Assembly (NCBI GenBank): GCA_041665085.1 | Contig: JBAYJO010000004.1 | Location: 20,004 to 84,003 of the forward strand | Length of the DNA: 64,000 nucleotides | Source: Patescibacteria group bacterium | GTDB taxonomy: Bacteria; Patescibacteriota; UBA1384; JBAYJO01 | Direction of reading: 5' to 3' | In this document: positions 1 to 64,000 of the stretch, piece after piece | Layout of the letters: every line of letters begins with the position of its first letter | Position numbering within the stretch: position 1 is the first letter of the stretch | Notes under the pieces: model-generated | Told to the model about the DNA's origin: nothing | Seen by the model: the letters and a program-made list of their open reading frames with translations, nothing else | The model's database searches: none | Program-made: the position numbers and the translations under genes

Positions 1-714
1 CCGGGAACAATTATTAATAAAATTAAAAATAAAACTATTGAAAAAGTAAGAGATTTAACAGTAGAAGGCGAAAAATTTGTTATTGCAAAAGGCGGTCGTG
101 GAGGTTGGGGAAATATTCATTTTGCAACTGCAACTCATCAAACACCTCTTGAGGCAAATGAAGGAACTCTTGGCGATGATTTTGATATTAAGTTTGAATT
201 AAAAATTATCGCTGATGTTGGGTTAGTCGGACTACCAAACGTAGGGAAGTCAACGCTTCTTTCTATAGTGTCAAATGCCAGACCAAAAATTGCTGATTAT
301 AAATTTACCACTCTAGAGCCAAATCTAGGAATAGTGAGTTATTATGATCGTAATTTAATATTTGCCGATATCCCGGGATTAATTGAAGGCGCATCAGCTG
401 GAAAAGGTCTTGGTTTAAAATTTTTGCGTCACATTGAACGAGCTCGTGTTTTACTTCATATAATAGATGCAAATTCCGATGATTGGAATCGAGATTATGA
501 AGAAGTCAGAAATGAATTTATAAAGTTTAGCACGCTTCTAACAGACAAAAAAGAAATCGTTGCAATTAGTAAAATTGATTCAGCAGATCCGAAAAAAATT
601 AAAAAACAAGCAATTCTTTTTGAGAAAAAATATAAAATAAAACCAACTCTTTTTTCTGCCGTTACCAAAACAAATGTCAAAGAACTACTTCACGAAGTGT
701 TCGCGATGTTCTAA
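1..714 (+). CDS. obg: GTPase Obg/CgtA, C-terminal part (5' end outside window)
   Basis: Frame 1 is open from base 1. Translation GGRGGWGNIHF...GLVGLPNVGKSTLLS...DIPGLIEGA matches the Obg G-domain (G1 and G3 motifs). Confidence 0.85.
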   Translation, partial: PGTIINKIKNKTIEKVRDLTVEGEKFVIAKGGRGGWGNIHFATATHQTPLEANEGTLGDDFDIKFELKIIADVGLVGLPNVGKSTLLSIVSNARPKIADYKFTTLEPNLGIVSYYDRNLIFADIPGLIEGASAGKGLGLKFLRHIERARVLLHIIDANSDDWNRDYEEVRNEFIKFSTLLTDKKEIVAISKIDSADPKKIKKQAILFEKKYKIKPTLFSAVTKTNVKELLHEVFAMF

Positions 715-726
715 TAGCTAAAACAC

Positions 727-755
727 AAACAGAATCATTTTTATTGATTCCGTTT
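727..755. terminator. Hairpin AAACAGAATCA-N7-TGATTCCGTTT between convergent obg and the minus-strand gene
   Basis: 11-bp inverted repeat with one mismatch. T-run on the minus strand side. A near-identical hairpin recurs at 1712-1742. Confidence 0.5.
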
Positions 756-768
756 GCTGTTGCAGTTG

Positions 769-1530
769 CTAGTTGATCGAGATCACGACATTTCCGGTAG
801 AAATAGAGCCACTTGAGGTATTGAATAAAATGGAATTATTTCCAGTGTCGATAGAAATGTTGACATTGGAATCGTATTGTAGGTCGTTCCAAATTCTGCT
901 GTAATCACCATGGTTGATGCCTACTCGGATTACATTTAATGAATATTCTCCTTGAACATCATTATCGATATAGAATGAATTAGATGGATAATCAGTATCA
1001 TAGAGAACCATTCTTCTTGCATAAACATAATCATTCGGGAAGTAATACCGGTAAGATGGATATCTTCCATAGAGATTGTGACTATTCCAATAGTTGGCAT
1101 TAGGCCTTATTCTGAAAATATTTCTGTTGAAATTTCTGTATCTTCTACCATCATTGTTGAAATGCATTTGACTATGACCTCTGTCGCGATTGTAATTGTT
1201 CCAATTATTCCAATTATTTTGATAATAATTTCTGTCCCTATTTTGGTTATTATTATAACCTCTATTATCTCTATAATTATCTCTTTGTTGATTTTGCCTT
1301 TGATCTGGTCTATTATCTCGATTATCTTGACCTTGTTGATTGCCTCCTTGTTTTGGCTGATTTTCCGTTCGATCTTGATTTTCTCGACCTTGATTTTGTT
1401 GTTGGGTAATATTTTTTTGATTTGCATAATTATCCTGGCTTGTTGTTTGCGTCTCTTTTGCCAGTGCCGAAAAATTTGGTAGAATTGTAATTATAGCAAT
1501 GCTGCTAGCAATAACAAATTTTTTGTTCAT
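769..1530 (-). CDS. secreted low-complexity protein: signal peptide, Q/N/R/D-rich region, conserved about 100-aa C-terminal domain
   Basis: N-terminus MNKKFVIASSIAIITILPNFSALA looks like a signal peptide. RBS AAAGGAGGTGA. The C-terminal region is homologous to the 1772..2428 product. Confidence 0.7.
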   Translation of the reverse strand: MNKKFVIASSIAIITILPNFSALAKETQTTSQDNYANQKNITQQQNQGRENQDRTENQPKQGGNQQGQDNRDNRPDQRQNQQRDNYRDNRGYNNNQNRDRNYYQNNWNNWNNYNRDRGHSQMHFNNDGRRYRNFNRNIFRIRPNANYWNSHNLYGRYPSYRYYFPNDYVYARRMVLYDTDYPSNSFYIDNDVQGEYSLNVIRVGINHGDYSRIWNDLQYDSNVNISIDTGNNSILFNTSSGSISTGNVVISIN

Positions 1531-1711
1531 TTTTTCTCACCTCCTTTCGAATAATTTATATCTTATTGTAGTACTGTATTCAGTCAAAAACATCAGGACT
1601 ATAATGTAAAATATTAATTGGTCGTGGCATTTATTTATTCATTATGAGGATCAACGCAAAAAGATAAAGCCAATAAAATATTAAGGGTAAATAAGTAATA
1701 TGTTACAACAA

Positions 1712-1742
1712 CAAACAGAATCAATATTTATGATTCTGTTTG
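1712..1742. terminator. Hairpin CAAACAGAATCA-N7-TGATTCTGTTTG downstream of minus-strand gene 1772..2428
   Basis: Perfect 12-bp inverted repeat, a paralog of the hairpin at 727-755. Confidence 0.5.
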
Positions 1743-1771
1743 CTTCGACCGATTTAAGTTTTAATTAGTTT

Positions 1772-2428
1772 TTATTGAGCTGAAATGTTTGCATTTTGGT
1801 ATGGCATTTCTCCACTAGATGTTTTTGCCATAATTGAGTTATCGCGGGTATCAACTGATATTTCAGGATTTTCACCATTTTGAACGCCACTGTAAAGTTT
1901 GTTGTAGTAGTCGCTATTAACTCCTACCTTAACTTCATTTAGAGCATAATCACCTTGGACATTATTATTGTCTAAGTAAAAACTATTAGTCGGAATTGCT
2001 ATATCGTAGAAAACGATTCTGCGTCCAAATACATAGTTATTTGGGAAATAGTTGTTATATGCAGGATAAGAATTGTATAATCCATTGTTATTCCAGTAAC
2101 TTGCACATGGATATATTCTCCAGATTGGTCTGTTATACCATTTGTTGTATCCGGCTCCCCATAATGATCCGCCGCCACAACATCGATTATATCCGCCCCA
2201 TCCTCCACCGTACCAATTATTTCCTCCGCATCGATTGCCGCCATGCCAGCTGCCTCTTCCGCCCCATCCTCCGCGGTAATAGGCACTGGCAGAGCCTGTT
2301 GATAAAAATGGTACAATTGACATAATAAGAACTGCTCCAATTGCGATGGCTTTTTTGTTCATTTGTTTATCACCCCCTTTCTTTTGTAGTTTCAAAGCTA
2401 TCTTAATACAAAATATTGACCTATTCAT
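1772..2428 (-). CDS. secreted Gly/Trp/Asn-rich protein, paralog of 769..1530 with a shared C-terminal domain
   Basis: Signal-peptide-like N-terminus. GGWGG/NRCGG repeats. The C-terminus (YPAYNNYFPNNYVFGRRIVFYD...NSFYLDNNNVQGDYALNEVKVG) aligns with YPSYRYYFPNDYVYARRMVLYD...NSFYIDNDVQGEYSLNVIRVG of the neighbour. RBS AAGGGGGTGA. Confidence 0.7.
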   Translation of the reverse strand: MNRSIFCIKIALKLQKKGGDKQMNKKAIAIGAVLIMSIVPFLSTGSASAYYRGGWGGRGSWHGGNRCGGNNWYGGGWGGYNRCCGGGSLWGAGYNKWYNRPIWRIYPCASYWNNNGLYNSYPAYNNYFPNNYVFGRRIVFYDIAIPTNSFYLDNNNVQGDYALNEVKVGVNSDYYNKLYSGVQNGENPEISVDTRDNSIMAKTSSGEMPYQNANISAQ

Positions 2429-2655
2429 TGGAGAGCGTATTAAAAAATAGTTGATTTTATTTTGATTATTTATTTATAATGAGGATGACCGTAAATAGTT
2501 GAAGCCAACATATTGCAATGGATAATCACACAGCCAGTCAGCATTTGATGTTGACAGTTTTTGATATATTTGATAAACTAAATACAGAAGCAAATTTTGT
2601 GGATAACTCGAGGAATAATTGAAAATATTAAACTCCACAATTTAATTTTAGGTTC

Positions 2656-2679
2656 ACTCTCTGAAGCGAGAGTTTTTTG
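2656..2679 (+). terminator. Intrinsic-terminator-like hairpin ACTCTC-TGAAGC-GAGAGT plus TTTTTT in the rpoB leader
   Basis: 6-bp stem followed by T6. A TTGACA-N17-TAAACT promoter-like site lies about 100 nt upstream (2553-2581). Confidence 0.35.
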
Positions 2680-2758
2680 CGTTCCGAAACTATTACATAA
2701 ATAAGTTTAAAAATATTATAAAACTACTCGTAGGAGTTTAACTAAGGATAAGAGGTGT

Positions 2759-5700
2759 ATGAGCGATAGACAATTTTATACCCGCCCATTTTATCAGGTG
2801 CAGCTACCAAATCTGATAAAAATTCAAACCGATTCATATAATTGGTTTTTCACTGAAGGATTAAGAGAGCTTCTAGATGAAATTTCTCCAGTAGATGATT
2901 TTACCGGCGAAATGTATAATCTGGAATTTGGTAAATATACTCTTGATTTGCCAAAGCAAGATGAAATCACTTGCCGAAATAAAAATCTAACCTACAAATC
3001 ATCCCTAAGATGTCAAGTTACATTGACAAATAAGCAGACAAAAACTAAAAAAACTGCTGAAGTTTATCTAGGTGAATTCCCTGTAATGACTCCAAACGGA
3101 ACTTTTATTATTAACGGTATTGAAAGAGTAATCGTCAATCAAATCGTCAGATCATACGGAGTTTTATTTATTGCAGATGAAGTTGCGGGTAAAAAATATT
3201 TTGGTGCTAAAATAATTCCAAATCGTGGAGCTTGGCTTGAAATTGAAACTTCAAATAAAGATGTTATTTCAGTAAAAGTTGACAGAAAAAGAAAAATTCC
3301 AATTACAACATTTATGCGAGCCCTTGGTTTGAGTGATGAAAAAATTAAACAAGCATTTACAGATGTTGATGTTGATGGTGATCATAATTTTATTGAATCT
3401 ACCTTAAAAAGAGATCCAGCCAAAACCTATGAAGAAAGTTTGATAGAAGTTTATAAAAGAATTAGACCTGGCGATCTTGCAACTCCAGAAACTGCAAAAA
3501 CTTTCTTAGACGCTCTATTCTTTAATTTTAAAAGATATGATCTTGGTAGGGTTGGCAGATACAAGCTAAATAAAAGATTAGGAACTAATGTTGACCAAAG
3601 TCTTAAAAATCGTGTTTTAAGAATCGAAGATTTAATTGCTGTTGTAAAGGAAATTATCAGATTAAATAATGATCCAAATGCGGAGCAAGATGATATCGAT
3701 CACTTAAAAAACAGGCGCGTTAGGTCAGTCGGCGAATTGGTTCAAAATAAAATTAGAGTCGGTTTATTAAGAATGGAAAGAATTATCAAAGACAGAATGA
3801 GTGTAATGGAGCCTGAAACAGCAACTCCGGGACAACTGATTAACTCTCGTCCAATTGTTGCAGCTCTTCAAGAATTTTTTGCCTCATCTCAACTTTCCCA
3901 ATTTATGAACCAAACAAATCCGCTTTCAGAACTTGAACACAAAAGAACCTTGACAGCAACTGGTCAAGGAGGTTTGACCAAAGAAAGAGCAAGTTTTGAA
4001 GTTCGTGATGTTCACAGCTCTCATTATGGTAGAATTTGTCCAATTGAAACTCCTGAAGGTCCAAATATTGGATTGGTAAACTATATGGCAACCTATTCCA
4101 GAATCAATGAATATGGTTTTATGGAAACCCCATATCTTAAAGTCGATCAAAAAGACGGAAAAACACAAGTTACAAAAAAAATAGTTTACTTAAATGCTGA
4201 CGATGAAGAGTATGCAATTATTGCACCTTCTTCAGCTCCGCTTGATAAAGATGGTTTTATTACTGTCAAAAAAACTATTGTTAGAAAAAAAGGTGAACCA
4301 ACACTAGAATCAGTAAACAAAATCGAATATATTGATATCTCGCCAAATCAAATTGTTTCTATTACAACTGGTTTAATTCCATTTGCAGAACATGATGATC
4401 CAGTTAGAGCATCAATGGGTTCGAACATGCAAAGACAAGCAGTTCCACTTGTAAAACCTTCGTCTCCAATTGTTGGAACCGGTCTTGAAAAAGAAGCAGC
4501 CCGAGACTCCGGACAGCTTATTATTGCTCAAGAGCCGGGAATTGTTGAAGCTGTATCAGCTTCACAAATCACAGTTAAAAATAGTAAAGGATCCAATCGA
4601 AGTTATAACTTACAAAAATTTATTAGATCCAATCAAGGAACAAGCATCAATCAAAGACCGATTGCAAAAGTAGGTCAAAAAGTTGCTTTGGGTGATGTAT
4701 TGGCAGATAGCTCTTCAACTGAAGATGGTGAAATTGCACTTGGACAAAATTTGCTTTGCGCATTTCTATCATTTGAAGGTTCAAACTATGAAGATGCAAT
4801 CATTATTTCAGAAAGACTTGTTCGTGATGATGTTTTTACTTCAATACACATTGAAAAATATACAATTGAAGTTAGAGATACAAAACTTGGGCCTGAAGTA
4901 ATAACAAGAGATATTCCAAATGTTGGTGATGATGCTTTAATGAATCTTGATGAAGAAGGTATTATTAGAATTGGAGCTGAAATAAATTCAGGTGATATTC
5001 TAGTTGGTAAAATTACGCCAAAAGGTGAATCGGAATTAACTGCCGAAGAAAAACTTCTTCGAGCAATTTTCGGAGAAAAAGCAAAAGAAGTTAAAGATTC
5101 ATCACTTACACTTCCACACGGTGAAAAAGGAAAAGTTGTTGATGTTGTAATTTTTTCAAAAGATGCTGGAGATGAGCTTCCAGCCGGAGTTTATCAAAGA
5201 GTAGAAGTTTCTATCGCGCAAATGAGAAAAATTTCAGTCGGAGATAAATTAGCCGGACGACATGGAAATAAAGGTGTGATTGCGCGAGTTATGCCAATGG
5301 AAGATATGCCTTATCTTGAAGACGGTACGCCAGTTGATATTGTCTTGAATCCGCTTGGAGTTATTTCAAGAATGAACCTTGGACAGATTCTTGAAACTCA
5401 TATTGGTTGGGCAGCACAGAAAAAAGGCGTAAAAGTTGCTTCTCCTGTATTCAACGGTATAAATCTTGAAACAATTAGAAAAGAACTGAAAGAAGTTGGT
5501 TTACCGGAAGATGGTAAGACTCTTCTTTATGATGGTCGTACCGGTAAGCCGTTTGATCAAAGAATTACAGTTGGAATAAATTATATTTTAAAGCTGATTC
5601 ACCTTGTAGACGATAAGATGCATGCAAGATCAACCGGTCCATACTCAATGGTTACACAGCAGCCACTTGGCGGTAAAGCTCAATTCGGTGGACAGAGATT

Positions 5701-6088
5701 TGGAGAGATGGAAGTTTGGGCGCTTGAAGCTTATGGTGCAGCTCATACTCTTCAAGAAATGTTAACGATTAAATCTGATGATGTTATTGGTCGAAGTAAG
5801 ACATATGAAGCAATTATCAGAGGCGAGCAAATTCAAAAACCATCAATTCCAGCTTCGTTCTTTGTTCTGATGAGAGAGCTTCAATCACTCGGCTTAAATG
5901 TTCAATTAGTAAAAAATAATAAGGTTCTAGAACCAGAAAAGCCAATTAAGGCTAAACCTGTTGCTGGCGAGGAATTGGATGAAAATCCGGTAGAATCAGA
6001 AATTGAGGAAGAAAAACTTGATTCTGATGTTACTGAATTAGCTGAAGAAGCTGTTCCAATTGTAAGTGAACCAATTGATGAGGAATAA
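2759..6088 (+). CDS. rpoB: DNA-directed RNA polymerase subunit beta
   Basis: 1109 aa with conserved RpoB blocks ([36 protein letters not shown]). Confidence 0.97.
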
Positions 6089-6097
6089 GGAGAAAAA

Positions 6098-9000
6098 ATG
6101 TCAATATTAAATATACAAAATCAAAAAAATTCCTCACCAAAATCTGAAACTAAGATGTTGGATTTTGATGGACTTGCAATTAGTATTGCCAGCCCGGAAC
6201 AAATTGAGGATTGGTCATTTGGAGAGGTCTTACGGCCAGAAACAATAAACTATCGTACGCAAAAGCCTGAAAGAGATGGGCTTTTCTGTGAAAGAATTTT
6301 TGGACCAACCAAAGATTATGAATGTTATTGTGGAAAATACAAAAAAATCAGATATAAAGGCATTATCTGTGATAAGTGTGGGGTTGAAGTAACTAAATCA
6401 ATTGTCAGAAGAGACAGAATGGGACATATTGCGCTTTCTGTTCCTGTAACTCATATTTGGTATGTTCATGGAATTCCATCACTTTTAAGTATGGTATTGG
6501 ATATATCTTCTCATGACTTAATTAAAGTAATTTATTTTGCCTCATTTATCATTCTTGGAGTTGACGAAAAGGTTCGCGCCGATATATTAGATCAGCTTGA
6601 AAAAGAATTTGAAGAAAGAAAAGCTGATAAAAAGAAAATGAGTGAACCGGAATTTGCAAAAATCGAATTACTTTATAAACAAACAAAAAGCGAAATAATG
6701 TCTTTTGCTCCAAAAATGACTTTAAGTGAAGCTAAATACTTTGATATTTCATTGAAATATGGAGCATTAATCAAAGTTAGTATTGGTGCCGAAGCAATTT
6801 ACAATTTACTTAAAGGTCTTGATGTTGAAAAAGAATGCGAATCGCTTCTTCAAGAAATTGATCTTGCCATTAGTACTCAAAAAAGAAAATTATCAAAAAG
6901 ATACAAAACCTTAAAAAATTTCCAAAATGCTGGAATCAAACCGGAATGGCTGGTAACAACTAAACTTCCGATTATTCCGCCAGATCTAAGACCTATGGTT
7001 CAGTTAGATGGAGGAAGATATGCATCGTCTGATTTAAACGATTTATACAGAAGAGTTATTAACCGAAATAATCGTTTAAAGAGATTGTTAAACCAAGGAT
7101 CTCCTGAAGTAATTGTTAGAAATGAAAAAAGAATGCTTCAAGAAGCAGTTGATGCCTTAATTGACAATGCTGCAAGAAGAGGCCGAACTGCCGCAACCGG
7201 AACAACACAAAGAAAACTTCGCTCTCTTTCGGATATGCTTCGCGGTAAACAAGGTCGCTTTAGACAAAATCTTCTTGGTAAAAGAGTAGATTATTCCGGA
7301 CGATCAGTCATTGTCGTTGGTCCTCATTTGAAATTAAATCAATGTGGTATTCCAAAAGTAATGGCTTTAGAGCTATTTAAACCTTTTGTAATTTCCAAAT
7401 TAATTTCAGAAGGTTATGTTCATAATGTTAAGAACGCAACAAAATTGATTGAAAAACGAGAAGCAATTGTTTGGGATGTTCTTGAGAGAATTACTATTAA
7501 TGCTTATGTTCTCTTAAACCGCGCCCCAACACTTCACAGATTAGGTATTCAAGCTTTTAAGCCTGTTTTAATCGAAGGTAAGGCAATCCAGATTCACCCG
7601 CTTGTTTGCGCCGCTTTTAATGCAGACTTTGATGGAGACCAGATGGCTGTTCATGTCCCTCTTTCAAAGCAGGCTTATGAAGAAGCAGCAAATATTATGT
7701 GCGCAGATAAAAATTTACTAAAGCCTTCTTCAGGTGAACCAATTGTTACACCGGATAAAGATATTATTCTCGGTTGTTATTATTTAACAGTAACTGTGCC
7801 AGGCGCAAAAGGTGAAGGTAAAATATTTTCAACTATTGACGAAGCCATGTCAGCATACCAGCAAGACCTTGTTGCTCTTGGGGCAATTATTAAGGTTATG
7901 ATTAATGAGGAAGTTATCGAAACAACCATTGGACGAATTATCTTTAATGAAAAAGTTCCATCAGAAATGGGTTTTGTAAATACAGATATGGATAAATCAA
8001 AACTTAAACATTTGATCAGGGGAATCTATGATAAAATCGGAACCGAAGCAACTGCAATATTTGTTGATGATGTAAAAGAGCTTGGTTTCGAATATGCCTC
8101 AATTTCCGGTATTACCTTTGCAATTGATGATCTTATTATTCCAAGTCAAAAAAATGCCCTTATTGCTGAAGGAGATGAGCAATTTGAACTTCTTGATAAG
8201 CAATATCATCGCGGTTTAATCAATGATACGGAAAAAAGTACGCAATTTACCAGTTTGTGGCAAGATATTAAATCAAAAATTGAAAAATTAATTAAAGAAG
8301 AGCTGGTTAAGCCGGAAAATGTTATGAACTCTGTTAAAATGATGATTATTTCCGGTGCCCGAGGATCTTACTCCCAGCTTACGCAGGTCTGTGGTATTAA
8401 AGGTTTGGTTTTATCTCCAACCGGAGAGGTTATCGAGCTTCCTATTAAAGGTAACTATAAAGAAGGTTTAACCGGCCTTGAATACTTTGTTTCATCGCAC
8501 GGTGCTCGTAAAGGACGATCTGATACATCGTTAAGAACTCAAGACTCTGGTTATTTGACCAGAAGAATGGTAGATGTATCGCAAGATCTTGTAGTAAATG
8601 AAGTTGATTGTAAATCAAAATCAGGAATTACTGTTTCTCGTTTAGATAGTGATGATCTTGATATTAACTTTGCTTCTCGTCTTGCCGGTAGAGTTTCAGC
8701 AGTTGAAATACTTGATCCAAAATCTAAATCAGCAATTGTTAAAGCTGGTGAAGAAATAACAGACGAACAAGCAAAAATAATTGAAGAGTCCGGTATCACA
8801 GAAATTATTGCCAGATCGCCAATCCACTGTAAATCAGAAAAAGGTGTTTGCCAAAAATGTTATGGACGCGATTTAGCTACTGGTAAAACAATTAAACTTG
8901 GTGAGGCCGCTGGTATTATGGCAGCTCAAGCAATTGGAGAACCTGGTACACAGCTAACTCTTCGAACCTTCCACACTGGAGGTGTGGCTGCAACGGATAT

Positions 9001-9877
9001 TACATCAGGTTTGCCACGAGTTGAAGAATTGTTTGAAGCTCGAACTCCAAAAAGACCGGCAGTTATCGCTGAAATTGGCGGTGTTTGCCGAATAAATGAA
9101 GAAAAAGATAGCAATATTATTACAATTCAGTCAACGCAAATAATGTGTGAAGAATATAAAGTTACAAAAGATTACAATATTACTGTTAAAAATGGTGATG
9201 TTGTTAAGCCGAAACAAGCAGTTGCAATTTCACATGGTAAAAAAGCTATTAGAACTGGAATTCATGGCAAAATTAAACTTATAAACGACAAAATCATTAT
9301 CGAAAGCAATGAACCTGTTATCAAGCAATACAATATTCCAACCAATGTTGAGATCATTGTTAAGAATGGCCAGGATCTTAAAGCCGGTGATATTTTAACA
9401 GAAGGTCATCTGGAGCTTAGCGAATCAATCAAGTATCGAGGAGTTGAAGAAACTCAAAGATATATAATCAAAAATATTCAGGAAATTTATTCATCGCAAG
9501 GTCAGGCAATTAACGACAAACACGTTGAAATGATTCTAAAGCGAATGTTTGCTAAAGTTAAAGTTACCGAGCCGGGAGATTCTGATTTATTGCCAGGCCA
9601 AATTATGGATAAAAAACATGCTTCAACAATGGAAAAAGAGTTAAAGGGAAAAAGCAAAAAACATATGCCTCAATATGAAGAAATCGTTATGGGTATTTCT
9701 CGTGTTGCTCGAAGTTCTGATTCATTCCTATCTGCTGCATCATTTATTGAAACAACAAGAGTCTTAATTGATGCTGCTGCTCGAGGTGCAATTGATAATC
9801 TTCAAGGCTTAAAAGAAAATGTTATTATCGGTAAGTTGATTCCAGCTGGAACAGGATTTAAAAAAGGAATAGAATAA
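6098..9877 (+). CDS. rpoC: DNA-directed RNA polymerase subunit beta'
   Basis: 1259 aa with the NADFDGDQMAVH catalytic motif and a zinc-binding CxxC...CxxC N-terminus. Confidence 0.97.
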   Translation: MSILNIQNQKNSSPKSETKMLDFDGLAISIASPEQIEDWSFGEVLRPETINYRTQKPERDGLFCERIFGPTKDYECYCGKYKKIRYKGIICDKCGVEVTKSIVRRDRMGHIALSVPVTHIWYVHGIPSLLSMVLDISSHDLIKVIYFASFIILGVDEKVRADILDQLEKEFEERKADKKKMSEPEFAKIELLYKQTKSEIMSFAPKMTLSEAKYFDISLKYGALIKVSIGAEAIYNLLKGLDVEKECESLLQEIDLAISTQKRKLSKRYKTLKNFQNAGIKPEWLVTTKLPIIPPDLRPMVQLDGGRYASSDLNDLYRRVINRNNRLKRLLNQGSPEVIVRNEKRMLQEAVDALIDNAARRGRTAATGTTQRKLRSLSDMLRGKQGRFRQNLLGKRVDYSGRSVIVVGPHLKLNQCGIPKVMALELFKPFVISKLISEGYVHNVKNATKLIEKREAIVWDVLERITINAYVLLNRAPTLHRLGIQAFKPVLIEGKAIQIHPLVCAAFNADFDGDQMAVHVPLSKQAYEEAANIMCADKNLLKPSSGEPIVTPDKDIILGCYYLTVTVPGAKGEGKIFSTIDEAMSAYQQDLVALGAIIKVMINEEVIETTIGRIIFNEKVPSEMGFVNTDMDKSKLKHLIRGIYDKIGTEATAIFVDDVKELGFEYASISGITFAIDDLIIPSQKNALIAEGDEQFELLDKQYHRGLINDTEKSTQFTSLWQDIKSKIEKLIKEELVKPENVMNSVKMMIISGARGSYSQLTQVCGIKGLVLSPTGEVIELPIKGNYKEGLTGLEYFVSSHGARKGRSDTSLRTQDSGYLTRRMVDVSQDLVVNEVDCKSKSGITVSRLDSDDLDINFASRLAGRVSAVEILDPKSKSAIVKAGEEITDEQAKIIEESGITEIIARSPIHCKSEKGVCQKCYGRDLATGKTIKLGEAAGIMAAQAIGEPGTQLTLRTFHTGGVAATDITSGLPRVEELFEARTPKRPAVIAEIGGVCRINEEKDSNIITIQSTQIMCEEYKVTKDYNITVKNGDVVKPKQAVAISHGKKAIRTGIHGKIKLINDKIIIESNEPVIKQYNIPTNVEIIVKNGQDLKAGDILTEGHLELSESIKYRGVEETQRYIIKNIQEIYSSQGQAINDKHVEMILKRMFAKVKVTEPGDSDLLPGQIMDKKHASTMEKELKGKSKKHMPQYEEIVMGISRVARSSDSFLSAASFIETTRVLIDAAARGAIDNLQGLKENVIIGKLIPAGTGFKKGIE

Positions 9878-9909
9878 TTGACGACCCTTAAGATGTGTGT
9901 TAATATAAT
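9878..9909 (+). promoter_or_regulatory. sigma70-like promoter TTGACG-N17-TAATAT upstream of rpsL
   Basis: TTGACG at 9878-9883 and TAATAT at 9901-9906. Confidence 0.4.
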
Positions 9910-9997
9910 GAAGCAAAGCTCGATAATTGAATATAAAAATCATTCTCATCAGTTTTGATTTTTGATTTTTAAATTTTAAGGTTGACCGAAAGGGAAT

Positions 9998-10417
9998 ATG
10001 CCAACAATCAATCAATTAGTAAAAAATGGTAGAAAGAAAATAATTAAAAAAGACAAAACACCCGCGCTTGGTCAAACTTTTAATTTTCTTAAAAATAGAC
10101 CGGTCAAATTTGATAAGGGTTCTCCTTTCAAAAGAGGTGTTTGCACTAAGGTTACAACAGTAACACCTAAAAAACCTAACTCTGCTCTTAGAAAAATCGC
10201 AAGAGTAAAATTGACCAATGGATATGAAGTAACAGCTTATATTCCAGGAATTGGTCATAATCTTCAAGAACACTCTGTTGTGATGATTAGAGGCGGTAGA
10301 GTTAAAGACTTGCCGGGAGTCCGGTATCATATCGTTCGAGGTGTTCTTGATACTGAAGGTGTAAAAGATCGTAAACAGGGCAGAAGCCGTTATGGAGCTA
10401 AGAAAGGTAAAGAGTAG
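9998..10417 (+). CDS. rpsL: 30S ribosomal protein S12
   Basis: [14 protein letters not shown]...[10 protein letters not shown] is a classic S12. Confidence 0.97.
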
Positions 10418-10419
10418 AT

Positions 10420-10893
10420 ATGAGAGGCAAGACACATATTAAAAAAAGAGTGATTGATCTTGACGCAAAATATCAAAGCGAAGTTATTTCAAGATTTATC
10501 AATAAAATCATGCAAAATGGTAAAAAAGCAACAGCTACAAAGCTGGTTTATGATGCATTAGATATAGCTGAAAAAAAAGCTAACAGAAAAGCAATAGACG
10601 TATTTGAAACAGCTATTCAAAATGCCTCACCAATACTTGAAGTAAGATCTAGAAGAATTGGTGGCGCTAATTATCAAGTTCCAAGGGAAGTTACCCCAAA
10701 CAGGAAATTATATCTTGCTATGCGTTGGATAATCGATTCAGCCAGATCAAAAAAAGGATCCGGTTATGCAACAAGGTTAGCAGATGAGATATTTGATGCT
10801 TATGAAAATAAAGGGGCATCAATTAAAAGAAGAGAAGAATTGCATAAAATGGCAGAAGCCAACCGAGCCTTTGCTCATTTTGGCCGATTCTAA
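10420..10893 (+). CDS. rpsG: 30S ribosomal protein S7
   Basis: S7 family similarity. Sits in the str-operon position. Confidence 0.95.
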   Translation: MRGKTHIKKRVIDLDAKYQSEVISRFINKIMQNGKKATATKLVYDALDIAEKKANRKAIDVFETAIQNASPILEVRSRRIGGANYQVPREVTPNRKLYLAMRWIIDSARSKKGSGYATRLADEIFDAYENKGASIKRREELHKMAEANRAFAHFGRF

Positions 10894-10984
10894 AGAGTTA
10901 GAAAGTTTATAAAGTATAATTTTAGACTTTAAAGACTTTTAACTTTTAACTTTCAACTTTATAAACTTAATTTAAGGACTAATT

Positions 10985-13057
10985 ATGGCGAGGGACGCTA
11001 AACTAGAAGATACAAGAAATATTGGAATTATTGCACACATTGATGCAGGTAAAACAACAGTTACTGAAGGAGTTTTGTATATTACCGGACGAGCTCATAA
11101 AATTGGTACTGTACATGAAGGTACAGCAACAATGGACTGGATGGAACAAGAGCGAGAACGAGGCATTACAATCACTTCTGCTGCAACTACCTGTTTTTGG
11201 AAAGGTAAGAGAATCAATATTATTGATACCCCCGGTCATGTCGACTTTACTGTTGAAGTAGAAAGATCACTTCGCGTGCTAGATGGAGCTGCTGTGATTT
11301 TTGATGGAAAAATGGGTGTTGAACCTCAATCAGAAACTGTATGGCATCAAGCTGACAAATATAATGTTCCACGAATTTGTTTTATTAATAAAATTAATCA
11401 AACTGGTGGCGATTTTTTCAAATCCCTAGAATCAATTCGAGAAAGATTAAATCCAAATGCATATCCGGTTCAAATTCCAATTGGTTTTGAAAAAGATATC
11501 AATGGTGTAGTTGATTTGGTAAAAATGAAATCTTACACATATAAAGATTTTACAGATAAAGAAGTTGTTGAAGGCGAAATACCTGCTGATATGGTTGAAA
11601 AATCACAAAAGTGGCGTGAGGAATTACTTGAAAAAGTAGTTGAATCAGATGACGCTTTAATGGAAAAATATTTAAGCGGCGAAGAAATTACAAATGAAGA
11701 ATTTACTCGAGCAATTAGAAAAAGTACATTGCAAGGTAATTTTTTTCCAATTTTAGGTGGAGACGGTCGAGGTGTAATTGTTGAAATGCTACTTGACGCC
11801 ATTAACGAATATCTCCCATCTCCTTTAGATGTTCCGGCTTTAATTGCGAAAATGGAAAAAACCGAAGAAGAAGTTGAACTAAAAGTTAGCGATTCGGAGC
11901 CATTTGTAGGCTTAGCATTTAAAATTGCTGCAGATCCATTTGTTGGAAAACTATGTTTTTTCAGAATTTATACCGGAACTTTAAAATCAGGTAGTTATAT
12001 TTACAACTCTACAAAAGGATCCAAAGAAAGAATTGGACGAATTGTCAGACTTCATGCAAATCACAGGGAAGATGTTGATGAAGTTTATGCCGGTGAAATT
12101 GCTGCTGCTGTTGGTCTTAAAAATACCGATACAGGAGATACTTTAACTGCTGAATCAAGACCTGTAATTTTAGAATCAATTATTTTCCCAGAACCAGTTA
12201 TTCAAATTGCTATTGAACCAAAAACTAAAGCAGACCAAGAAAAAATGGGCATTGCTCTTAAAAGATTGGCTGAAGAAGACCCAACTTTTAAAGTTTCAAC
12301 AGATCCGGATTCGGGTCAAACTTTAATTGCAGGTATGGGCGAGCTTCATTTGGAAATTCTAGTTGATAGAATGAAAAGAGAATTTTCAGTTGAAGCAAAT
12401 GTTGGTAATCCTCAAGTTGCATACAAAGAAACAGTTAAAAAATCTACTAAAGCTGAAGGAAAATATATTAGACAATCGGGTGGACGCGGTCAATATGGTC
12501 ATGTTTATATTGAAATTGAACCTAAAGAACGTGGTGAAGGCTTTGAATTTGTTAATAATATTGTTGGTGGATCGATTCCTAGAGAATATGTTCCAGCAGC
12601 AGAAAAAGGTATTAAAGAAGCTTTAACCAAAGGTGTTATTGCCGGATATCCAATTGTTGATCTTAAAGTTAGATTATATGATGGTACATACCACGATGTT
12701 GACTCTTCAGAGATGGCTTTCCAGATTGCCGGTGCAATGGCAGTTCAGGAAGGTGTTAAAAATGCCGATCCAATCTTACTTGAACCGATTATGAAAGTTG
12801 AAGTTGTAACTCCGGAAGAATTTATGGGTGATGTTGTTGGCGATTTAAGTAGCAAGCGTGGTAAGATCGAAAAAATGGAAGATCGTACAAATATTAAGGT
12901 AATTTCAGCTCAAGTTCCACTTTCACAGATGTTTGGTTATTCAACTACTGTCAGATCAATGACTCAAGGACGCGCCTCTTACAGTATGGAATTTGACCAT
13001 TATGAAGAAGTTCCCTATAATGTGAGTGTAGAGATCATAAACGGACGAAAAAAATGA
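10985..13057 (+). CDS. fusA: elongation factor G
   Basis: AHIDAGKTT and DTPGHVDF GTPase motifs, 690 aa. Ends with TGA. Confidence 0.97.
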
Positions 13058-13174
13058 GCCTCTATAAGCTGTTAATAGAAGCGAAATCCTCCGAAGTGAA
13101 ATCTATTTGCAGATTTCTGCAACCAGAATACTGTAAGAGATTGAACGAAGTGAGGATAGCATCATCAAAATAAC

Positions 13175-13203
13175 TTGACGATTTTTTGGTTATAAGATAT
13201 AAT
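13175..13203 (+). promoter_or_regulatory. sigma70-like promoter TTGACG-N17-TATAAT upstream of tuf
   Basis: TTGACG at 13175-13180, 17-nt spacer, TATAAT at 13198-13203. Confidence 0.55.
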
Positions 13204-13262
13204 AATCAGGAATTCATTAAAAATTATCTAATATTTAGAAAAGTAATTAAGAAGGAGATTCA

Positions 13263-14444
13263 ATGGCAGAAACATATGAGCGAACTAAATCACACATAAA
13301 TGTAGGTACTATTGGTCATGTTGACCATGGAAAAACTACCTTAACCTCAGCTATTACAACATATTTAGCAAAAAAGGGTTTTGCTAAAGCTATGAATGTT
13401 GATCAGATCGACATGGCTCCAGAAGAAAAACAAAGAGGAATTACCATTTCAACTTATCATGTTGAGTATGAAACTGAAAAAAGGCACTATGCTCATGTAG
13501 ATTGCCCAGGACACGCTGACTACATTAAAAATATGATTACCGGTGCTGCTCAAATGGATGCTGCTGTTTTGGTTGTTTCAGCTACCGATGGTCCAATGCC
13601 TCAAACCCGAGAACACATTCTTTTAGCTTACCAAATTGGTGTTCCTACAATCATTGTTTATATGAATAAAACCGATCAAGTTAGCGACCCAGAACTCTTA
13701 GACTTGGTTGAAATGGAAATTCGCGAACTTTTGACTAAATATAAATACCCAGGCGATTCTATTTCAATTGTTCGAGGTTCAGCTCTTAAAGCATTAGAAG
13801 GCGACGCTGAAGCTGAAAAATCAATTCAAGATTTACTAGATGCTATGGATAAAGATATTCCAGAGCCAGTTAGAGAAATTGATAAAGATTTCTTGATGCC
13901 CGTTGAAGATGTTTTCTCAATCAAAGGACGAGGAACAGTTGCAACTGGTAGAATTGAAAGAGGAGTTGTTAAAGTTGGAGATGATATTGAAATCGTCGGT
14001 ATTAAACCAACCAAAAAAGTTGTTGTTACCGGAGTTGAAATGTTTAGAAAACTTCTAAATCAAGGTCAAGCTGGTGATAATGTTGGAGCATTACTTCGAG
14101 GCGTTGAAAGAACTGATATCGAAAGAGGTCAAGTTCTTGCAAAACCAGGTTCAATTACTCCACATACTGATTTCGACGCTGAAGTTTATGTTCTTACCAA
14201 AGAAGAAGGCGGACGACATACACCATTTTTCAAAGGATATAAACCGCAGTTCTATATGAGAACAACAGATGTTACAGGCGAAGTTGAGCTTCCAGCTGAT
14301 ACAGAAATGGTTATGCCAGGAGACACAACTCAATTCAAAGTAAAACTTATTGTACCAATTGCCATGGAAGAAGGAATGCGATTTGCAATCCGTGAAGGTG
14401 GTAAAACAGTTGGCGCAGGAGTTGTAACAAAGATTAATAAATAA
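13263..14444 (+). CDS. tuf: elongation factor Tu
   Basis: [10 protein letters not shown] and DCPGHADY motifs, 393 aa. Confidence 0.98.
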
Positions 14445-14466
14445 AATTTCAAGGAGCAACCCGAAG

Positions 14467-14793
14467 GTGGCACAGACTAAGACAGTACCAAAACAACGCA
14501 TTAGAATCAGACTTAAGGCATATGATTCAAGGATTATCGACAAATCTGCTCGTAAGATTATTGAAACAATCGAACGATCAGGTGTAGTTGTGATAGGTCC
14601 AGTACCATTGCCAACTGAAAAACAAAAAGTTACTGTGCTTAAGTCGCCATTCAAATTCAAAGATGCTCGGGAACAGTTTGAGATGCGAATCCATAAAAGA
14701 TTGATAGATATTATGGATCCAACCTCAAAAACCATTGATTCGCTTATGTCGCTTGATATGCCAGCTGGTGTAGATATAGAAATCAAAGCCTAA
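14467..14793 (+). CDS. rpsJ: 30S ribosomal protein S10
   Basis: [11 protein letters not shown]... is the S10 signature. GTG start. Confidence 0.95.
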
Positions 14794-14923
14794 ACATTGA
14801 CTTTATCCCTCATTTTAGGTAAAATAAGTTAGGATAAAATTGAAAATTTTTACAAATTTTGTCTGGATAGTGTCCGCCATAGGCGGATAACTCTAGGCAA
14901 ATTTGTTTTGATATGAGACAAAA

Positions 14924-15499
14924 ATGAAATTATTACTTGGTAAAAAAATCGGAATGAGTCGAATATTCGACGAAAATGGCAAAGTAACACCAATTACTCT
15001 TATTAAAGTTGGTAAGTTAACAGTATCAAGTACAAGATCAGAAAATGAAAAAACTCGAGTCTTTGCCAGAACTAAAAAAGATTTATCTGAAATAAAAGAA
15101 AAATTAAGACCAACTGAAATGATTGAAAAATCATTTTTATCAGATAATTCAGAATATAAAAAAGGCGATTTACTCACCCTTAAAGATTTTGAAGACAGTA
15201 AAACAGTTGATATTAAAGCAGTTTCAAAAGGTAAGGGTTTTGCCGGAACAATTAAAAGACATCATTTCCATCGCGGTCCGGTTTCTCACGGTTCACACAA
15301 TGTCAGACAACCCGGCTCAATCGGAGCAATGTTTCCACAAAGAGTAGTAAAAGGTAGAAAAATGCCAGGACATCTTGGAAATGAAACTGTTACAATAAAA
15401 AGTCTGAAAATTGTTGAAATTGATGTTTCAAAAGAAATTATTGTTTTAAAAGGTTCAGTCCCAGGATCAAGAAATACAGTTGTTGAAATTAGAGGATAA
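14924..15499 (+). CDS. rplC: 50S ribosomal protein L3
   Basis: L3 family similarity (GKKIGMSRIFDENG...). Confidence 0.93.
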   Translation: MKLLLGKKIGMSRIFDENGKVTPITLIKVGKLTVSSTRSENEKTRVFARTKKDLSEIKEKLRPTEMIEKSFLSDNSEYKKGDLLTLKDFEDSKTVDIKAVSKGKGFAGTIKRHHFHRGPVSHGSHNVRQPGSIGAMFPQRVVKGRKMPGHLGNETVTIKSLKIVEIDVSKEIIVLKGSVPGSRNTVVEIRG

Positions 15500-16273
15500 A
15501 TGAAAAAAATAAAACTATATAATTTAGAGGGAACTTCAACCGGAGAAATTACACTTCCAAAGTTTTTTGAAACAGAAGTAAATCCATCAATTATTCACGA
15601 AGTAGTAGTTGCTGAAAGAGCCAATCAAAGAGTTGCAATTGCTCATACTAAAACCAGAGGAAATGTTGCTGGCGGCGGGAAAAAACCTTGGAGACAAAAA
15701 GGTACAGGACGAGCAAGAGCAGGTTCAAGCAGAAGTCCTTTGTGGAGAAGTGGTGGAATTACCTTTGGTCCATTAAGTGATAGAAATTATGCTAAAAAAA
15801 TTAACAGAAAAGTCAAAAAATTAGCTTTAGCAATGGCTTATTCAGATAAAGTATCAAGCATGGCTGTTATCGATAAAATGTCATTTGAAAATATTAAAAC
15901 TAAAATTGCTTCAGCCTTGCTTTCAAAATTACCTTTTGAAAATGGAAAAGTATTAATTGCAGGCACAAAAAAAGATGAAAATTTTAAATTAGTATTTAGA
16001 AATATTGCCGGAATTCAAGTTGAAGAAGTAAATTCAGTTAGCGTTCTTGATTTGATGAAAAATAAAAATTTGATTATTTCACGAGATGCAATAAAAGAAC
16101 TTGAAATTAATTTTAAGCAAAAAATCAAAGAAGAAGCTGAAGAAACAGAAAAAACATCAGAAATTCAACCAGTTGATGAAAAAAAACCAGCATCATCAGT
16201 TAAAACAGAAGTTGAAGCTGAAAAAGTAATAGAATCCAAAGAAAAAGCAGTTAAAAAAACAATTAAGAAATAA
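15500..16273 (+). CDS. rplD: 50S ribosomal protein L4 with Lys/Glu-rich C-terminal extension
   Basis: L4 core followed by a roughly 60-aa K/E-rich tail. Confidence 0.9.
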   Translation: MKKIKLYNLEGTSTGEITLPKFFETEVNPSIIHEVVVAERANQRVAIAHTKTRGNVAGGGKKPWRQKGTGRARAGSSRSPLWRSGGITFGPLSDRNYAKKINRKVKKLALAMAYSDKVSSMAVIDKMSFENIKTKIASALLSKLPFENGKVLIAGTKKDENFKLVFRNIAGIQVEEVNSVSVLDLMKNKNLIISRDAIKELEINFKQKIKEEAEETEKTSEIQPVDEKKPASSVKTEVEAEKVIESKEKAVKKTIKK

Positions 16274-16275
16274 AA

Positions 16276-16722
16276 ATGCAGAAATTAGTTATTAAAAACC
16301 CAGTAATCACAGAAAAATCTATGCTTTTGGCAAAAAAAGCCATTTATACTTTTAAAGTTGAAACAAAAGTCAATAAAAATGAAATTAGCCAAGCGATTGA
16401 GCTTTTGTATAATGTAAAAGTTAAAGATGTAAATATTGTAAGTGTTAAAGGTAAAGTTAAAAGAGTTGGGAAAAAATTCGGCAAGAGAAGCGACACTAAA
16501 AAAGCTTATGTTATCCTGATGCCAGGAAATAAAATCAAAGAATTTGAAATAGAAGAAGACAAGAAAGAAGATAAGAAATCCGCCCATGGCGGATCCGCCT
16601 CTGGCGGAGAAAATAAATCAGAAAAAGCAGAAAAGAAATCAGTCAAAAATACATCTAGAAGTAATACTGGCGAAAAGAAATCAGAAAATGTAAATATTCA
16701 GGTTAGAGAAAAAGGTAAGTAA
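16276..16722 (+). CDS. rplW: 50S ribosomal protein L23 with low-complexity C-terminal extension
   Basis: L23 core (about 95 aa) plus a K/E/S/G-rich tail. Confidence 0.88.
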   Translation: MQKLVIKNPVITEKSMLLAKKAIYTFKVETKVNKNEISQAIELLYNVKVKDVNIVSVKGKVKRVGKKFGKRSDTKKAYVILMPGNKIKEFEIEEDKKEDKKSAHGGSASGGENKSEKAEKKSVKNTSRSNTGEKKSENVNIQVREKGK

Positions 16723-16727
16723 TTAAA

Positions 16728-17570
16728 ATGAAAAAAGATCAAGATAAAATTGTTAAAAAAAAACCAAATACATCTGCCTTAAGACAGTTTTCAATTGTTA
16801 AATCATTTGGTTTGTCTAAAAATAATCCTGATAAAAAATTAATTAAAACTTTTAAAAAATCAGCTGGACGAGATAATCTGGGTCATATTTCAACAAGACA
16901 TAGAGGTGGCGGTGCAAAAAGAAAATATCGAGTAATCACTGATTTGGCAAAACATATTGATCAAGAAGCAACAGTTTTGACTTTAGAATACGATCCAAAT
17001 AGAACTGCTAGAATTACAAAAATCCAATTTGAAAATGGATCAAAAGCTTACATCGTAGCTCCTAAGGGTATAAAAGTAGGAGATAAAGTAGTTGCTTCAG
17101 CTAATGCTGACGAACGGGTTGGGAATAGGGTTATGCTTAAATCAATTAACACGGGAACACAGATATATGGTGTTGAATTAACTATTGGTAAAGGGCCACA
17201 GATTGCAAAAAGTGCAGGCAATTATGCTACATTAATGGCAAAAGAAAATGGCATGGCAACAGTTAAACTTCCATCAGGTGAAGTTAGATTAATCAAAGAA
17301 GAATGTTATGCTTCAATTGGTAGCGTTTCAAATGAATTACACTCACTGGTAAAAATCGGTAAAGCAGGACGAATTAGACACATGGGACGAAGACCGCAAG
17401 TTCGAGGTAAGGCCATGAACCCTGTTGATCACCCTCATGGAGGCGGTGAAGGTAATACTTCAGTTGGTCTTAAGCATCCAAAAACACCTTGGGGTAAACC
17501 GGCAATGGGTAAAATTACAAGAAAAAAGAATAAAGCCAGTAACAAATTTATTGTTAAGAGGAGAAAGTAG
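16728..17570 (+). CDS. rplB: 50S ribosomal protein L2
   Basis: L2 motifs, including MNPVDHPHGGGEG. Confidence 0.97.
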   Translation: MKKDQDKIVKKKPNTSALRQFSIVKSFGLSKNNPDKKLIKTFKKSAGRDNLGHISTRHRGGGAKRKYRVITDLAKHIDQEATVLTLEYDPNRTARITKIQFENGSKAYIVAPKGIKVGDKVVASANADERVGNRVMLKSINTGTQIYGVELTIGKGPQIAKSAGNYATLMAKENGMATVKLPSGEVRLIKEECYASIGSVSNELHSLVKIGKAGRIRHMGRRPQVRGKAMNPVDHPHGGGEGNTSVGLKHPKTPWGKPAMGKITRKKNKASNKFIVKRRK

Positions 17571-17573
17571 AAT

Positions 17574-17873
17574 ATGTCCCGATCACTTAAAAAAGGATTA
17601 TTTGTTGATCCAAAATTAATGATAAAAGTTGAAAAAGCCAAAGCTGCTGGTGGAAACCAGTCAATTAAGACATGGGCCAGATCTTCTACAATTTCTCCAG
17701 AGATGGTTGGTTTAACATTTTTAGTTCACAATGGCAAAGATTTTATTACTGTTATGGTAGTTGAGGATATGGTCGGACACAAATTAGGAGAATTTTCTCC
17801 TTCAAGAAAATTTAGAAAACATGGTGGTAAGATGCAAAGAGAAATAGAAACAAAGAAGAAAGCGGGAGCATAA
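17574..17873 (+). CDS. rpsS: 30S ribosomal protein S19
   Basis: MSRSLKKG...VHNGK is the S19 signature. Confidence 0.95.
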
Positions 17874-17874
17874 A

Positions 17875-18303
17875 ATGCAAGCCAAAGCAGTAGCAAAATT
17901 TGTTAAAATATCACCAAGAAAAGCAAGGCTTGTTGTAGATTTGATCCGAAACAAAAAAGCAAACGATGCTGTAAATATTTTAAATTTCTCTGTTAAAGCT
18001 GCTGCAAAAACTGTTTCAGATGTGCTTAAAAATGCCATGACAATTGCTAAAGATAGAGAAATGAATCAGGATAAGCTTATTGTCAAAGAGGCTCTTTGTG
18101 ATGAAGGGCCAAGGCTTAAAAGAGGAATTGCCGCAGGTCGCGGTCATTACAGAAAAATTAACAAGCAAATGTGTCATATCACAATTGCAGTTGAAGAAGC
18201 CGAAAATAAAGAAGTAAAACCGGAGATTAAAAGTAAAAAATCTGAAAAAACGGAAACCAAAACAGTAAATACTGCAAAAGTATTGAAAAAAGAGAAAAAA
18301 TAA
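17875..18303 (+). CDS. rplV: 50S ribosomal protein L22 (C-terminal K/E extension)
   Basis: L22 family similarity. Operon position fits. Confidence 0.92.
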   Translation: MQAKAVAKFVKISPRKARLVVDLIRNKKANDAVNILNFSVKAAAKTVSDVLKNAMTIAKDREMNQDKLIVKEALCDEGPRLKRGIAAGRGHYRKINKQMCHITIAVEEAENKEVKPEIKSKKSEKTETKTVNTAKVLKKEKK

Positions 18304-18349
18304 GTTAAAATAACTTGATGAGTAATAACGAAAGCATATAGGAAAAAAT

Positions 18350-18985
18350 ATGGGACAAAAGATAAATCCAATTAGTTTCAGATTGCAAAACCAAAACCTG
18401 TGGAGCAGCCGTTGGTTTTCTAAAAAAGATTATGGTACTTTTGTGATTGAAGATTACCAGATTCGTGAACTTATTGAAAAAAAATACTCGCCAAATGCCG
18501 GAATTGCTTCAATTAATATTGAAAGATTTAACAAAGAGTCAGTTATTATTATTAATACATCAAGACCAGGAATTCTGATCGGACGATCTGGAGCAGGTGT
18601 TGCTGAATTAAAAGATAAATTAGCGAAAAAATTTAATCGTATATTTAAAATTGAAATAAAAGAAGTAAAAAGACCAGAGCTAGTTGCAAAACTTGTTGCT
18701 GAAAATATTTCAACCCAGTTAATCAAAAGAATTAACTTCCGCCGAGCTGCTAAGCAAGCTGTTGAAAAAACAATGCAAGCAGGTGCTGTCGGAGTTAAAA
18801 TTGCAATTTCAGGCCGCTTAAACGGAGCTGAAATGGCCCGAACAGAAAAATTTTCCGATGGAAATGTTTCACTTTCAACTATTAAAACCAATATTGATTA
18901 TGCCTTAGTGCATTCTCATACAACAGTTGGAATGGTTGGAGTAAAGGTTTGGATAAACAAGGGAGAACAAAATGCTGATTCCTAA
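18350..18985 (+). CDS. rpsC: 30S ribosomal protein S3
   Basis: [12 protein letters not shown] is the S3 N-terminus; KH domain present. Confidence 0.95.
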
Positions 18986-19382
18986 GAAACTGGTACACCG
19001 AAAAGTTTTCCGTGGCAACATGTCTGGCAAAGCCACTCGTGGTTTTGAGATTAATTTTGGTCAATATGCCATAAAAGCAAAAGAATGCGGATGGATTACT
19101 TCAAGGCAAATTGAAGCAGCTCGTAGAGCCATGACGCGTTACATCAAAAGAGGCGGTGAAGTTTGGATTAGAATATTTCCAGATAAACCAGTTACAAAAC
19201 AGCCAGCAGAAACAGGTATGGGTGGCGGAGCCGGTGCTCTTGACCATTATGTTGTTCCAGTTAAACCAGGTGTAATTATGTTTGAAATGGCAGGAGTAGC
19301 AACTGATGTGGCAAAAGAAGCAATGAGACTTGCACAACACAAATTACCAATAAAAACAGTTTTTGTGGTCAAGGAGCATTAA
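18972..19382 (+). CDS. rplP: 50S ribosomal protein L16
   Basis: L16 family similarity (MLIPKK...RGG). Confidence 0.95.
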
Positions 19383-19604
19383 ATGAAAAGAATAGAAATT
19401 TTGCGTGAATTAAAAGACATGACAGTTCCAAACTTAATGAAAGAATTAAGCAACTTAAATATTGAAATCACAAAAACTAGAAACGCAATTAGCTTTGGAA
19501 AAGAAAAAAATAGCAAGAAAATATTAAATTTAAGAAAACAAAAAGCAAGAATTTGGTCAGTAATTACAAGTAAAGTTTTGACCGGAGATGAAAATGGTAA
19601 ATAA
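19383..19604 (+). CDS. rpmC: 50S ribosomal protein L29
   Basis: 73 aa in the L29 position. Helical and K-rich. Confidence 0.85.
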   Translation: MKRIEILRELKDMTVPNLMKELSNLNIEITKTRNAISFGKEKNSKKILNLRKQKARIWSVITSKVLTGDENGK

Positions 19605-19866
19605 TAAAATTCAAGAAATTAATGAAAAAGTTCAAACTTCAGGAAAAATCCTAAAAGGTACTGTTGTAAGTACAAAAATGGATAAAACAATTATTGTTTC
19701 AGTAGAAACAAAAAAAGTTCATCCGCTTTACAAAAAACAATATCGAAGTACAAAGAGATTTTTTGCGCATAACGAAGATGAAACGATTCAAGCAGGAGAC
19801 AAAGTTACTATTCGCGAGTCAAAACCAATTTCAAAGAATAAAAGATGGATAGTTGTTAAAGGATAA
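19588..19866 (+). CDS. rpsQ: 30S ribosomal protein S17
   Basis: S17 OB-fold motif [17 protein letters not shown]. Start may be 19588 or 19594. Confidence 0.92.
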
Positions 19867-19868
19867 AA

Positions 19869-20237
19869 ATGATTCAACCAAATACAAGATTAAAAGTTGC
19901 AGATAACAGTGGTGCCAAAGAAATTATGGTAATTCGTGTTCTTGGCAAAGCAAGAGATAATTGCGCGCAATTGGGCGATATTGTAGTTGCCAGTGTTAAA
20001 AAAGCAATTCCTGGCGGAACCGCTAAAAAGAAGGAAGTTGTTAAAGCTGTTATTGTTAGACAGAAATTCCCATTCTTAAGAGCAGATGGATCAACTATCA
20101 GATTTGATGAAAATGCAGCTGTATTAATTGCTGCTGATCAGGGTCCAAGAGGAACCAGAATATTTGGTCCGGTTTGCAGAGAACTTCGAGATCGCGGTTA
20201 CAGTAAGATTATTTCATTAGCACCAGAGGTTTTGTAA
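19869..20237 (+). CDS. rplN: 50S ribosomal protein L14
   Basis: [17 protein letters not shown] matches the L14 N-terminus. Confidence 0.97.
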
Positions 20238-20245
20238 GGAGTTAT

Positions 20246-20566
20246 ATGGTTAAAAAAGGTGATTTAGTAAAAATTTTAGCAGGCAAAGACAAAAACAAAA
20301 CTGGAAAAATCGAGTCTGTTTTAACAAAAGAAAGCAAAGTAGTTGTTACTGGTCTTAATATGGTTAAAAAACATCTTAAGCCAAACAAATATCGAACCCA
20401 AGCCGGAATTATTGATCGAGCTATGCCTCTTGATATTAGTAATGTGATGTTAGTTTGCCCAAGTTGCAATAGACCGAGTAAGGTGTCAACCAAAAAAGTA
20501 GATTTGAATATAATCAGAATTTGCAAAAAATGTAATGAACAAATTGATCATAGCGAGAAGAAATAA
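20246..20566 (+). CDS. rplX: 50S ribosomal protein L24 with C-terminal CxxC...CxxC zinc-ribbon extension
   Basis: KOW motif KKGDLVKILAGKDK, then CPSCNRPSKV...CKKCNEQ. Confidence 0.88.
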   Translation: MVKKGDLVKILAGKDKNKTGKIESVLTKESKVVVTGLNMVKKHLKPNKYRTQAGIIDRAMPLDISNVMLVCPSCNRPSKVSTKKVDLNIIRICKKCNEQIDHSEKK

Positions 20567-21066
20567 TGGAAAGTACAAAAGTTAAACAATTAAATAAATT
20601 AGCCCAAGCAAAGATTACCAAAGTAATTGTTAATGTTGGAATTGGAAAAATTGCAGGCGAGAAAAAAACCATTGCTCAACTTGAAAAAGATATTGCAACA
20701 ATTACCGGTCAAAAAGGAGTTCAAAGAGCTTCCAATAAATCAATTGCCGGTTTTAAACTGCGTGCTGGAATGATTGTCGGATATATGGTTACACTTCGAG
20801 GAAAAAGAATGAATGATTTCTTGACTCGATTGATCAATGTTGCTTTGCCAAGAATCAGAGATTTCAAAGGTTTATCAGTTAAATCTTTTGACAAACAAGG
20901 AAATTATAATATTGGAATTCGAGAACATGTAATTTTTCCGGAAATTAATTATGACGATATTGAAAAAAACTTCGGATTTAACATTACAATCTGTACTACT
21001 GCCAAATCAGTTGATGATGCAATTAGTTTATTAAAAGGGCTTGGAATGCCGTTTAAGGAGAATTAA
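20566..21066 (+). CDS. rplE: 50S ribosomal protein L5
   Basis: L5 family similarity. Operon position fits. Confidence 0.95.
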
Positions 21067-21067
21067 T

Positions 21068-21253
21068 ATGGCCAGAAAAGCATTAGTAGTAAAAGCAGAA
21101 AAAAAACCAAAATATTCTTCCCGAATTGTTAGAAGATGTAAGATTTGTGGTAGAAGCCATGGCTATATGAGAAAATTTAATCTTTGCCGAATCTGTTTTA
21201 GAGATTTAGCAACAAAAGGTGATTTGCCCGGAATATGTAAATCATCTTGGTAA
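21068..21253 (+). CDS. rpsZ: 30S ribosomal protein S14 type Z (zinc-binding)
   Basis: [16 protein letters not shown]...[29 protein letters not shown] lies upstream of the ATG at 21068. The track ORF starting at 21041 is probably too long. Confidence 0.9.
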
Positions 21254-21286
21254 AATCCTTAGATAATCGAAGGATAGGAGAAAACA

Positions 21287-21670
21287 ATGTCTGACCCTAT
21301 AAGCAACATGTTAATCACATTAAAAAATGCGGCCCTAGTCGATAAGGAATTTGTGTTGATTCCATTTTCAAACCTCAAGATGGCTATATTAAAAATCTTA
21401 GCCAATAAGGGTTATGTTAAAAGTTTTGAGATTGATAAAAAAACAAAACAAATAAAAGTTGTCTTAAGATATTCTGAAAATATGAAATATTTTGAATATG
21501 TTAAAAGAATTTCCAAACCAGGACAACGCATTTATATCAAATCAAGTGCCATTCCGTATCCTAAAACTCATTTTGGAATTATTATTATTTCAACTCCAAA
21601 GGGTATGATGACTGGCTATGAAGCTAAAAAACTTGGTCTTGGTGGTGAATTAATTTGTGAGGTTGCATAA
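21287..21670 (+). CDS. rpsH: 30S ribosomal protein S8
   Basis: MSDPISNMLITLKNA matches S8. Confidence 0.95.
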   Translation: MSDPISNMLITLKNAALVDKEFVLIPFSNLKMAILKILANKGYVKSFEIDKKTKQIKVVLRYSENMKYFEYVKRISKPGQRIYIKSSAIPYPKTHFGIIIISTPKGMMTGYEAKKLGLGGELICEVA

Positions 21671-22212
21671 TGAGCAGAATAGGAAGAAAAATTATTAATA
21701 TACCGGACGGTGTTACTGTAAATTTTAATGCTGATATTTTAAAGGCATCAGGAGTTCTTGGCGAATTATCCCTTGAGATTCCACAAAAAATTAAGTTAAC
21801 AATTGAAAATAATATTATTACTGTTGAAAGACACAACAATGATAAAATTTCCAAATCGCTTCATGGTACATTTAGACAGTTGATTGACAATATGATCATT
21901 GGAGTAAGCAAGGGGTTTGAAAAAACACTGGAATTAATCGGGGTAGGATATAGAGTTGCCATGGAAGGCAATGAAATTAATATGCATCTAGGTTTTTCTC
22001 ATCCGGTAAAAATCGAGATTCCAAGTGATGTGAAAGTAAAAGTTGAAAAAAATAAAATTACAATTTCAGGTACAGACAAACAAAGAGTGGGCCAATTTAC
22101 TGCAGAAATTCGCGCATTCAAAAAACCGGAGCCATATAAAGGCAAAGGTTTAAGATATTTAGGCGAAAAAATAAAACTTAAAGCAGGTAAAACTGCCAAA
22201 ACAAGTAAGTAA
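21670..22212 (+). CDS. rplF: 50S ribosomal protein L6
   Basis: MSRIGRKIINIPDGVTV matches L6. Confidence 0.95.
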   Translation: MSRIGRKIINIPDGVTVNFNADILKASGVLGELSLEIPQKIKLTIENNIITVERHNNDKISKSLHGTFRQLIDNMIIGVSKGFEKTLELIGVGYRVAMEGNEINMHLGFSHPVKIEIPSDVKVKVEKNKITISGTDKQRVGQFTAEIRAFKKPEPYKGKGLRYLGEKIKLKAGKTAKTSK

Positions 22213-22220
22213 GGAATAAG

Positions 22221-22535
22221 ATGGTAAAGAAAGTAATGCATAATTCAAAATTAAACAACAAAGAAAGAGCTATTTTGGCTGTTAAAAGAACCAATAAGCA
22301 TATTTATTGTGATATTGTAGATCAAAATACCGGTCTTGTTCTAGATTCTGCATCTGATGCTGATATTAAAACAGGTACAAAAACAGAAAAATCAGCTGAA
22401 GTAGGAAAACTTGTTGCAAATCTTGCTAAAGAGCATAATATTACAAAAGTAGTTTTTGATAGAAAAGGTTACAAATTTCATGGTCGAGTTAAAATGCTGG
22501 CAGACAGTGCTAGAAAAAATGGATTGGAGTTCTAA
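22221..22535 (+). CDS. rplR: 50S ribosomal protein L18
   Basis: L18 family similarity. Operon position fits. Confidence 0.9.
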   Translation: MVKKVMHNSKLNNKERAILAVKRTNKHIYCDIVDQNTGLVLDSASDADIKTGTKTEKSAEVGKLVANLAKEHNITKVVFDRKGYKFHGRVKMLADSARKNGLEF

Positions 22536-23206
22536 TGGCTAATTATACCGCACAAGAAAAACAATTGCCGGAATTTGAAGAAAAAGTTTTAGAAATTAAT
22601 AGAATTTCAAGAACTGTTAAAGGTGGACGAAGATTAAGATTTCGTGCCTTAGTTTTGGTTGGAAATAGAAAAGGCAAAGTCGGTTTTGGTATAGCCAAAG
22701 CTTCAGAAGTTGTTGTTGCTATAAATAAAGCAAAAAAACAGGCTATGAAAAATATTATTTTAGTTCCAATTGTAAACGATACAATCCCACATCTAGTTAC
22801 AGCTTCGTTTGGTAGCTCGGATATATTACTTAAACCTGCTCCAGTTGGTACTTCATTAATTGCCGGCGGTTCGATCAGAAGCATTTTGGAAATTGCTGGA
22901 ATTAAAAATATTGTTTCAAAATCTCTTGGCAGCAATACTAAGATTAATGTTGTATCTGCAACATTTAAAGCAATTCTAGCATTAAAAATTGGCAACAATA
23001 CAAAAAAATCTGTCAAAGCAGAAGATGAAAAACAAAAAGAAATAAAATCTGAAGAAACTAAAGCTGAAGCAGTAAAGCCAATTAAAAAAGCTACAAATTC
23101 AACAGATAAAGAAAAATCAACCAAAGAAGTAAAAACAGAAAAATTATTACCAAAAGAGACTGCTGCGAAAAAACCTAAGGTTGAGAAAATAACCAAGAAA
23201 AAATAA
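22535..23206 (+). CDS. rpsE: 30S ribosomal protein S5 with K/E-rich C-terminal extension
   Basis: S5 core plus a roughly 70-aa K/E tail. It is directly followed by rplO, with no rpmD (L30) gene between. Confidence 0.93.
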   Translation: MANYTAQEKQLPEFEEKVLEINRISRTVKGGRRLRFRALVLVGNRKGKVGFGIAKASEVVVAINKAKKQAMKNIILVPIVNDTIPHLVTASFGSSDILLKPAPVGTSLIAGGSIRSILEIAGIKNIVSKSLGSNTKINVVSATFKAILALKIGNNTKKSVKAEDEKQKEIKSEETKAEAVKPIKKATNSTDKEKSTKEVKTEKLLPKETAAKKPKVEKITKKK

Positions 23207-23217
23207 AAGGATTTGCA

Positions 23218-23646
23218 ATGAGAATAGATGAATTAAAACCATTTGATAAAAAGAAATCATCCAAAAGAGTTGGGCGAGGTATTGGTAGTGGTAAAGGAAA
23301 AACATCAACTCGTGGTATGAGTGGACAAAAATCCAGGTCAGGTTTTAATTTGTCGTGGAATTTTGAAGGCGGACAATCAACACTAGGATCTAGACTTCCT
23401 AAAAGAAGAGGAATTGGTTCATGTTTAAGAAAATATCAATCATTAAATATTAAACTTGTTGAAAGTAAATTTACAGAAAAAGAAGAAATAAATCCCGAAG
23501 CGCTTGTTTTAAAAGGATTAATTAAAAATACAAAACTACCAGTCAAAATTTTTGGTCAAACCGATAAAGTATATATTATTAAAAACTGTCGAGTTACAAA
23601 AAGTCTATTACAATTAGTAAAGGCAGAAGATGCTAAAAAAGCTTAG
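23218..23646 (+). CDS. rplO: 50S ribosomal protein L15
   Basis: L15 family similarity (GRGIGSGKGKTSTRG). Confidence 0.93.
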   Translation: MRIDELKPFDKKKSSKRVGRGIGSGKGKTSTRGMSGQKSRSGFNLSWNFEGGQSTLGSRLPKRRGIGSCLRKYQSLNIKLVESKFTEKEEINPEALVLKGLIKNTKLPVKIFGQTDKVYIIKNCRVTKSLLQLVKAEDAKKA

Positions 23647-24898
23647 TCAAATTTTTTCATCTCCGGATCTAAGAAATAAAATTTTAGTTAGTCTTTTCAT
23701 CGTAGTAATTGCTCGTTTTTTGGCGCACATTCCAATGCCGGGGGTAAATACTGAAGAATTAAAAAATTTTTTTAGCAGAAACCAAATTTTTGGTTTTTTA
23801 AATATGTTTTCCGGCGGAGCAATGGAAAATTTTTCACTTATAATGATGGGTGTAGGTCCTTTTATTACAGCATCGATTATATTTCAACTTCTGCAAATGA
23901 TAGTTCCAAGTATTGAAGCTTTATCTAAAGAAGGTGAAAGAGGAAGGCAAAAAATAAATCAATGGACCAGATATGCTGCAGTTCCTCTTGCAATTATTCA
24001 AGCATTTGGCACAACAGCTCTTCTTAAAAATCAAGGAGTAATTACAAATCTTAGTGGATTGCCATTTATTACAATGCTTATTTCAGTAACAGCCGGCACA
24101 ATGCTTTTGATGTACTTGGGAGAAATTCTATCGGAAAAAGGTATTGGAAATGGAATGAGCATAATTATTGCAGTTGGAATTCTTTCCGGATACCCAATGA
24201 ATATTAGAAATACAGCCGCTGTCATTGGAACAGATAAAGCTTTGGGGTTAATATTATTTATAGCTATCTTAGTGGTTGTAATTGCTTTAATTGTAATAAT
24301 GAATGAAGGAGTTAGACAAATTCCTATTTCTTATGCTAGAAGAACAAGAGGAACTAAATCTTACGGCGGAGTAGATACTTATTTGCCTTTAAGAGTAAAT
24401 ACCGGTGGCGTTGTTCCAATAATTTTTGCCTTGTCGTTTATGCTTTTTCCGGGAATTATTGCAAAATTTTTTACAGCAGCCAGGTCGCCATGGCTTTCAG
24501 ATATGGCTTTCAAAGTTTCCGCCTTTTTTTCTAACAATACTTATTATGGAATCATCTATTTTATAGCAACAATAATATTTACCTATTTCTATGCAAGTAT
24601 TATTTTTAAGCCAACTGAAGTTGCGGAAAACCTTCAGAAACAAGGTGGCTTTATCCCAGGGATAAGACCTGGAACAGAAACAGCAAGTTTTCTTGCAAAA
24701 GTTTTAAATAGAATAACTTTTGTCGGTGCCTTGTTCCTTGGATTCATTGCTGTCTTGCCATTTATAGTTCAGTCTTTAACGCAAATCAACACAATTGTTA
24801 TCGGCGGTACTGGAATGCTGATTATTGTAAGCGTGATTATTGAAACCTCAAGACAAATTAAAGCGCAGCTATTAATGCGAACATACGATACATATTAA
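23630..24898 (+). CDS. secY: preprotein translocase subunit SecY
   Basis: 422 aa with 10 TM segments. The SecY position follows rplO. Confidence 0.95.
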   Translation: MLKKLSQIFSSPDLRNKILVSLFIVVIARFLAHIPMPGVNTEELKNFFSRNQIFGFLNMFSGGAMENFSLIMMGVGPFITASIIFQLLQMIVPSIEALSKEGERGRQKINQWTRYAAVPLAIIQAFGTTALLKNQGVITNLSGLPFITMLISVTAGTMLLMYLGEILSEKGIGNGMSIIIAVGILSGYPMNIRNTAAVIGTDKALGLILFIAILVVVIALIVIMNEGVRQIPISYARRTRGTKSYGGVDTYLPLRVNTGGVVPIIFALSFMLFPGIIAKFFTAARSPWLSDMAFKVSAFFSNNTYYGIIYFIATIIFTYFYASIIFKPTEVAENLQKQGGFIPGIRPGTETASFLAKVLNRITFVGALFLGFIAVLPFIVQSLTQINTIVIGGTGMLIIVSVIIETSRQIKAQLLMRTYDTY

Positions 24899-24967
24899 GT
24901 CATTCTTGATTGCTGCTGTTGTCTAAAAAAATATTCCCGATATAATATAAAGGAAAAGGAATATTAA

Positions 24968-25696
24968 ATGAAAAAACCAATTTTAACTCTTTTGATAATT
25001 ATTATTGCGGGCTTAACTGTCAGTACTAGCTATTTTTATAATCAGTCGAAAAAATCGCCAAATACAAATACTGGATTAACAAATATCACACCTGATCAAA
25101 CTGAAAACGAAAATATAAATCAATCCTTATCAAATATAAATACTAATACAAATAGTTTAAATCAAAATTCTAATACAAATATATCTACTGACGGTGAAGT
25201 TTCTCCAGCTGTAAATAAAAATCGTGCCTCAAATCCGGAAAAAACATATCAAGTAAAATCAGGTGAAACTTTATATCCGATTGGTTTAAAATTCAATTTA
25301 GATTGGAACTATATCGCCCGCGCCAATGGACTTGAAGATTCCAATAGTATTAAAGCTAATTCAGTATTGGTTATTCCGATTTATGATACTGATTCTAAAA
25401 AACTATCAGTCAATTATTCAGTTGATCAAGCTAAAGCAGATGAACTTCAAAAAAATATTTCAACTGGAAAAGAAACATGGAGACTTGATCCGATTGAAGT
25501 TGCAAAAAAAGAATCATATCCTTGTTTCGGTTTTAGTAGTAATGATACATACACTTTAGCGAGCAAAAGTGAAGAAAAAGGAATCGCTCAAATTAGTGTA
25601 GTTAAAAATAATATTAGTTATGAAATAGGGCTTACAGAGCCAGCAACAAAAGGAGCAGATGGTATTTGGACAATAAGTTATATAAAGGAAATATAA
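24968..25696 (+). CDS. secreted/membrane-anchored LysM-domain protein with N/T/S-rich linker
   Basis: N-terminal hydrophobic anchor. LysM signature YQVKSGETLYPIGLKFNLDWNYIARANGL...SVLVIP. Confidence 0.7.
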   Translation: MKKPILTLLIIIIAGLTVSTSYFYNQSKKSPNTNTGLTNITPDQTENENINQSLSNINTNTNSLNQNSNTNISTDGEVSPAVNKNRASNPEKTYQVKSGETLYPIGLKFNLDWNYIARANGLEDSNSIKANSVLVIPIYDTDSKKLSVNYSVDQAKADELQKNISTGKETWRLDPIEVAKKESYPCFGFSSNDTYTLASKSEEKGIAQISVVKNNISYEIGLTEPATKGADGIWTISYIKEI

Positions 25697-26334
25697 TGGT
25701 AAAAGATTTAATAATATTAATCGGACCGCCAGCATCAGGCAAAGGAACTCAAGGAAAAATAATTTCAGATCACATTAAGTATGAATATTTTGCTATGAGC
25801 CAAGCTATTGATGAATTTATTGAGGCAAATCCAAGCAGAAAAGACGAAATTAGATCATTTATTAATTCGGGACAATTAGTTCCAGATTCTACAATTGAAG
25901 AAATAATTGCCTATAAATTTTCTAATTCCGAATCAGGTGTTGTAACAGATGGTTTTCCTCGAACAATTGAACAAGCAAAATTTTTAGATAAAAATTTTAA
26001 TGATATAACAAAGCGCGTTTTTTATTTAAATTTAAAGGATGATTCAGTTATTTCAAGAATCGAAGGAAGACGAGTCTGCTCCAGCTGTAATAACATTTTT
26101 TTTCCTCCCGAAAGCCTAACTCTTGCTAACTGTCCTCAATGCAACGGTAAAATTATTCAAAGACTCGATGATAATATTGAAACTGTAAAAATAAGACTGC
26201 AAAAATATCACGAAGAAACTGAACCTTTAATCGAATATTACAAAGAGCAAGACAAATTAATCAAAATTGACGCAGAACCTTCAATCGAACAAATTACAGA
26301 AAATATTTTGGATTATTTGGAAAATGCTAAATAA
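25696..26334 (+). CDS. adk: adenylate kinase (zinc-lid type)
   Basis: P-loop GPPASGKGTQ. Lid CSSCNNIFFPP...CPQC. Start is ATG at 25696, overlapping the upstream stop (TAATG). Confidence 0.95.
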   Translation: MVKDLIILIGPPASGKGTQGKIISDHIKYEYFAMSQAIDEFIEANPSRKDEIRSFINSGQLVPDSTIEEIIAYKFSNSESGVVTDGFPRTIEQAKFLDKNFNDITKRVFYLNLKDDSVISRIEGRRVCSSCNNIFFPPESLTLANCPQCNGKIIQRLDDNIETVKIRLQKYHEETEPLIEYYKEQDKLIKIDAEPSIEQITENILDYLENAK

Positions 26335-26350
26335 AGATAAATACAAATCA

Positions 26351-27064
26351 ATGAAAACAGGCGGCAAATATCTTGCCGAGATTTTAAGTATCTTATCAGA
26401 AAAAATAAAACCAAATATTAGTACTCAAGATATCGAAAATTGGACCATTGAATTTCTTAAGAAAAATGATATTAAATCTGCATTTCTCGGATTTGGCGGC
26501 TATCCAAAAAATATTTGTGTATCGATAAATGATGAAATTGTTCATGGAGTACCAAATTCAAATAAAATAATCCATGATGGAGATTTAGTCTCGCTTGATA
26601 TGGGAATTAATTATAATGGTTACATGACAGATATGGCAACAACTGTTGCTGTTGGAAAAATAACAGATGAGGAAAAAAGACTGCTTGAAGGAACTGAAAT
26701 GGCCCTAACTCGTGTCATATCAGAAATAAAAACAGGTGATAGAGTTGGTAAAATAGGCCAAATTATTGCTCAAACAGCAAAAGAATATAACTTAAAAATA
26801 ATTTATGAATTAACAGGCCACGGAGTCGGTAAAAAATTACACGAAGATCCGATTGTTTACAATTATGGCAATGAAAACAACGGACCGATTCTTAATGAGG
26901 GCGCTACAATTGCAATTGAGCCTATGTTTTCACTTGGAAGTTCCAAAATTATTACCAAATCTGACAAATGGACTTATTCAACTCAAGACGGTTCAAAAGC
27001 AGCGCATTTTGAAAAAACCATTATGTTTATGAAAAATGGAGTGGAAGTTTTAACTAAAATGTAG
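26351..27064 (+). CDS. map: methionine aminopeptidase type I
   Basis: MetAP fold residues (HGVPNS..., DMG, HGVGKKLHE, IEPMF). ATG at 26351 is preferred over the track ORF start 26267, which would overlap adk. Confidence 0.9.
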   Translation: MKTGGKYLAEILSILSEKIKPNISTQDIENWTIEFLKKNDIKSAFLGFGGYPKNICVSINDEIVHGVPNSNKIIHDGDLVSLDMGINYNGYMTDMATTVAVGKITDEEKRLLEGTEMALTRVISEIKTGDRVGKIGQIIAQTAKEYNLKIIYELTGHGVGKKLHEDPIVYNYGNENNGPILNEGATIAIEPMFSLGSSKIITKSDKWTYSTQDGSKAAHFEKTIMFMKNGVEVLTKM

Positions 27065-27100
27065 TTTAATAATAATGTAATATAATTAATAGGAGGCAGT

Positions 27101-27277
27101 ATGACATGTAGTACATGTGGCAAAGAAATTACAGAGGAAACTAAGTGTAGTTGCGATGAGACAAAGTGTAGCGATTGTTGCGAATGTGAAGAAGGATGCA
27201 GTTGTGGATGTAAAGACAAGAAGAACGAATCAGCTGAAACAGAAGAAGACACAGAAGAGTCAGACGAAACAGAATAA
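27101..27277 (+). CDS. 58-aa Cys-rich metallothionein-like small protein (11 Cys, acidic tail)
   Basis: RBS AGGAGG 5 nt upstream of ATG. Product is MTCSTCGKEITEETKCSCDETKCSDCCECEEGCSCGCKDKKNESAETEEDTEESDETE. A strong hairpin follows at 27294-27345. Absent from the ORF track only because it is under 60 aa. Confidence 0.6.
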   Translation: MTCSTCGKEITEETKCSCDETKCSDCCECEEGCSCGCKDKKNESAETEEDTEESDETE

Positions 27278-27293
27278 AGAAATTTAACAATAA

Positions 27294-27345
27294 ATACACT
27301 CAAACAGGCCCTATTTAACCAAATTGGGGCTATGTTTGAGTGTAT
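27294..27345 (+). terminator. Long hairpin ATACACTCAAACAGGCCC / GGGGCTATGTTTGAGTGTAT after the Cys-rich ORF
   Basis: Stem of about 18 bp with a 14-nt loop. A promoter-like TTGCAC-N17-TAATAT follows, upstream of infA. Confidence 0.45.
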
Positions 27346-27432
27346 AAATTGAAAAAGAGATAAAATAGAGCAAATGAACCATAAAAACACTTGCACAAAT
27401 TCAAAGCATATGATAATATATAAATACAATTA

Positions 27433-27645
27433 ATGAAAAAAGATTTTATTGAGTTAACAGGTTTGGTTACCGAGGCATTGCCAAATGCTATGTTTCGAGT
27501 TGAGCTTGAAAACAAAGAAATAATAATCGGCCATATTTCCGGTAAAATGCGATTGCATAGCATTCGAATCTTACCTGGCGATAAGGTATTAGTAGAGCTA
27601 ACCCCCTATGACTTGTCAAAGGGAAGAATAACTCGAAGATTATAA
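27433..27645 (+). CDS. infA: translation initiation factor IF-1
   Basis: 70 aa with an S1-like fold (GHISGKMR...[21 protein letters not shown]). Confidence 0.95.
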
Positions 27646-27699
27646 TTCTATTTAAAAGTATCAATATAAAGATAAAGCAACAACTATCAGGAAGGCGCA

Positions 27700-27813
27700 A
27701 TGAAAGTTTCTGCATCTGCTAAAAAAATTTGTTTAAAATGTAAGATAATAAAACGCAAACGAATTGTTCGCGTTATTTGTGAAAATCCAAAACATAAACA
27801 GAGACAAGGATAA
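27700..27813 (+). CDS. rpmJ: 50S ribosomal protein L36
   Basis: [37 protein letters not shown]. Under 60 aa, so absent from the ORF track. Confidence 0.9.
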
Positions 27814-27814
27814 A

Positions 27815-28201
27815 ATGGCAAGAATTGCAGGTTTAAATATTGATGACAAAAAAAGAATTCCTTATGGTCTGGCTTTAATATACGGAATAGGAATAGCTAA
27901 AGGTAAAGAAATTTGTCAAAGATTAAAAATAAGTGAATCATTAAAATTTTCTGATTTAACTGAAGCGGAAATAGACAAAATTCGAAGTTTTATTGATAAG
28001 AATTATAAAATAGAAGGTGATCTAAGAACAGAAATTACTCAAAATGTAAAAAGATTAAAAGAAATTAGTGCATATAGAGGTGTTAGACATATTAAAAATT
28101 TACCGGTAAGAGGACAAAGAACAAAAACAAATGCTAGAACCAAAAGAGGAAGAAAAGTAACTGTTGGTTCGGGTAGAAAAAAAGCAGCTGAAAAGACATA
28201 A
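27815..28201 (+). CDS. rpsM: 30S ribosomal protein S13
   Basis: MARIAGLNIDDKKRIPYGLALIYGIG matches the S13 N-terminus. The track ORF 27764 starts inside rpmJ. Confidence 0.95.
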   Translation: MARIAGLNIDDKKRIPYGLALIYGIGIAKGKEICQRLKISESLKFSDLTEAEIDKIRSFIDKNYKIEGDLRTEITQNVKRLKEISAYRGVRHIKNLPVRGQRTKTNARTKRGRKVTVGSGRKKAAEKT

Positions 28202-28256
28202 GCTATAAACAACTTTATGAACTTTACAGACTTTATAAACTTTTAACTAATATATT

Positions 28257-28655
28257 ATGGCCAAAGCAGTAAAAAATACAACAAAAACCAAGAAAAAAGT
28301 AATTAAATCATTTGAACATGGTAGAATTTATATTCAATCAAGTTTTAATAATACAATTATTTCTTTTACCGACCAAGACGGAAATGTTATTAACTGGACA
28401 AGTGCCGGCAAAGAAGGTTTTAAAGGATCGCGAAGATCCACCCCGTATGCTGCTCAAGTTTCAGCCAAGAAATTATATGGCTTATTTGAAATTCACGGAG
28501 TTAGATCACTTGATGTTTTTGTTTCCGGAGTCGGAACTGGCCGAGAATCTGCAGTTAGAGCATTACAAGGTATGAATGTTGAAATTAAAAGCATAAAAGA
28601 CACTACACCGGTTCCGCATAATGGTTGTAGAGCTAAAAAGATTAGAAGAGTCTAA
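28257..28655 (+). CDS. rpsK: 30S ribosomal protein S11
   Basis: S11 family similarity (GRIYIQSSFNNTIISFTD). Confidence 0.95.
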   Translation: MAKAVKNTTKTKKKVIKSFEHGRIYIQSSFNNTIISFTDQDGNVINWTSAGKEGFKGSRRSTPYAAQVSAKKLYGLFEIHGVRSLDVFVSGVGTGRESAVRALQGMNVEIKSIKDTTPVPHNGCRAKKIRRV

Positions 28656-28663
28656 GGAGATTA

Positions 28664-29254
28664 ATGGTCAAGCAAAACGTTTGTAAAAAATGTAGAAGAG
28701 AAAGTATTAAGCTTTTCTTAAAAGGTGAAAGATGCAATGGCGCTAAATGCGCGGTAGCTAGAAGGATTGATTCAAAGAAAACTACTACCGGACGAAGAGG
28801 ACTTGTTTCTTCTGAATATGGTCATCAATTAAGAGAAAAACAAAAAGTTAAATCAATTTATGGTATTTCTGAAAAACAACTTGTTATAATTTTTAAAAAA
28901 TCTCTTAAAGCAGAAGGTAATACTTCAGAACTTGTATTGCAGCATCTTGAAAGAAGACTAGATAATATTGTTTATAGGCTTGGATTTGGAAAATCAAGAG
29001 CAGAAGCAAAGCAGATGGTCTCGCATGGACATATTAAAGTTAATAAAAAGAAAGTAAATATTTCTTCATATGAACTTTCTGTCGATGATACAATTTCGCT
29101 TGGAACAAAATTTGAATTAGTGGAAGCAGAAACCCCAGATTGGTTAAAAATTGATAAAAAAAATAAAGAGGGCAAAGTCCTCGAACTGCCAACAAGGGAA
29201 CAGATCCCAAGTGAGGTAGAAGAACAATTAATAATTGAATTTTACTCTAGATAG
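28664..29254 (+). CDS. rpsD: 30S ribosomal protein S4 (zinc-ribbon N-terminus)
   Basis: CKKCRRE...CNGAKC plus an S4 RNA-binding domain. Confidence 0.93.
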   Translation: MVKQNVCKKCRRESIKLFLKGERCNGAKCAVARRIDSKKTTTGRRGLVSSEYGHQLREKQKVKSIYGISEKQLVIIFKKSLKAEGNTSELVLQHLERRLDNIVYRLGFGKSRAEAKQMVSHGHIKVNKKKVNISSYELSVDDTISLGTKFELVEAETPDWLKIDKKNKEGKVLELPTREQIPSEVEEQLIIEFYSR

Positions 29255-29273
29255 ATAGAGAGGAGAAAGAAAT

Positions 29274-30179
29274 ATGTCGCAATTTACATTACCAGAAACA
29301 GCATTGATGAAGTACGAACAAACAAAAAGAGAAGGAAATTCAGCAACTTTTGAAATTGAGCCGTTGTCTCCAGGATTTGGTGTTACAATAGGAAATGCTT
29401 TGAGAAGAGTTCTCCTGTCATCACTTGAAGGTGCAGCTATTTCAGCTGTAAAATTTGAAGAAGCAAATCATGAATTTTCAACAATTGCAGGTATTAAAGA
29501 AGATATTGTTGAAATAATTTTGAATCTTAAAAAAGTAAACCTTAAATTACATGGGGATGAAAAAACCATTTTATCGCTAAGTGCAAAAGGACCAAAAGAA
29601 ATTAAAGCATCTGATTTTACTGCTAATGCTTTAGTAGAAATAACAAACCCAAATCAACATATTGCAACTTTAGATAAAGGTGCAAAGCTTGAAATGGAAG
29701 TAGTTGTTGAAAAAGGCCGCGGATATGCTCCGGTAGAAAAAAGAGTTGATGAAAAATTACCTCTTGGAAATATTGCAATTGATTGTATTTTTTCACCTGT
29801 AACTCGAGTTAATTTCAATGTTGAAAATACTCGTGTTGGAGGCATGACAAACTTTGATAAACTGACACTAGAAATTATTACTAATGGAATTATCGATCCT
29901 GAAGATGCATTAAAACAAGCAGCAAGAATATTGGTTGAACATTATGGATTAATTTCAGGTGATTTGGTTGTTGAAGAAGAATCTCTTGAAGTACTTGAAG
30001 ACGAACAAATGAATAGTGAGCAAGAAATTGAAAAAGCAATTGAAGAAGATTTAAAACCTGTTAAAAAAACAAGAAAATCAAAAACAGAATCAGACGAAAA
30101 ATCGGAAAAAGCATCAGAAGCAGAATCAGTTGTAGCCAAGCCTGTTAAGAAGTCTAAATCTAAATCAGAGGATAAATAA
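29274..30179 (+). CDS. rpoA: DNA-directed RNA polymerase subunit alpha, apparently lacking a canonical alpha-CTD
   Basis: The N-terminal domain is alignable to RpoA. The C-terminal 70 aa is acidic/Lys-rich with no helix-hairpin-helix. Confidence 0.9.
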   Translation: MSQFTLPETALMKYEQTKREGNSATFEIEPLSPGFGVTIGNALRRVLLSSLEGAAISAVKFEEANHEFSTIAGIKEDIVEIILNLKKVNLKLHGDEKTILSLSAKGPKEIKASDFTANALVEITNPNQHIATLDKGAKLEMEVVVEKGRGYAPVEKRVDEKLPLGNIAIDCIFSPVTRVNFNVENTRVGGMTNFDKLTLEIITNGIIDPEDALKQAARILVEHYGLISGDLVVEEESLEVLEDEQMNSEQEIEKAIEEDLKPVKKTRKSKTESDEKSEKASEAESVVAKPVKKSKSKSEDK

Positions 30180-30658
30180 TGCGTAAGTTAGGAAGAAAAA
30201 AAGCAAATCGAAATCATTTGGTAAGAAATTTGCTTACTTCTATTATATTATACGAAAAAGTTGTAACAACTGAAGCAAAGGCAAAAACCATAAAAAGTGA
30301 GATTGATAGAATAATTACAAAAGCAAAGAAAAATGATCTTGCAGCCAGAAGATATGTTGCCAAAATATTATTTGATATGAATGCAGTTAAAAAAACCATG
30401 GAAGTTTTAGCTCCAAGATATATTAACAGAACAAGCGGTTATACTCAAATTTACAAATTAGGTCAAAGAGTTGGCGATGGGGCACCAAAATATCAAATCA
30501 ACTTAATTCAGGAAGAAGCTGCAAAGAAAGAAACCGGAAAAGCTTCAAAAGATAAAAAAACAGAAAAAAAGACAGAAAATCAAGTTGAAAGTAAGAGTAT
30601 TGAAAAAGAAGAAATTATTGAAAATGTAGAAGAAAAGGAAAGCAATGGCAGAGAATAA
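30179..30658 (+). CDS. rplQ: 50S ribosomal protein L17 with K/E-rich extension
   Basis: L17 core (MRKLGRKKANRNHLVRNL) plus a tail. Confidence 0.92.
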   Translation: MRKLGRKKANRNHLVRNLLTSIILYEKVVTTEAKAKTIKSEIDRIITKAKKNDLAARRYVAKILFDMNAVKKTMEVLAPRYINRTSGYTQIYKLGQRVGDGAPKYQINLIQEEAAKKETGKASKDKKTEKKTENQVESKSIEKEEIIENVEEKESNGRE

Positions 30659-31004
30659 TAAAACAATTGAAATTGATGCCGCAGGACAGGTGCTAGGTAG
30701 ACTTGCAACTGAAGTTGCATCTCTTTTGCGCGGTAAAAATTTAGTTGATTTTGCACCTAATAAACTTTCAGGTGTTAAGGTTGTAATTAAAAACGCAGAA
30801 AAAATCAGATTAACAGGAAATAAGATTGAAGATAAAAAATACCAAAGACATACCGGTTATATTGGAAATCTTAAAACCAAAACATTAAAAGTCATGATAG
30901 AAAAACCTGAATTTGTAATTAATCACGCAGTTTCTGGTATGCTTCCAAAAAATAGACTTCAAAAAGAATGGATGAAAAATTTAACTATACTTAAAGGTGA
31001 ATAA
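30645..31004 (+). CDS. rplM: 50S ribosomal protein L13
   Basis: L13 family similarity. Confidence 0.9.
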   Translation: MAENNKTIEIDAAGQVLGRLATEVASLLRGKNLVDFAPNKLSGVKVVIKNAEKIRLTGNKIEDKKYQRHTGYIGNLKTKTLKVMIEKPEFVINHAVSGMLPKNRLQKEWMKNLTILKGE

Positions 31005-31006
31005 AT

Positions 31007-31390
31007 ATGGCCAAAACTGCTGAAAATAAATATTATTATGGTACAGGACGAAGAAAAACCGCAATTGCTCGAGTAAGAGTTATGCCGGGAAAAGGAATGC
31101 TTACAATCAATGGAAAATTGATTGAAGAAGTTGAAGATATTTATTTTTCACCTATGAAAACCTGCAATTTAACTGGTTTTGATATTTCAGCTATTACTAA
31201 TGGTGGCGGTATTGTTTCACAAAAAGAAGCAGTTAGACTTGGTGTTAGCCGCGCTCTTGTTGCGCTAAATCCTGAAAATAAAGCTATTTTAAGAAAACTT
31301 GGATTCATGACTCGTGATTCACGAGAAAAAGAACGAAAGAAACCTGGACTCAAACGAGCAAGACGCGCTCCTCAATTTGCCAAGCGTTAA
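31007..31390 (+). CDS. rpsI: 30S ribosomal protein S9
   Basis: The S9 C-terminus ...KPGLKRARRAPQFAKR is diagnostic. Confidence 0.95.
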   Translation: MAKTAENKYYYGTGRRKTAIARVRVMPGKGMLTINGKLIEEVEDIYFSPMKTCNLTGFDISAITNGGGIVSQKEAVRLGVSRALVALNPENKAILRKLGFMTRDSREKERKKPGLKRARRAPQFAKR

Positions 31391-31521
31391 GAGATAATTC
31401 AAAATTTAAATCTAAAAAATTAAATCCACAACTAAAAAGCTGTAAGGCAAAAATAATATTTGGAAATAAAGTTTTAAATTTTAAATTGTGGTTTTAATTT
31501 ATTACTTTTTAACTTTAAGTT

Positions 31522-31845
31522 ATGACTATGTCGCAACGAATACAAAAAATAAATAAATTAATTCAAGAAGAGCTAACGAATTTTTTAAGAAATGAGTATG
31601 CAGAAAAAGGTATTTTTAGTATTTTGGAAGTTTTTGTAAATGATGATCTATCGCTAGCAAAAGTATACATAGATGTATTAAAATTAAATATAGATAACAA
31701 AAAATTTGAAGAAATGCTAAACAGAAAAGCTTTTTATTTCCGTCAGCTTCTTAAAAAACGAATGGTAAGCAAGAAAGTACCACAACTCGTCTTCTATGTC
31801 ATTTCTGAAGCTCCAGAAGACGTTCTAATAGATATTAAAGAATGA
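31522..31845 (+). CDS. rbfA: ribosome-binding factor A
   Basis: RbfA-like blocks: SQRIQKINKLIQEEL, LAKVYIDV, VPQLVFY. Confidence 0.75.
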   Translation: MTMSQRIQKINKLIQEELTNFLRNEYAEKGIFSILEVFVNDDLSLAKVYIDVLKLNIDNKKFEEMLNRKAFYFRQLLKKRMVSKKVPQLVFYVISEAPEDVLIDIKE

Positions 31846-32216
31846 AAGTAAGATCCACCCTATTTTCAATATTTTCAACCACTCTTCTCGCTTTTGGCGT
31901 TTGGTTGGTAGTTTTTTTTAATTTTTCTCCACTTAATGCCGATAAATTAACCTTTGCAGCATTTTACGGTAGTCTCTTCCTTTGGCTTACGGGCATAATT
32001 ACCTTTGCGCTTTTCTACACAAAAGTATATCTTAGTAATAAGGAAGTAGTTTTTTCCATCCTTGCGCCATCAGCCAGACAGGCTACGCTAATTGCCGGAG
32101 GGTTAGTTAGTCTTTTGTTTTTTCAAGGAATTGGTGTCTTGAGTTGGTGGGAAGCAGGACTTTGGATTTCGTCACTATTGCTTCTTGAAATGTATTTCCG
32201 GTCAGAAAAAGGATAG
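31842..32216 (+). CDS. small membrane protein (3-4 TM), unknown function
   Basis: Hydrophobic segments. Start overlaps the rbfA stop by 4 bp. Confidence 0.55.
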   Translation: MKVRSTLFSIFSTTLLAFGVWLVVFFNFSPLNADKLTFAAFYGSLFLWLTGIITFALFYTKVYLSNKEVVFSILAPSARQATLIAGGLVSLLFFQGIGVLSWWEAGLWISSLLLLEMYFRSEKG

Positions 32217-32228
32217 ATAAAATTAATA

Positions 32229-32409
32229 AATTTCTAATTTCTAACAAATGAACAATAACCAATTAACAAAAAAATATTTAAAAATCCAAAATTTCTTAAG
32301 CATTTGTATTTTGATATTTTGAATTTATTTAGAAATTAGTAATTAGGAATTATCATACACAGTCGAATCCATATTGATTAGAAATTAGAAATTAGTAATT
32401 AGGAATTAT
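32229..32409. repeat. Cluster of 7-bp-periodic AT-rich repeats (NNAATTA)n: one inverted copy (32229-32248) and two forward copies (32329-32353, 32378-32409) upstream of pheS
   Basis: TTAGAAATTAGTAATTAGGAATTAT occurs twice. Related copies lie at 36273-36300 and 63866-63990. Confidence 0.7.
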
Positions 32410-32414
32410 ATATT

Positions 32415-33104
32415 ATGCAAACTGGTCATCTTCATCCAACAACAATGTTTATGCGTAAAATTGTAAATCATTTTGTGCGTCAAGGATTTAAGGTTGCTGA
32501 AGGTCCTGAAGCTGAAACTGAATGGCACAATTTCGATTTTTTAAATGTATCAGCCGACCATCCATCTCGTGATGCTCAAGATACATTTTGGCTTGACAAA
32601 GAAAAGCTGCTCCGAACTCATACAACATCGGTTCAAGGAAGAATAGTTAATCCTGAATCAAGCATAAAACCTCCGCTTAGATACATTATGCCGGGTAAAA
32701 TCTTCAGAAACGAAGCTACGGATCAGACGCATGAAGCAATTTTCTACCAAATCGACGGTTTTGCTATTGATAAAGATATAAAATTAACTGATTTACTAGG
32801 CGAGCTTGAGAATCTATTCAAATCAATACTAGGGCCTGATACAAAAATCAGATTTAGACCACATCTTTTCCCTTTTGTAGAACCAGGAGTTGAAATGGAT
32901 TTATTCTTTAAAGGTAGATGGATGGAGCTTCTTGGTGCCGGTATGATTCATCCGAAAGTTTTGCAAAATATGGGTCTTGATCCGGCTGAATGGCAAGGTT
33001 TTGCCTTTGGCCTTGGTCTTGATCGATTTTTAATGGCATATTATGGCATTGAAGATATCAGATTGTTCCATAAAAATGATTTGCGCTTTTTGCAGCAATT
33101 TTAA
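32415..33104 (+). CDS. pheS: phenylalanine--tRNA ligase alpha subunit, catalytic core only (229 aa)
   Basis: Class II motifs (FRPHLFPFVEPGVEMD, GAGMIHPKVL, GFAFGLGLDR). The ORF begins at the GHLHP block, so it lacks the usual N-terminal arm of about 100 aa. Confidence 0.88.
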   Translation: MQTGHLHPTTMFMRKIVNHFVRQGFKVAEGPEAETEWHNFDFLNVSADHPSRDAQDTFWLDKEKLLRTHTTSVQGRIVNPESSIKPPLRYIMPGKIFRNEATDQTHEAIFYQIDGFAIDKDIKLTDLLGELENLFKSILGPDTKIRFRPHLFPFVEPGVEMDLFFKGRWMELLGAGMIHPKVLQNMGLDPAEWQGFAFGLGLDRFLMAYYGIEDIRLFHKNDLRFLQQF

Positions 33105-33107
33105 TTC

Positions 33108-33242
33108 CACTGTCATTCCAAACTCGCAGCTACGCCAGCTGATAGAGTTGCTCGAGCCCGCCCGGGCTTAGGAGAAATATGGAAACCATTCCCCCTTGTC
33201 ATTCCAGACAGGAAGCAAAGCGTTCCTGATCTGGAATCCATA
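33108..33242. repeat. GC-rich palindromic mini-element(s) with TGTCATTCC...GGAATCCAT ends in the pheS-pheT spacer
   Basis: Local GC is far above the surroundings. Nested inverted repeats AGCCCG/CGGGCT, ATGGAAACCAT and TTCCAGACAGGAA/TTCCTGATCTGGAA. The TGTCATTCC motif appears 3 times counting the copy inside pheT. Confidence 0.5.
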
Positions 33243-33269
33243 AAATAGTAAATAATAATTAGGAGAAAA

Positions 33270-33467
33270 ATGAATAAATTAATAAAAAAACTAGGCTGGT
33301 TATTCATCGGTTTCGGCATCGGATTGATTATTAATCCAAAAGATAATTTAATTACAGTTCTGGCAATATTAATTATGATTGCCGGTTTTGTTTTTGCCTT
33401 CTTCATGTCAGATCGTAAAAAAACCGCCCCAAAAGAAGAAAATTATGAAGAAAATAATAAACAATAA
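33270..33467 (+). CDS. 65-aa two-TM membrane peptide
   Basis: RBS AGGAG upstream. Two hydrophobic helices. Preferred over the antisense ORF 33113..33406. Confidence 0.4.
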   Translation: MNKLIKKLGWLFIGFGIGLIINPKDNLITVLAILIMIAGFVFAFFMSDRKKTAPKEENYEENNKQ

Positions 33468-33525
33468 CCAATTTTGACTTTATGGACTTTATAAACTTTT
33501 AAATTAGCGACTACAAGGAGCGTTC

Positions 33526-35508
33526 GTGTTAATCCCGATCAAATGGCTTAAACAATTTACTGAAACAGAAAAAAGCGACCAAGAGATCGCAGATATTTTG
33601 CTATTTTCCGGAACCAATATTGAATCAGTTGAAAATGGTGTAATTGATGCTGAAATAACAGCAAATAGACCAGATTGTCTGTCAATTTATGGCACAGCCA
33701 GAGAATATGCAGCAATGTCCAAAGAAGAACTACTTCCGCTTGAAATTTCTCAAATTGATATTTCCACTTTTTGTCATTCCCGCGAAAGCGGGAATCCAGT
33801 TGAAAATGGATTCCATTCGCTAGCTTCTGATACGGCTGATAATATTGAAATCCAAATCGAATCTTCTGATATTTGCCCAAGATATTGTGGTTATGCAATT
33901 AAAAATATACAAATTATGGAATCGCCCGACTGGATGAAAGAAAGACTACAAGCAGCCGGTATGCGACCAATTAACAACATTGTTGATATCACAAACTATA
34001 TTATGCTTGAAACCGGCCAGCCGCTTCATGCATTTGATTTTGATAAAATAAAAAATAGCCCAATGTTGGTTCGCAAAGCAAAAGACGGCGAAATGGTTAA
34101 AACTCTTGATCAAATTGAAAGAAAACTGGACAACGATGCTATTGTGATTGAAAATAACGGCAAGATAGTTGATTTAACTGGTATAATGGGTGGAGCTGAA
34201 TCAGAAATAGATTTAAATACTAAAAACATATTTCTTCAAGCCGCAATATTTAATCCGGTGATGATTAGAAGGACAAGTAAAAGAACCAAACTCTCAACTG
34301 AAGCATCATATAGATACGAGCGTGGTGTTGATATGGAGAAAGCATTAGATTATCTGAAAAGAGCTGCAAACTTATTTAAGGATCTTGCAAATGGTGAAAT
34401 CATCCAAGAAATTGATATATATAAAGAACCGCTCAAGCCTTTTGAAATTACTTGGTCGCTTTCCAAAGCCGAAAGCCTGCTTGGTGTCGAGCTTAAGGCA
34501 GAAGAAGTAATTAATAACTTAAAAAGACTTCAAATTGAAACCTCAAAAACAGGTGATGACACTTTTGTTTCAAAAGCTCCATCGCACAGAATGGATCTTT
34601 GTCTTCCGGAAGATATTTACGAAGAAATTATTAGGTTTTATCCGGTAAATGATCTAGTAAAAACTACTCTTAAACCAATTGAAAATAAAGAAGAAAAATC
34701 ATTCTTCTCGTTTAAAGAATATGTTAAAGATATCTTAGCTGAACTTGGATTAACGGAAATATATGGTTATTCATTCTTGTCAAAAAAAGATTTAGATTCC
34801 ACTTCTCAAACAGGCATTGTAAAAATCGATAACCCAATGTCAGAAGAGCATGAATATTTAAGACCATCGCTACTCTTTGATATGTTAACTGCTGTTTTTA
34901 GAAATCCATCTTTTGATCCGATTGCTATCTTTGAAGTTGGTCATGTATTTACATCAGAGGACGAAAAAGAAAAACTTGGAATTATGATTGCTGGGCGAGG
35001 ATCAGATCATTTAGAATCAGTTACGGATCAATTACTTAAAAATATCGAAGCAGAAGCAGAAATTAAGGTTATTGATATAGATGAAAATATTTTAAATAAA
35101 CTTAAGATTAGAAAAAAGAATGTTAGATATTTAGAGATTGATCTTGAAGAACTGTATAATTCAACTAAACTTACAACTTTTAATTATAAAGTTAAAGATA
35201 TGGATCAAAAATATACAGAAATTGCCAAATTCCCATCAGTAAATCGAGATATTGCCATTATTGTAGATGATTCCATTGATCCAAGTCTAATTTCAACTAA
35301 AATTAAGCAAACTGATAACATGGTCAAGAGTGTTGAACTTTTCGATCAATATATATCAGATAAATTTGGAATTGGTAAAAAATCACTTGCATACCACATC
35401 TTGTATCAATCAGACGAAAAAACACTAAATGATGTGGAAGTAACCAAAATTCATAATCAAATTGTGGTTAATCTAGAAAATGAATTTAACGCAAAATTAA
35501 GAGATTAA
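33526..35508 (+). CDS. pheT: phenylalanine--tRNA ligase beta subunit (short form, 660 aa)
   Basis: GTG start after RBS AAGGAG. B3/B4 and B5 domain similarity. The C-terminus looks like the anticodon-binding-like domain. Confidence 0.85.
   Translation: MLIPIKWLKQFTETEKSDQEIADILLFSGTNIESVENGVIDAEITANRPDCLSIYGTAREYAAMSKEELLPLEISQIDISTFCHSRESGNPVENGFHSLASDTADNIEIQIESSDICPRYCGYAIKNIQIMESPDWMKERLQAAGMRPINNIVDITNYIMLETGQPLHAFDFDKIKNSPMLVRKAKDGEMVKTLDQIERKLDNDAIVIENNGKIVDLTGIMGGAESEIDLNTKNIFLQAAIFNPVMIRRTSKRTKLSTEASYRYERGVDMEKALDYLKRAANLFKDLANGEIIQEIDIYKEPLKPFEITWSLSKAESLLGVELKAEEVINNLKRLQIETSKTGDDTFVSKAPSHRMDLCLPEDIYEEIIRFYPVNDLVKTTLKPIENKEEKSFFSFKEYVKDILAELGLTEIYGYSFLSKKDLDSTSQTGIVKIDNPMSEEHEYLRPSLLFDMLTAVFRNPSFDPIAIFEVGHVFTSEDEKEKLGIMIAGRGSDHLESVTDQLLKNIEAEAEIKVIDIDENILNKLKIRKKNVRYLEIDLEELYNSTKLTTFNYKVKDMDQKYTEIAKFPSVNRDIAIIVDDSIDPSLISTKIKQTDNMVKSVELFDQYISDKFGIGKKSLAYHILYQSDEKTLNDVEVTKIHNQIVVNLENEFNAKLRD
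33773..33815 (+). repeat. Double-hairpin GC-rich element inside pheT coding sequence (GTCATTCCCGCGAAAGCGGGAATCCAGTTGAAAATGGATTCCAT)
   Basis: Two perfect 8-bp hairpins: ATTCCCGC-GAAA-GCGGGAAT and GGAATCCA-N8-TGGATTCC. It shares GTCATTCC / GGAATCCA ends with the intergenic element at 33108-33242. It encodes the in-frame peptide HSRESGNPVENGFH. Confidence 0.5.
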
Positions 35509-35558
35509 AATTATATTTAATCATTAAAACATTTTAAATTAATTAGAAATTTATAACT

Positions 35559-36266
35559 ATGCTTGAAAGAATTCAAAAAATTATCGCTGCTTCTGGTTAT
35601 TGTTCTAGGCGAAAAGCTGAAGAACTAATAAAAGAACAGAAAGTTAAGGTAAATGGGAAGATTATTTCTTTGGGCTTTAAAGTTGAGCCTGATAAATGTG
35701 AAATTTTAATTGATAATCAGCCAATCGCTTCAAAAGAAAATTTTGTCTATTTTGCTTTAAATAAACCTCGAGGGTTTACTTCAACCCTAAGCGATCCCCA
35801 TGCTAAAAAAACCGTTACAACTCTAGTTCGAGAGGACGCAAGAATATTTCCTGTGGGCAGACTAGATAAAGACTCTGAAGGACTAATCATTTTAACTAAT
35901 GATGGTGAATTTGCCAATCTCTTGACTCATCCAAAATTTGAACACGAAAAAGAATATGCAGTTCTCGCATCATATAGAAAAGGAACTCCTCGAGAAGAAT
36001 TACTCAAAAAACTGGAAAAAATGGAAAGCGGAGTAATGATTGAAGACAAGAAAACCTCGCCTGCTAAAATCACTTTAATTAAGGCTTCAAATCTGATAGA
36101 ATTTAATATAGTGATCCACGAAGGACGCAAAAGACAGATTCGCCAAATGTGCAGTTCGGTTGGTTTTAATGTTGAAAGATTAACAAGAATTCGAATTGGT
36201 AAACTTGAACTTGGCGAACTAAAATCAGGCAAATATCGAAGTATTAGTAGAGAAGAAGTGGTGTAA
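35559..36266 (+). CDS. rluB: pseudouridine synthase, RsuA/RluB family (S4 domain + catalytic domain)
   Basis: Catalytic motif RLDKDSEGLIILTNDG. N-terminal S4-like domain. Confidence 0.85.
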   Translation: MLERIQKIIAASGYCSRRKAEELIKEQKVKVNGKIISLGFKVEPDKCEILIDNQPIASKENFVYFALNKPRGFTSTLSDPHAKKTVTTLVREDARIFPVGRLDKDSEGLIILTNDGEFANLLTHPKFEHEKEYAVLASYRKGTPREELLKKLEKMESGVMIEDKKTSPAKITLIKASNLIEFNIVIHEGRKRQIRQMCSSVGFNVERLTRIRIGKLELGELKSGKYRSISREEVV

Positions 36267-36272
36267 ATAATC

Positions 36273-36300
36273 AATTACTAATTCCTAATTAGTAATTAAT
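36273..36300. repeat. Copy of the heptad AT-rich repeat (AATTACTAATTCCTAATTAGTAATTAAT)
   Basis: Its reverse complement contains AATTAGGAATTAGTAATT, the same units as 32329-32409. More ATAACCAAT / GGTTATT inverted repeats lie downstream at 36300-36440. Confidence 0.6.
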
Positions 36301-36468
36301 AACCAATAATCAAGAAACAATCACCAGAAAATATATCAATAATCAATAAACCAAATAAAATTGGAATTGTTTGAATATTGATATTTGAAAAATTGGTTAT
36401 TAACTGGTTATTGATGATTGTACCTTGGTTATTATAAAATATTAATTTAAATTATCCTAGGAGATTCC

Positions 36469-37857
36469 ATGCAACGAACACTAACCAAAAATTTATCAGA
36501 AAATATTGGTAAACAGGTCAACGTATTGGGTTGGGTAAACACCAGACGAGATCATGGTAAAATCATCTTTATTGATGCCCGCGATCGATGGGGGATAGTT
36601 CAGTGTGTCTTTGTTCCGGGAAATGAAGCATATGAAACCGGTCAAAAACTTCGCACAGAATTTGTAGTGTCACTTAAAGGTTTAGTCAAAAAAAGACCGG
36701 AAAGTATGATCAATACTAAAATAGCAACCGGTGAAATTGAACTTGAAGTTCAAGAATGTGAAATTTTAAATGAATCAGAAACTGTACCATTTGAAATTGA
36801 TAAAGATACAAAAGATACAAATGAAGAAACTCGCCTGAAATACAAATATTTAGATATAAGAAGTGAGAGAATTAAAGAAAGCCTGTGTAAACGAGCTGAG
36901 CTAATTGGATTTATTAGAAATTATTTAGCCGAGCGAGAATTTATTGAAATCGAAACCCCTATGCTTACCAAATCAACTCCGGAAGGCGCCAGAGACTATG
37001 TCGTTCCGTCCCGTCTTCAGGCCGGCAATTTCTATGCTCTTCCTCAATCCCCACAACAATTTAAGCAGCTGCTTATGGTCGGTGGCATTGAGAGATATTT
37101 TCAAATTGCAAAATGCTTGAGAGATGAAGATTCAAGAGGCGACAGACAACCGGAACATACCCAGCTTGATATTGAAATGAGCTTTTTTTCGCGCGACGAG
37201 CTGCTTGATCTGGTTGAAAATTTAATGATTGAAACAATTAAAAAAACTTATCCTGAAAAAAAACTTACATTTACACCTTTTAAGAGACTAACTCACAAAG
37301 AATCAATGGAGCAATATAAAACAGATAAACCGGATTTAAGAGTTGATAAAAATAATCCGGATGAATTAGCATTTGTCTGGATTTTAGATTTTCCACTTTT
37401 TGAAAGAAACGACAAAGGAGAATTAACCTATTCACATAATCCATTTACCTCACCAAAAAAAGATGAAATTGAATTTGTGATGAAAGGTGAAAAACTCGAG
37501 GAACTCTCATCAGAACAATACGACCTAGCCTGCAATGGCTATGAAATCGGCAGCGGTAGCATCCGAATTAACCAACCGGAAATTCTTGAGAAAATATTTG
37601 AAATCTTAGGCCATTCTAAAGAGAAGACCAAAGAACAGTTCGGTCACATTCTTCAAGCCTTTAAATATGGCGCACCTCCTCATGGTGGAATTGCTTGGGG
37701 ACTTGATCGTTTAGTTATGATTCTTCAAAACGAACCAAACATCAGAGAAGTAATTGCCTTTCCAAAAACAGGAGATGGTCGAGATCTAATGATGTCCGCT
37801 CCAAGTGAAATTTCCGATCTACAGCTCAAAGAACTTCATTTGCAAATTAAGAAATAA
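36469..37857 (+). CDS. aspS: aspartate--tRNA ligase, short bacterial form without the GAD insertion domain
   Basis: OB-fold N-terminus. Motif 2 FRDEDSRGDRQPEHTQLDIEMSF; QSPQQFKQLLMVGG; motif 3 GAPPHGGIAWGLDRLVM. 462 aa versus about 590 in typical bacteria. Confidence 0.85.
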   Translation: MQRTLTKNLSENIGKQVNVLGWVNTRRDHGKIIFIDARDRWGIVQCVFVPGNEAYETGQKLRTEFVVSLKGLVKKRPESMINTKIATGEIELEVQECEILNESETVPFEIDKDTKDTNEETRLKYKYLDIRSERIKESLCKRAELIGFIRNYLAEREFIEIETPMLTKSTPEGARDYVVPSRLQAGNFYALPQSPQQFKQLLMVGGIERYFQIAKCLRDEDSRGDRQPEHTQLDIEMSFFSRDELLDLVENLMIETIKKTYPEKKLTFTPFKRLTHKESMEQYKTDKPDLRVDKNNPDELAFVWILDFPLFERNDKGELTYSHNPFTSPKKDEIEFVMKGEKLEELSSEQYDLACNGYEIGSGSIRINQPEILEKIFEILGHSKEKTKEQFGHILQAFKYGAPPHGGIAWGLDRLVMILQNEPNIREVIAFPKTGDGRDLMMSAPSEISDLQLKELHLQIKK

Positions 37858-37863
37858 TAAAAA

Positions 37864-37893
37864 TAAACAATTGGACGGTGTTGTCTCCAACAC
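37864..37893 (-). terminator. Perfect 13-bp hairpin TTGGACGGTGTTG-TCTC-CAACACCGTCCAA with T-run on the minus strand
   Basis: Sits between convergent aspS and the minus-strand gene 37926..38846. Confidence 0.55.
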
Positions 37894-37925
37894 CGTCCAA
37901 GTCAGTACACGAGGCAGAATGGGGT

Positions 37926-38846
37926 TCATTCGCTACTCTTATCCGAGTGAAGCTGGCAAGCCAAGCGCTCACGCGCTGCGAGCAAAGACCGAACTGTTTG
38001 CGGTTGCAAACCCGTACTCCAGTATTTCTTTCGATGCTCCCCATTCGCCACTTCGTCTAGGAACTGATCTATTGCGGGTCGAGAAGTAAACCAATGGCCG
38101 CTTTTGCGTTTGGCATGAAGCATTTTGCGGCCAAACATCGTTAGCAGCTTCTTGTATGTAATCTCGATCAGAAGTTCGTGAGCTTGTTCTGAAGAAAGTT
38201 CTCCCTCTTTCTGAAGCCAGTTTCGCTGACCGGCTTTTTGCCGCCTCTTCTTCTTCAGCTCTGGCATGATTTTGGCAATCTCTGGCAGATCCTCCCTCAT
38301 TACAGCCGAACGGCCGAAGATGTCCTCGCCTTTCGCTACTTTGAGAATATCTCTATTCATGTAGTTTCTCAAGCAGTTATCAGAAACACGAAGACCCAAT
38401 TTCTTCAACTCTACGACTGCAGTCGAATAGCTAACCCAGCAACAAACAGCAGTGCTTATACGTAGCGCTTCGTCTGCTTGGACAAACCAGTGCCCACCGC
38501 AAGTACCACGACGATGAGGGTCGAGAACCTTTACTCCAATGATCTTATTGGTATATACAAGATAATTGGGCTTCTTGATCCTGATCAGCTTAGCCAGATC
38601 CGCCAAAAAGCATCCTTCAGCGTGAGACTGTAAGAACTGCCAAACTGTATAAGGCAGGCCATTCACATATTGCACTGTTTCGTCTGGCAATATCGGTTCT
38701 GCACATGACTCGTCTTCATCTACCTCAAGTTCCTTTGCAACAATCGGAACAGGGGCAGACAACTTAGCTCGGCAGCCGATACACAAATCATTGCCTGGTA
38801 TAGCATCGCATAGACAAGATGCATAATTCTTGCATAGTCGAGACAT
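37926..38846 (-). CDS. hypothetical Cys-rich protein in GC-rich foreign patch
   Basis: 306-aa uninterrupted ORF in a patch of about 50% GC. N-terminal CxxxxxCxC...CxxC cluster. No family recognised. Confidence 0.5.
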   Translation of the reverse strand: MSRLCKNYASCLCDAIPGNDLCIGCRAKLSAPVPIVAKELEVDEDESCAEPILPDETVQYVNGLPYTVWQFLQSHAEGCFLADLAKLIRIKKPNYLVYTNKIIGVKVLDPHRRGTCGGHWFVQADEALRISTAVCCWVSYSTAVVELKKLGLRVSDNCLRNYMNRDILKVAKGEDIFGRSAVMREDLPEIAKIMPELKKKRRQKAGQRNWLQKEGELSSEQAHELLIEITYKKLLTMFGRKMLHAKRKSGHWFTSRPAIDQFLDEVANGEHRKKYWSTGLQPQTVRSLLAARERLACQLHSDKSSE

Positions 38847-38983
38847 AGTGAACGCCTCCGTTCGTTTGGTTTGAATAAACCTTAATTAAAATATACAGAA
38901 ATTTCAAGAAATAGCAATACGATAGCAATAATTTATATTCAAAAAATATTATTAAAAATTTCATAAATTTTATATATAATAGT

Positions 38984-39012
38984 TGGACAAAAAGCATATT
39001 AACTGGTATAAT
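38984..39012 (+). promoter_or_regulatory. sigma70-like promoter TGGACA-N17-TATAAT in the AT-rich divergent spacer of the GC-rich patch
   Basis: TGGACA at 38984-38989 and TATAAT at 39007-39012. RBS GAAGGAGG before ATG 39043. Confidence 0.5.
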
Positions 39013-39042
39013 ATATACATTGACTTGAAGGAGGACGATCAC

Positions 39043-39642
39043 ATGTCTCTGTGTTGCAGTAATTGTCAACGCGTTATGGCTCCAAGTACACAACTGCCGG
39101 GTACAGATGGTGTTATCATCACACCAAAACTAGTTGCCAACGGGTTCAAAGTCGAGCAGGGCAGCGATATCATTTGGCATCCGGTATATGCCACAGGACC
39201 GATTGAGGCAGCACTCTGTTTTGAGTGCGTGTTTTCAAAGGGTGTGGAGACTCAACCGGGAAAGATCGCTCTGATCCGAAGAATGTATAAACTCGAGGAT
39301 CATTACTGTGAGTTTCTCAACCTCGCAAAAACTCGCGGTTTGTCTGGACAAGAAAGTACAGAAAGCACTCTGCTAGGGAAGCAGATTACAGAGTTCTGTA
39401 GTCAGCTCGGATTGGCAGAATGTCTTTTCTGCCATGAAACATTGGAGACATTCAAGTCTCCAATGTTCATGGCAAAGATGTTCGATCGATACAAAGCAAG
39501 ACAGTCCCCCGGTTTTCAGCTGACCGGAAACTACCAATGGAGCAACTACGAAACAGGACACTACCTGTTCGGAGTCTGCTTCGGATGCTTCTCGAAACTC
39601 TACCTACCGTCATTGACCAAGCTTGGTTACCTGAAGTCCTAG
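39043..39642 (+). CDS. hypothetical Cys-rich protein (199 aa) in GC-rich foreign patch
   Basis: Strong RBS GAAGGAGG. Multiple CxxC pairs (CCSNC, CFEC, CLFC, CFGC). Hairpin terminator at 39671-39701. Confidence 0.55.
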   Translation: MSLCCSNCQRVMAPSTQLPGTDGVIITPKLVANGFKVEQGSDIIWHPVYATGPIEAALCFECVFSKGVETQPGKIALIRRMYKLEDHYCEFLNLAKTRGLSGQESTESTLLGKQITEFCSQLGLAECLFCHETLETFKSPMFMAKMFDRYKARQSPGFQLTGNYQWSNYETGHYLFGVCFGCFSKLYLPSLTKLGYLKS

Positions 39643-39670
39643 CCAGCTAACCGAATTGGGTCAATAGACC

Positions 39671-39708
39671 AACGCCCGATCGGTTTATCTCATCGGGCGT
39701 TTGCATTT
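39671..39708 (+). terminator. Hairpin AACGCCCGAT-N11-ATCGGGCGTT followed by TGCATTT
   Basis: 10-bp GC-rich stem immediately after the 39642 stop. Confidence 0.5.
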
Positions 39709-39831
39709 CATGAGAACAAGAACGATAATGAGTCTGTCGACAAATGCGCTTTTGAAGCGAAAGTGTCAGTTTACAGCCCGCCTAGACTCGTCTCGATTCG
39801 AATCGAAACTATTTAGTCGAGGCTGGCCAGA

Positions 39832-40131
39832 ATGGTATTTGTCGACAGGGTCAATAATTGCAAAGGGGGTGATGAGGCCGTGCTGGTCATTTTGAGAATA
39901 ATTGCAGCAGTAGGCATGATCGTCTTTCTGCTTGCGGGCGTATGTCTGTCCATTGTCGCATTTGTGTTGATTATGCGAAACAGCATACTGACAACGCTTG
40001 GGTTGCTTGCTCTATCTTCGCTATCCCTACGGGTAAGCATGTGTTTCTGCGAGCTGTTTAGCTATGCAGATAGAATGTACTGGAACAAGCATTGGGCTAG
40101 GTTCTTAGGTTTCACGAAAACCAAAGCCTAG
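39832..40131 (+). CDS. small two-TM membrane protein (likely GTG start near 39877)
   Basis: RBS AAGGGGGTGA. Hydrophobic segments. CCTAGCCAGC direct repeats at 39637-39650 and 40127-40139 flank it. Confidence 0.35.
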   Translation: MVFVDRVNNCKGGDEAVLVILRIIAAVGMIVFLLAGVCLSIVAFVLIMRNSILTTLGLLALSSLSLRVSMCFCELFSYADRMYWNKHWARFLGFTKTKA

Positions 40132-40252
40132 CCAGCAATAGTAACTCTGGGGCGGAATCGATTTCCGCCTCAACTCTTAAATATTAGAATGAATTGATAA
40201 AAAATATGTGGGAAGATTAGATAAAAATATTATAAAAATTAAAAATATAAAT

Positions 40253-40285
40253 ATACGAACAAAATACGAACTTATCCACATATTG
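40253..40285 (+). repeat. Left copy of 33-bp imperfect direct repeat ATACGAACAA..CGAACTTATCCACAT (partner at 54636-54668)
   Basis: 28 of 33 positions are identical to the right copy, including a 15-bp exact core CGAACTTATCCACAT. Together they bracket the R-M/defense island. Confidence 0.7.
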
Positions 40286-40347
40286 ATATACATCCCTGTT
40301 AAGTCTAGAATATAAGTAAATAAGCAAAGGCTAAAACATGGGAAAAA

Positions 40348-40860
40348 ATGAAAAAAGAAAAACACCATACGGTTTATGCATTTATAGATAGCCAAAATCT
40401 AAATCTAGCTATTCAGGATCTTGGCTGGAAATTAGATTATAAAAGGTTTAGAGTTTATATTGAAGATAAATTTGAAGTTAAAAAGACTTTTCTTTTTATT
40501 GGTTATATTAAAGGAAATGAAGTTTTATACGAAAATTTAAAGAGATCCGGTTATAATCTTATTTTTAAACCAACACTTGAGTTTAAAAAAGATAAAAAAG
40601 TTCAAACCAAAGGAAATGTTGACGCTGAGTTAGTTTTACATACTATGATTGAGCTCAATAATTTTGACAAAGCGGTTATTATTTCCGGTGATGGTGATTT
40701 TCATTGTCTTATAGAATATCTTTTAAGAAAAAATAAACTAAAATGCGTTATTGTGCCTAATTTTTACAAGTTTTCAGCTTTACTTAGAAAATTTATGAAG
40801 TATTTGTATTTTTTAAATAAATTAAAAAATAAACTGGAATATACAAAAGAGAGGCATTAA
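40348..40860 (+). CDS. NYN/LabA-like (DUF88) PIN-fold domain protein
   Basis: VYAFIDSQNL...GNVDAELVLHTM...VIISGDGDF pattern. Confidence 0.55.
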   Translation: MKKEKHHTVYAFIDSQNLNLAIQDLGWKLDYKRFRVYIEDKFEVKKTFLFIGYIKGNEVLYENLKRSGYNLIFKPTLEFKKDKKVQTKGNVDAELVLHTMIELNNFDKAVIISGDGDFHCLIEYLLRKNKLKCVIVPNFYKFSALLRKFMKYLYFLNKLKNKLEYTKERH

Positions 40861-41104
40861 CCTTCGGACAAAACCTTAGGTGTGGCCTCTCATCATGATT
40901 CTTAACTAAGAATAACAAATCAAAACAAAAAAGTCAATAGCAGTGGATAAAAATCAGATTGGTTGATTTTTGGTTGAAAAGTAGATTTGAATAGTAAATA
41001 ACTCAAAAAAACTCTTGTTTTGCATATGGTATAGGAGTAGAATTTGGGTAGTTAAATATATATAAAATGTTTATATTTAATATATTTTAAAATAAGGACT
41101 AAAT

Positions 41105-41377
41105 ATGGCAGAAATACATAAAAAAGTTTGGTGCGAATATTTTGAGAAAATAATCTCCGGAGAAAAAAAGCTGGAGCTTCGTCTAGCAGATTTTGAAGTA
41201 AACAAAGGAGATATCCTTGTCTTGGAAGAGTGGGACAAAGACACGAAGTCTTACACTGGGAGAAAAGTGGAAGCTACTGCAAATTATATTCTAAAGACAA
41301 AAGATGTTAATTTCTGGCCAAAAGAAGAAATCGAAAAATATGGTTATCAAATTATCCAATTTGAAATTAAGGACTAA
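41105..41377 (+). CDS. small ASCH/PUA-like protein (DUF3850-like)
   Basis: 90 aa. [19 protein letters not shown]...[10 protein letters not shown]...YTGRKVEA resembles DUF3850. Stop lies 3 bp before the hsdM start. Confidence 0.45.
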
Positions 41378-41379
41378 AT

Positions 41380-42933
41380 ATGGCAAAAAATAATAGTGCT
41401 AATGTGGGATTTGAAGAAAAACTTTGGGCGGCGGCTGATAAAATGCGCGGATCAATGGATCCGGCAGAATATAAGCACGTTGTTCTCGGACTTATTTTCT
41501 TGAAATATATTTCCGATTCATTTGAAAAGCGTCGACAAGATGTGATTAAGGAAGATGGGGAAGAATTTGTTGATGATCACGACGAATATACAATGAAAAA
41601 TGTTTTTTGGGTACCTATGATCGCACGCTGGTCAAATATTCGTGACAATGCCAAAAAATCAGAGATCGGTAAGCTGATCGACGATGCTATGTATGCCATT
41701 GAAAAAGAAAACTCTGACCTCAAAGGTGTACTTCCAAAAGACTATGCTCGCCCCGCGCTAGACAAACAACGATTGGGTGGTGTTATAGACATCATTTCCC
41801 AAGTTGACCTTCTTGAAAGTAATGGCAAAGATGTTCTCGGTCGAATTTATGAATATTTTCTTGGCCGATTTGCCGGCAGTGAAGGTAAGGGCGGTGGTGA
41901 ATTCTACACTCCACAATGCATTGTTAAACTACTCGTTGAAATGATTGAACCATACAGCGGCCGCGTTTATGATCCATGTTGTGGTAGCGGAGGCATGTTT
42001 ATTCAGTCAGAAATGTTCAACCGTAATCACGATGGCAAAAAAGATGACATGATTGTCTATGGTCAGGAATCAAATCATACCACATGGCGACTTTGTAAAA
42101 TGAATCTAGCCCTTCGTCACATTGACAGCTCAAATATAAAAAACGGTAACAGTTTCCACAATGATTCCCACCCGGATCTAAAAGCTGATTTTGTTTTAGC
42201 AAATCCACCTTTTAATGATAGTGACTGGGATGGCCAGCTTCTGCGAAACGATGTTCGCTGGAAATACGGCTTACCCCCAACTGGCAGTGCTAACTATGCT
42301 TGGATCCAGCACTTCATTTATCATCTCGCACCAACTGGCATCGCAGGTTTTGTAATGGCCAACGGCGCCATGTCATCTAATAGTTCCGGTGAAGGTGAAA
42401 TTCGCGCCAACCTAATTAAAGCGGGGCTTGTCGACTGTATTGTCGCCATGCCGGACAAATTGTTCTATTCGACTGGAATTCCATGTTCACTATGGTTTGT
42501 TTCGCGTGACAGATACGATCATAAATTTCGCAACCGTCATGACGAAATCCTCTTTATTGATGCTCGCAAAATGGGCACAATGGTTGACCGCCGCCATCGT
42601 GAGCTGACCGATGAAGATGTTAGAACTATCTCCGAGACATATCATAACTGGCGAAACCTTTCCCCCTCTGTCATCCCGAGCGAAGCCGAGGGATCCTTTA
42701 AATACGAAGACAAAAAAGGCTTCTGTAAGGCTGCCAAAATCGAAGAAGTTGAGAAAAATGGCTATGTCTTAACTCCCGGGCGTTATGTCGGCACAGAACT
42801 TGTCGAAGAGGATGACGAAGTTTTTGAAGAAAAAATGCAGCGGCTCACCGCGGAACTAAACCAGCAATTCGTCCAGTCCAAAGAATTAGAGGAAAAAATT
42901 AAAGAAAACCTTAAAAAAGTTATTGAAAATTAG
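41380..42933 (+). CDS. hsdM: type I restriction-modification system N6-adenine DNA methyltransferase subunit
   Basis: HsdM N-terminal domain. SAM motif [12 protein letters not shown]. Catalytic NPPFN. Confidence 0.92.
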
Positions 42934-42975
42934 ATTATTTATATTATCAATTTAGCCTGTATTTGATAATAAGTC

Positions 42976-43004
42976 TTGACATATTTGCAAATGTCAAATA
43001 TAAT
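42976..43004 (+). promoter_or_regulatory. Consensus sigma70 promoter TTGACA-N17-TATAAT embedded in the near-palindrome TTGACATATTTGCAAATGTCAA
   Basis: TTGACA at 42976-42981 and TATAAT at 42999-43004, 30 bp upstream of the fic ATG. Confidence 0.6.
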
Positions 43005-43033
43005 GGATATACTATTAACAGGAGTTTGCAAAA

Positions 43034-44164
43034 ATGAATAAAGAATATTCAGCAGGTCAATACATACAACAAAATGAATACAAGAGCTTTAGACCATCTT
43101 TAATAAATGGTGATTTTTCATGGAAAGAGAAAAAAATTAATGTTCTCCTAGAAGAAGCTACTAGGTTTCTTGGAGAGCTAAATGCATATTCCAAATTAAT
43201 ACCTGATGTAAATTTTTTCATAAAAATGAATGTGGCCAAGGAAGCCATTACATCCAGCCGCATTGAAGGAACAAAAACCCAAATTGACGAGGCATTATTG
43301 CCTCAAGAAGAAATTGACCCAGAAAAAAGAGATGATTGGGCTGAAGTTCAAAACTATATAAAAGCTATGAATTTCTCTATAGAGGAGCTAAAAAAAATTC
43401 CTCTATCAACAAGACTCATGAAAGAAGCACACAAAATTCTTCTTTCTGGAGTCAGGGGTAAATATAAAACACCCGGAGAATTAAGAACATCACAAAACTG
43501 GATTGGAGGATCCAATTTGAGTGATGCCTTTTTTGTTCCGCCTCACCATACAGAACTTCCAGATCTTTTAACTGACTTGGAGAAATTTTGGCATAATCGT
43601 GAATTAGAAATTCCTCAACTGATTAAAATTGCTATCAGCCATTATCAGTTTGAAACAATCCATCCATTTTTAGACGGTAACGGTAGAATCGGAAGATTAT
43701 TAATCACATTGCAACTGGTTGAACTAGGGTTTTTAGATAAACCCACTCTTTACCTTTCTGACTTTTTTGAAAAAAACAGAACATCCTACTACGACTCACT
43801 TTCAATGGTGAGGCAGACAAACGACATAGAACAATGGATCAAGTTTTTTCTCAATGGAATCATTCATACTTCAAAAAATGGAAAAGAAACTTTTGAAAAA
43901 ATCGTTACACTTCGTCAAAGCTATGAGAGTAAAATCATGAGATTAGGATCCAGAGCTAAAACCGGCCAAGAGTTAATGCTGGCATTATTTTCTAATCCCA
44001 TCATGAATTTAAATCAAATATCGGAAAAATTAGATATTTCTTATGCTACCGCAAACCGGCTGATATCTGATTTTGAAAAATTCAACATTGTCAGAGAAAT
44101 GACCGGTTTTTCAAGGAATAGATTATTTGTAATGGATGAGTATTTGAATTTATTTAAGAGGTAG
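43034..44164 (+). CDS. fic: Fic/DOC family protein (AMPylation motif [12 protein letters not shown]; inhibitory SxxxEG motif present)
   Basis: [14 protein letters not shown] is the canonical Fic motif HxFx(D/E)GNGRxxR. TSSRIEGT resembles the auto-inhibitory helix. C-terminal wHTH-like region. Confidence 0.88.
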
Positions 44165-44184
44165 AAACCAAAAGTAGGAAATCG

Positions 44185-44982
44185 ATGCAAAATGAGGAAA
44201 AACTAAACACAACTAATAATATTTCGGCCCCCATCGGCTTAGATTACTTTAGTGGGGTGAGTTTGTATTTACAGTTGTTTGTGAATTCCCAACACTTAGG
44301 CCAAGCAACCGGATTTGTTATCGAAAACAATAATAAAAAATATCTTATTGCTAATTGGCATGTAGTATCAGGTAGAGATACAATTACAGGTAAGCCGTTA
44401 TCAAAAACCGGTGGTCTTCCAGACAAAATAAATATTGCACACCACTCTAGTAGTGACTTTGGCACATGGTGGTTTATAAACGAGCCATTATATGATGGAG
44501 AAAAGCAGCTTTGGCTAGAGCATCCTAAGAGTACAGAATCGAACAGGATAGATGTTGTTGTGCTGCCTCTCACAAGGACAGAAGAGAAACTTGCTTTCGT
44601 CCCCCTAAACCTAAATCTCGCTAAATCAGATATGGTGGCACATCCTGCTCAAACAGTTTCAATTATTGGGTATCCGCTCGGCTTAAGCGCTGATGATAAA
44701 GTTCTCATTCCGATATGGAAAACGGGGCATATCGCTTCAGATGTAGAGTTAAATGAGAATTTCTTCCTAATTGACGCGACAACGAAAAGTGGAATGTCGG
44801 GTTCTCCAGTAATTATGCGTTCTTCAGGGGGATTTCAGACAAAAAATGGCTCCTGGATAATGGCAATGGCAGGGATGAGAGAGTTATTTCTGGGTGTATA
44901 TTCCGGAAGAATCCACGAACTTTCAGAAATAGGGAAAGTTTGGAAACCCAAACTGATCGAGGAAATATTAAATGCAAGATAA
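44185..44982 (+). CDS. cytoplasmic trypsin-like serine protease (chymotrypsin fold)
   Basis: No signal peptide. Putative triad His in ANWHVVSG, Asp in RIDVVVLPL, Ser in GMSGSPV. Confidence 0.55.
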   Translation: MQNEEKLNTTNNISAPIGLDYFSGVSLYLQLFVNSQHLGQATGFVIENNNKKYLIANWHVVSGRDTITGKPLSKTGGLPDKINIAHHSSSDFGTWWFINEPLYDGEKQLWLEHPKSTESNRIDVVVLPLTRTEEKLAFVPLNLNLAKSDMVAHPAQTVSIIGYPLGLSADDKVLIPIWKTGHIASDVELNENFFLIDATTKSGMSGSPVIMRSSGGFQTKNGSWIMAMAGMRELFLGVYSGRIHELSEIGKVWKPKLIEEILNAR

Positions 44983-46123
44983 CCAGACAAAATTTAAAGA
45001 AACTGAAGTTGGACTGATCCCGGAGGGTTGGGGGGTTTTGAAATTCGGGGATGTATCAAATTTTCGTTACGGAAAGATGCCAGAAAAAAACAAAATTACT
45101 TCAACAGGCTATCCGATATACTCTGGTTACAGAGTGGTCGGGAATTATTCTGAATGTATGTGTACCCAACCCAAGCTGATTATCGTGGCAAGAGGTGTTG
45201 GCGGCACAGGCGATGTAAAAATTTCACCACCAAATTGTTGGGTAACAAACTTGAGTATAATTGCTGATCTAGATGAAAAAATAATAAATAAACAATTTCT
45301 AAAATATTATTTTCACAGGGGTTTAAAAAGATTTGATAGTGGATCCGCTCAATCGCAGATCACAATAGGCGACTTAAATAATATCGAGTTAACATTGCCA
45401 CCCATCGAAGAGCAGCGAAAGATTGCGGAGGTTTTGGGGGCGCTGGATGATAAAATTGAATTGAATCGGAAAATGAATAAAACCCTCGAATCCATCGGCC
45501 AAGCCATTTTCAAACATACCTTTCGTCATTCTGAGCAAACCGAAGAATCTCTTAAACCGTTATCGGAATTCGGTCAAATCGTTTGTGGTAAAACTCCTTC
45601 GAAAGCCAAGTCGGAATATTTTGGCGGAGAAATACCCTTCATTAAAATTCCTGATATGCACGGACAAACTTTCATTCTAAAAACCGAGGATTCGTTAACC
45701 GAAGAGGGAAAAAATAGTCAGCCGAATAAAACAATCCCCACTGGTTCGATTTGTGTAAGTTGTATTGCTACGGTTGGACTAGTCTCAATCACTGAAAAGA
45801 ATTCACAAACAAATCAGCAGATAAATTCGATCGCTCCCTTTAAAAAAGAACTTACTTATTATTTGTATTTTTCTTTGAAGGAAATCGAGCAAGACATTAA
45901 AGATATGGCGAGTGGCGGCTCGGCGACACTAAATTTGAACACTGGTCATTTTTCAAATATTAAAATTGTTATGCCGGAGGATGAAGACTTGCATCGATTT
46001 GATAAAAAAATAAAACCACTCTTCGACCAAATTTTAAATAACATGAAACAAATCGAAACTTTATCGAAAATCCGCGATTCCCTATTACCAAGATTAATGA
46101 ATGGAAAGTTGAGATTGGGATGA
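44972..46123 (+). CDS. hsdS: type I restriction-modification system specificity subunit
   Basis: Two TRDs separated by the conserved LPPIEEQRKIAEVLGALDDKIELNRKMNKTLE. Overlaps the protease gene by 11 bp. Confidence 0.9.
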   Translation: MQDNQTKFKETEVGLIPEGWGVLKFGDVSNFRYGKMPEKNKITSTGYPIYSGYRVVGNYSECMCTQPKLIIVARGVGGTGDVKISPPNCWVTNLSIIADLDEKIINKQFLKYYFHRGLKRFDSGSAQSQITIGDLNNIELTLPPIEEQRKIAEVLGALDDKIELNRKMNKTLESIGQAIFKHTFRHSEQTEESLKPLSEFGQIVCGKTPSKAKSEYFGGEIPFIKIPDMHGQTFILKTEDSLTEEGKNSQPNKTIPTGSICVSCIATVGLVSITEKNSQTNQQINSIAPFKKELTYYLYFSLKEIEQDIKDMASGGSATLNLNTGHFSNIKIVMPEDEDLHRFDKKIKPLFDQILNNMKQIETLSKIRDSLLPRLMNGKLRLG

Positions 46124-46947
46124 AAAACCATGAAAAAGTTTTAGCTTTAACTCATAAAATCGTAATCACCGATGAATTCGAAAACAGAGTTAAGAAAGAA
46201 ATTATTGAACCAGTATTAGATCAGATGACTTTTACAGCGTTAAATTTTCAAAAATCAGATCCTAATAGCAAACTATCGATTGCTGAAAAATTTTTTCTTG
46301 ATGTAGACAAAGTTGTTTTTAGATTGTTGCAGTGCCATAAACACCAAAAGAATTATGACATTATAGAATCAGAAAGGATTAAGGAGCTGAACGCTGACAT
46401 ACAAAAAACAACAAAGTTTATTGATGAGTGTTGGAGGCCGCTCGAATTAAATTGTGAAATTGATGCATTTCTAACTAAGTGGAAATCGTCACTTGATGCT
46501 TTAGCTAAAACATTAATCCCTCTTTATGGGATAAACTCTAAGACATGGAGCGATAAAGGAAAAAAAATAATTAATCAGTTAAACAATTTATCAGCAGAAA
46601 AAGTTAAAAAAATACAACCATTGATTAACATTATTGAAGAAAATAAGGGTCAGATTGGTTCAATAATTGATCTAAGAGATAAAGTTGTACATTATGATAC
46701 TGAATGTTTAACACCTTTTCACTACAGGCTCAAAGAGAAAAAACTTCATAACCCAAGTTTAATATGGGATGGCAATGTCTATATGCCCCAAGACTTCATG
46801 ACACAAGCATCTGAGTATTTACTAGATTTCACGAGGGAGTTTATCGTTAAATCTATAAATGGTTTTGTTGAGGCTTTGTATATTGTCGTCACAACCGACG
46901 GTCACCAATGGTTTATGCCACCAGATAAGATCAAGGAGTCGAAATGA
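46120..46947 (+). CDS. hypothetical protein embedded between hsdS and hsdR; possible HEPN-like (Rx4H) domain
   Basis: 275 aa, mostly helical by composition. RDKVVH fits Rx4-6H. 4-bp overlaps with both neighbours. Confidence 0.5.
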
Positions 46948-49900
46948 AATACACTGAATCGTCATTAGAAGAAGCGACTAGGGAATGGTTTGAGGAACTT
47001 GGCTATCAAGTCATTTATGGGCCGGATATTGAGCCGGAAAGTGAAAAACCGGAGCGAAAGGATTTTTCACAAGTGGTTTTGGAAGGAAGGCTCCGATCTG
47101 CAATCGAAAGAATAAATTCTGATATTCCGGCTGATGCTCTGGATGAAGCTTTTAAAAAAGTTGTAAATGTAACTCATACCACATCGCTTTTGGTGTCGAA
47201 TAATCAGATATTCCATAAATATTTAGTTGGCGGTGTTGATGTTGAATATCAAAGAAAAGACGGCTCTATTGCAGGCGATAAAGTTTGGCTCGTTGATCGA
47301 AAAAATATTGAGAATAATGATTGGGTTTGGCTTAATCAGTTTACAATTGTAGAAAATAGTAATCGTCGACCGGATGTCGTTATTTTTGTGAACGGTTTGC
47401 CACTGGCCGTTTTTGAACTAAAGAATTTAGCAGATGAAAATGTTGGTATTAAAGAAGCATTTAATCAGATTCAAACCTATAAACAAGATATTCCATCACT
47501 ATTTGCTTACAATGAACTAGCAATTATTTCCGATGGCCCGGAGGCAAAAATCGGATCCATTACTTCTGACACAGATCGCTTTATGCGCTGGAGAAGTGTT
47601 GATGGGGCAGAATTAGCATCTGACGTAATTCCTCAACTTGAAGTATTGATTAAAGGGGTTTTTGATAAAGAGCGATTGCTTGATTTGATTTGCAATTTTA
47701 GTGTTTTTAACACGATCAAGAAAGATTCGGAAGAAAAAATTATTAAAATCATCCCGGCCTATCATCAATATTTTGCAACAAATAAAGCCTTAGAAAGCAC
47801 ATTGGCGGCTACTTCTGAAAATGGTGACAGGCGCGCCGGAGTGGTGTGGCATACTCAAGGAAGTGGCAAGAGTTTGACGATGGCTTTTTTTGCCGGCAAG
47901 TTAATTGATCGACTGAATAATCCGACTATCGTCGTTTTGACAGATAGGAATGATTTGGATGATCAGCTTTTTGATACATTTTCAAAATGTAAAGATTTAT
48001 TGAAACAAAAACCGGTCCAAGCAGCCAATCGTAAACATTTACGCGAGCTTTTGAAAGTTGCGAGTGGCGGAGTAGTATTTACAACAATTCAGAAATTTTT
48101 GCAAAAAGGATTTCTGGACAAAATGCTTTTAACTGGTCGGCGCAATGTGGTGGTGATTGCCGATGAAGCGCACAGAAGCCAATATGATTTTATAGATGGC
48201 TTTGCCAGAAGCATGCATGAAGCATTGCCGAATGCGTCATTTATTGGTTTTACCGGAACCCCGCTTTCTTCTGCTGACAAAGACACCGAGCGAGTTTTTG
48301 GCAAATATGTTGATGTTTATGACATTACTCAAGCAGTGGCCGACAAAGCGACGGTGCCGATTTATTATGAAGCCAGATTGGCGAAAATTAATTTGCTTGA
48401 ATCAGAAAAACCAAAAATCGATGCAGATTTTAATGATATTACAGAAGATGAAGAACCAGAAATGGTTGAGAAGTTAAAAAGCAAATGGGCGCGGCTTGAG
48501 GCGATGGTTGGAAGCGACAAAAGAATTAAGCAAATCGCCAAAGATGTGGTAGAGCATTTTGGAAATAGGCAAAATGTAATGAATGGCAAGGGCATGATCG
48601 TGGTAATGAGTCGAAGAATCGCCACTGATTTGTATGATGAAATTATTAAATTAAAACCGGAGTGGCACCAAGACTCAAATGAAAAAGGATTTTTGAAAGT
48701 TGTGATGACCGGTTCGGCCTCTGATCCTTTAAATTTTCAAAGGCATATTCGTAACAAAGAAGAACTACACAAAATGGCAGATCGAATGAAAGATCCAGAA
48801 AACGAATTACAGCTCGTGATTGTGCGTGATATGTGGCTGACTGGTTTTGATGTGCCGAGTTTGCATACGATGTATATTGATAAGCCAATGAAAGGTCATG
48901 GTCTAATGCAGGCGATCGCTAGAGTTAATAGAGTTTATAGAGATAAACCAGGTGGTCTGATTGTTGATTATTTGGGTATTGCACCACAATTGAAAGAAGC
49001 ATTGGCGGATTATTCTCAAAAAGATCAGGGGAACACTGCCATTGATCAGGAAGCAGCGGTTTCTGTGATGCTAGAGAAATTTGAAGTGATGCAGGGAATG
49101 TTTCATGATTTTAATTATGTAAAGTATTTCAAAATGAGCGCTTCACAGAAAACAAGCTTTTTTGGTGATGCAATGGAATTTGTTTTGACGCTTGATCCAG
49201 TTGACGATGAAGCGAAGAAAAGATTTGTCAAAGCAGTGACAGAATTATCTAAAGCATTTGCTCTGGCTGTACCGCATGAAAAAGCACTTGCGATTAAAGA
49301 TCATGTCGGATTTTTCCAAGCACTGCGGGCGCATGTAAAGAAATTATCACCTGTAAATGGTCCAACTGAAGAAGATTATGACATGGCAATTAAACAGATC
49401 GTTTCTGATTCGATCGCTTCGGGTGAGATTATTGATGTATTTACTGCAGCCGGGCTAGATAAGCCGATGGTTTCAATTTTGTCCGATGAGTTTTTGGAGG
49501 AAGTGAGAGGACTTGGCAGACAAAATGTTGCTTTGGAAATATTAAAAAAATTATTGAATGACGAGATTAAATCTTTTATGCGAAAAAATGTTGTAAAGGG
49601 GCGATCGTTTTCAGACATGCTAGAAAAAACGATTAAGGCTTATCAAAATCGAACCATTGAAGCAGCACAAGTTATTTCTGAACTGATCAAATTAGCAAAA
49701 GAACTCCGGGGAGAAGTTGAAAGAGGAGCGGAAACTGGACTGTCAGATGACGAGATCGCTTTTTATGATGCTCTAGCCGATAATGAGAGCGCAAAATTGG
49801 AGCTTGGCGATGAAACATTGAAAAAGATCTCTCGGGAATTGGTTCAGATGATGCGGGAGAACACGACAATTGATTGGACTTTACGAGACAGTGTAAAAGC

Positions 49901-50030
49901 CAAGATGAGAATATTTATTAAAAAATTATTGAAAAAATATGACTATCCGCCAGACAAACAAGAAGGCGCGACGCAGTTGGTATTATTACAGGCAGAAACC
50001 GTTTGTAAGGATTGGGTAGGAAAGGAATAA
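46944..50030 (+). CDS. hsdR: type I restriction enzyme R subunit (helicase/endonuclease)
   Basis: N-terminal nuclease domain. SF2 helicase motifs ([12 protein letters not shown] in [11 protein letters not shown]). Confidence 0.93.
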
Positions 50031-50031
50031 C

Positions 50032-50790
50032 ATGTCCGAATATTACAAAGCAAATCGAACAAGAAATATATTTGATCCGAAAACTCAAGAAGTTTTTAAA
50101 CTAAGTCGGTCGAAATTAGAACTTTTTACCGAATGTCCACGCTGTTTTTATATTGATCGCCGGCTCGGAGTCGGCAGACCTCCCGGATTTCCATTTAACC
50201 TAAATACAGCAGTTGATACCTTGCTCAAAAAGGAATTTAATATTCATCGCGCAAAAGGGGAGACTCATCCGCTGATTGAAAAATATGATGTTGACGCTCG
50301 ACCGGTTCCGCATGAGAGCTTGGACAAATGGCGAGAAAACTTTGTTGGCATTCAGTATTTACACAAACCAACCAATCTAATGATCACCGGTGCAATTGAT
50401 GACCTTTGGATCAATTCAAAGGGTGAATATATAGTCGTAGATTACAAATCAACCAGCAAAGAAGAAGAAATTACAGCGCTCGACAAAGACTGGCACGATG
50501 GATACAAACGCCAGATGGAAATATACCAGTGGCTCCTTAGAAAAAATGGACTAAAAGTATCAAATACCGGTTATTTTGTTTATTGCAACGGACGAACTGA
50601 TCTTGAGGCATTTGACGCGAAACTAGAATTTGATATTACTTTAATTCCATATATTGGCAACGACTCTTGGATTGAAAAAACCATCGCTGATGCACATATC
50701 TGCCTTTGCTCTGATTCTATTCCCGAAGCTAACCCAGAATGTGATTATTGCAATTACATCGAAGCCATTCAAGAAATTAATAAAATATAA
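50032..50790 (+). CDS. PD-(D/E)XK nuclease with 4-Cys cluster (Cas4/RecB-nuclease-like, DUF83-like)
   Basis: N-terminal CPRC. GAIDDLW...VVDYKS (D...D-x-K). C-terminal CLC...CDYC. Starts 2 bp after the hsdR stop. Confidence 0.5.
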   Translation: MSEYYKANRTRNIFDPKTQEVFKLSRSKLELFTECPRCFYIDRRLGVGRPPGFPFNLNTAVDTLLKKEFNIHRAKGETHPLIEKYDVDARPVPHESLDKWRENFVGIQYLHKPTNLMITGAIDDLWINSKGEYIVVDYKSTSKEEEITALDKDWHDGYKRQMEIYQWLLRKNGLKVSNTGYFVYCNGRTDLEAFDAKLEFDITLIPYIGNDSWIEKTIADAHICLCSDSIPEANPECDYCNYIEAIQEINKI

Positions 50791-50860
50791 GCTGTTGCCT
50801 ACCAATAGATTCGTTCACAATTGTTAAAATAATAAAATAAAATAAAATAAAAACAAAGAG

Positions 50861-51640
50861 TTGCATATGGAAAATACGGAAAAACCACAAGAAAAAGAAT
50901 ACGATGATTGGAAAGCCCCAGAGGTAAGTGAAAAACCAATTCAACCTTCTATTGCTGGGGAGGAACCAACAGACACCCAATTGGTTATCGAGACAAAAAA
51001 GAAAGAAGAATCGGAGCGAGAAATATCTGAAGCAAGAAGCCAATTGGCACAAATTACCGAATCACAACCAGACAACTACTCATCTGGCACACGACTTGTT
51101 AAAGAAGTGGAGAAGATCTTAGAAGATCCTGATAAATATGTTGGTAGAGGTGCCGAAAAAATAGTACTTGACCATCCTTCTGACCCCGACAAAGTAGTAG
51201 CTAAATTTCATGCCAAACCTGATGTTGAGTACATGAAACAACAATATTATCTCAACAAATTACTTCATATTTTTCTCCCTCATAATATTCCCGACGTGCA
51301 CATGGTAGTAACAGATCCGCCGCTCCTCGTCTCGGATAAAATCAAACCGCCAGAAAAAATTAATCCAGTAAGTGCTTTTCTAAAAAAATCTCTCGGTCGA
51401 ATTTTATTAAAACGTAAGTTAAATAAACTGGATGTGTTCATTGACGGCAATGATTGTAATTTAATTTTTGATCAAAATGGTTCACTTAATTATGTTGACT
51501 CTCCAACAGGAGGATCTAACCTGGACAAATTAAGAAAAGTAGCTGACCAGCGTTTACACGATGAAGATCTTGAGAAAGCGCACCAATACATTGATCGACT
51601 AGAACTGTGGAAAAGAAGAAAACGTGATTTCAAGCTGTGA
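50861..51640 (+). CDS. hypothetical protein with acidic N-terminal region and a possible atypical kinase-like core
   Basis: VGRGAEKIVLD...VVAKF resembles a glycine-rich loop plus VAxK. Otherwise unrecognised. Confidence 0.45.
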   Translation: MHMENTEKPQEKEYDDWKAPEVSEKPIQPSIAGEEPTDTQLVIETKKKEESEREISEARSQLAQITESQPDNYSSGTRLVKEVEKILEDPDKYVGRGAEKIVLDHPSDPDKVVAKFHAKPDVEYMKQQYYLNKLLHIFLPHNIPDVHMVVTDPPLLVSDKIKPPEKINPVSAFLKKSLGRILLKRKLNKLDVFIDGNDCNLIFDQNGSLNYVDSPTGGSNLDKLRKVADQRLHDEDLEKAHQYIDRLELWKRRKRDFKL

Positions 51641-51906
51641 TAATTTATATTATAAAATATAAAAGTAAAAAATTTCCTAATTTTAATGGATAAGAAATGA
51701 GAGAAAATCATTGGAGTGTAATAAATGCTGAGCTAGAGACTCTCCTCATTATTAAAAAATTAAGCTGAAATGAATCAATAAAATGAGAAGAAAATTGATA
51801 AACACAAGTTAGCTGAAATTACACTAAAGCTATAGAAAAGATAATTTACTAATACAAAAAGCCCACGGATCACTTCGAAGGCCTTGTAGAATTGCGAGGT
51901 TGAAGA

Positions 51907-52332
51907 TCAACCTCTACGACATCTTGTAGCTGTGACTTTGGTCTTTGTGCCAGCTTCAGCTTGAGATTCAGCTGATAACGCCTTGCTTGCAGCAATAAGG
52001 TCATCGAGCTTATTGCGAGAAGTGAACACTGGTATCCACTTGACTCTCAATATCTTCAACACAAATGCCGCTTGTTTATTGGAAGACAACAAAGCAATAT
52101 AGACTTCTTTGTCCTTTGCTTTTTCCGTTGCCGCCGCTAAAATAGCGACTCCAAAATGATCCAAGTATGAGACCTGATTCAGATCGATTACTATGTAATC
52201 GCCACTCATTGCTCATTGGACTTTCTGAAGCAATCGCGATCTGATCAAAGTGAGGTCGGGATTAGTCTTGATGATCTCACCTTTCCACAAGACCAATAGT
52301 TCCTTACCTGTAAAAAGCAAGGGGTTGTTCAT
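51907..52332 (-). pseudogene. STAS-domain (anti-sigma-factor antagonist-like) gene interrupted by an in-frame TGA
   Basis: Minus strand reads ATG(52330-52332) MNNPLLFTGKELLVLWKGEIIKTNPDLTLIRSRLLQKVQ-TGA(52213-52215)-AMSGDYIVIDLNQVSYLDHFGVAIL. The whole matches one STAS domain. The local GC is elevated. Confidence 0.45.
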
Positions 52333-52603
52333 TACCTTTTTTCAAGACTTGTTCATTGCTCCCATCCTTATCTGTCAACAACTAACGATAGTGTTGGAGA
52401 CTGTACTTGTCTAAAAATCAGACAAGGCAATCCCCAAAGCATTTGATAATGTACGACTACAATTTATCATATTTTAAGTTAAAAAAAATACTCATTAATA
52501 CTTTTTGATACTTAATTAAAATTGAGTTATTGTTACTTTAGTTTTAGAATGTAAATAATTATAAATAAAATTAATTGGCTTTAAAATATATTAAGGAAAT
52601 AAT

Positions 52604-53521
52604 ATGTATGAATACAAAAAACCAACTCCAATAATCATTAAATTAACTGATGAAGAAGGAATTAGATTAAGACAACAAGCATGCGATTATATTTCTAGCA
52701 ATCAAAACAAAAAAGGAGCTGAAAGAGGAAGCAAGGATCAACAAGGTTTTGGTGCGTTAGCAGAAATGGTTATTAGAAATCAATTAGGAATGGCTGAAAT
52801 CAATGATTCCACGCATCCACTATCATATGATATTTTGCTGTCCGGAAAAATTAAAGCAGATGTTAAATGTCGAGGAGGTGCGCTCCCATTCAAGGAAGAA
52901 TATATTGGTGGAGATGGATTTCCAAGAGAAGCGAAACACAATTTATTTGCTCGACAAATTTTTGATGAAAATTTGGATACCGATATTTATATAATGACTC
53001 ATTTAGAACACCCTAAAAATAGTGAACTCCCAGGAACCAAAAGACAAAAGAAATGGATTCTTTACATCTGTGGATGGGTGTCAAAAGAAAGAGCAAAAAA
53101 TGAGGGAGTATTTTTACCACGAGGATCATTAACAGAACAAGGTAACAAGTGGTTCCCGTATCGAGGACAAGAAATTGAGTATTATCATAAAAATCTCAAC
53201 GGGCTTGAAAAAATAGTTGATTTATTAAAAATTGATGAAGCTGATGTTCAGAAAGATAGAAATAAAATTGGTGATTTAAATTTAACTTCTGTTGATGCCC
53301 TTAGAATTACTTTTGATTTAGTAGGCAGGGGAATATTAGATAAAAAATATATCGATTTTATTAAAAGTATTACAAATTTATCAGAAACAGTCAGACCAAT
53401 ATTACACATAAATCAATATTTTCATCTTTTAAAATGGCTTGAGGAGAAAAATCAGATAGGAGTCGATGAGTCGAAAAAATTAAGCAAAATAATCGAAGAA
53501 ATACCTTATAGTGGGATTTAA
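52604..53521 (+). CDS. putative type II restriction endonuclease partner of the adjacent methyltransferase
   Basis: Convergent to the MTase gene, overlapping by 4 bp. Possible PD-(D/E)xK signature (D...ADVK). No family confidently recognised. Confidence 0.4.
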   Translation: MYEYKKPTPIIIKLTDEEGIRLRQQACDYISSNQNKKGAERGSKDQQGFGALAEMVIRNQLGMAEINDSTHPLSYDILLSGKIKADVKCRGGALPFKEEYIGGDGFPREAKHNLFARQIFDENLDTDIYIMTHLEHPKNSELPGTKRQKKWILYICGWVSKERAKNEGVFLPRGSLTEQGNKWFPYRGQEIEYYHKNLNGLEKIVDLLKIDEADVQKDRNKIGDLNLTSVDALRITFDLVGRGILDKKYIDFIKSITNLSETVRPILHINQYFHLLKWLEEKNQIGVDESKKLSKIIEEIPYSGI

Positions 53522-54543
53522 TTAACCAGTCTCATGGAATTTATTTGCGATTGTTCAAGTGCTTTAGTAATTCTGTTATTACAAATATCAATATAATCTA
53601 CTTTTTTTTGTTTATGTAAATAAGTTTCTTGGTTTTTCTCAATTCCAATAAATTTTCTACCTTCCAAAATGGCTGAGACCAAAAAACTTCCACTGCCGCA
53701 AGCATTATCAAGAACAATTTCATTACCATTTGTAAATGTTTTGATTAAATATCGTCCAAGTTCAATTGGTTTTTGTGTTGGATGAAAAACTTCTCCTTCA
53801 CTTTCCGCCGTTTTAAAATAAACAACATCATTGGGATATCTGTCGCCACTGCTTTTAACTTCGACGGAGCCAAAATCACCATAACTACCTGTAAGCTGAT
53901 TCTTTCTGTATCCCTTATTAAACGGTAGCCCCGGAGTCATTTGAGGATTATATTTGGGTTGTTTTTTATAAAAAATACATATATCCTCATGTTTTCTCAA
54001 AGGTTGTTTTTTAGCATTTAAAAAATTTGTTGCCTTTGATTTTACCCAGACTAATTTATATTTAAATAGTGCAGTATTGGAAAGTATAAGTTTTGCAGTG
54101 AAAATACCTTGAGAAGTTAGCACAATAGCTCCACGATCTTTAATAATTCTTTCATATTGAGCCCAAAGCTTATCTAAAGGAATAACGCTGTCCCAATTAT
54201 TTTGAGTCGTTCCATAAGGAAGATCACACAATATCATATCAACCGAATTATTTGGCAACAATGGTAAGACATCAAGACAATCGCCTTGAAAAACATGATT
54301 TAAAAAATAATCAATTTTGTTCTGATAAACAAAATCGTTTTTTACATTAATAATTTGAGAATTTGCAAAATTTTCCCCTTCGATAAAATCAAGAATACTA
54401 TTACCCTTAAATCGACGAAGATTATTTATTTTAAGCGAAGGTATCTTATTTTCTGCTATATATCGTCTAATAGTGCCATCGGAAACTTTTAAATAATTCG
54501 CAATCTCATCAACTGTATATAATTTATCTTTAATAATTTCCAT
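53518..54543 (-). CDS. beta-class N4-cytosine/N6-adenine DNA methyltransferase with N-terminal HTH
   Basis: Motif IV DLPYG precedes the C-terminal motif I LDNACGSGSF. The N-terminus TVDEIANYLKVSDGTIRRYI is a MerR/excisionase-like HTH. Confidence 0.8.
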   Translation of the reverse strand: MEIIKDKLYTVDEIANYLKVSDGTIRRYIAENKIPSLKINNLRRFKGNSILDFIEGENFANSQIINVKNDFVYQNKIDYFLNHVFQGDCLDVLPLLPNNSVDMILCDLPYGTTQNNWDSVIPLDKLWAQYERIIKDRGAIVLTSQGIFTAKLILSNTALFKYKLVWVKSKATNFLNAKKQPLRKHEDICIFYKKQPKYNPQMTPGLPFNKGYRKNQLTGSYGDFGSVEVKSSGDRYPNDVVYFKTAESEGEVFHPTQKPIELGRYLIKTFTNGNEIVLDNACGSGSFLVSAILEGRKFIGIEKNQETYLHKQKKVDYIDICNNRITKALEQSQINSMRLVN

Positions 54544-54635
54544 AACCCCTCATTGTACTAATTTATATTAATATGTATCATCTTATGCTATTATATAACA
54601 TATTCATTACAATATATATTATAACACGTTGATAA

Positions 54636-54668
54636 ATACGAACAAGAACCGAACTTATCCACATCTGG
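54636..54668 (+). repeat. Right copy of the 33-bp imperfect direct repeat (partner at 40253-40285)
   Basis: ATACGAACAAGAACCGAACTTATCCACATCTGG compared with ATACGAACAAAATACGAACTTATCCACATATTG. Confidence 0.7.
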
Positions 54669-54740
54669 TACTTTCCTAAAAATCATGATATAATAATACA
54701 AGTGGCGTAAATCGCGCCTTTTTAAATTAGCCCAAAATAT

Positions 54741-56186
54741 ATGAATGAAGAAGTAGTATTACGATTTGACGAAGTATATTTCGAATATCAACACAACAAA
54801 CCTATTTTAAATGAGGCTAGTTTTAGTGTCCGAAAAAGCGCAAAAATTACTCTAATGGGACAAAATGGTGCAGGCAAAAGTTCACTATTTGCTCTGATCC
54901 GAGGCGATATAAAACCAAAATCAGGAAAAATATCAATTACTAATGATGCTACAATTGCCACTGCTCGCCAAGTCATGTCGCGCGAAGATGCGAAATTAAC
55001 TATCACAGATTATTTTGCCAATGCATTCGATAAGGTTCCCGCTGATTTAGCCAGTAAGATTCATAAAGTTATGACAGCAGTAAACCTAATTATGCCAACC
55101 AATAGAATTATTGGCACCCTTTCCGGCGGAGAACAAGCAAGAATGTTGCTGGCATTTGCCTTGATTCAAGATTCGGACATTTTATTACTTGATGAGCCAA
55201 CAAATAATTTAGATAAAACCGGCATCGATCATCTGATAACATTTTTGGTAATGTACGACAAAACAGTGATCGTAATTTCTCACGACGCTGATTTTTTAAA
55301 TTGCTTTACCGAAGGAGTTATTTATCTTGATGATTTTACTCATAAAATAGAAAAATATGTAGGCGATTATTACTCTGTAGTTGAAGAAATTGCAGCCCGA
55401 GTCGAACGCGAACAAAGAAAAAACGCACAACTTAAACGAGCAATTATTGATCGTAAAGAAAAAGTAAATTTTTTCGCCAATAAAGGTGGAAAAATGCGAA
55501 AATTGGCCAGAAAACTTAAAGATGAAACCGAAGAGCTTGAAGAAAACATGGTGGATGTGAGGCGCGAAGATAAAACCATCAGGAGCTTTGATATTCCTGT
55601 TCAAGATATTTTTGGCGATATAGTAAAAATTGACAAAGTAACTTTTTTCAAAAATGGCAAACAAGTCGAAAATCGAATTGAAAAAATAATTCACAAACAA
55701 AATCATCTATTAGTTGCCGGACCAAATGGTGCCGGTAAGAGCACTTTTTTGCGTTCGCTAGTAGCTGGAAGTAACAAAAATGCAAAAATTTTAAATGAAG
55801 TAAGAGTTGGTTATTATAGCCAAGACTTTTCTAATCTTGATTTTAATCAAACAGTTTTCGATTGTCTCATGAGCGCAATAGTTGATGACACGGATATCCA
55901 AACTATGCGTTCAGTTGCAGCCGGTTTTTTAATAACAGGGGATTTGATGGGACAAAAAGTAGGAAGTCTGTCTGAAGGACAAAAAGGATTATTATCTTTT
56001 GCTCGTTTGGTTATTATGGAACCCGGACTTTTAATATTAGATGAACCAACCAATCACATAAATTTTCGACATTTACCAATAATCGCCAAAGCAATTAGTG
56101 AATATAAAGGTGCAATGATTATGGTTAGCCATATGCCAGATTTTGTCGAGCAAATAAAATTTGATGAATACATCGACCTATTTTAA
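54741..56186 (+). CDS. ABC-F family ATPase (two tandem ABC domains, no TM domain)
   Basis: Walker A GQNGAGKSS and GPNGAGKST. Signature motifs LSGGEQARM and LSEGQKGLL. Confidence 0.8.
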   Translation: MNEEVVLRFDEVYFEYQHNKPILNEASFSVRKSAKITLMGQNGAGKSSLFALIRGDIKPKSGKISITNDATIATARQVMSREDAKLTITDYFANAFDKVPADLASKIHKVMTAVNLIMPTNRIIGTLSGGEQARMLLAFALIQDSDILLLDEPTNNLDKTGIDHLITFLVMYDKTVIVISHDADFLNCFTEGVIYLDDFTHKIEKYVGDYYSVVEEIAARVEREQRKNAQLKRAIIDRKEKVNFFANKGGKMRKLARKLKDETEELEENMVDVRREDKTIRSFDIPVQDIFGDIVKIDKVTFFKNGKQVENRIEKIIHKQNHLLVAGPNGAGKSTFLRSLVAGSNKNAKILNEVRVGYYSQDFSNLDFNQTVFDCLMSAIVDDTDIQTMRSVAAGFLITGDLMGQKVGSLSEGQKGLLSFARLVIMEPGLLILDEPTNHINFRHLPIIAKAISEYKGAMIMVSHMPDFVEQIKFDEYIDLF

Positions 56187-56195
56187 TAAAACAAT

Positions 56196-57920
56196 TTGTA
56201 TTTATGTCATAATAAAAATATGAATCAATCTCAAGCACTCAAAATTTTAAAAACCGGTGCCAATGTATTTCTCACAGGAGAGCCGGGAAGCGGTAAAACT
56301 TATGTAATCAATCAATATGTAGCCTATTTAAATTCCCATGCTATTAAAACCGCTGTTACAGCTTCAACCGGTATCGCAGCGACGCATATCGGCGGAATGA
56401 CAATTCATTCATGGAGTGGAATCGGAATAAAAAATAGTTTAAATAATGCCGAACTGCAAAATATTGCAGCAATTGATTATGTTAAAAAACGAGTTGAGTC
56501 AGCAAAAGTACTAATAATTGATGAAATTTCAATGTTGCCGCCTCAAACTTTGCAAATGATTGATTTGATTTGTAGAGAAATAAAAAAGAATCCGCAACCA
56601 TTTGGAAATATGCAAGTCGTTCTGGTTGGAGATTTTTTCCAACTCCCACCAATTGTAAAAAATATTAGAAATGACTTTTCTCAAGAAAATTTATTTGAGG
56701 AAAAACCACATCGATTTGCATGCGATTCTCCTGTCTGGAAACAGGCGGAATTTGTAACTTGTTATATCACCGAACAGTACCGTCAAGATGACAAAAAATT
56801 ACTTTCAATATTATCTAAAATAAGAAGTAATAGTTTTGATAAATCATCACTTGATCATATTCAAGAAAGAAAATCTGATCCACTAAAAATTCCACATGAT
56901 GCACCAAAACTTTTTTCTCACAATATTGATGTTGATAAAGTAAATGATCAAATGTTAGCTGAAATACCGAAAGAAGCAAAATTTTTTCCAATGACCACAA
57001 AAGGACATGAATCATTAATAAATGCCATGAAAAAAGGATGTCTGTCACCGGTTAATTTATTCTTAAAAATAAGCGCATCTGTTATGTTTACAAAAAACAA
57101 TCCCAAAGAGGGATTTGTAAATGGCACGCTTGGAATAGTAGATGGTTTTAAAACTGACACAGGTTTGCCAATAGTAAAAATTCGAAATGGACGCAAAATA
57201 ACCGTTTCGCCGGCAGAATGGATTGTAGAAGAAGATGGAAAAATAAAAGGTAGACTAAGTCAAATTCCGCTTCGACTAGCTTGGGCCATCACTGTGCACA
57301 AAAGCCAAGGAATCAGCTTAGATGAAGCAGTGATTGATTTATCGAAAGTATTTGAATATGGACAAGGTTATGTCGCGATCTCAAGAGTAAAAAGACTTTC
57401 CGGTGTTTATATTCTTGGCTGGAATAAGATGGCTTTTGAAGTAGATCCGGAAGTACTTGAAAAAGATAAAGAATTTCGCATTGATTCATCAAAAGCTGAA
57501 AAAATATTTTCTACTTTTACTGATGTTGAATTAGAAAAAATGCAAAATGATTTTATAACTCGTTCAGATGGAGAAATAAATCTGACTAAAAAAATTAAAC
57601 AAAATAAAATTCCAAAACCATCGACACTCGACAAGACGCTTAATCTTTGGGAAGAGGGGAATGAAATCAAACAAATTGCCATAAGTCGAAATTTAAGTGA
57701 AAATACTATCTTGGATCATATCGAAGAATTGGTTAAATTTAAAAAAATAAAACCGAATGAACTCACACGGATCATACCGACGAAAATCTTACGAGATTTA
57801 CCAAAAATCCATTCTGCTTTTTTAGTACTAGATACAAATAAATTAGCTCCGATATTTGAATATTTCAAAGGAAAATATTCTTATAGAGATCTAAAACTAT
57901 CAAGAATGATGATAAAATAG
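56196..57920 (+). CDS. Pif1/RecD-like SF1 helicase with C-terminal HTH
   Basis: Walker A GEPGSGKT. VLVGDFFQLPPI. ITVHKSQGISLD. A likelier start is ATG at 56220 (MNQSQALKIL). Confidence 0.8.
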   Translation: MYLCHNKNMNQSQALKILKTGANVFLTGEPGSGKTYVINQYVAYLNSHAIKTAVTASTGIAATHIGGMTIHSWSGIGIKNSLNNAELQNIAAIDYVKKRVESAKVLIIDEISMLPPQTLQMIDLICREIKKNPQPFGNMQVVLVGDFFQLPPIVKNIRNDFSQENLFEEKPHRFACDSPVWKQAEFVTCYITEQYRQDDKKLLSILSKIRSNSFDKSSLDHIQERKSDPLKIPHDAPKLFSHNIDVDKVNDQMLAEIPKEAKFFPMTTKGHESLINAMKKGCLSPVNLFLKISASVMFTKNNPKEGFVNGTLGIVDGFKTDTGLPIVKIRNGRKITVSPAEWIVEEDGKIKGRLSQIPLRLAWAITVHKSQGISLDEAVIDLSKVFEYGQGYVAISRVKRLSGVYILGWNKMAFEVDPEVLEKDKEFRIDSSKAEKIFSTFTDVELEKMQNDFITRSDGEINLTKKIKQNKIPKPSTLDKTLNLWEEGNEIKQIAISRNLSENTILDHIEELVKFKKIKPNELTRIIPTKILRDLPKIHSAFLVLDTNKLAPIFEYFKGKYSYRDLKLSRMMIK

Positions 57921-57933
57921 TTTAATTTTTATA

Positions 57934-58200
57934 TTATTTTTTTTCTTTACTTTCAATCTCTTCAAATAGTTGCATTATTTCATTAGACTGGCGCAGATTG
58001 AGAATAATATTTTCTTGATTTTGCTGACGTAATATTTTTAATAATTCAGACTTTTCCTCGTCTGTCATTTCAGGAATTAAAATTTCCCAATTACTTTTTT
58101 CTTTATCGGAAAAATTGGAGGCTCTTAAAATATCAACTAATTCTTTATCAATCATTTGTACTCCTGAATTTATAACCCTCTTCTGGCAAATTTTGTTCAA
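57934..58200 (-). CDS. small acidic hypothetical protein
   Basis: The ORF only. The real start is probably the internal MIDKE near 58155, given its overlap with the upstream gene. Confidence 0.3.
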   Translation of the reverse strand: MNKICQKRVINSGVQMIDKELVDILRASNFSDKEKSNWEILIPEMTDEEKSELLKILRQQNQENIILNLRQSNEIMQLFEEIESKEKK

Positions 58201-59794
58201 TAGAGAGTTTTATTGCCGCCAAGATAGTATTTCGACTGCCGTCATATAATGACCAATCTTTTTGTCCGATTTTTATTGATTCATCGCGTACCAATTCATT
58301 ATGAATAATATTTAATTTAAGATTGTTATAATTTTCGGAATTATTAGTTAATTTTTTAACTAAATGAATCGGAATATTATTATCACTAGCAATATTTAAC
58401 AAAATTTGATTAGCAGCTTCTGTCGATAAATCTTCAAATTTACCATGAGAAGTGTCTATTTCAAAATCGGTTTTAGAAATTTCAACTGGTTGCGCGTGAT
58501 CGCCCCAAGTCTTAGGGCCGACTGTATACGGCACATCCGATTTGGACTTAGAAAAAGTTTCATTAACCTTTTGAACTTCATTTTTAATTTTTATATCTTT
58601 GTTTTCTGGAGCAGGCAAGACACTGACTGATTGACCAGTTCCTTCATTTGAACTACGCAAAGGATTATAATATAAATTTTCTTCTGATACTTTGTTTGAA
58701 ATCGAAGTTGGCGATGAAATTGAAGATCCATCAACAGCTTCTTTTGCTATTTGACCGCCTACAAAAAGTGCCGGCACAGAAGCAAGAGCAAGCCCAAGTG
58801 CGCCAATTGCTTTTTTAATATTTGGATTTGCGTTCATAGTATTACGAACTCGAAAGGAAATTTTTGTAAATAAAGAATAACGCGGCACAATTTGTTGTTT
58901 TTTTAGCTCTTCTCGCTCTTTCTTGTGTCCGCCTCGCAAATCATCAAAATTAAGTCTACCGGCTTCATTTACACCATATTCATTTAAATAATCTCCAACG
59001 CTATTTTCTAATTTTTGTCTATTTGCTTCTGCTTCAGCATGTTGCTCTTCAACCATTGTATTGATAAATTGTTCTGTAATTGCGTCGAAATCCTTAGCGC
59101 GAACACGAACCAAATCTTGCTGTTTTTCTTGGATTTGATTTGTGAATTCTTTCCTTTTTCCGGACAAAATGTTAAATAATTCAATTGCCTTTTCGCAGCG
59201 GGCAGTTGTTGTTTTATTTCCTTGATAATATTCATCAATTTCAGATTTAAGTCGATTTAATCTCATCTCCAAATTACCCAGCTTACCAGCAGAGCTTAAA
59301 ACACTAGTTCTTTTTTCCTTAACCAATTCAGCTTTATATTGATAAGCAGAATTAAGTTCGGCTTGCAAAACATTTGCTTCAGCATTTAGAAGCATTATTT
59401 CTTCTTCTGTTGTTGCCGCTCTTAATTTAAGTTTTTCGAGTTCATTATTTAATAATTCTATTCGCAAATCGACAGCTTGCGTGTTTATACTATCTGACAT
59501 TTCCAAATCAATTTCAGATGGTGCAATGCCAGCACGGTAAGCCACAGATGAAGCTGGCAAAGTACCAATTGAATCGTGGATTTGATTTGAAAATTCACAA
59601 ATAGAATTATCCCCGTCAAGAGATAATTCAATATTTTTAATTTTACCGTAAAGCACTTCCAAAGATTTAGCTTTGTCGTCAATTTCAACCCTTTTTGCAG
59701 CAAGTGAAGCCTCGTGATTTAAAGTTTCATTTAGTGATTGGTTAAATTCTGCTTCCATATTTTTCCTATAATTTACTTTTTTTAAATATAACAT
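58148..59794 (-). CDS. membrane protein: long N-terminal coiled-coil, single TM, C-terminal extracytoplasmic domain
   Basis: Heptad-like helical region. TM segment AIGALGLALASVPALFVGG. No family recognised. Confidence 0.55.
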   Translation of the reverse strand: MLYLKKVNYRKNMEAEFNQSLNETLNHEASLAAKRVEIDDKAKSLEVLYGKIKNIELSLDGDNSICEFSNQIHDSIGTLPASSVAYRAGIAPSEIDLEMSDSINTQAVDLRIELLNNELEKLKLRAATTEEEIMLLNAEANVLQAELNSAYQYKAELVKEKRTSVLSSAGKLGNLEMRLNRLKSEIDEYYQGNKTTTARCEKAIELFNILSGKRKEFTNQIQEKQQDLVRVRAKDFDAITEQFINTMVEEQHAEAEANRQKLENSVGDYLNEYGVNEAGRLNFDDLRGGHKKEREELKKQQIVPRYSLFTKISFRVRNTMNANPNIKKAIGALGLALASVPALFVGGQIAKEAVDGSSISSPTSISNKVSEENLYYNPLRSSNEGTGQSVSVLPAPENKDIKIKNEVQKVNETFSKSKSDVPYTVGPKTWGDHAQPVEISKTDFEIDTSHGKFEDLSTEAANQILLNIASDNNIPIHLVKKLTNNSENYNNLKLNIIHNELVRDESIKIGQKDWSLYDGSRNTILAAIKLSIEQNLPEEGYKFRSTND

Positions 59795-59880
59795 ATAAAT
59801 TGATATACGCGAATAAATATGGTCATATTTTCACAAATAAGTTAAAATAATAATATAAAATAATATTTGGAGGATTAAAT

Positions 59881-60042
59881 ATGTCCATTGTAGAAGAGTC
59901 GGAATTCAAGGGAAACCCAATGATTGTATTAAAAAATAGCCAAGATGATAAATTTCCATTTCAATTCGGAGTAAAAAAAGCCCAACTTGTCTTAGAAAAC
60001 ATTGAGGAAATAAAAAAATTCGTTGAAAAGTATAATAAATAA
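59881..60042 (+). CDS. 53-aa small protein
   Basis: RBS GGAGG 7 nt upstream. Product MSIVEESEFKGNPMIVLKNSQDDKFPFQFGVKKAQLVLENIEEIKKFVEKYNK. A terminator follows. Confidence 0.4.
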   Translation: MSIVEESEFKGNPMIVLKNSQDDKFPFQFGVKKAQLVLENIEEIKKFVEKYNK

Positions 60043-60069
60043 ATTAGTATTCATTTAAAACATAGATCT

Positions 60070-60104
60070 CACCAAAATCCCACCTCATAGGTGGATTTTG
60101 GTTA
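60070..60104. terminator. 15-bp hairpin ACCAAAATCCCACCT-CAT-AGGTGGGATTTTGGT
   Basis: Near-perfect inverted repeat between convergent genes. Confidence 0.55.
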
Positions 60105-60130
60105 TATAGAATTAGTAGTATAATTAAATC

Positions 60131-60802
60131 ATGAATCTAAAAACGATTTTCAAATATATTATAAAAATAATTATATTTTGCATCGTCGTATTTATAATTG
60201 TACTAATAATAAAATCACTTAAGCCGCAGCAACCAAATACAATTCCCCAAAATGCCATTACAATGGAATTTCCACTCAAAAACGGGAGATATCTTATTAA
60301 CTTCAATGGTCCTAGTCAAAGTATTTTTTCTGAACCAATTCATCAATCACAGGCTGAAAAATACGCCCTTGATATAACAAAAGATACAAATATTAAAGAT
60401 TTGATTTCTGTTATTCTAACTCATAAATTTAAAAACAATTCCACTTTTGGAACCCCGATTTACAGTCCGTGTGTTGGAAACATCAAAGAAGCAAAAAACG
60501 ACCAAGTGGATCTTCCTATTGGAACAAGAGATAAAAAAAATGCATCAGGAAATCATGTTGTGCTAGGATGTTATCAATTTGATGTAGTTTTAGCTCATAT
60601 GAAACAAGGTTCAGTTGCAGTTAAAACCGGCCAAATGGTAAAAATAGGAGATCTTTTAGGCGAAATCGGCAATAGTGGTAATACAGGAGCTCCACATTTA
60701 CATATTGCCGCAACAAAAACATATGATAAGGATAAAATCATGCCTTTGCCAATAGTTTTTAATGGTCGATATTTATTGTCCGGAGATGTAATTGACAATT
60801 AA
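60131..60802 (+). CDS. membrane-anchored M23 family metallopeptidase (LytM-like)
   Basis: N-terminal TM. M23 motifs GNHVVL...H and GNSGNTGAPHLHIA. Confidence 0.7.
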   Translation: MNLKTIFKYIIKIIIFCIVVFIIVLIIKSLKPQQPNTIPQNAITMEFPLKNGRYLINFNGPSQSIFSEPIHQSQAEKYALDITKDTNIKDLISVILTHKFKNNSTFGTPIYSPCVGNIKEAKNDQVDLPIGTRDKKNASGNHVVLGCYQFDVVLAHMKQGSVAVKTGQMVKIGDLLGEIGNSGNTGAPHLHIAATKTYDKDKIMPLPIVFNGRYLLSGDVIDN

Positions 60803-60814
60803 AAAGGAGCTAAA

Positions 60815-61066
60815 ATGAAATTTTACTCACCTAAAAGATTAAAAATATCCCTCATAATATCTACAATTTATATAATATATATATTCAATTTCGAACCATC
60901 ACTTTCAAATACTGTAAGTAGTCGCAGTATTTTCAGGCAAATATTTGATTATGCGTTAAATATTGTAATAGTAACATTTGCATTATATATAGTATTATCG
61001 GTTATTGCATATTTATATTCTATAATTTTTAAAAAAAATACTAAGCAAAACGAAAGGCCGGCTTAA
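60815..61066 (+). CDS. small two-TM membrane protein
   Basis: Hydrophobic segments. RBS AAAGGAG upstream. Confidence 0.45.
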   Translation: MKFYSPKRLKISLIISTIYIIYIFNFEPSLSNTVSSRSIFRQIFDYALNIVIVTFALYIVLSVIAYLYSIIFKKNTKQNERPA

Positions 61067-61074
61067 CGCCGGCC
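61056..61074. terminator. Hairpin GGCCGGC-TTAAC-GCCGGCC
   Basis: GC-rich 7-bp stem. T-run on the minus strand downstream of the csrA-like gene. Confidence 0.45.
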
Positions 61075-61080
61075 CAGAGT

Positions 61081-61383
61081 CTACTGCTTTCCTGCAACTG
61101 CACAGGCAAGCTTCTTTTTCTTGTGAACACTCTCACGATCGATCGGAATACGCCTCGGTGCCTCGAGACCCAATCGAGCGCTGTCCTTGAATGTTTCGAT
61201 GAGCATGATGTCGACATCACCATCGGCGACACTAATAACATGGTGACTATCGATATCGACTTCGAATTCGGACCCATCCAAACTCATCAGCGCAGAGAGG
61301 CAATTCGATCTAAGAACAACAAGTCTTTTTTCCTCCCTGCCGATTGCAACATACTCGCCAATCCTAACATAAAGCACTAGCAC
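61081..61383 (-). CDS. csrA: CsrA-like RNA-binding protein with a roughly 35-aa internal insertion, in a GC-rich patch
   Basis: N-terminus MLVLYVRIGEYVAIG compared with CsrA MLVLSRKVGE.I.IG. ...IETFKDSARLGLEAPRRIPIDRE compared with VKGDQVRLGIDAPKEV.IHRE. GTG start with RBS AAGGAGGT. Confidence 0.45.
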   Translation of the reverse strand: MLVLYVRIGEYVAIGREEKRLVVLRSNCLSALMSLDGSEFEVDIDSHHVISVADGDVDIMLIETFKDSARLGLEAPRRIPIDRESVHKKKKLACAVAGKQ

Positions 61384-61516
61384 AATATCAACCTCCTTGT
61401 AGTGTGAGCTAAGTCCTAAGTATTATATATTAAATACAAAAAATAATCAATGCGTATTGCTAGAAAATTATTCAAAAATATTTTAAAATAAGATATAATT
61501 TAGAAAATATATTTAT

Positions 61517-62500
61517 TTGTTTATTATGCACATAACTAAAAATCAAATATTAATCGCACTAGGTCTAATCGTAATTTTAGCAATCGTGCTTTTTGGTAAT
61601 ATCTCTGGCCCTGATATGAAAAAACAAACAAACGGCAATGTAAAAGGTGTAGAAATTGATAATACTGATATACCGGAAAAAATTGAGCTCTCAGAAGTTG
61701 CAAAACCGCCAGTTCAAATAAATAGCGTTAAAATAAATCCGGCTGCAAAAAATGTTATCTTAATTGATCAAGAGACCGGTCAAGTAATGTATGAGAAGGG
61801 TGCAAACGAAAGCGTTTCTATTGCATCAACAACAAAATTAACAACAACAGCGATTGTACTGGAAAATCCTGATATTTTTGATTTAAAAGAAGTAATAACC
61901 GTAAAAAAAGAAACTGCTCTTGTGCCCGGATCAATCATGGGTTTAAAACCTAATGAAAAAATTACTGTTGAAAATTTATTAAATGGACTGCTTGTTGTTT
62001 CCGGAAATGATGCCGCAAGAACACTGGCTGATCATTATGGAAATATTGATGATTTTGTTAAAAAAATGAACGACAAAGCAGAGGAGCTAGGAATGACGAA
62101 TTCTATTTATAAAGATCCGGCTGGTTATGAAGATGAGGGAAAATCATCTGCACGAGATCTTGCAATTATTGCTTCATACGATCTGAAATTTCCCAAATTT
62201 AGAGAGATAATTAAAAAAACCGAATTTGATATTTTTTCAACTGATGGAGTAGTGAAGCATCATATGAAAAATTCCAATCGATTAGTTGACCCATCAGAAC
62301 CTCTTTATTTGCCAAATGCAATTGGAATGAAAACAGGATTTACGCTTGAAGCAGGTCATTGTTTGGTTTCAGCGGCAACTAAAAACAATCACACTATAAT
62401 AAGTGTGGTTTTAAATACAAATTCTTCGACAAATGACGCATCAGCTCGCGTTTCACGAGAAGTTTTAAATTGGGGTCTCACAAACTGGAGTTGGGACTAA
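61517..62500 (+). CDS. dacA: serine-type D-Ala-D-Ala carboxypeptidase (PBP5/6-like, peptidase S11)
   Basis: SxxK (ASTTK), SxN (SGND) and KTG (MKTGFT) motifs. N-terminal membrane anchor. Confidence 0.75.
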   Translation: MFIMHITKNQILIALGLIVILAIVLFGNISGPDMKKQTNGNVKGVEIDNTDIPEKIELSEVAKPPVQINSVKINPAAKNVILIDQETGQVMYEKGANESVSIASTTKLTTTAIVLENPDIFDLKEVITVKKETALVPGSIMGLKPNEKITVENLLNGLLVVSGNDAARTLADHYGNIDDFVKKMNDKAEELGMTNSIYKDPAGYEDEGKSSARDLAIIASYDLKFPKFREIIKKTEFDIFSTDGVVKHHMKNSNRLVDPSEPLYLPNAIGMKTGFTLEAGHCLVSAATKNNHTIISVVLNTNSSTNDASARVSREVLNWGLTNWSWD

Positions 62501-62510
62501 TTCTAAGAAA

Positions 62511-63200
62511 CTATTCCTTCCAATTCTCCAAAGCATTACTTGCAGCCGCCTGTTCGGCTGCTTGTTTAGAACTACCTGAACCTTCGCCAAGTAAATTATC
62601 ACCTAAAAAAACTCCAATAGTAAAACTCTTGCTATGGTCAGGCCCAAATTCTTTAAGCAAACTATAATTCGGAGTTATACCTTTTTGTTCTTGAGCAATT
62701 TCCTGTAATCTACTCTTAGAATCAATATACAATTTCTTTTCTAAAATTTCCTCAAGTCTATATAACAGATTTTTTTCAATAAATTTCGAACTGGCTTCAT
62801 AACCTTGATCTAAATAAATAGCACCAATCAATGCTTCAAAAGCATTAGCTAAAATTATTTGTCTAGCTTTGCCGGCAGATTTCGCTTCACCCTTGCTTAA
62901 ATATAAAAATTCTTCCATTTCGATAACTGCTGCAAGCTCTGAAAGCATTGCGCCCCTAACAAGAGCAGCTCTCCAGTTGGTTAATTCACCTTCAGGATTT
63001 TTGTAATTTTTATATAAATACTCTGTTACAACAAGTTCCAATACCGCATCACCTAAAAATTCCAATCTTTCATTGTGATCCAAATCAAAACCAGGACTTT
63101 CGTTAATATATGACCTGTGAACAAAAACTTGCCTTAATAAATTTTTATCATTAAATATAAAACCTATTTTTTCTTCAAATTTTGATAAATCTTTTTGCAT
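62511..63200 (-). CDS. rnc: ribonuclease III
   Basis: Signature ERLEFLGDAVLELVV. C-terminal dsRBD. Confidence 0.92.
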   Translation of the reverse strand: MQKDLSKFEEKIGFIFNDKNLLRQVFVHRSYINESPGFDLDHNERLEFLGDAVLELVVTEYLYKNYKNPEGELTNWRAALVRGAMLSELAAVIEMEEFLYLSKGEAKSAGKARQIILANAFEALIGAIYLDQGYEASSKFIEKNLLYRLEEILEKKLYIDSKSRLQEIAQEQKGITPNYSLLKEFGPDHSKSFTIGVFLGDNLLGEGSGSSKQAAEQAAASNALENWKE

Positions 63201-63203
63201 CGC

Positions 63204-63638
63204 TTATTTCTCCTGATCGTCTTCCGGATTATATCTTTCGCTCGATCTGTAAATAGTACCAAGAACTCCATTTATAAATTTAGATGAATTTTCACCGCCA
63301 AATGATTTTGACAATTCAACAGCTTCATTAATAACCACCTTTGGGGGAACATCGCTTAAAAACTTAAGCTCATAAACCGCAAGTCTTAAAATTGCTTTAT
63401 CAATCGGCGCAATTTGCTCAATTGGCCACTCCGGAGCTGATTTACTTATTTCATTATCAACAGCCTCAACTTCCTTGATAATTCCGTCGGTTGTTTTTTT
63501 AATAAATTCCAAATCAACTTCTTCATTATATGAAGAAATATTTCTTTGTTTAATTTCTTCAATATCTTCAGAATCAGCACGAAAATCCCATTCATAAATG
63601 GTTTGCATAACAATAATTCGTGACAAATGTCGGTTCAT
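63204..63638 (-). CDS. nusB: transcription antitermination factor NusB
   Basis: AILRLAVYEL...DVPPKVVINEAVELSKSFGGENSSKFINGVL matches NusB. Confidence 0.88.
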   Translation of the reverse strand: MNRHLSRIIVMQTIYEWDFRADSEDIEEIKQRNISSYNEEVDLEFIKKTTDGIIKEVEAVDNEISKSAPEWPIEQIAPIDKAILRLAVYELKFLSDVPPKVVINEAVELSKSFGGENSSKFINGVLGTIYRSSERYNPEDDQEK

Positions 63639-63647
63639 CTTATCCCT

Positions 63648-63851
63648 TTATTCTTGAATAGGTGCTTCTGACTTTTTATCTAAATCGATAATCGTTTTGC
63701 CTCTGTATGTACCACAATTTTTGCATACATTATGCGGTTTAACAGGTTCGTGGCATTTTTCACATTTTGCCAAACTAATTGCACTTAAACTGTCATGACT
63801 TTTTCGATTGCCTGACCTTGTCGAGGTTAATCGCTTTTTCGGCATTCCCAT
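63648..63851 (-). CDS. rpmF: 50S ribosomal protein L32 (zinc-ribbon form)
   Basis: MPKKRLTSTRSGNRKSHD plus CEKC...CKNC. Confidence 0.88.
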   Translation of the reverse strand: MGMPKKRLTSTRSGNRKSHDSLSAISLAKCEKCHEPVKPHNVCKNCGTYRGKTIIDLDKKSEAPIQE

Positions 63852-63865
63852 AGTTATTCCTTTCA

Positions 63866-63990
63866 GTCAAATTTCTAATTATTAATTACTAATTTCTAAT
63901 TAAATCCCAATTAATCAATGACTAGTTTAACTCTATTTAATTTTCATAATTGATTAGTCATTAGAAATTAGGAATTTGTCATTTACTAAA
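63866..63990. repeat. Heptad AT-rich repeats (TTAATTAGAAATTAGTAATTAATAATTAGAAATTT in reverse complement; TTAGAAATTAGGAATTTG) upstream of the rpmF-nusB-rnc operon
   Basis: Same NNAATTA units as at 32229-32409 and 36273-36300. Confidence 0.6.
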
Positions 63991-64000
63991 ATATTATATC

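Follow-up and report, generated by a model that had tools for sequence, protein, structure and literature searches.

Between obg and rpoB in an AT-rich genome of the Patescibacteria (CPR), with a GC content of 34%, two genes of the minus strand, here called A and B, encode proteins that share a C-terminal domain, and the question they raise is what such a pair does. The window is the whole 64-kb stretch of DNA that we analyzed. Both open reading frames of the first-pass annotation are present on the minus strand (Table 1). The reading frame of gene B is real, but its start had been placed at 2428 and most likely lies at 2362 instead, because a Shine–Dalgarno sequence (GGGGGTGA) followed by MNKK aligns there with the GGAGGTGA and MNKK of gene A. 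The expectation that rplKAJL would normally precede rpoB here does not fit this lineage, as the nearest relatives (65% identity across the N-terminal 300 residues of RpoB) have rpmA directly upstream of rpoB; in one rpoB relative the upstream genes are obg and two opposite-strand cold-shock-like genes. None of these relatives carries the A/B family. The GC content of the locus resembles that of its surroundings, and we rejected a recent horizontal transfer on this ground. A phage origin was likewise rejected, with no relatives of the family in IMG/VR or among GenBank phages, as was an integron cassette: the hairpins behind the genes, which are perfect and short palindromes, lack the GTTRRRY core of an attC site, the flanks are obg and rpoB, and there is no integrase-like open reading frame.

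Table 1. Features of the A/B locus, in positions of the window and residues of the predicted proteins.
Feature	Residues	Positions	Strand	Remarks
Gene A	253 aa	769..1530	-	
Gene A signal peptide	1-24	1459-1530	-	
Gene A Q/N/R/D-rich disordered region	25-133	1132-1458	-	
Gene A C-terminal domain	134-253	772-1131	-	
Gene A Shine–Dalgarno GGAGGTGA		1537..1544	-	anti-SD duplex -17.8 kcal/mol
Gene A conserved upstream block		1631..1690 (core 1631-1673)	-	100 nt upstream of ATG; presumed promoter or operator
Gene A predicted terminator hairpin		725..757	-	13-bp stem, 7-nt loop, then GUGUUUU; -18.7 kcal/mol, z = -4.6
Gene B	196 aa	1772..2362	-	
Gene B signal peptide	1-27	2282-2362	-	
Gene B Gly/Trp/Asn/Cys-rich region	28-75	2138-2281	-	
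Gene B C-terminal domain	76-196	1775-2137	-	
Gene B Shine–Dalgarno GGGGGTGA		2370..2377	-	anti-SD duplex -18.3 kcal/mol, strongest of 58 genes
Gene B conserved upstream block		2466..2525 (core 2466-2508)	-	103 nt upstream of ATG
Gene B predicted terminator hairpin		1712..1742	-	12-bp perfect stem, 7-nt loop, then UUGUUGU; -18.1 kcal/mol, z = -5.0

The C-terminal domains of A and B are identical at 59 of 119 positions (50%), and with a BLASTP E-value of 6e-36 the proposed similarity is highly significant. No third copy was found in the 64-kb window by tblastn. The pair had been described as recently duplicated, a view that the substitution pattern contradicts: in the shared domain, third codon positions are 34% identical, dS is saturated (pS 0.86) and dN amounts to 0.53. 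By this measure A and B are old, diverged paralogs from an ancient duplication. Their middle regions, said to be completely different, are indeed largely unrelated, except for a weak NNW..W..YNR trace that 20 of 1000 shuffles match. The low-complexity region of B also contains an internal duplication (YRGGWGG and YGGGWGG, 21 nt at 90% identity).

Since the synonymous sites have reached saturation, the noncoding elements that the two genes still have in common (the conserved upstream block, the Shine–Dalgarno and start region, and the hairpin stems) are kept by selection rather than left over from the duplication. The near-identical hairpins of the first-pass annotation agree over 34 nt with 85% identity, with the stem kept and the loop diverged. 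From the sequence, both are predicted intrinsic (Rho-independent) terminators, each a G+C-containing stem-loop followed by a run of U; the terminator scan listed the one behind gene A (13 pairs, 4 GC, tail GTTTTAGC) and passed over the one behind gene B, which folds equally well and has a weaker tail (TTGTTGTAAC). The gene A hairpin is situated 11 nt past the stop codon of obg, a gene of the other strand, and therefore probably ends transcription of obg as well.

The upstream motif is also real. Its 23-nt core occurs in the 64 kb solely at 1631-1653, as first placed, and at 2466-2488, corrected from 2468-2492, against an expectation of 0. Beyond the core the similarity continues, giving a 43-nt block that is identical at 34 of 43 positions (local score 46 versus 22 ± 2.8 in shuffles) and likewise confined to A and B in the window; the leader of about 100 nt between block and start is not conserved between the two genes. 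On the gene strand we found no convincing sigma-70 geometry in the block, where TTGGCT stands 21 nt from CATAAT/CATTAT, and by eye sigma-54, sigma-H and MerR-type long-spacer readings fit poorly. The block of gene B overlaps a sigma-70-like TTGATT-18-TATAAT on the plus strand (2451-2480) that is oriented toward rpoB. A riboswitch or other RNA leader element was rejected for the block and the 5′ UTR, since Rfam gave nothing below E = 2 across positions 600-2900, and shuffled sequences fold as well as the leaders and blocks, which have no structure in common. A plus-strand mini-ORF of seven codons is present in both blocks (MRINAKR and MRMTVNS); without a Shine–Dalgarno sequence and without a synonymous substitution pattern, we regard it as noncoding. 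A and B probably share one regulator or one type of promoter, and on the comparison of the two copies the noncoding repeats are functional cis elements and not scars of the duplication.

The translation signals are exceptional within the window. A and B take the top two ranks in Shine–Dalgarno strength among its 58 genes (median -5.7 kcal/mol), the GGAGGTGA of gene A is the sole perfect 8-mer in the 64 kb, and the same sequence stands before 9 of 10 family genes from different organisms. The codon adaptation of the pair (0.58-0.59) is average, against a mean of 0.595 for nonribosomal genes and 0.674 for ribosomal genes, and codon usage therefore does not support very high expression. The first-pass picture of a diversified low-complexity region in each gene, accompanied by its own cis elements and its own terminator, is borne out for both paralogs. 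Read in this way, each gene forms an autonomous expression cassette made up of block, leader, Shine–Dalgarno sequence, Sec signal peptide, low-complexity region, domain and terminator.

A profile search with the shared domain, as had been suggested, recovered a family of 36 representative clusters (E < 1e-3) among 1.84e9 proteins. The members are 155-255 aa long and the domain is always C-terminal. A and B themselves (P0002 and P0001) scored E = 7.8e-63 and 2.3e-66 against a profile built from the two of them, and 1.5e-41 and 1.6e-34 against a 32-member profile that still includes both. A larger set of 5.8e9 proteins gave 14 matches, the sole named one being a hypothetical protein of a Patescibacteria metagenome-assembled genome, and a metagenome scan added only 2 further loci. 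Used in a k-mer-indexed homology search, the A+B profile returned only B itself; a family pattern run against genome contigs returned no relative, although the back-translated pattern is narrow and this result is not evidence of absence. Two proteins from the representative search, P0006 and P0033, were set aside as unrelated repetitive proteins with many Pfam "hits" and zero passing stretches. Neither A, B nor the 32 family members match any Pfam entry, even at E ≤ 1, and NCBIfam gave nothing for A, B or family members. Sequence searches of the PDB returned only chance matches to GFP at E of about 0.2, and a literature search brought up nothing relevant. Across the sources searched, the family is rare, belongs to the Patescibacteria and has no functional annotation.

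All 29 full-length members share one architecture: a signal peptide with an A-x-A site (by inspection), a low-complexity region and the C-terminal domain. The low-complexity regions are rich in Asn (15.6%), Arg (12.5%) and Tyr (9.6%) and poor in Lys (2.2%) and Glu (1.5%), and the domain contains 0.5% Lys, whereas the proteins of the window average 8.5% Lys and 8.4% Glu. A and B conform, with an N-terminal Sec signal peptide and then an N/R/Y-rich, K/E-poor region, as judged by inspection and composition. In the alignment the near-invariant residues are N55, G59, T94, G95, N97, N102, T103, G106 and G111, all of which are kept in A. In B, G95 is replaced by R, N102 by K and G111 by Q, within the changes TGNN to TRDN, FNT to AKT and TGD to YQN, and because of these losses we consider it a degenerate member; where the family has LTGPFS, A and B read VQG(E/D)Y. 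Three lineages, those of the window, L009 and L033, have family genes as tandem pairs whose upstream copy is degenerate. The family member nearest in sequence to this copy is its own neighbor in the window and in L009; the upstream copy of L033 is about equally far from the other members. In other organisms the family genes stand in unrelated neighborhoods, most with a terminator hairpin of their own.

In a model of full-length A, residues 1-137 have pLDDT values below 50, as expected of a disordered region. The C-terminal domain modeled alone (about 115 residues) is predicted with a pLDDT of 84 and a pTM of 0.71 to be β-rich, with an α-helix and an aromatic-rich helical N-terminal part. Foldseek searches of the PDB with both models, and of BFVD with the full-length model, gave nothing below E = 0.02; the domain thus has a confident predicted structure and no match to a solved fold in the PDB. 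Its second half is homologous to a unit of about 65 aa that is repeated in tandem in two secreted proteins, P0027 (3 copies) and P0031 (6 copies), with domain E-values of 1e-12 to 1e-15. The family has one copy per domain (N-x-LTGPxSxN ... V-DTGNNT-x-S-FNT-x-x-G-x-I-TGD), and the tandem unit reads N-x-TGPxSxN ... ANTGxN ... NTxxGxxxTGD. Like the family, the repeat proteins begin with a signal peptide; unlike it, their arrays contain no N/R/Y low-complexity region and no counterpart of the domain's aromatic-rich N-terminal half. The repeat proteins have no Pfam, NCBIfam or PDB relative either, so that the link yields architecture and not function. A profile of the 65-aa repeat found nothing significant in the 5.8e9 database, for whose size it is too short.

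Could A and B be spurious or decaying reading frames, functionless AT-rich low-complexity sequence read as protein? Their extreme composition, the mirror ORFs that overlap them on the other strand and the absence from B of several family-invariant residues would fit such an origin. Against this stand dozens of unrelated metagenomes that contain homologs built in the same three parts, a dN far below the saturated dS, a confident model of the domain, and the conservation of Shine–Dalgarno sequence, start region and terminators. We consider this explanation negligible for the pair, and for A it is effectively refuted.

What, then, would the proteins do? Both N termini read by inspection as classical Sec signal peptides, MNKK followed by a hydrophobic core and ALA|KE in A and ASA|YY in B, in agreement with the earlier description as surface or secreted proteins. 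A lipobox, an LPXTG motif and a C-terminal transmembrane segment are absent from A and B, and neither of the first two motifs occurs in the 29 full-length members; any retention of such proteins must therefore be noncovalent. We tentatively favor the reading that A and B are exported, self-associating proteins of the envelope or matrix (a coat, fiber or adhesive), a proposal that is plausible but falls short of probable. In this scheme, Sec export and cleavage by signal peptidase would leave the proteins (mature size about 170-230 aa) outside the cell without a covalent anchor. The domain with its single repeat unit would most likely serve self-association or docking, and the N/R/Y(G/W)-rich region, depleted of K and E, would be a sticky spacer that diversifies rapidly. 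The degenerate upstream B and the canonical downstream A may work as a minor/major pair. A more specific version, in which the domain is a previously unseen fold and a stackable β-repeat unit that forms a noncovalent fiber or coat on Patescibacteria, with B-type proteins nucleating or capping A-type ones as CsgB does for CsgA and the block marking a dedicated regulon, is decidedly speculative and we would not expect it to hold in full.

The lack of a covalent anchor would also suit proteins that bind the cell wall or polyanions (teichoic-acid-like polymers, extracellular DNA or minerals), with the Arg-rich, Lys-free region holding anions and the domain acting as a carbohydrate or peptidoglycan module. 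Arg is strongly enriched and Lys avoided even though a genome of 34% GC otherwise favors Lys codons, and R-D/R-N dipeptides with abundant Tyr, Trp and Phe would be typical of sugar-binding surfaces. However, the 32 members show no similarity to LysM, SH3b, CBM, SLH or choline-binding domains in Pfam at E ≤ 1, and the domain matches no PDB fold. This alternative is unlikely, if worth keeping in mind.

We regard as somewhat less probable again a secreted antimicrobial or effector, whose low-complexity region would be a membrane-active or target-binding warhead, whose domain would carry or target it, and whose tandem copies would have diversified in an arms race with hosts or competitors. The N-terminal region does diversify fast while the C-terminal domain is conserved, the low-complexity regions are net cationic and rich in Arg and aromatic residues, and B has four Cys within its Gly/Trp-rich stretch. 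Patescibacteria are thought to be episymbionts obliged to interact with host surfaces. In addition, genes for ABC transporters (MacB/FtsX-type or ABC ATPase) are found a few genes further downstream at three of nine family loci, which could hint at another role, for example in peptide stress or antimicrobial action; ABC-2 permeases are close to one further locus. This transporter neighborhood is not conserved among the family loci, though, and no toxin family surfaced in Pfam or NCBIfam. The suggestion of bacteriocin-like peptides, made in the first-pass annotation, is unlikely to hold. The GGWGG/NRC stretch of B resembles in composition glycine- or Trp-rich antimicrobial peptides and class II bacteriocins, which are also exported. 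Class II bacteriocins and microcins, however, have a double-glycine or dedicated leader, a mature peptide below 10 kDa, and adjacent immunity and ABC/C39 export genes. A and B instead have Sec leaders and belong to a family of far larger proteins (mature sizes of about 130-230 aa) with a conserved folded domain, and their locus, flanked by obg and rpoB, shows no immunity, C39-peptidase, modification or other processing genes and no immunity/transporter operon.

The immediate practical value of the analysis is modest: a gene start is corrected, the duplication proves to be old and the noncoding repeats are recognized as cis elements. The family is nevertheless unusual in its unmatched domain, its Asn/Arg/Tyr-rich and near-Lys-free composition, its exceptionally strong Shine–Dalgarno sequences and its recurrent degenerate upstream copies. 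Patescibacteria account for a large part of bacterial diversity and presumably live attached to other cells; to our knowledge, almost nothing is known of their surface proteins. Should A and B be components of the envelope or of adhesion, they would offer a handle on the attachment of CPR cells to their hosts, and a fiber or coat could be the very material by which these episymbionts stick. If not, they still give annotation a well-defined new domain family.

The closest known parallels to the reading that we favor, an exported and self-associating envelope or matrix protein, are the functional amyloids. Curli CsgA/CsgB, TasA/TapA of Bacillus and the chaplins of Streptomyces are small proteins that are exported by Sec, have no covalent anchor and carry Asn/Gln/Gly/Ser/Thr-rich strand-turn-strand motifs. 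A and B differ from them in that they have no sequence or fold similarity to these proteins, with no Curlin_rpt, TasA or chaplin match in Pfam and none from Foldseek. Of the features that would define curli, the Curlin repeat (PF07012) is not found in A, B or the 32 members even at E ≤ 1, and csgB or csgEFG partners are missing beside A and B, whose flanking genes are obg and rpoB; nor do accessory genes of the csgEFG, sipW or tapA kind lie near the pair. The domain differs further in its predicted α-helix and aromatic-rich helical N-terminal part, and its polymerization is a proposal made here. The genes of functional amyloids and fibers place a major subunit beside a divergent minor paralog, and it is in export, the lack of an anchor, strand-turn-strand motifs and this pairing of paralogs that A and B would resemble such systems, a likeness in their possible mode of working.

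Genes A and B, the neighbouring minus-strand genes between obg and rpoB, are real, old paralogues. The C-terminal domain that the first-pass annotation recognized in both aligns with 59/119 identities (E = 6e-36), and tblastn with either domain finds only A and B, with no third copy in the 64 kb. Both products also open, as described there, with a predicted signal peptide, consisting of MNKK, a hydrophobic core of about 15–20 residues and an A-x-A site (ALA↓KE and ASA↓YY in the two products). The start of gene B, earlier placed at 2428, is corrected to 2362 by alignment of its Shine–Dalgarno (SD) sequence and start with those of gene A, in that GGGGGTGA + ATGAACAAAAAA in gene B matches GGAGGTGA + ATGAACAAAAAA in gene A base for base. 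The middle regions, called completely different at first pass, are largely so, apart from a faint shared pattern (NNW..W..YNR), matched in 2% of shuffles; the Gly/Trp region of gene B is an internal duplication. Long overlapping ORFs inside both genes, read in other frames or from the opposite strand, were rejected as by-products of low-complexity, stop-poor sequence.

The duplication had been taken as recent, which the synonymous sites do not bear out. Over 162 aligned codons, A and B are 59%, 64% and 34% identical at codon positions 1, 2 and 3, with dN = 0.53, pS = 0.86 and a dS too saturated to compute. Because of this saturation, neutral sequence between the copies is expected to be randomized, so that the likeness of the upstream block (79% identity), the terminator hairpins (85%) and the start region (12/12) is explicable only by selection or very local gene conversion. 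The hairpins are indeed near-identical, with z = −4.6 and −5.0 against shuffled sequence; their stems are kept with one G-U/A-U change, and the loops have diverged. The upstream motif is likewise real: the window contains precisely two occurrences, where none is expected, and around this core a 43-nt block is conserved with 34 identities (score 46; shuffles, 22 ± 2.8). From block to start codon the distance is 100 nt in gene A and 103 nt in gene B. Since we find neither a shared RNA fold on either strand nor an Rfam match, we read the block as a candidate element at the DNA level (promoter or operator) that would co-regulate A and B in cis. On the gene strand, TTGGCT and CATAAT/CATTAT are 21 nt apart, which departs from sigma-70 geometry, and TTGACT-16-TAAGAT lies nearer to gene A, with TAAGAT at a similar distance in gene B; the block may thus be an upstream regulator site. 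The seven-codon mini-ORF opposite each block is probably not coding, as no SD precedes it and its substitutions show no preference for synonymous changes.

Running the A+B domain profile exhaustively with HMMER against 1.84 billion representatives, a check proposed at first pass, recovered a rare protein family, with 36 matches at E<1e-3 and 15 at E<1e-10. Two of these (P0027 and P0031) are true multi-repeat relatives and two (P0006 and P0033) were rejected as unrelated repetitive proteins; most of the remainder are 155–255 aa long with the domain at the extreme C terminus, and the shorter calls (P0011, P0028 and, from a later search, P0039) measure 69–90 aa. A 32-member profile run against a 5.8-billion set matched 14 proteins, all 'hypothetical', one of which is assigned by name to a Patescibacteria group MAG. 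The 29 full-length members all follow the same order, with a signal peptide ending in an A-x-A site (frequently A-x-A↓Q), a low-complexity region and the C-terminal domain, and none carries a lipobox or LPXTG motif. The family is, on firm sequence-based prediction, exported and lineage-restricted.

The low-complexity regions contain 15.6% N, 12.5% R and 9.6% Y, with 2.2% K and 1.5% E, and K falls to 0.5% in the C-terminal domain, against 8.5% K and 8.4% E in ordinary window proteins. Lysine avoidance in an AT-rich genome (window GC 34%) is not a mutational effect. Beside this composition we weigh, as an unlikely reading, a polyanion- or cell-wall-binding accessory protein. More doubtful still is a secreted antimicrobial or effector; the Sec leader, the protein size and the lack of immunity or export partners all speak against it. 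In close orthologues (e.g. the L003 protein and P0037) the low-complexity regions are alike, so that constraint holds at short distances and gives way to turnover at greater ones.

The C-terminal domain is uncharacterized; Pfam, NCBIfam and PDB sequences contain no relative for A or B, for the rest of the family or for the multi-repeat proteins. In an AlphaFold2 model of full-length A, residues 1–137 have pLDDT <50 and the folded part spans 138–253; modelled alone with a 32-sequence alignment, the domain reaches pLDDT 84 and pTM 0.71. The predicted elements are a strand, three short helices in an aromatic-rich segment (NYWNSHNLYGRYPSYRYYFP), three strands, an 11-residue helix and four short strands over a DTGNN...FNT...G.I.TGD motif. 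Foldseek returned nothing at E<0.3 or TM>0.33 among solved structures and no match in BFVD. The domain's second half shares homology with a ~65-aa unit present in three copies in P0027 and six in P0031 (domain E-values 1e-12 to 1e-15); the family thus resembles a one-unit form of a repeat usually stacked in arrays. Mainly on this basis, we tentatively propose that the proteins would self-associate or dock to the envelope. They would remain extracellular, unanchored, in a structural or adhesive role, the low-complexity region serving as a sticky, fast-evolving spacer. As a separate observation, the mature N terminus of one subfamily (P0014, P0015 and P0040) begins with Q-x-ITGP(Y/N)S(T/S)N, repeating the motif found at the head of the C-terminal domain's repeat unit; this additional copy may be what remains of a second repeat, or else an extension of the donor-strand kind.

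The SD GGAGGTGA stands 5–7 nt before the ATG in nine of ten family genes examined, from organisms of different GC, and occurs once in the 64 kb. Anti-SD duplex energies are −17.8 (A) and −18.3 kcal/mol (B), against a median of −5.7 for 58 window genes, −12.1 for the next-best and −9.3 for tuf. Such very strong SDs point to strong predicted translation initiation. Codon adaptation to the ribosomal-protein set is average (A and B, 0.58–0.59; other genes, 0.595 ± 0.074; reference set, 0.674), so that we only infer that the proteins are very abundant. That A and B are non-functional ORFs is, in our estimate, very improbable.

The window starts within obg (Pfam GTP1_OBG, MMR_HSR1), and on the plus strand rpoB, rpoC, rpsL, rpsG, fusA, tuf and rpsJ lead into a long ribosomal-protein cluster; A and B are the sole minus-strand genes of this stretch. 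Over its N-terminal 300 residues, RpoB shares no more than 65% identity with the proteins of MAGs labelled Berkelbacteria, Saccharibacteria or Patescibacteria group, which makes the organism an undescribed member of the Patescibacteria (CPR). The gap is not a displaced rplKAJL site, as had been supposed: rplKAJL is absent from the 64-kb window, the closest relatives L010–L012 have rpmA directly upstream of rpoB, and L013 (65% identical over the same RpoB segment) has obg and then two opposite-strand cold-shock-like genes. None of L010–L013 has a family gene there. Given these differing contents, the obg/rpmA–rpoB gap looks like a variable position that can hold small genes of the opposite strand. 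Cassette GC equals that of the surroundings, the Gly-codon stretch excepted, and no phage or viral relatives of the family were found. Within the ~280 nt upstream of rpoB, two terminator-like hairpins with T-runs are preceded by a sigma-70-like site that overlaps gene B's block, and together they may form an rpoB leader or attenuator. Elsewhere in the window lie two Cys-rich hypothetical proteins without a Pfam match; the minus-strand gene, among few others on that strand, has the third-strongest SD.

Coordinates of features in the window and at other loci
Feature	Locus	Position (strand)	Detail
Gene A	window	769-1530 (-)	253 aa; downstream copy
Gene B	window	1772-2362 (-)	196 aa; upstream copy; TGNN to TRDN, FNT to AKT, TGD to YQN
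Terminator hairpin, A	window	725-757
Terminator hairpin, B	window	1712-1742
Block core, A	window	1631-1673
Block core, B	window	2466-2508
Mini-ORF, A block	window	1640-1663 (+)	ATGAGGATC...TAA = MRINAKR
Mini-ORF, B block	window	2475-2498 (+)	ATGAGGATG...TGA = MRMTVNS
Overlapping ORFs	window	1078-1482 (+), 1107-1427 (-), 1996-2325 (+), 1999-2340 (-)	rejected
Sigma-70-like site	window	2451-2480 (+)	TTGATT-18-TATAAT
Terminator-like hairpins	window	2537-2555, 2656-2673 (+)
rpoB onward	window	from 2759 (+)
Cys-rich protein	window	37926-38846 (-)	306 aa
Cys-rich protein	window	38983-39642 (+)	219 aa
Cold-shock-domain-like genes	L013	4569-4793, 4958-5443 (-)
Upstream copy	L009	3-305	partial; TGNN to TTNG, FNT to FNS, TGD to ANY
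Downstream copy, P0036	L009	497-1045
Upstream copy	L033	2633-3280	215 aa; TGNN to PDNR, FNT to FYT, TGD to ASG
Downstream copy, P0004	L033	3305-3811
ITGP subfamily genes	L005; L031	6001-6534; 4372-4917
ABC-transporter stretches	L003; L032; L034; L005	8171-12261; 1411-3408; 2674-3588; 6575-10789

Elsewhere, the neighbourhoods of family genes are unrelated between loci: one subgroup (L001, L005, L031) follows aminoacyl-tRNA synthetase genes, L003 lies between tRNA genes and a two-component system, and L032 and L034 precede an Ogt-like gene with MacB/FtsX-type ABC-transporter genes or an ABC ATPase gene, respectively. The small Ogt-like (DNA_binding_1) gene directly follows the family gene in L032 and L034, and ABC-transporter genes (MacB/FtsX-type, ABC ATPase or ABC-2 type) stand a few genes from four family loci; this neighbourhood is not conserved in the others. 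A terminator hairpin of its own accompanies most of the family genes examined; the two genes of L033 are only ~25–34 nt apart, and there the terminator follows the downstream gene.

Tandem same-orientation pairs occur at three of ~9 loci with enough context, namely the window and two unrelated metagenome contigs, L009 and L033, and in 3/3 the upstream copy has lost family-invariant residues (table). A and B share 124 bits, against ≤58 for B with any other member, and the L009 pair shares 89 bits against ≤44 for other comparisons; the L033 upstream copy is about equidistant from others (46, 41 and 40 bits). That the degenerate copy is closest to its own neighbour in the window and L009 favours either concerted evolution or separate duplications whose copies diverged unequally, and hints that a canonical and a degenerate subunit are a useful combination. 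The family has no functional annotation in any source, and none of its detectable relatives has a known function or structure; in kind it is familiar, as small exported low-complexity proteins in tandem copies.

Follow-up and report, generated by a model that had tools for sequence, protein, structure and literature searches.

The window analysed here, a stretch of 64 kb with a G+C content of 0.344, covers the rpoBC, str, S10, spc and alpha ribosomal-protein operons, in which no known ribosomal-protein leader was recognised, together with other translation genes, aaRS genes, helicases, cell-wall enzymes and a type I R-M island. Between map and infA, in a run in which Pfam identifies adk, map, infA and rpmJ, lies a small ORF whose 58-aa product (MTCSTCGKEITEETKCSCDETKCSDCCECEEGCSCGCKDKKNESAETEEDTEESDETE) carries cysteines at residues 3, 6, 16, 18, 23, 26, 27, 29, 33, 35 and 37, followed by a tail (residues 38–58) in which 11 of 21 residues are aspartate or glutamate (Table 1). 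The position and translation of this ORF are identical to those given in the initial annotation, which had also described 11 cysteines followed by an acidic tail, an AGGAGG ribosome-binding site and a location between map and infA; all of these descriptions hold, the cysteines falling within residues 3–37. The ORF had further been called unannotated, which is correct as regards a name or domain and incorrect as regards gene calling, as it had previously been called by a gene caller on a 99.6 kb ENA metagenome contig (ERZ27249449 k141_127604), where it is nameless and without a Pfam match. A complete AGGAGG stands 5' of just two of the 65 long ORFs in the window, and 50 shuffles of the window yielded no ORF of 50–80 aa with at least nine cysteines. 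Both GC (0.395) and GC3 (0.29) of the small ORF lie inside the range of the window genes and thus give no sign of recent foreign origin.

Table 1. Positions of the small ORF and surrounding features in the window
Feature	Position	Strand	Evidence or remark
map, type I methionine aminopeptidase	26324..27064	+	Pfam Peptidase_M24, E=6e-40; called as a 246-aa gene
148-aa antisense ORF	26983-27429	-	covers the hairpin, the end of map and all of the Cys-rich gene between them
Shine-Dalgarno sequence AGGAGG	27091..27096	+	read from sequence; 4 nt 5' of the small-ORF ATG
CDS of 58-aa Cys11 mini-protein	27101..27277	+	ATG start, stop codon included; translation, homologues, purifying selection
Cys-rich core, residues 3-37	27107..27211	+	C-x2-C-x9-C-x-C-x4-C-x2-CC-x-C-x3-C-x-C-x-C
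Poly-acidic C-terminal tail, residues 41-58	27221..27274	+	poorly ordered in prediction, pLDDT ~56
Long stem-loop	27294..27345	+	16 nt 3' of the stop codon; likely transcript 3' end or stabiliser
infA promoter-like element	27391..27419	+	TTGCAC, 17 nt, TGaTAATAT; 13 nt before the infA ATG at 27433

The 36 nt between the map stop codon and the small ORF contain no hairpin and no convincing promoter, and the two genes are probably co-transcribed. Given this short gap without a convincing promoter, we infer that the small ORF is the last cistron of a secY-LysM-adk-map unit and that the stem-loop beyond it is the 3' end of that unit. The stem-loop, which has a stem of ~20 bp interrupted by one bulge and a loop of 11 nt, folds with a dG of -30.6 kcal/mol (z = -7.8); none of 200 shuffles folds as well, and it is unique in the window rather than a repeated element. 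A long hairpin of about 18 bp had been noted at this place initially and is indeed present, at slightly greater length; the accompanying claim that it gives the ORF its own terminator is doubtful. Of the two features of an intrinsic terminator, a GC-rich stem and a U-tract behind it, the hairpin has the first, whereas the sequence 3' of it (AUAAAUUGAAAAAG) has no U-tract; it thus departs from the canonical form and goes unreported in the terminator scan. Taken together with the lack of a convincing promoter in the gap after map, the missing U-tract indicates that the hairpin probably closes the whole upstream operon. Canonical terminators do follow homologues of the small ORF at two other loci (L032 and L028).

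The map/infA junction in related genomes

Few sequenced relatives of the organism exist: the three best homologues of the window Map protein are 59%, 56% and 60% identical to it and all others at most 47%, a Candidatus Taylorbacteria protein (47% identity) being among the best named matches; a scan of GTDB genomes with the same query returned distant Bacteroidales map genes only. The locus with the 59% identical Map (L017) has the same LysM-adk-map-infA-rpmJ order and a map-infA gap of 131 bp, in which there is no ORF and no significant hairpin. At the loci with the 56% identical Map (L018 and L019) the junction is occupied by an unrelated ORF of 162 aa (L019:5879-6367, identical in L018), which has a CPQC...CCDEKEC arrangement and no Pfam match, and which is followed by a hairpin of its own (z -3.3). 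The description of the small ORF as inserted between map and infA is therefore borne out, as the junction is free of ORFs in the nearest relative. The initial annotation had also proposed looking for the same small ORF at this junction in related genomes, where it was not found: tblastn detected no copy of the peptide in 7.5–10.7 kb of DNA from the two nearest Map relatives, and none of the 40 homologues described below lies between map and infA (0/40). The position of the small ORF in the window is a lineage-specific accident and not a conserved feature, and since an unrelated insert is found at the same place in L018 and L019, the junction looks like an insertion hot spot.

About 45 bases 5' of infA align in the window, L019 and L017 (window 27391-27432, L019:6445-6486 and L017:2636-2677). 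Common to all three is a TTGCA hexamer followed, after ~17 nt, by TGATAATAT or a close variant; in the window this element lies below the threshold of the consensus scan, its -35 hexamer matching at 3 of 6 positions only. The element ends only 13 nt before the infA ATG and no Shine-Dalgarno sequence can be seen there, which suggests that the infA mRNA has a very short leader or is near-leaderless. Because infA has its own conserved promoter-like element, the map/infA junction appears to be an operon boundary in this lineage, and one that tolerates insertions, which would account for the arrival of different small genes at this place. A gene run that is considered to be conserved universally would thus contain a lineage-specific operon boundary open to insertions.

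Several further features of the window and of the related loci were noted. A LysM-domain protein of 242–256 aa is encoded between secY and adk (window 24968-25696, + strand), and this insertion, unlike the Cys-rich ORF, is kept in all three related genomes (L017:438-1172, L019:3605-4375). The rpmJ gene (L36) at L019:6696-6809 is nearly identical to the window copy and is uncalled on both L018 and L019, making it another small ORF missed by annotation. The window adk (25666-26334) encodes a CSSC...CPQC lid of the four-Cys zinc-lid type; Adk, Map and L36, whose genes surround that of the Cys-rich protein, are all metal-dependent or Zn-binding, which may quite possibly be coincidence. A gap of 11 nt separates the S5 gene (22535-23206) from an L15-like ORF, which has a KRVGRGIGSGKGKTSTRG motif and no Pfam match at E<=1e-3, and there is no L30 gene between them (window 23206-23218); succession of S5 and L15 without L30 is a hallmark of CPR/Patescibacteria. 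Together with the low G+C content, the Candidatus Taylorbacteria protein among the best named Map matches and the size of the contigs that bear homologues (see below), it points to a probable origin in CPR/Patescibacteria. The type I R-M island (41380-50790, + strand) consists of hsdM, Fic/DOC, a trypsin-like peptidase, hsdS, a 275-aa ORF and hsdR, followed by a PD-(D/E)XK nuclease, and the placing of Fic and a protease between hsdM and hsdS is an unusual arrangement. A tRNA scan and an Rfam search at gathering score returned nothing in window 1-64000.

The Cys11 family

A word-indexed homology search with the single peptide gave no match. An exhaustive HMMER search of 1.84 billion representatives returned three small proteins (53–64 aa, 49–52% identity), to which a profile search added a fourth (P0124), and the 90% clusters of these four database proteins contain eight further variants. 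A degenerate-pattern scan built on the alignment found 37 loci in JGI metagenomes; contigs bearing homologues measure 0.5–0.8 Mb. The total of 40 relatives corresponds, with the window copy, to 38 unique peptides of 41–78 aa, which form 11 groups at 60% identity. The window copy is a singleton among these, its nearest relative being ~55% identical. No relatives on viral contigs were found in a viral-contig scan.

All 11 cysteines are kept in 40 of the 40 relatives, within the family pattern C-x2-C-x8-11-C-x-C-x4-C-x2-CC-x-C-x3-C-x-C-x-C, and some members have one or two additional cysteines. In three relatives the first pair is CxC instead of CxxC, with all 11 cysteines still there; these are the three loci that a strict regex missed. 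Strict conservation extends to the spacing and to several non-Cys positions (T before C1, T21, D/G before C33, G36 and K40), and there is no conserved His across the family alongside the 11 invariant cysteines. Tails similar to that of the window protein, variable in length, occur in P0121 and in clade B, and most members have none. Close pairs with unsaturated synonymous sites (pS 0.05–0.55) show dN/dS values of ~0.03–0.3 and pN of 0.00–0.10. The initial annotation had made its reading depend on conservation of the reading frame in relatives, and this conservation is present, in 40 relatives with 11 cysteines and low dN/dS.

The small ORF almost certainly encodes a real protein. Alternatively, the frame could have arisen by chance within the infA leader or the map trailer, or the true gene could be the 148-aa ORF on the opposite strand, which is the longer of the two, and the nearest relatives do lack an ORF at the map/infA junction. 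Such explanations are hardly credible, however, as the 40 relatives preserve the frame and every one of its cysteines at low dN/dS, the ribosome-binding site is strong, shuffling produced no comparable ORF, the infA promoter-like element lies 3' of the hairpin, and the antisense ORF runs into the end of map and is missing from the gene calls; in effect, the conservation already refutes them. With selection acting on the + frame and no call in the antisense frame, the antisense ORF was rejected as spurious.

We found no literature describing such a protein, or combining metallothionein with 'candidate phyla radiation', and the Cys11 family appears to be a previously undescribed family of tiny 11-cysteine proteins of uncultivated bacteria. 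It also illustrates how largely conserved proteins of less than 60 aa are missing from protein databases, since four clusters out of 5.8 billion represent it there, against 37 loci recovered by scanning DNA.

Genomic context of the homologues

In clade A (L021, L023-L027, L029-L031 and L033) a ZIP transporter gene lies upstream of the peptide gene. The latter belongs to a same-strand string that runs from the peptide through DUF5652 (at some loci), a BNR-like protein and DUF498 to a Desulfoferrodox-type superoxide reductase (SOR) and continues with CsoR, an HMA P-type ATPase and DsbD; this string has been kept through several rearrangements. Elsewhere the peptide gene comes immediately after an ABC ATPase and an ABC-3 metal permease (L050, L053, L061 and L063), 1.3 kb from a CopA-like ATPase (L055) or 1.5 kb upstream of an SOR gene (L060). 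When clade A is counted as one lineage, metal-transport genes lie within ~4 kb in ~3 of ~16 distinct contexts, which by a rough estimate is no more than marginally above chance; the ZIP, CsoR-CopA and ABC-3 neighbours thus lend some, though limited, support to a metal-related role. The genes of clade B follow an M23 peptidase, with XerC, FtsQ and aaRS genes nearby, and the neighbours at the remaining loci are GAPDH, histidine kinases, an ECF sigma factor or SIMPL. None of the ZIP, CsoR, CopA, ABC-3, SOR or DUF5652 genes is found in the 64-kb window. An ABC ATPase near many clade C genes was considered as a Zn transporter and rejected, as in L049 and L060 Pfam pairs it with an ABC-2 permease, which is not metal-specific, the ABC-3 type being confined to L050, L053, L061 and L063.

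The SOR genes of the clade A string and of L060 would fit an iron redox carrier, that is, a rubredoxin- or desulforedoxin-like Fe(Cys)4 protein or small Fe-S protein acting as electron donor to the clade A SOR, and the N-terminal C-x2-C-G knuckle and the later C-x2-C-C do recall rubredoxin and desulforedoxin ligand motifs. We nevertheless regard this role as improbable. Two to three genes separate the peptide gene from the SOR gene in clade A and the window has no SOR at all; the peptides have no Pfam rubredoxin, desulforedoxin or ferredoxin match at E<=1, their 11 invariant cysteines far exceed the four needed, and the aromatic core of rubredoxin is missing (0–1 aromatic residues).

Gene context likewise bears on whether the product could be a RiPP precursor or a disulfide-rich secreted peptide, since small size and richness in Cys, Ser and Thr give it a superficial likeness to lanthipeptide, ranthipeptide and SCIFF substrates. 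Radical-SAM, LanM/LanBC and YcaO maturase genes are absent from the ~16 contexts and from the annotated neighbourhoods, as are export genes from the ~16 contexts. NCBIfam, which presumably includes SCIFF-type models, gave no match at E<=10. No signal peptide was seen on reading the small peptide, nor is there a leader peptide, the core beginning at residue 2–9, and the number of cysteines is odd; a precursor of this kind is accordingly very improbable.

Possible regulatory and partner elements were seen in individual lineages. In clade A, CsoR-type GC-rich palindromes (e.g. ATACCCTCTAGGGGAGGGTAT) lie just 3' of TTGACA-type promoters, before csoR and the P-type ATPase gene (L024:9983-10003; L026 ~10280-10300; L023 ~9100-9120), and look like a recognisable copper operator. 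This type of palindrome is present at csoR and not upstream of the peptide gene, and no palindrome or k-mer is shared among all peptide-gene upstream regions across clades. At L047, L050, L053 and L063, in the lineage where the peptide gene follows the ABC-3 permease, an AT-rich palindrome (TTTTTATTGCGGTATAATAAAAA) overlaps a -10-like GGTATAAT at -33 from the peptide ATG, and may act as an operator particular to that lineage. A DUF5652 protein of 75–88 aa is encoded, at some of the clade A loci, on the same strand 17–22 nt 3' of the Cys11 gene (L026:8232-8498, L023:6182-6409 and L021:2306-2572; none in L024 or the window), and could be a partner of the Cys11 protein.

Fold, proposed function and known metallothioneins

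The product had at first been described as metallothionein-like, which stands as regards small size, cysteine content, motifs and scarcity of aromatics and does not stand as regards sequence kinship to SmtA/BmtA or the Pfam metallothioneins. The core is ~30% cysteine, with CxxC, CxC and CC motifs, and in composition and motif pattern the protein fits the operational description of a metallothionein (58 aa, 11 cysteines in 35 residues, no aromatics). In the window core, aromatic residues and His are absent and a single residue is hydrophobic, compared with family medians of four hydrophobic residues and one aromatic. The Metallothio_5 model (PF02067) scored 14.8 bits (E=0.032, residues 1-43), short of its gathering threshold of 25 bits, and matched 4 of 12 members at E<=1, a result most simply explained by cysteine composition. 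PF02069 (SmtA/BmtA) had no match at E<=1 in the window peptide or any of the 12 members, no Pfam family beyond Metallothio_5 matched the peptide or these members, and a profile search of all PDB sequences, among which we expect SmtA and the PflQ2 MT to be held, returned nothing relevant at E<=10. A comparison of the cysteine spacing with SmtA/BmtA metallothioneins, as suggested in the initial annotation, revealed a different spacing and no detectable sequence similarity. In the absence of any significant match in Pfam, NCBIfam or PDB, by sequence or by fold, the protein is not an SmtA/BmtA-type or other catalogued metallothionein.

AlphaFold2, given 12 sequences, predicts residues 1-30 with a pLDDT of 88–92, residues 31-40 with 79 and the tail with ~56, and a Foldseek search of the predicted structure against PDB returned non-significant LIM and RING zinc domains only (E 8–10, TM 0.25–0.31). 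A confident, ordered fold suits a structural Zn domain as well as it suits a buffer. The protein could thus be a structural zinc-cluster mini-domain without buffering function, in which two or three structural Zn ions, as in Zn3Cys9 CXC/pre-SET or LIM/RING domains, would hold a knot that binds a macromolecular partner (a protein, nucleic acid or the ribosome), with or without the tail, as a regulator or adaptor. Beyond the high AlphaFold2 confidence for a defined fold and the nature of the nearest, if non-significant, folds, this would accord with the strict conservation of the cysteine spacing and of several non-Cys positions, and with the housekeeping character of most contexts (M23 peptidase, XerC, FtsQ, aaRS, histidine kinases, and the ribosomal operon here); acidic tails, moreover, are typical interaction or mimicry modules. 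We consider it unlikely, however, since no partner gene is conserved across clades, 11 cysteines in 35 residues are denser than in usual structural Zn domains, the tail is missing in most members, and the window copy is strongly acidic, with no evident basic DNA- or RNA-binding surface.

It is quite probable, judging from sequence, that the Cys11 protein binds metal through its thiolates. That it is a cytoplasmic metal-thiolate cluster protein with a metallothionein-like role is a narrower proposal, to which we would give an even chance and which is the most likely of the readings considered; the protein would then work like a metallothionein while belonging to no catalogued metallothionein family. 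Because the core is almost without hydrophobic residues, the ~36 residues would become ordered only by wrapping their thiolates round metal ions. The confident AlphaFold2 prediction, the zinc domains among the nearest, non-significant folds, the odd number of cysteines and the lack of a signal peptide also accord with a metal-dependent fold. As 11 thiolates are too few for three separate Cys4 sites, the expected arrangement is a cluster in which thiolates bridge the metals (M(II)3-4 or several Cu(I), for instance). In the cytoplasm such a protein may buffer, store or detoxify soft metal ions (Zn or Cu), and the acidic tail would be an optional, disordered appendage.

In this genome, we propose, the gene was added by insertion behind map, as the last member of the secY-adk-map transcription unit, where the strong ribosome-binding site would drive its translation, the long hairpin would close the unit and infA would restart from its own promoter, so that the Cys11 protein, as the last product of a highly expressed housekeeping operon, may be synthesised constitutively. 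More tentatively, and with some doubt, it could found a metallothionein family of its own, which would be the first one described for uncultivated bacteria with small genomes (probably CPR/Patescibacteria); its all-Cys Cys11 cluster would converge on the ligand count of the mammalian alpha-domain, and its gene would have been captured here at the end of the ribosomal-protein/secY-adk-map operon. On that reading, a metal buffer would be produced in parallel with Zn- and metal-dependent translation proteins (Map, Zn-lid Adk and L36). By 2020, biological function had been investigated for no more than two bacterial metallothioneins, SmtA and MymT (PMC7387436). A third family, all-Cys and unrelated in sequence, in uncultivated bacteria with reduced genomes would widen the view of zinc or copper buffering in minimal cells, and the peptide is small enough (~40 residues) to be synthesised and examined directly.

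Among known systems, LIM, RING and Zn3Cys9 CXC domains are Cys-dense, metal-dependent folds and provide the nearest, non-significant Foldseek neighbours, but they are parts of larger eukaryotic proteins, whereas the Cys11 proteins are free-standing bacterial proteins of 41–78 aa. The Drosophila-type metallothioneins (PF02067) supply the sole family model with any signal, from unrelated taxa. MymT, the Cu(I) metallothionein of Mycobacterium, which has been linked to copper detoxification (PMC7387436), is likewise a small (~53 aa) Cys-rich bacterial protein, and some Cys11 homologues are found near csoR-copA; there is, however, no NCBIfam, Pfam or HMMER link between the two, and the Cys11 gene is without a CsoR-type operator.

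SmtA/BmtA proteins (PF02069; SmtA of Synechococcus and the PflQ2 MT of Pseudomonas) are comparable as small cytoplasmic bacterial proteins with ~9–11 metal ligands, for which one bridged cluster in a defined fold is expected. In Pseudomonas metallothioneins the C-terminal tail is disordered, and no metal-responsive regulator is encoded next to them (PMC7387436); the window protein likewise has a tail predicted to be poorly ordered, and no such regulator adjoins its gene. The ligand sets of SmtA and PflQ2 are Cys9His2 and Cys9His, respectively (PMC7387436), whereas the Cys11 family has 11 cysteines and no conserved His, a different cysteine spacing and no SmtB-like repressor nearby.

In number of cysteines the family agrees with the mammalian metallothionein alpha-domain. 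The latter forms an M(II)4Cys11 cluster and, as in the Cys11 core, contains 11 cysteines within a similar length (~31-36 residues), in CxC, CxxC and CC motifs and with no aromatics. The order and spacing of the motifs differ, and the Cys11 proteins are single-domain bacterial proteins with no Pfam Metallothio or PDB MT match, but the shared cysteine count, length and motifs motivate the hypothesis that they too may hold an M4S11 cluster.

Follow-up and report, generated by a model that had tools for sequence, protein, structure and literature searches.

Within the window, meaning the whole 64-kb stretch of DNA that was analysed, two similar 33-mers seem to bracket a cluster of restriction-modification (R-M) genes. 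This raises the question of whether they mark the ends of an inserted element, as the first-pass annotation proposed (an integrated island with duplicated attachment sites), or represent an operator reused upstream of two genes, which was its fallback explanation. The evidence favours the fallback: the 33-mers are probably separate copies of a putative promoter-proximal protein-binding site (operator), not the ends of an inserted element. On the best reading, the operator belongs to an undescribed regulon of genes for DNA processing and defence. Most likely, the putative site is used by Berkelbacteria-like, uncultured Patescibacteria and is a shared regulatory site, not an integration scar. 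The elements at the two copies are as follows.

40253-40285, plus strand: motif copy 1, between a GC-rich patch and an NYN gene
40256-40280, plus strand: 25-nt core of copy 1, CGAAC-AAAATA-CGAAC-TTATCCACA
40283-40311, plus strand: sigma-70-like promoter after copy 1 (TTGATA, 17 nt, TAGAAT; 10 of 12 consensus positions in a promoter scan)
54636-54668, plus strand: motif copy 2, in the divergent intergenic region between a methyltransferase (minus) and ABC-F (plus)
54639-54663, plus strand: 25-nt core of copy 2, CGAAC-AAGAAC-CGAAC-TTATCCACA
54686-54694, plus strand: extended -10 element TGaTATAAT, read from the sequence and scored
54704-54718, plus strand: terminator-like hairpin and T-run in the ABC-F leader

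The copies are imperfect direct repeats that agree in 28 of 33 positions and share an exact 15-bp core, as had been described. Both are intergenic and on the plus strand, and their reported placement 65-80 bp upstream of plus-strand starts also holds (66 nt before 40348 for copy 1, 76 nt before 54741 for copy 2). The exact 15-mer CGAACTTATCCACAT occurs twice in the window with up to 2 mismatches allowed, and the two copies are the sole window matches to the 29-nt pattern ATACGAACAANAANCGAACTTATCCACAT at up to 3 mismatches; this pattern gave no matches across 100 dinucleotide-preserving shuffles of the window. A repeat search pairs them as family D12 (29 nt, 90% identity, 14383 nt apart), and the 8.4 kb past the window end contain no further copies, leaving two in about 72 kb. 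The 25-bp core consists of CGAAC, an A-rich 6-nt spacer, CGAAC and TTATCCACA. Two of its features were absent from the first-pass annotation, namely the internal direct repeat CGAAC-N6-CGAAC and the perfect DnaA-box consensus TTATCCACA (40272-40280, 54655-54663) in each copy. The distal half is thereby a GAAC-N7-GAAC direct repeat, its units one helical turn apart, and the proximal half a perfect DnaA box. No dyad symmetry or hairpin potential was found in the motif, and no second shared sequence marking the other end of any module. A third perfect TTATCCACA lies in the window in a different context.

The genes of the region are listed below, together with the segment that differs from the closest relative found, L042.

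37870-61500: segment differing from L042 (gene table, tblastn/blastn breakpoints)
37926-40131: GC-rich patch with three ORFs, 43-47% GC against about 33% background (composition)
40348-40860, plus strand: NYN/LabA-like nuclease gene downstream of copy 1 (Pfam NYN, 5e-15; PADLOC NYN)
41105-51640, plus strand: type I R-M gene string with inserted cargo (Pfam, PADLOC), comprising the nine entries that follow
41105, plus strand: DUF3850/ASCH
41380, plus strand: hsdM
43034, plus strand: Fic
44185, plus strand: trypsin-like protease
44972, plus strand: hsdS
46120, plus strand: ORF without assigned family, between hsdS and hsdR
46944, plus strand: hsdR
50032, plus strand: Cas4-like PD-(D/E)XK nuclease
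50861, plus strand: ORF without assigned family, after the Cas4-like nuclease
51907, minus strand: STAS fragment
52604-54543, convergent: putative type II R-M pair (Pfam, NCBIfam)
52604-53521, plus strand: 305-aa protein without assigned family, convergent with the methyltransferase
53518-54543, minus strand: HTH_17/excisionase-like N4/N6 DNA methyltransferase (Pfam, NCBIfam)
54741-56186, plus strand: ABC-F (Pfam; NCBIfam ABC-F)
56196-57920, plus strand: Pif1-HTH_40 helicase (Pfam)

Matches in Pfam, PADLOC and NCBIfam bear out the earlier description of the cargo between the repeats as mostly defence-type, except for a kinase-like gene: no ORF has a kinase-like match. The 305-aa protein is the putative endonuclease of its R-M pair by position only. 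ABC-F and Pif1-HTH_40 (54741-57920) likely form an operon downstream of copy 2, and the promoter of the methyltransferase lies in the same intergenic region as this copy. The GC-rich patch is outside the repeat pair and within the variable segment; its three ORFs have no Pfam, NCBIfam or PADLOC matches, and the translation of one is cysteine-rich. An integrase had not been visible inside the proposed island, and the same three resources likewise revealed no recombinase or integrase in or beside the segment. No tRNA gene was found at the segment.

Comparison with L042, the sole close relative identified (81% AspS identity), agrees with the earlier island view insofar as the region is part of a segment that this relative lacks. 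The gene order in L042 is aspS, a pilin-like gene, then Peptidase_S11, RNase III and NusB; the last three correspond to window 61517-63638, and the variable segment therefore spans about 37.87-61.5 kb. In tblastn/blastn searches, L042 10061-11401 aligns with window 36529-37869, and L042 12470-13286 with window 61678-62500. The L042 counterpart of the segment is about 0.93 kb, with one pilin-like gene, between aspS and Peptidase_S11. Both repeats fall inside this segment and not at its breakpoints, which speaks against duplicated attachment sites, and the ABC-F/Pif1 block, formerly taken as outside flank, is part of what L042 lacks. An empty site had been expected to prove insertion; besides the displaced L042 breakpoints, right-hand junction contigs from three samples show an identical methyltransferase-motif-ABC-F order, and no contig without the island was found among the metagenome contigs searched.

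The motif recurs elsewhere in metagenomes. An exact metagenome-wide scan for CGAAC-N6-CGAAC-TTATCCACA, with 19 positions fixed, returned 21 contigs, 18 of them with an A-rich spacer beginning with A and the motif between genes. The other three have a GC-rich spacer, include the only two instances within long ORFs and look like chance background. A T7-like viral contig (L041) also matches the pattern, probably by chance. Once near-duplicates are merged, about 15 distinct loci remain, with the motif single-copy on each contig (lengths include 224, 45, 41 and 34 kb); two of these unrelated contigs are labelled Berkelbacteria or Patescibacteria. The island interpretation had been said to fail if the motif turned up at unrelated promoters, which is essentially what these 15 or so contigs show. 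At up to 4 mismatches, the motif is absent from about 600 kb of 36 other Patescibacteria genomes; neither the plasmids (7.3 Gb) nor the phages (2.3 Gb) of cultured hosts contain it, and it has no match in Rfam or in the searchable literature.

Genes downstream of the motif resemble those in the window. They encode NYN (L045), N4/N6 methyltransferases followed by TdeIII or PD-(D/E)XK nucleases (L046, L051, L057), Pif1 (L054, L061, L059), Schlafen AlbA_2 (L060, L049), RmuC (L064) and DUF3800 (L062); NYN, DNA methyltransferase/R-M pairs and Pif1 helicases are common to the window and the motif contigs. By our reading of the orientation tables, 14 of the 17 distinct instances (15 loci and the two window copies) point the same way as a gene that starts 27-170 nt downstream; in L047, L052 and L056 the motif does not face a downstream gene. 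Between orthologous promoters, conservation is limited to the motif. The methyltransferases of L046 and L051 are 66% identical and their motifs 0.92 identical, with flanks at background (0.52-0.58); likewise, the motif is kept and flanks are at background between the NYN genes of the window and L045 (45% protein identity). The window Pif1 is 65.5% identical to that of L059, where the motif lies directly upstream.

The instances are also placed regularly relative to promoters, whose positions are consensus predictions. In copy 1 the predicted -10 hexamer TAGAAT (40306-40311) starts 25 nt past the motif end, as does the -10 hexamer of copy 2 (54689-54694), which lacks a good -35 hexamer. Across instances the distance from motif end to -10 hexamer is 21-25, 30-32, 43 or 54 nt, giving spacing classes that differ by roughly one helical turn; most of these promoters combine a TGn extended -10 element with a poor -35 hexamer. 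The hairpin at 54704-54718 is possibly an attenuator of the ABC-F leader; a comparable hairpin lies upstream of ABC-F in L001, the closest ABC-F-Pif1 locus, where promoter and leader are kept and the motif is missing.

If the motif is an operator, a sequence-specific factor would bind it and set transcription of DNA-processing and defence genes. A candidate is DnaA on the proximal box, acting with, or replaced by, a direct-repeat-binding regulator on the distal half. Activation would suit the weak -35 and the upstream position, with repression by -35 occlusion as an alternative. Copy 1 would control the NYN gene; copy 2 would act on the ABC-F-Pif1 operon and perhaps also on the divergent methyltransferase. 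The repeats would then seem to bracket the R-M cluster because motif-controlled genes concentrate in a variable, defence-rich segment. Several points count against the operator reading: copies per genome are low, fewer and less degenerate than for a typical regulon motif; the distribution is patchy, the motif being missing from L001, from the closest NYN homologue (92%, L074) and from operon-internal NYN genes; and at three loci the motif faces no downstream gene.

Two types of known operator offer partial parallels. As in DnaA-box operators (E. coli dnaA and nrdAB; the B. subtilis DnaA regulon), the proximal 9 bp agree with the consensus throughout (9 of 9), the box adjoins a core promoter and further DnaA-like boxes stand in tandem with some instances (L048, L049, L060, L052, L056). 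Perfect TTATCCACA boxes are also strongly intergenic in Patescibacteria: 12 of 16 in 720 kb of loci, against an intergenic fraction of 11.8% (binomial p about 1e-5, with duplicate loci merged and the two window copies left out). Unlike in those systems, the box is joined at constant spacing to the conserved direct repeat GAAC-N7-GAAC, which has no DnaA-box likeness, and it accompanies R-M, Pif1, NYN, RmuC and Schlafen genes, not those of replication or nucleotide metabolism. No dnaA or oriC context was seen around the instances, and the genes on either side of the motif follow no uniform divergent or convergent layout, which speaks against a replication landmark. PhoB/OmpR-type winged-helix operators, which replace or abut the -35, share the pair of short direct repeats (11-bp period, A-rich spacer), the position just upstream of a weak -35 promoter and the spacing classes; however, the motif is unrelated in sequence to known pho/OmpR boxes and lies at least 21 nt, not about 10 nt, from the -10. 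No two-component regulator was identified near the motif.

Among the alternatives, it is unlikely that the motif is a recombination site with each copy lying at the 5' edge of a module that was acquired on its own. The window would then be a two-module array (NYN through methyltransferase, then ABC-F-Pif1), with a recombinase supplied in trans, as for Xer-exploiting elements or integron-like arrays. The same-orientation repeats with their exact core, their location within DNA absent from L042, the mobile-type genes (R-M, DUF3800, Schlafen, NYN) that follow the motif in varied housekeeping contexts, the patchiness even among close homologues, the few copies per genome and a GC skew that switches sign near 56-58 kb would all suit this model. 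It conflicts with the breakpoint positions, the missing recombinase and tRNA, the solely occupied junctions, the single copies on contigs of up to 224 kb and the lack of a shared sequence at the other module end; in addition, the motif lacks the dyad symmetry or hairpin potential that attC sites and the core sites of tyrosine or serine recombinases require, and the phased-looking -10 spacing is unlike a recombination scar. Attachment sites and dif-like repeats, such as those of the gonococcal genetic island, resemble the window pair as roughly 30-bp imperfect direct repeats around defence cargo with no integrase inside, but differ in their relation to synteny breakpoints, in dyad symmetry and in that the motif is single-copy at many unrelated loci with regular promoter spacing.

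It is quite improbable that the distal half is the SOS box of a direct-repeat-type LexA and the set a DNA-damage regulon. The LexA box of Gram-positive bacteria has CGAAC as its half-site. Read on the opposite strand, GAAC-N7-GAAC becomes GTTC-N7-GTTC, which PMC8565304 names as the LexA box of Alphaproteobacteria, and a passage of PMC7739468 cites a Patescibacteria study (Sanchez-Osuna et al. 2017) for LexA recognising a direct repeat. DNA-repair genes among the linked units (RmuC, for instance, or Pif1 beside RecJ and RadA) would fit, as would a lexA gene in L066 that adjoins RhuM, PD-(D/E)XK and Pif1 genes. However, lexA promoters from four independent Patescibacteria (L007, L065, L066, L068) share a different box, approximately TGAAAC-N4-GTAAACA, just past the -10, and CGAAC-N6-CGAAC is absent from all four, which argues against LexA. 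None of the roughly 15 motif-linked units includes lexA, recA, uvr or a translesion-polymerase gene, and direct-repeat LexA boxes have no counterpart to the invariant DnaA-box half.

We consider it very unlikely that the motif itself is an alternative sigma factor promoter, with -24/-12-like blocks or a competence-type box resembling TACGAATA. The strong orientation bias with nearby start codons, the two conserved blocks 11 bp apart and the occurrence of TACGAAC twice in copy 1 are consistent with it, and the motif-linked DNA processing, methyltransferases, RmuC and RadA resemble streptococcal late competence regulons. Against it, good and often extended sigma-70-type -10 elements follow at phased-looking spacings, the TA before CGAAC is not kept across instances, the block spacing misfits the -35/-10 geometry of known sigma-70-family factors and three instances face the 3' end of a convergent gene. 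Chance resemblance of two AT-rich intergenic regions, both with a DnaA box, for which the third TTATCCACA and the viral contig might speak, is effectively refuted, as none of the 100 shuffles gave two matches and 18 metagenome contigs carry the 25-mer, with its A-rich spacer, ahead of genes from related families.

Both 33-bp repeats that the first-pass annotation reported, and read as att-like island ends, are present in the window:

40253-40285: copy 1, ATACGAACAAAATACGAACTTATCCACATATTG
54636-54668: copy 2, ATACGAACAAGAACCGAACTTATCCACATCTGG

A repeat search of the window recovers the pair as a 29-nt direct repeat of 90% identity with a spacing of 14383 nt. The exact 15-mer occurs at these two sites only, also when two mismatches are tolerated, and the 29-nt consensus has no site beyond the pair anywhere in the window at up to three mismatches. 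None of 100 shuffled sequences contained a match to the 29-nt consensus. The repeat pair is genuine and no product of chance. Two of its features were absent from the annotation, namely a perfect DnaA-box consensus, TTATCCACA, at the end of each copy (9/9 positions against TTATNCACA in both) and CGAAC-N6-CGAAC within each, which equals GAAC-N7-GAAC with a period of 11 bp. These form a 25-nt core, hereafter the motif, with GAAC-N7-GAAC as its distal half and the DnaA box as its proximal half. A candidate third copy at 37979 (CGAGCAAAGACCGAAC) was dropped because it lies within an ORF and is missing the DnaA box. No additional copy is found in the 8.4-kb rightward extension of the source genome, which holds two motif sites in ~72 kb. 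The window belongs to a Patescibacteria (CPR) MAG, and its AspS has 100% identity to an NCBI protein annotated as "Patescibacteria group bacterium".

JGI metagenome contigs were scanned exactly for CGAAC-N6-CGAAC-TTATCCACA with the spacer left free; the DnaA box is part of this search pattern and is thus present by construction in the metagenome instances. The scan yielded 21 contigs. Three have a GC-rich spacer, include the only two matches within long ORFs, and look like random background. The remaining 18 have an A-rich spacer that always begins with A (AAAAAC, AAAATA, ACAAAG and similar), and all 18 instances are intergenic. Merging near-duplicates left ~15 distinct loci. Every contig carries a single copy, including those of 224, 45, 41 and 34 kb, and taxon labels are attached to two motif loci (Candidatus Berkelbacteria for L051, Patescibacteria for L064). 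The motif is rare and patchy in occurrence: ~600 kb of sequence drawn from 36 further Patescibacteria genomes contains no copy at up to four mismatches, and 860 kb of retrieved DNA contains no degenerate copies at that tolerance besides the exact-pattern matches. Rfam does not contain it, nor do collections of plasmids and phages from cultured hosts, and the searchable literature has nothing relevant on its sequence. A scan of viral contigs gave one match, on a T7-like contig of 48% GC (L041), which was judged to be chance and has a spacer that is not A-rich. This match (5644-5668, CGAACTTCAGGCGAACTTATCCACATAT) falls between gene blocks of divergent orientation, and its extension to CACATAT is curious.

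The genes linked to the motif belong to a small number of families.

Motif-linked genes in the metagenome contigs
L045: NYN gene downstream of the motif
L046 and L051: operons of a methyltransferase and a TdeIII-type endonuclease
L057: methyltransferase and PD-(D/E)XK nuclease
L054 and L061: Pif1, in one case with RhuM
L059: Pif1-HTH_40 gene located between recJ and radA
L060 and L049: small ORF and Schlafen AlbA_2, with a ParB-methyltransferase further on
L064: RmuC
L062: DUF3800

Counted over the distinct loci and the window, these are NYN (two), methyltransferase or R-M (four), Pif1 (four), Schlafen, RmuC and DUF3800. The window matches the same families, with NYN after copy 1 and, after copy 2, ABC-F-Pif1-HTH_40 with a divergent HTH-methyltransferase; its Pif1 is 65.5% identical to that of L059. 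As we read the gene orientations, 14 of 17 distinct instances point the same way as a gene whose start lies 27-170 nt further on, and on three contigs (L047, L052, L056) the motif does not face a downstream gene. A tie to the NYN family as such was rejected: NYN homologues abound and frequently occupy operon-internal positions behind housekeeping genes without the motif, and the closest homologue (92%) has no motif. Close NYN homologues in Patescibacteria number at least 8000 matches, and the gene often sits directly behind UDP-glucose dehydrogenase, ValRS or acetyltransferase genes with no intergenic gap (L070 4001-4510, L072 4001-4507, L073 3065-3574). A conserved small ORF of ~70 aa containing the sequence DAPGMRGIRSRNExGPLREKRGDTHI follows the motif in L060 (6297-6509, minus strand), L058 (1412-1708, plus strand) and L049, and precedes the Schlafen AlbA_2 gene in two of these three contigs.

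Phylogenetic footprinting indicates that promoters of diverged orthologues retain the motif nearly intact, with no more than background-level identity in their flanks. Motif identity is 0.88-0.92 versus 0.52-0.65 for the flanks in three comparisons: L046 with L051 (methyltransferases 66% identical, motif 0.92, flanks 0.52-0.58), the NYN promoter of the window with that of L045 (proteins 45% identical, motif 0.88), and copy 2 with L059. A fourth comparison, L054 with L061, gives 0.92 for the motif, 0.50 for the upstream flank and 0.75 for the downstream flank. The motif loci have no 11-mer in common apart from the motif itself, which argues against a second end sequence such as the other end of a cassette.

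Predicted promoters lie immediately downstream. Copy 1 is followed directly on its 3' side by TTGATA-17-TAGAAT, and copy 2 by a predicted extended -10 (TGaTATAAT) that lacks a good -35 hexamer; in both, 25 nt separate the end of the motif from the start of the -10 hexamer. Across the loci, consensus prediction places the best downstream -10 at 21-25 nt (six loci), 30-32 nt (four loci), 43 nt (Schlafen lineage) and 54 nt (DUF3800 lineage), mostly as extended -10 elements of the TGn type whose -35 hexamers are weak. A promoter-bound factor, unlike a recombination scar, would be expected to give spacings that change by about a helical turn and to sit against a weak -35. In the closest ABC-F-Pif1 locus (L001), the ABC-F promoter and leader hairpin are kept and the motif is missing. 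The ABC-F leader of the window (54695-54740) contains a GC-rich hairpin and then a T-run (54704-54718), with an equivalent hairpin at about 9930-10000 in L001, a 74%-identical Berkelbacteria locus. This hairpin resembles the transcription attenuators that control antibiotic-resistance ABC-F genes.

The annotation had offered, as a fallback, that the same sequence might be an operator reused upstream of two genes. It is this reading that the evidence favours, the motif being intergenic, promoter-proximal, mostly co-oriented, conserved relative to its flanks, and recurrent before related genes. Comparative sequence evidence supports the view that the repeats are two members of a conserved 25-bp composite operator site, GAAC-N7-GAAC plus a DnaA box, and that, in Berkelbacteria-like Patescibacteria, R-M, Pif1, NYN, RmuC and related genes have promoters marked by this putative site. 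Operators are an ordinary kind of element; this instance appears to be previously undescribed.

The original proposal, a 14.4-kb island with duplicated att sites, is not borne out, given its mismatched edges and the lack of a recombinase, a tRNA and a dyad. The gene content of the region is as follows.

Features between and around the repeats (window coordinates)
37926-40131: GC-rich patch of 2.2 kb, 43-47% GC against ~33% in the genome
Between the repeats, downstream of copy 1: NYN, then DUF3850/ASCH (Pfam/PADLOC/NCBIfam)
41105-51640: type I R-M string with cargo, including Fic and a trypsin-like protease between hsdM and hsdS
Within that string, between hsdS and hsdR: uncharacterised 275-aa ORF
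After hsdR: Cas4-like PD-(D/E)XK nuclease, then another uncharacterised ORF
Between the repeats: STAS fragment
Convergent with a methyltransferase bearing an HTH_17 domain: uncharacterised 305-aa protein
Right of copy 2: ABC-F, then Pif1 helicase with a C-terminal HTH_40 domain
Within the variable segment: 548-aa uncharacterised protein and M23 peptidase
61517-63638: Peptidase_S11, RNase III, NusB

The cargo between the repeats is of defence type, largely as first described, except that no ORF has a match resembling the kinase-like gene. The closest available relative is the ENA contig L042 (AspS 81% identical), which is syntenic with the window over the ribosomal-protein, pheST, rluB and aspS block and beyond aspS carries one pilin-like gene, then Peptidase_S11, RNase III and NusB. 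Alignments at the nucleotide and protein level put the breakpoints relative to L042 directly past the aspS stop (~37870) and upstream of 61517 (~61500), defining a variable segment of ~23.6 kb that contains the GC-rich patch, ABC-F, Pif1, the 548-aa protein, the M23 peptidase and both repeat copies. The repeats, at 40253 and 54636, are thus internal to the segment and not its edges. The GC-rich patch on the left and the ABC-F/Pif1 block on the right exist as annotated, yet both belong to the variable segment and not to the outside of an island. The predicted empty site, with aspS directly before ABC-F/Pif1, was not found, a weak test of insertion at 81% AspS identity. Other samples searched for it gave occupied junctions only: the right-hand junction (methyltransferase-motif-ABC-F) is identical in three samples of the same strain, beyond which the nearest relative is only the one at 81% AspS. 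A GTDB scan with ABC-F returned 36 Patescibacteria loci, the nearest 74% identical; none contains the motif, ABC-F and Pif1 occur together in one of the 36 (L001) in a different context, and there is otherwise no conserved synteny.

A role for the motif as a cassette boundary or recombination site has in its favour a low copy number and the link to accessory genes. We consider it unlikely, since dyad symmetry, a recombinase, paired copies and matching breakpoints are all missing. The annotation saw no integrase inside the island, and this extends to the region from aspS to 61.5 kb: ORFs between 37.9 and 61.5 kb have no integrase, recombinase or transposase match in Pfam, NCBIfam or PADLOC, and the window contains no tRNA genes. 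Att core sites have inverted recombinase-binding arms, whereas the motif consists of direct repeats; it forms no hairpin or dyad, and its fold energy of 0 to -2.4 kcal/mol is no better than that of shuffles. Xer/dif sites are 28 bp long, built of a 6-bp centre flanked by inverted arms of 11 bp each, and are unique at the replication terminus. The sole hint for such a site is a GC-skew sign change near 56-58 kb; the motif has no inverted arms and gene orientation around it differs among loci, and this identification was rejected. An integron attC, an imperfect palindrome able to fold when single-stranded, with cores of the GTTRRRY type and a position 3' of cassettes that lack promoters, can be dismissed, as the motif has no folding potential and stands 5' of genes with their own predicted promoters, and no integron integrase was found.

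Taking the motif as an operator, DnaA and LexA were considered as binders. Perfect DnaA boxes in 720 kb of Patescibacteria loci are intergenic in 12 of 16 cases, against an intergenic fraction of 11.8% (binomial p ~1e-5, with duplicate loci merged and the two window copies left out).

Intergenic TTATCCACA boxes
Window 2598-2606, minus strand: between a 218-aa gene and rpoB
L042 12217-12225, minus strand: in the aspS-Peptidase_S11 gap, equivalent to the variable segment
L008-L066: 10 further sites

One perfect box lies 30 nt upstream of the lexA -10 in L066. Their placement suggests that promoter-located DnaA boxes are functional in this phylum, and the intergenic bias makes DnaA a reasonable candidate binder of the proximal half. 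The distal half, GAAC-N7-GAAC, is identical on the opposite strand to the alphaproteobacterial LexA box (PMC8565304), and a Patescibacteria study is cited as an example of direct-repeat recognition by LexA (PMC7739468). The lexA promoters of four independent Patescibacteria (L007 13660-13700; L065, L066 and L068 at about 2930-3000) share a box of approximately TGAAAC-N4-GTAAACA immediately after the -10. This direct-repeat-like box is probably the LexA operator of those four lineages. None of the four promoters contains the motif, and no core SOS gene (lexA, recA, uvr, translesion polymerases) is among the motif-linked units. Judged on these four promoters, LexA is an unlikely binder of the distal half, because the lexA box differs and core SOS genes are missing from the motif-linked set. 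The two 5-6-bp repeats 11 bp apart and the A-rich spacer would also fit the sites of winged-helix regulators. In L066 (3001-6645), lexA is followed by RhuM, PD-(D/E)XK and Pif1, families that are motif-linked elsewhere.

Patescibacteria genomes encode very few regulators, and to our knowledge transcriptional regulation in this group (CPR) is almost uncharted. A tentative, and on balance improbable, proposal is that the 25-bp element serves an as yet unrecognised regulon as its operator, wiring R-M, Pif1/RmuC-type and NYN/Schlafen/DUF3800 genes to DnaA and a second factor. DnaA would act through the invariant DnaA box and the second factor would read the GAAC-N7-GAAC repeat, such that acquired defence genes would enter host control on gaining one compact site. 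If true, defence and DNA-methylation capacity would be coupled to replication status in regulator-poor organisms. The motif, a compact and deeply conserved site, links R-M, Pif1, RmuC and small nuclease/defence genes across many uncultured lineages, bears on DnaA as a possible general transcription factor in Patescibacteria, and offers a testable way into the control of defence and DNA-processing genes in these reduced bacteria. The analysis also removes a false mobile-element call, there being no demonstrable att sites and a true island extent that differs from the repeat-defined one. Where regulated accessory genes cluster, short conserved operators can pass for att repeats.

Several minor observations concern the variable segment and its surroundings. 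The three ORFs of the GC-rich patch remain without a Pfam, NCBIfam or PADLOC family also when the E-value threshold is relaxed; their sequences are not recombinase-like in appearance, and the 306-aa ORF has a cysteine-rich N-terminus. An exact look-up of the window ABC-F protein gave no identical record. The type I R-M operon (41105-51640) is unusually rich in inserted cargo. A 100-aa product with a weak CsrA match (61081-61383, minus strand), called on a Logan contig, has Peptidase_S11 on one side and the genes for the M23 peptidase and a small membrane protein on the other. Plus-strand GC skew is positive between 3 and 56 kb and turns negative beyond ~56000-58000, with gene orientation switching in parallel; the switch may mark a replication terminus or simply reflect genes changing strand locally. 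Independent short-read assemblies of the same strain from three samples break in hsdS (45451) and, at almost one and the same position, in ABC-F (55304-55483), which hints at repeats or strain variation there.

Follow-up and report, generated by a model that had tools for sequence, protein, structure and literature searches.

The embedding of defence genes in restriction operons is a well-documented pattern. Autonomous defence genes nested in type I restriction-modification (R-M) operons have been described under the term "guilt-by-embedding" (Payne et al. 2024, bioRxiv 10.1101/2024.01.29.577857). The defence genes TgvAB of Vibrio VPI-2 are embedded in a type I R-M operon (PMC11411939), and DarTG2 lies between hsdS and hsdR in EPEC (PMC12255303). 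A three-level defence of R-M, HEPN and DOC/Fic was described in 2013, in work that also covered HEPN clades linked to R-M, ApeA among them (Anantharaman et al., PMC3710099).

The window analysed here is a stretch of 64,000 nucleotides from a Patescibacteria MAG. Its R-M locus resembled the embedded-gene operons in the nesting of seemingly autonomous genes, in the use of the hsdS-hsdR junction as a slot, and in contents that vary between relatives. The protease that it carries also matched a PDC family derived from the guilt-by-embedding set. On the other hand, three cargo genes occupied two slots simultaneously, and the host, a member of the Patescibacteria, was also different. The likeness to the three-level loci lay in an R-M operon with a HEPN gene and an NMPylating toxin of the Fic/Doc family, and in the proposed logic, a parallel attack on DNA, RNA and protein targets. 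The HEPN component of those loci, however, is usually a PrrC/RloC-type ABC-ATPase fusion, whereas that of the window was a stand-alone protein of 275 aa, and the window added a trypsin-like protease.

We interpreted the locus as probably a chromosomal defence island, in which the two junctions of a type I R-M backbone are exchangeable slots for autonomous single-gene modules that act in parallel. The modules would most likely form parallel layers, in which DNA is restricted, translation is arrested through AMPylation, and RNA and proteins are cleaved, with transcription in common but no joint mechanism.

Operon layout and the R-M backbone

Eight ORFs, all on the + strand, were found in the order, with the overlaps and with the consensus promoter given in the initial annotation (Table 1).

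Table 1. Features of the R-M locus, in coordinates of the window
Feature	Position	Strand	Basis
DUF3850/ASCH gene	41105-41377	+	Pfam DUF3850 1.3e-16, ASCH 5.6e-5
hsdM, backbone	41380-42933	+	HsdM_N and N6_Mtase 4.9e-107; PADLOC MTase_I 2.7e-208
fic promoter/operator-like region	42942-43036	+	sigma-70 consensus and inverted repeats/palindromes
fic, slot-1 cargo A	43034-44164	+	Pfam Fic_N 1.2e-22, Fic 7.2e-19, HTH_24
trypsin-like protease, slot-1 cargo B	44185-44982	+	Trypsin_2 5.4e-11; PDC-S45 6.7e-21
hsdS, backbone	44972-46123	+	Methylase_S 2.7e-44, two stretches
275-aa HEPN-like gene, slot-2 cargo	46120-46947	+	Rx4H motif; no named family
hsdR, backbone	46944-50030	+	HSDR_N, SWI2_SNF2, T1R_D3-like, T1RH-like_C
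Cas4-like PD-(D/E)XK nuclease	50032-50790	+	PDDEXK_1 1.1e-13

The protease gene overlapped hsdS by 11 nt, and the 275-aa gene was translationally coupled to both hsdS and hsdR through 4-nt ATGA overlaps. The remaining gaps were 2 nt (DUF3850-hsdM), 100 nt (hsdM-fic) and 20 nt (fic-protease). The nuclease gene had been described as fused to hsdR, but it was a separate ORF that began 1 nt downstream. Packing of this kind had been taken to imply functional coupling. In 40 of 67 related loci, however, the nuclease gene lay within 30 nt of a same-strand upstream gene. Tight packing is thus generic in these genomes and, alone, is no sign of functional coupling.

The DUF3850/ASCH protein is small, PUA-like and accessory; it was not kept in the sister operons, and DUF3800 stood in its place in two of them (L002 and L003).

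HsdM carried the motifs DPCCGSGG (residue 198) and NPPF (residue 275) and was 72% identical to HsdM of L002 and L006. HsdR contained HSDR_N (3.8e-52), SWI2_SNF2 (1.8e-80) and T1RH-like_C (4.8e-123) domains in Pfam, with a QGSGK motif and DEAH at residue 407; it was 66-87% identical to HsdR of L002, L006 and L066. HsdS had two target-recognition domains and matched PADLOC Specificity_I (4e-87) over residues 19-382. Its identity to the sister loci was about 30% save for conserved central and C-terminal regions, the target-recognition domains being variable. In sequence, hsdM-hsdS-hsdR is an intact type I R-M backbone.

Cargo genes at the two junctions

The slot contents varied between operons of one R-M lineage. 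The orders were hsdM-252aa-195aa-hsdS-HEPN-hsdR in L002 and L003, hsdM-PIN_12-hsdS-207aa-HEPN-hsdR in L006, and DUF3800-Ymh-hsdS-RT-hsdR-184aa-nuclease in L066, where the reverse transcriptase was of the defence type UG21 (2.3e-78). Slot 1 (hsdM-hsdS) of the sister operons therefore held PIN_12, two unknowns, or DUF3800 and Ymh, and slot 2 (hsdS-hsdR) held the HEPN gene or UG21. Both fic and the protease gene were absent from all four. The exchange of cargo probably proceeded by recombination inside the conserved hsd flanks.

The first cargo gene of slot 1 was confirmed as a Fic AMPylase gene. The protein consisted of Fic_N, Fic and a C-terminal wHTH, and its residues 15-375 matched positions 5-359 of the 361 in the PADLOC SoFic profile (3.8e-120). 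The catalytic motif HxFx(D/E)GNGRxxR was at residue 210. The inhibitory helix motif of class II, (S/T)xxxE(G/N), preceded the Fic core as SSRIEG at residue 74. The window Fic shared the architecture, both motifs and the full-length profile match with SoFic, a characterised toxin that acts alone and AMPylates EF-Tu. EF-Tu AMPylation and protection from phage are known for SoFic and EcSofic only. Against the NCBIfam SoFic equivalog it scored 170.7 bits where the cut-off is 550, so the protein is SoFic-like and not an equivalog. Its homology predicts AMPylation of EF-Tu and a resulting arrest of translation.

The only 12/12 match to the sigma-70 consensus in 40300-52700 (TTGACA-17-TATAAT, 42976-43004; consensus matching not validated for Patescibacteria) fell in the hsdM-fic gap. 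Promoter-like sites as a whole were not in excess (48 versus 39 +/- 6.4 in shuffles). The region upstream of fic also held an inverted repeat TTGACAT/ATGTCAA, two TTTGCAAA palindromes at about 42984-42991 and 43025-43032, and a 9-nt inverted repeat TATTATCAA/TTGATAATA at 42942-42971. These palindromic sites may serve as a fic operator, and fic probably has a strong promoter of its own within the slot. SoFic, likewise, binds to the DNA of its own promoter, less than 100 bp from the start codon (bioRxiv 10.64898/2026.07.09.737422). The window gene differed from SoFic in being embedded in an hsd operon. It was followed by the gene for a 265-aa protease and not by a small AS1-like ORF.

The call of a cytoplasmic trypsin-like protease also held (Trypsin_2, 5.4e-11). 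The triad H59/D123/S205 was intact and was invariant in 33 sequences, and residues 35-242 matched PDC-S45 (6.7e-21) in PADLOC. PDC-S45 is a candidate family for which no demonstration of defence activity was found. The protease, which has more than 1200 homologues, would be a solitary module of this type.

The slot-2 cargo belongs to an unnamed HEPN family and had no match in Pfam, NCBIfam or PADLOC. Of the predicted RNase motif R186-D-K-V-V-H191, R186 and H191 were invariant and D187 was at least 90% conserved among 81 sequences (about 20% mean identity). The predicted structure was a four-helix up-and-down bundle similar to solved HEPN domains. The HEPN-like reading of the initial annotation was borne out by the invariant RDxxxH and this bundle. 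Among the 81 relatives, three reached HEPN_Apea (1.7e-3) and two reached HEPN_Cthe2314 (2.5e-5), all being distant members with sub-threshold scores; PDC-S12 was matched by three. We predict a metal-independent RNase that would cleave tRNA or mRNA of the host or of a phage and so provide a back-up by abortive infection.

Like the anticodon nuclease PrrC-EcoprrI, the 275-aa protein is a HEPN protein encoded inside a type I hsd operon. However, neither its sequence nor its model contained the N-terminal ABC-ATPase domain that PrrC/RloC anticodon nucleases have fused to the HEPN nuclease. It was also dissimilar to PrrC in sequence, and its family was found with type II systems as well. This unnamed, RNase-type HEPN family that travels with restriction systems is the only new element of the locus.

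The nuclease at the right-hand edge

The Cas4-like call was upheld by PDDEXK_1, by RecB-type motifs (D123/D124, D137-Y-K139 and Q161xxxY165) and by a cysteine cluster (C35, C38, C224, C237 and C240). Conservation of these motifs and cysteines across 83 sequences was 97% or higher. The protein shared the D..D-x-K and QxxxY motifs and the conserved cysteines at both termini with solo Cas4-like/RecB-family nucleases, but it differed from them in its cysteine pattern (CxxC ... C ... CxxC). The thresholds of the Cas4 families were not reached: the scores were 16.1 bits against Cas_Cas4 PF01930 (cut-off 22.7) and 29.8 bits against TIGR00372 (cut-off 65), and no cas families were seen among the neighbours.

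Homologues numbered more than 8000, the top 120 being 71-82% identical across many CPR (Patescibacteria) lineages, again unlike the solo nucleases. Between distant lineages the nuclease was more conserved than SecY (76% vs 54%). Of 84 loci, only some five had an hsd gene upstream of the nuclease, and a different gene followed hsdR in L002. As counted with a simple ORF caller and top-25 family lists, the -1/-2 neighbours were enriched in varied defence genes (HsdR/ResIII, Eco57I-type MTases, AbiEii-like ATPases, reverse transcriptases and GmrSD), whereas the +1/+2 neighbours were mostly housekeeping genes. The nuclease is not R-M cargo but a widespread, conserved Patescibacteria gene at the island's right-hand edge. 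It would stand outside the operon logic, with defence genes repeatedly accumulating beside it.

Possible dependence of the modules on each other

The initial annotation had proposed a toxin or abortive-infection module gated by the protease, with the R-M complex as its sensor. We consider such a pairing of Fic and the protease highly improbable. The 20-nt spacing behind one strong promoter would suit such a pair, as would the case of E. coli Sofic, which is controlled by a 47-aa gene downstream of it, perhaps at the level of protein stability. One locus (L047) did have a Fic gene adjoining a protease homologue, but the two were convergent and not operonic. In the other 56 of the 57 genome loci of protease homologues, from many phyla, no Fic gene was found within 10 kb, and none of the 57 had hsd within +/-10 kb. 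The sister operons lacked both genes, and SoFic and PDC-S45 are each catalogued as single-gene modules. Neighbours of the protease were heterogeneous, with sporadic defence genes (TIR_2, AAA_21, XhoI and AbiGi); homologues were also on 92 plasmids, where neighbours included an adjacent dgt (dGTPase) gene and an hsdR gene 4 kb away. In the 57 genome loci the protease was independent of hsd, and its co-occurrence with Fic inside hsd operons was not borne out by the neighbourhood comparison. The locus and the four domain identities of the initial annotation stood; these neighbourhoods and the varied sister cargo gave no support to the functional coupling to R-M. Of the cargo genes, only that for HEPN was linked to R-M at other loci, namely to type I and HpaII-type systems and to an M-S fusion. 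The sensor idea can be moved to this gene as a PrrC-like guard: the R-M enzyme would hold the HEPN protein inactive, and a phage anti-restriction protein that disables the enzyme would release the RNase. Such regulation acts on the nuclease domain of PrrC, itself a HEPN domain, and has been proposed for 16 HEPN clades linked to R-M (PMC3710099). The placement of the gene was conserved in the R-M lineage (sister copies 77-82% identical), and homologues at least 33% identical and with informative context, a small sample of about five independent loci, all adjoined an R-M gene, including the HpaII-type system in L001 and the M-S fusion in L150. Together with the ATGA coupling on both sides, these neighbours leave room for a real dependence on R-M. 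We nevertheless regard the guard as unlikely. The protein has no PrrC-like ABC-ATPase regulatory domain, and the same slot holds UG21 in L066. In L001, an 81%-identical copy follows an unrelated type II system. Remnants of type I genes flank this copy: some 25 nt from the 3' end of hsdS on one side and, on the other, some 35 nt from the 5' end of hsdR, in which the start codon is disrupted. They showed that the cassette was transferred and persisted without the type I subunits, and a specific protein contact with those subunits is therefore unlikely. In L006, too, a remnant from the 3' end of hsdS preceded the HEPN gene. Two more distant relatives with readable context had no R-M gene nearby, one (P0010, 27% identical) beside smpB and a GIY-YIG gene, the other (P0007, 38%) on a contig of only 2.4 kb with small ORFs.

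The nuclease might also be a functional part of the operon, as the shared downstream partner of any 5' defence cassette; for example, it might degrade restriction-made DNA ends in organisms without RecBCD. Its close, co-oriented position behind the upstream gene in most of the 67 loci, the defence-enriched upstream side and the conservation above SecY are consistent with this. However, most loci had no recognisable defence gene upstream, the upstream genes were too diverse for a single mechanism, and L002 had no nuclease after hsdR. The high conservation and abundance of the nuclease fit a housekeeping repair enzyme that merely flanks an insertion hotspot. We find such a partnership quite improbable, and return to the reading of an island with exchangeable slots, bordered by the nuclease gene.

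The type I operon and its HEPN gene

The window comes from the chromosome of an uncultured member of the Patescibacteria (candidate phyla radiation, CPR). Its upstream part looks like an rpoBC/ribosomal-protein cluster, judged from the sizes and order of the ORFs, of which secY alone was checked by homology. All eight plus-strand ORFs of the operon, with their overlaps, were present where the initial annotation had placed them. Its sole inaccuracy in observation was to describe the nuclease as fused to hsdR; the nuclease is a separate ORF. The type I R-M backbone was complete, with hsdM, hsdS and hsdR all present.

Features of the operon, its surroundings and related loci (aa, amino acids)
Feature	Location	Strand	Description
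Two ORFs	window 37926-39642	- and +	306 aa (-) and 219 aa, Cys-rich (+); G+C 43-47% vs ~33% in the rest of the window
NYN-domain (LabA-like) nuclease gene	window 40348-40860		directly 5' of the operon
Operon	window 41105-50790	+	eight ORFs
First gene		+	90 aa; DUF3850/ASCH, PUA-like domain
hsdM		+	HsdM_N and N6_Mtase; motifs DPCCGSGG, NPPF
hsdM-fic gap	window 42942-43036		palindrome-dense
hsdS		+	Methylase_S, two stretches
hsdR		+	HSDR_N, SWI2_SNF2, T1R_D3-like, T1RH-like_C; DEAH motif
Cas4-like nuclease gene	window 50032-50790	+	252 aa
Gene pair	window 52604-54543	convergent	305 aa and 341 aa, overlapping by 4 nt
HEPN gene copy	L001 9975-10865		3' of a RadC-C5-MTase/HpaII-type system
Sister operons L002/L003			DUF3800, hsdM, 252 aa, 195 aa, hsdS, HEPN, hsdR
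Sister operon L006			hsdM, PIN_12, hsdS, 207 aa, HEPN, hsdR
HsdS C-terminus relic	L006 4271-4390		between the 207-aa inserted gene and the HEPN gene
Sister operon L066			DUF3800, Ymh, hsdS, reverse transcriptase, hsdR, 184 aa, nuclease
Reverse transcriptase gene	L066 2769-4343		fills the hsdS|hsdR slot
Nuclease homologue	L067 8001-8774		Berkelbacteria MAG

The 275-aa ORF between hsdS and hsdR is labeled by NCBI as 'MAG: hypothetical protein WCW17_02485 [Patescibacteria group bacterium]', and its product matched no Pfam, NCBIfam or PADLOC model. A word-indexed search of 5.8 billion proteins returned five matches only, namely the protein itself and four close relatives. A full HMMER search of 1.84 billion representatives (50% clustering) gave a family of 180 clusters, nearly all of about 270 aa. 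In an alignment of 81 sequences with about 20% mean identity, only K122, D126, R186 and H191 were invariant, and D187 was nearly so. The resulting R-D-x-x-x-H motif is the Rx4-6H signature of HEPN proteins.

The AlphaFold model built with the five close homologues only had a pLDDT of 38.5, and it became confident once the alignment held the 81 diverse sequences. The guess of a HEPN protein, made in the initial annotation from an Rx4H motif, was thus borne out by the invariant R186 and H191 and by the structure model. The profile search it had proposed gave no family match. A sequence-profile search of the PDB with the family gave nothing meaningful, and Foldseek found no match to the model below 1e-3 in the PDB or BFVD. 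We conclude that the 275-aa protein represents an unnamed HEPN family and a new element. With some 180 representatives, a confident model and four invariant residues, the family is a concrete candidate missed by current defence-finders.

Sister operons and movement of the cassette

The family alignment found no locus in GTDB genomes or IMG/VR, and tblastn with the HEPN gene found no match in plasmids. The genomic contexts of the family rest therefore on a few metagenome contigs, with few independent loci and with three distant relatives left out as their contigs were too short or cut off. ORF calling in the related loci was crude.

The contigs with close HEPN homologues carried the same R-M lineage (HsdM 72%, HsdR 66-87% and HEPN 77-82% identical). 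HsdS was only about 30% identical among these sister operons, as expected of specificity subunits. Their contents differed (see the table), and this indicated that both the hsdM|hsdS and the hsdS|hsdR junctions are variable cargo slots. In L066, whose HsdR was 87% identical, the latter slot held a defence-type reverse transcriptase (PADLOC RT_UG21, 2.3e-78). Neither Fic nor the protease recurred in the sister operons.

On contig L001, the 81%-identical HEPN copy keeps about 25 nt of the 3' end of hsdS and about 35 nt of the 5' end of hsdR, of which the start codon is destroyed. These relics showed that the copy originated in a type I slot. Genes for a serine recombinase and a PLD-family protein are found a few kb 5' of this copy. 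In L006, the HsdS relic (50 aa, 48% identical) suggested, from sequence comparison, an insertion through recombination in the conserved 3' region of hsdS.

More distant relatives were found in other settings. The 33%-identical member in L150 lies 3' of an HTH gene, a 326-aa ORF and an MTase-specificity fusion. No R-M gene adjoined the 38%-identical member P0007, whose contig is short and carries small ORFs, or the 27%-identical member P0010, whose neighbours are smpB and a GIY-YIG gene.

Within one type I R-M lineage, the locus offers a clear case from nature of cargo that is readily exchanged at both hsdM|hsdS and hsdS|hsdR, and the relic flanks reveal how one cassette was transferred.

Fic, protease and Cas4-like nuclease

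The Fic protein has the architecture of SoFic, a Fic defence toxin of Shewanella oneidensis (Fic_N, Fic and wHTH), with the 12-residue catalytic motif and the inhibitory motif SSRIEG. Its match to the PADLOC SoFic model was full-length (3.8e-120), and it scored under the NCBIfam SoFic equivalog cut-off. The consensus promoter reported between hsdM and fic was found there: a perfect TTGACA-17-TATAAT, the sole copy in the 12.4 kb scanned, under a promoter model unvalidated for this phylum. An inverted repeat, TTGACAT/ATGTCAA, covers its -35 box and spacer. Two copies of the palindrome TTTGCAAA lie about 41 bp from each other, one in the promoter spacer and one just 5' of the fic start, and the gap also holds a perfect inverted repeat of 9 nt, TATTATCAA/TTGATAATA. 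By analogy with SoFic, which reportedly binds the promoter of its own gene (bioRxiv 10.64898/2026.07.09.737422), these palindromes may be operator sites for the wHTH domain of Fic.

The 265-aa protein encoded between fic and hsdS is a Trypsin_2 protease with His59, Asp123 and Ser205 invariant in 33 homologues, and it lacks a hydrophobic leader; a cytoplasmic trypsin-like protease was the original call. It also matched PADLOC family PDC-S45 (6.7e-21). The genes from which the PDC families were drawn up lay inside BREX, DISARM and type I R-M systems (bioRxiv 10.1101/2024.01.29.577857), so that the protease family is already catalogued as a single-gene candidate. It comprises more than 1200 proteins of about 255 aa.

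At 57 protease loci, from GTDB species representatives across many phyla, tblastn with the window proteins found no HsdM, HsdS or HsdR homologue within 10 kb (0/57). A Fic homologue adjoined the protease only in L047, in convergent orientation. Co-occurrence of protease and Fic inside hsd operons, the neighbourhood comparison proposed initially, was thus not seen at these loci. On the same data, a role of the protease as a regulator of Fic like AS1, the small SoFic-linked downstream ORF, was rejected. By Pfam, the protease flanks were heterogeneous and mostly housekeeping, with sporadic TIR_2, AAA_21, XhoI and AbiGi. Members were also found on 92 plasmids, with a Photobacterium example 4 kb from an hsdR. 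A 36%-identical homologue is carried by Klebsiella plasmid L156 (NZ_CP146997.1) and 68 other Klebsiella plasmids, mostly predicted conjugative; in L156, the one inspected, it lies about 1.3 kb 3' of a dGTP triphosphohydrolase gene.

The last gene of the operon encodes a PD-(D/E)XK nuclease with D..DYK and QxxxY motifs and five conserved cysteines. The Cas4-like call stood as to motifs and cysteines, but the scores lay under the Cas4 thresholds. Among more than 8000 homologues, the best 120 (71-82% identity) came from Buchananbacteria, Berkelbacteria, Azambacteria, Paceibacterota and others. Between the window and the Berkelbacteria MAG of L067, the nuclease was 76% identical, SecY 54% and Map 37%. 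Such identity would reflect either unusually strong conservation (purifying selection) or horizontal spread. Considered as a phage or mobile-element gene, the nuclease had one IMG/VR match versus more than 539 metagenome matches.

Type I genes lay 5' of the nuclease in only about 5 of 84 loci, and L002 has another gene after hsdR. The gap to whatever gene precedes it was 30 nt or less in 40 of 67 loci. Tight packing being usual for this gene, its 1-nt spacing from hsdR says little and does not in itself imply the functional coupling first read from the packing. At positions -1 and -2, the enriched neighbours belonged to varied families of defence or mobile elements, namely ResIII/HsdR, Eco57I and N6 MTases, AAA_21/AAA_15 (AbiEii-like ATPases), RVT_1 (reverse transcriptases), GmrSD, HNH and TnsA-like genes; those at +1 and +2 were mostly housekeeping (L066-L069 and L070-L149, Patescibacteria contigs; top-25 family lists only). 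We favour a reading of the nuclease as a conserved gene beside a site where defence genes repeatedly land, not as R-M cargo. In Patescibacteria, its 5' flank may be a defence-island hotspot, or the nuclease an anchor gene, and this possible hotspot is a new element. The immune systems of these bacteria are little studied, and our results suggest this flank as a good hunting ground for new defence genes.

Readings of the operon and the extent of the island

The evidence best supports a layered island whose modules are independent of one another and have transcription in common. The type I enzyme would restrict unmodified DNA, and Fic, by homology with SoFic, would AMPylate EF-Tu and stop translation, possibly regulating itself via the promoter palindromes. 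The HEPN protein is predicted to cleave RNA, and the slots would be refilled by recombination in the conserved hsd flanks, as suggested by the relics in L001 and L006. The layered island matches the 'three-level' R-M, HEPN and DOC strategy of Anantharaman et al. 2013 (PMC3710099), who described 16 R-M-linked HEPN clades, and the literature on embedded defence genes (bioRxiv 10.1101/2024.01.29.577857; TgvAB, PMC11411939; DarTG2, PMC12255303). The architecture is a fresh instance of a known pattern (guilt-by-embedding; R-M with HEPN and Fic/Doc). It leaves current concepts unchanged and adds a new lineage and family to what is known of such patterns.

In the main rival reading, the HEPN protein would act as a guard in the manner of PrrC, and the recurrent R-M adjacency and the translational coupling of its gene are consistent with this role; however, the protein comes without an ATPase regulator, the L001 copy survives beside an unrelated type II system, and a reverse transcriptase occupies the same slot in L066. 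In a bolder form, which we consider improbable, the protein would be the first of a new and minimal class of HEPN RNases that guard R-M systems. Without an ATPase regulator, these RNases would monitor the integrity of the co-translated restriction enzyme (type I, HpaII-type or M-S fusion) and fire when phage anti-restriction proteins disable it. Related to this, the conserved nuclease of Patescibacteria would define a landing site dedicated to defence islands, or would be an effector that they share. The protease-gated Fic toxin of the initial annotation, with the R-M complex as sensor, has essentially no comparative support, as the protease neighbourhoods lacked Fic in 56 of 57 loci. HepT/MntA-style control of the HEPN protein through AMPylation by the neighbouring Fic was rejected because every other HEPN locus is without Fic.

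No tRNA or Rfam RNA gene was found in the window as a marker of an integration site. The 306-aa and 219-aa ORFs upstream of the operon had no Pfam or NCBIfam match; their segment is probably foreign DNA and the left edge of the island, just past an Asn/Asp-tRNA synthetase gene. In the convergent pair downstream, the 341-aa protein is a DNA methyltransferase (HTH_17 and N6_N4_Mtase) and the 305-aa protein matched no family. The two genes probably form a type II R-M system, in which case the island would extend over about 17 kb (37.9-54.5 kb). Homologues of the NYN-domain gene also lie near the Cas4-like nuclease in L081, L096 and L125.
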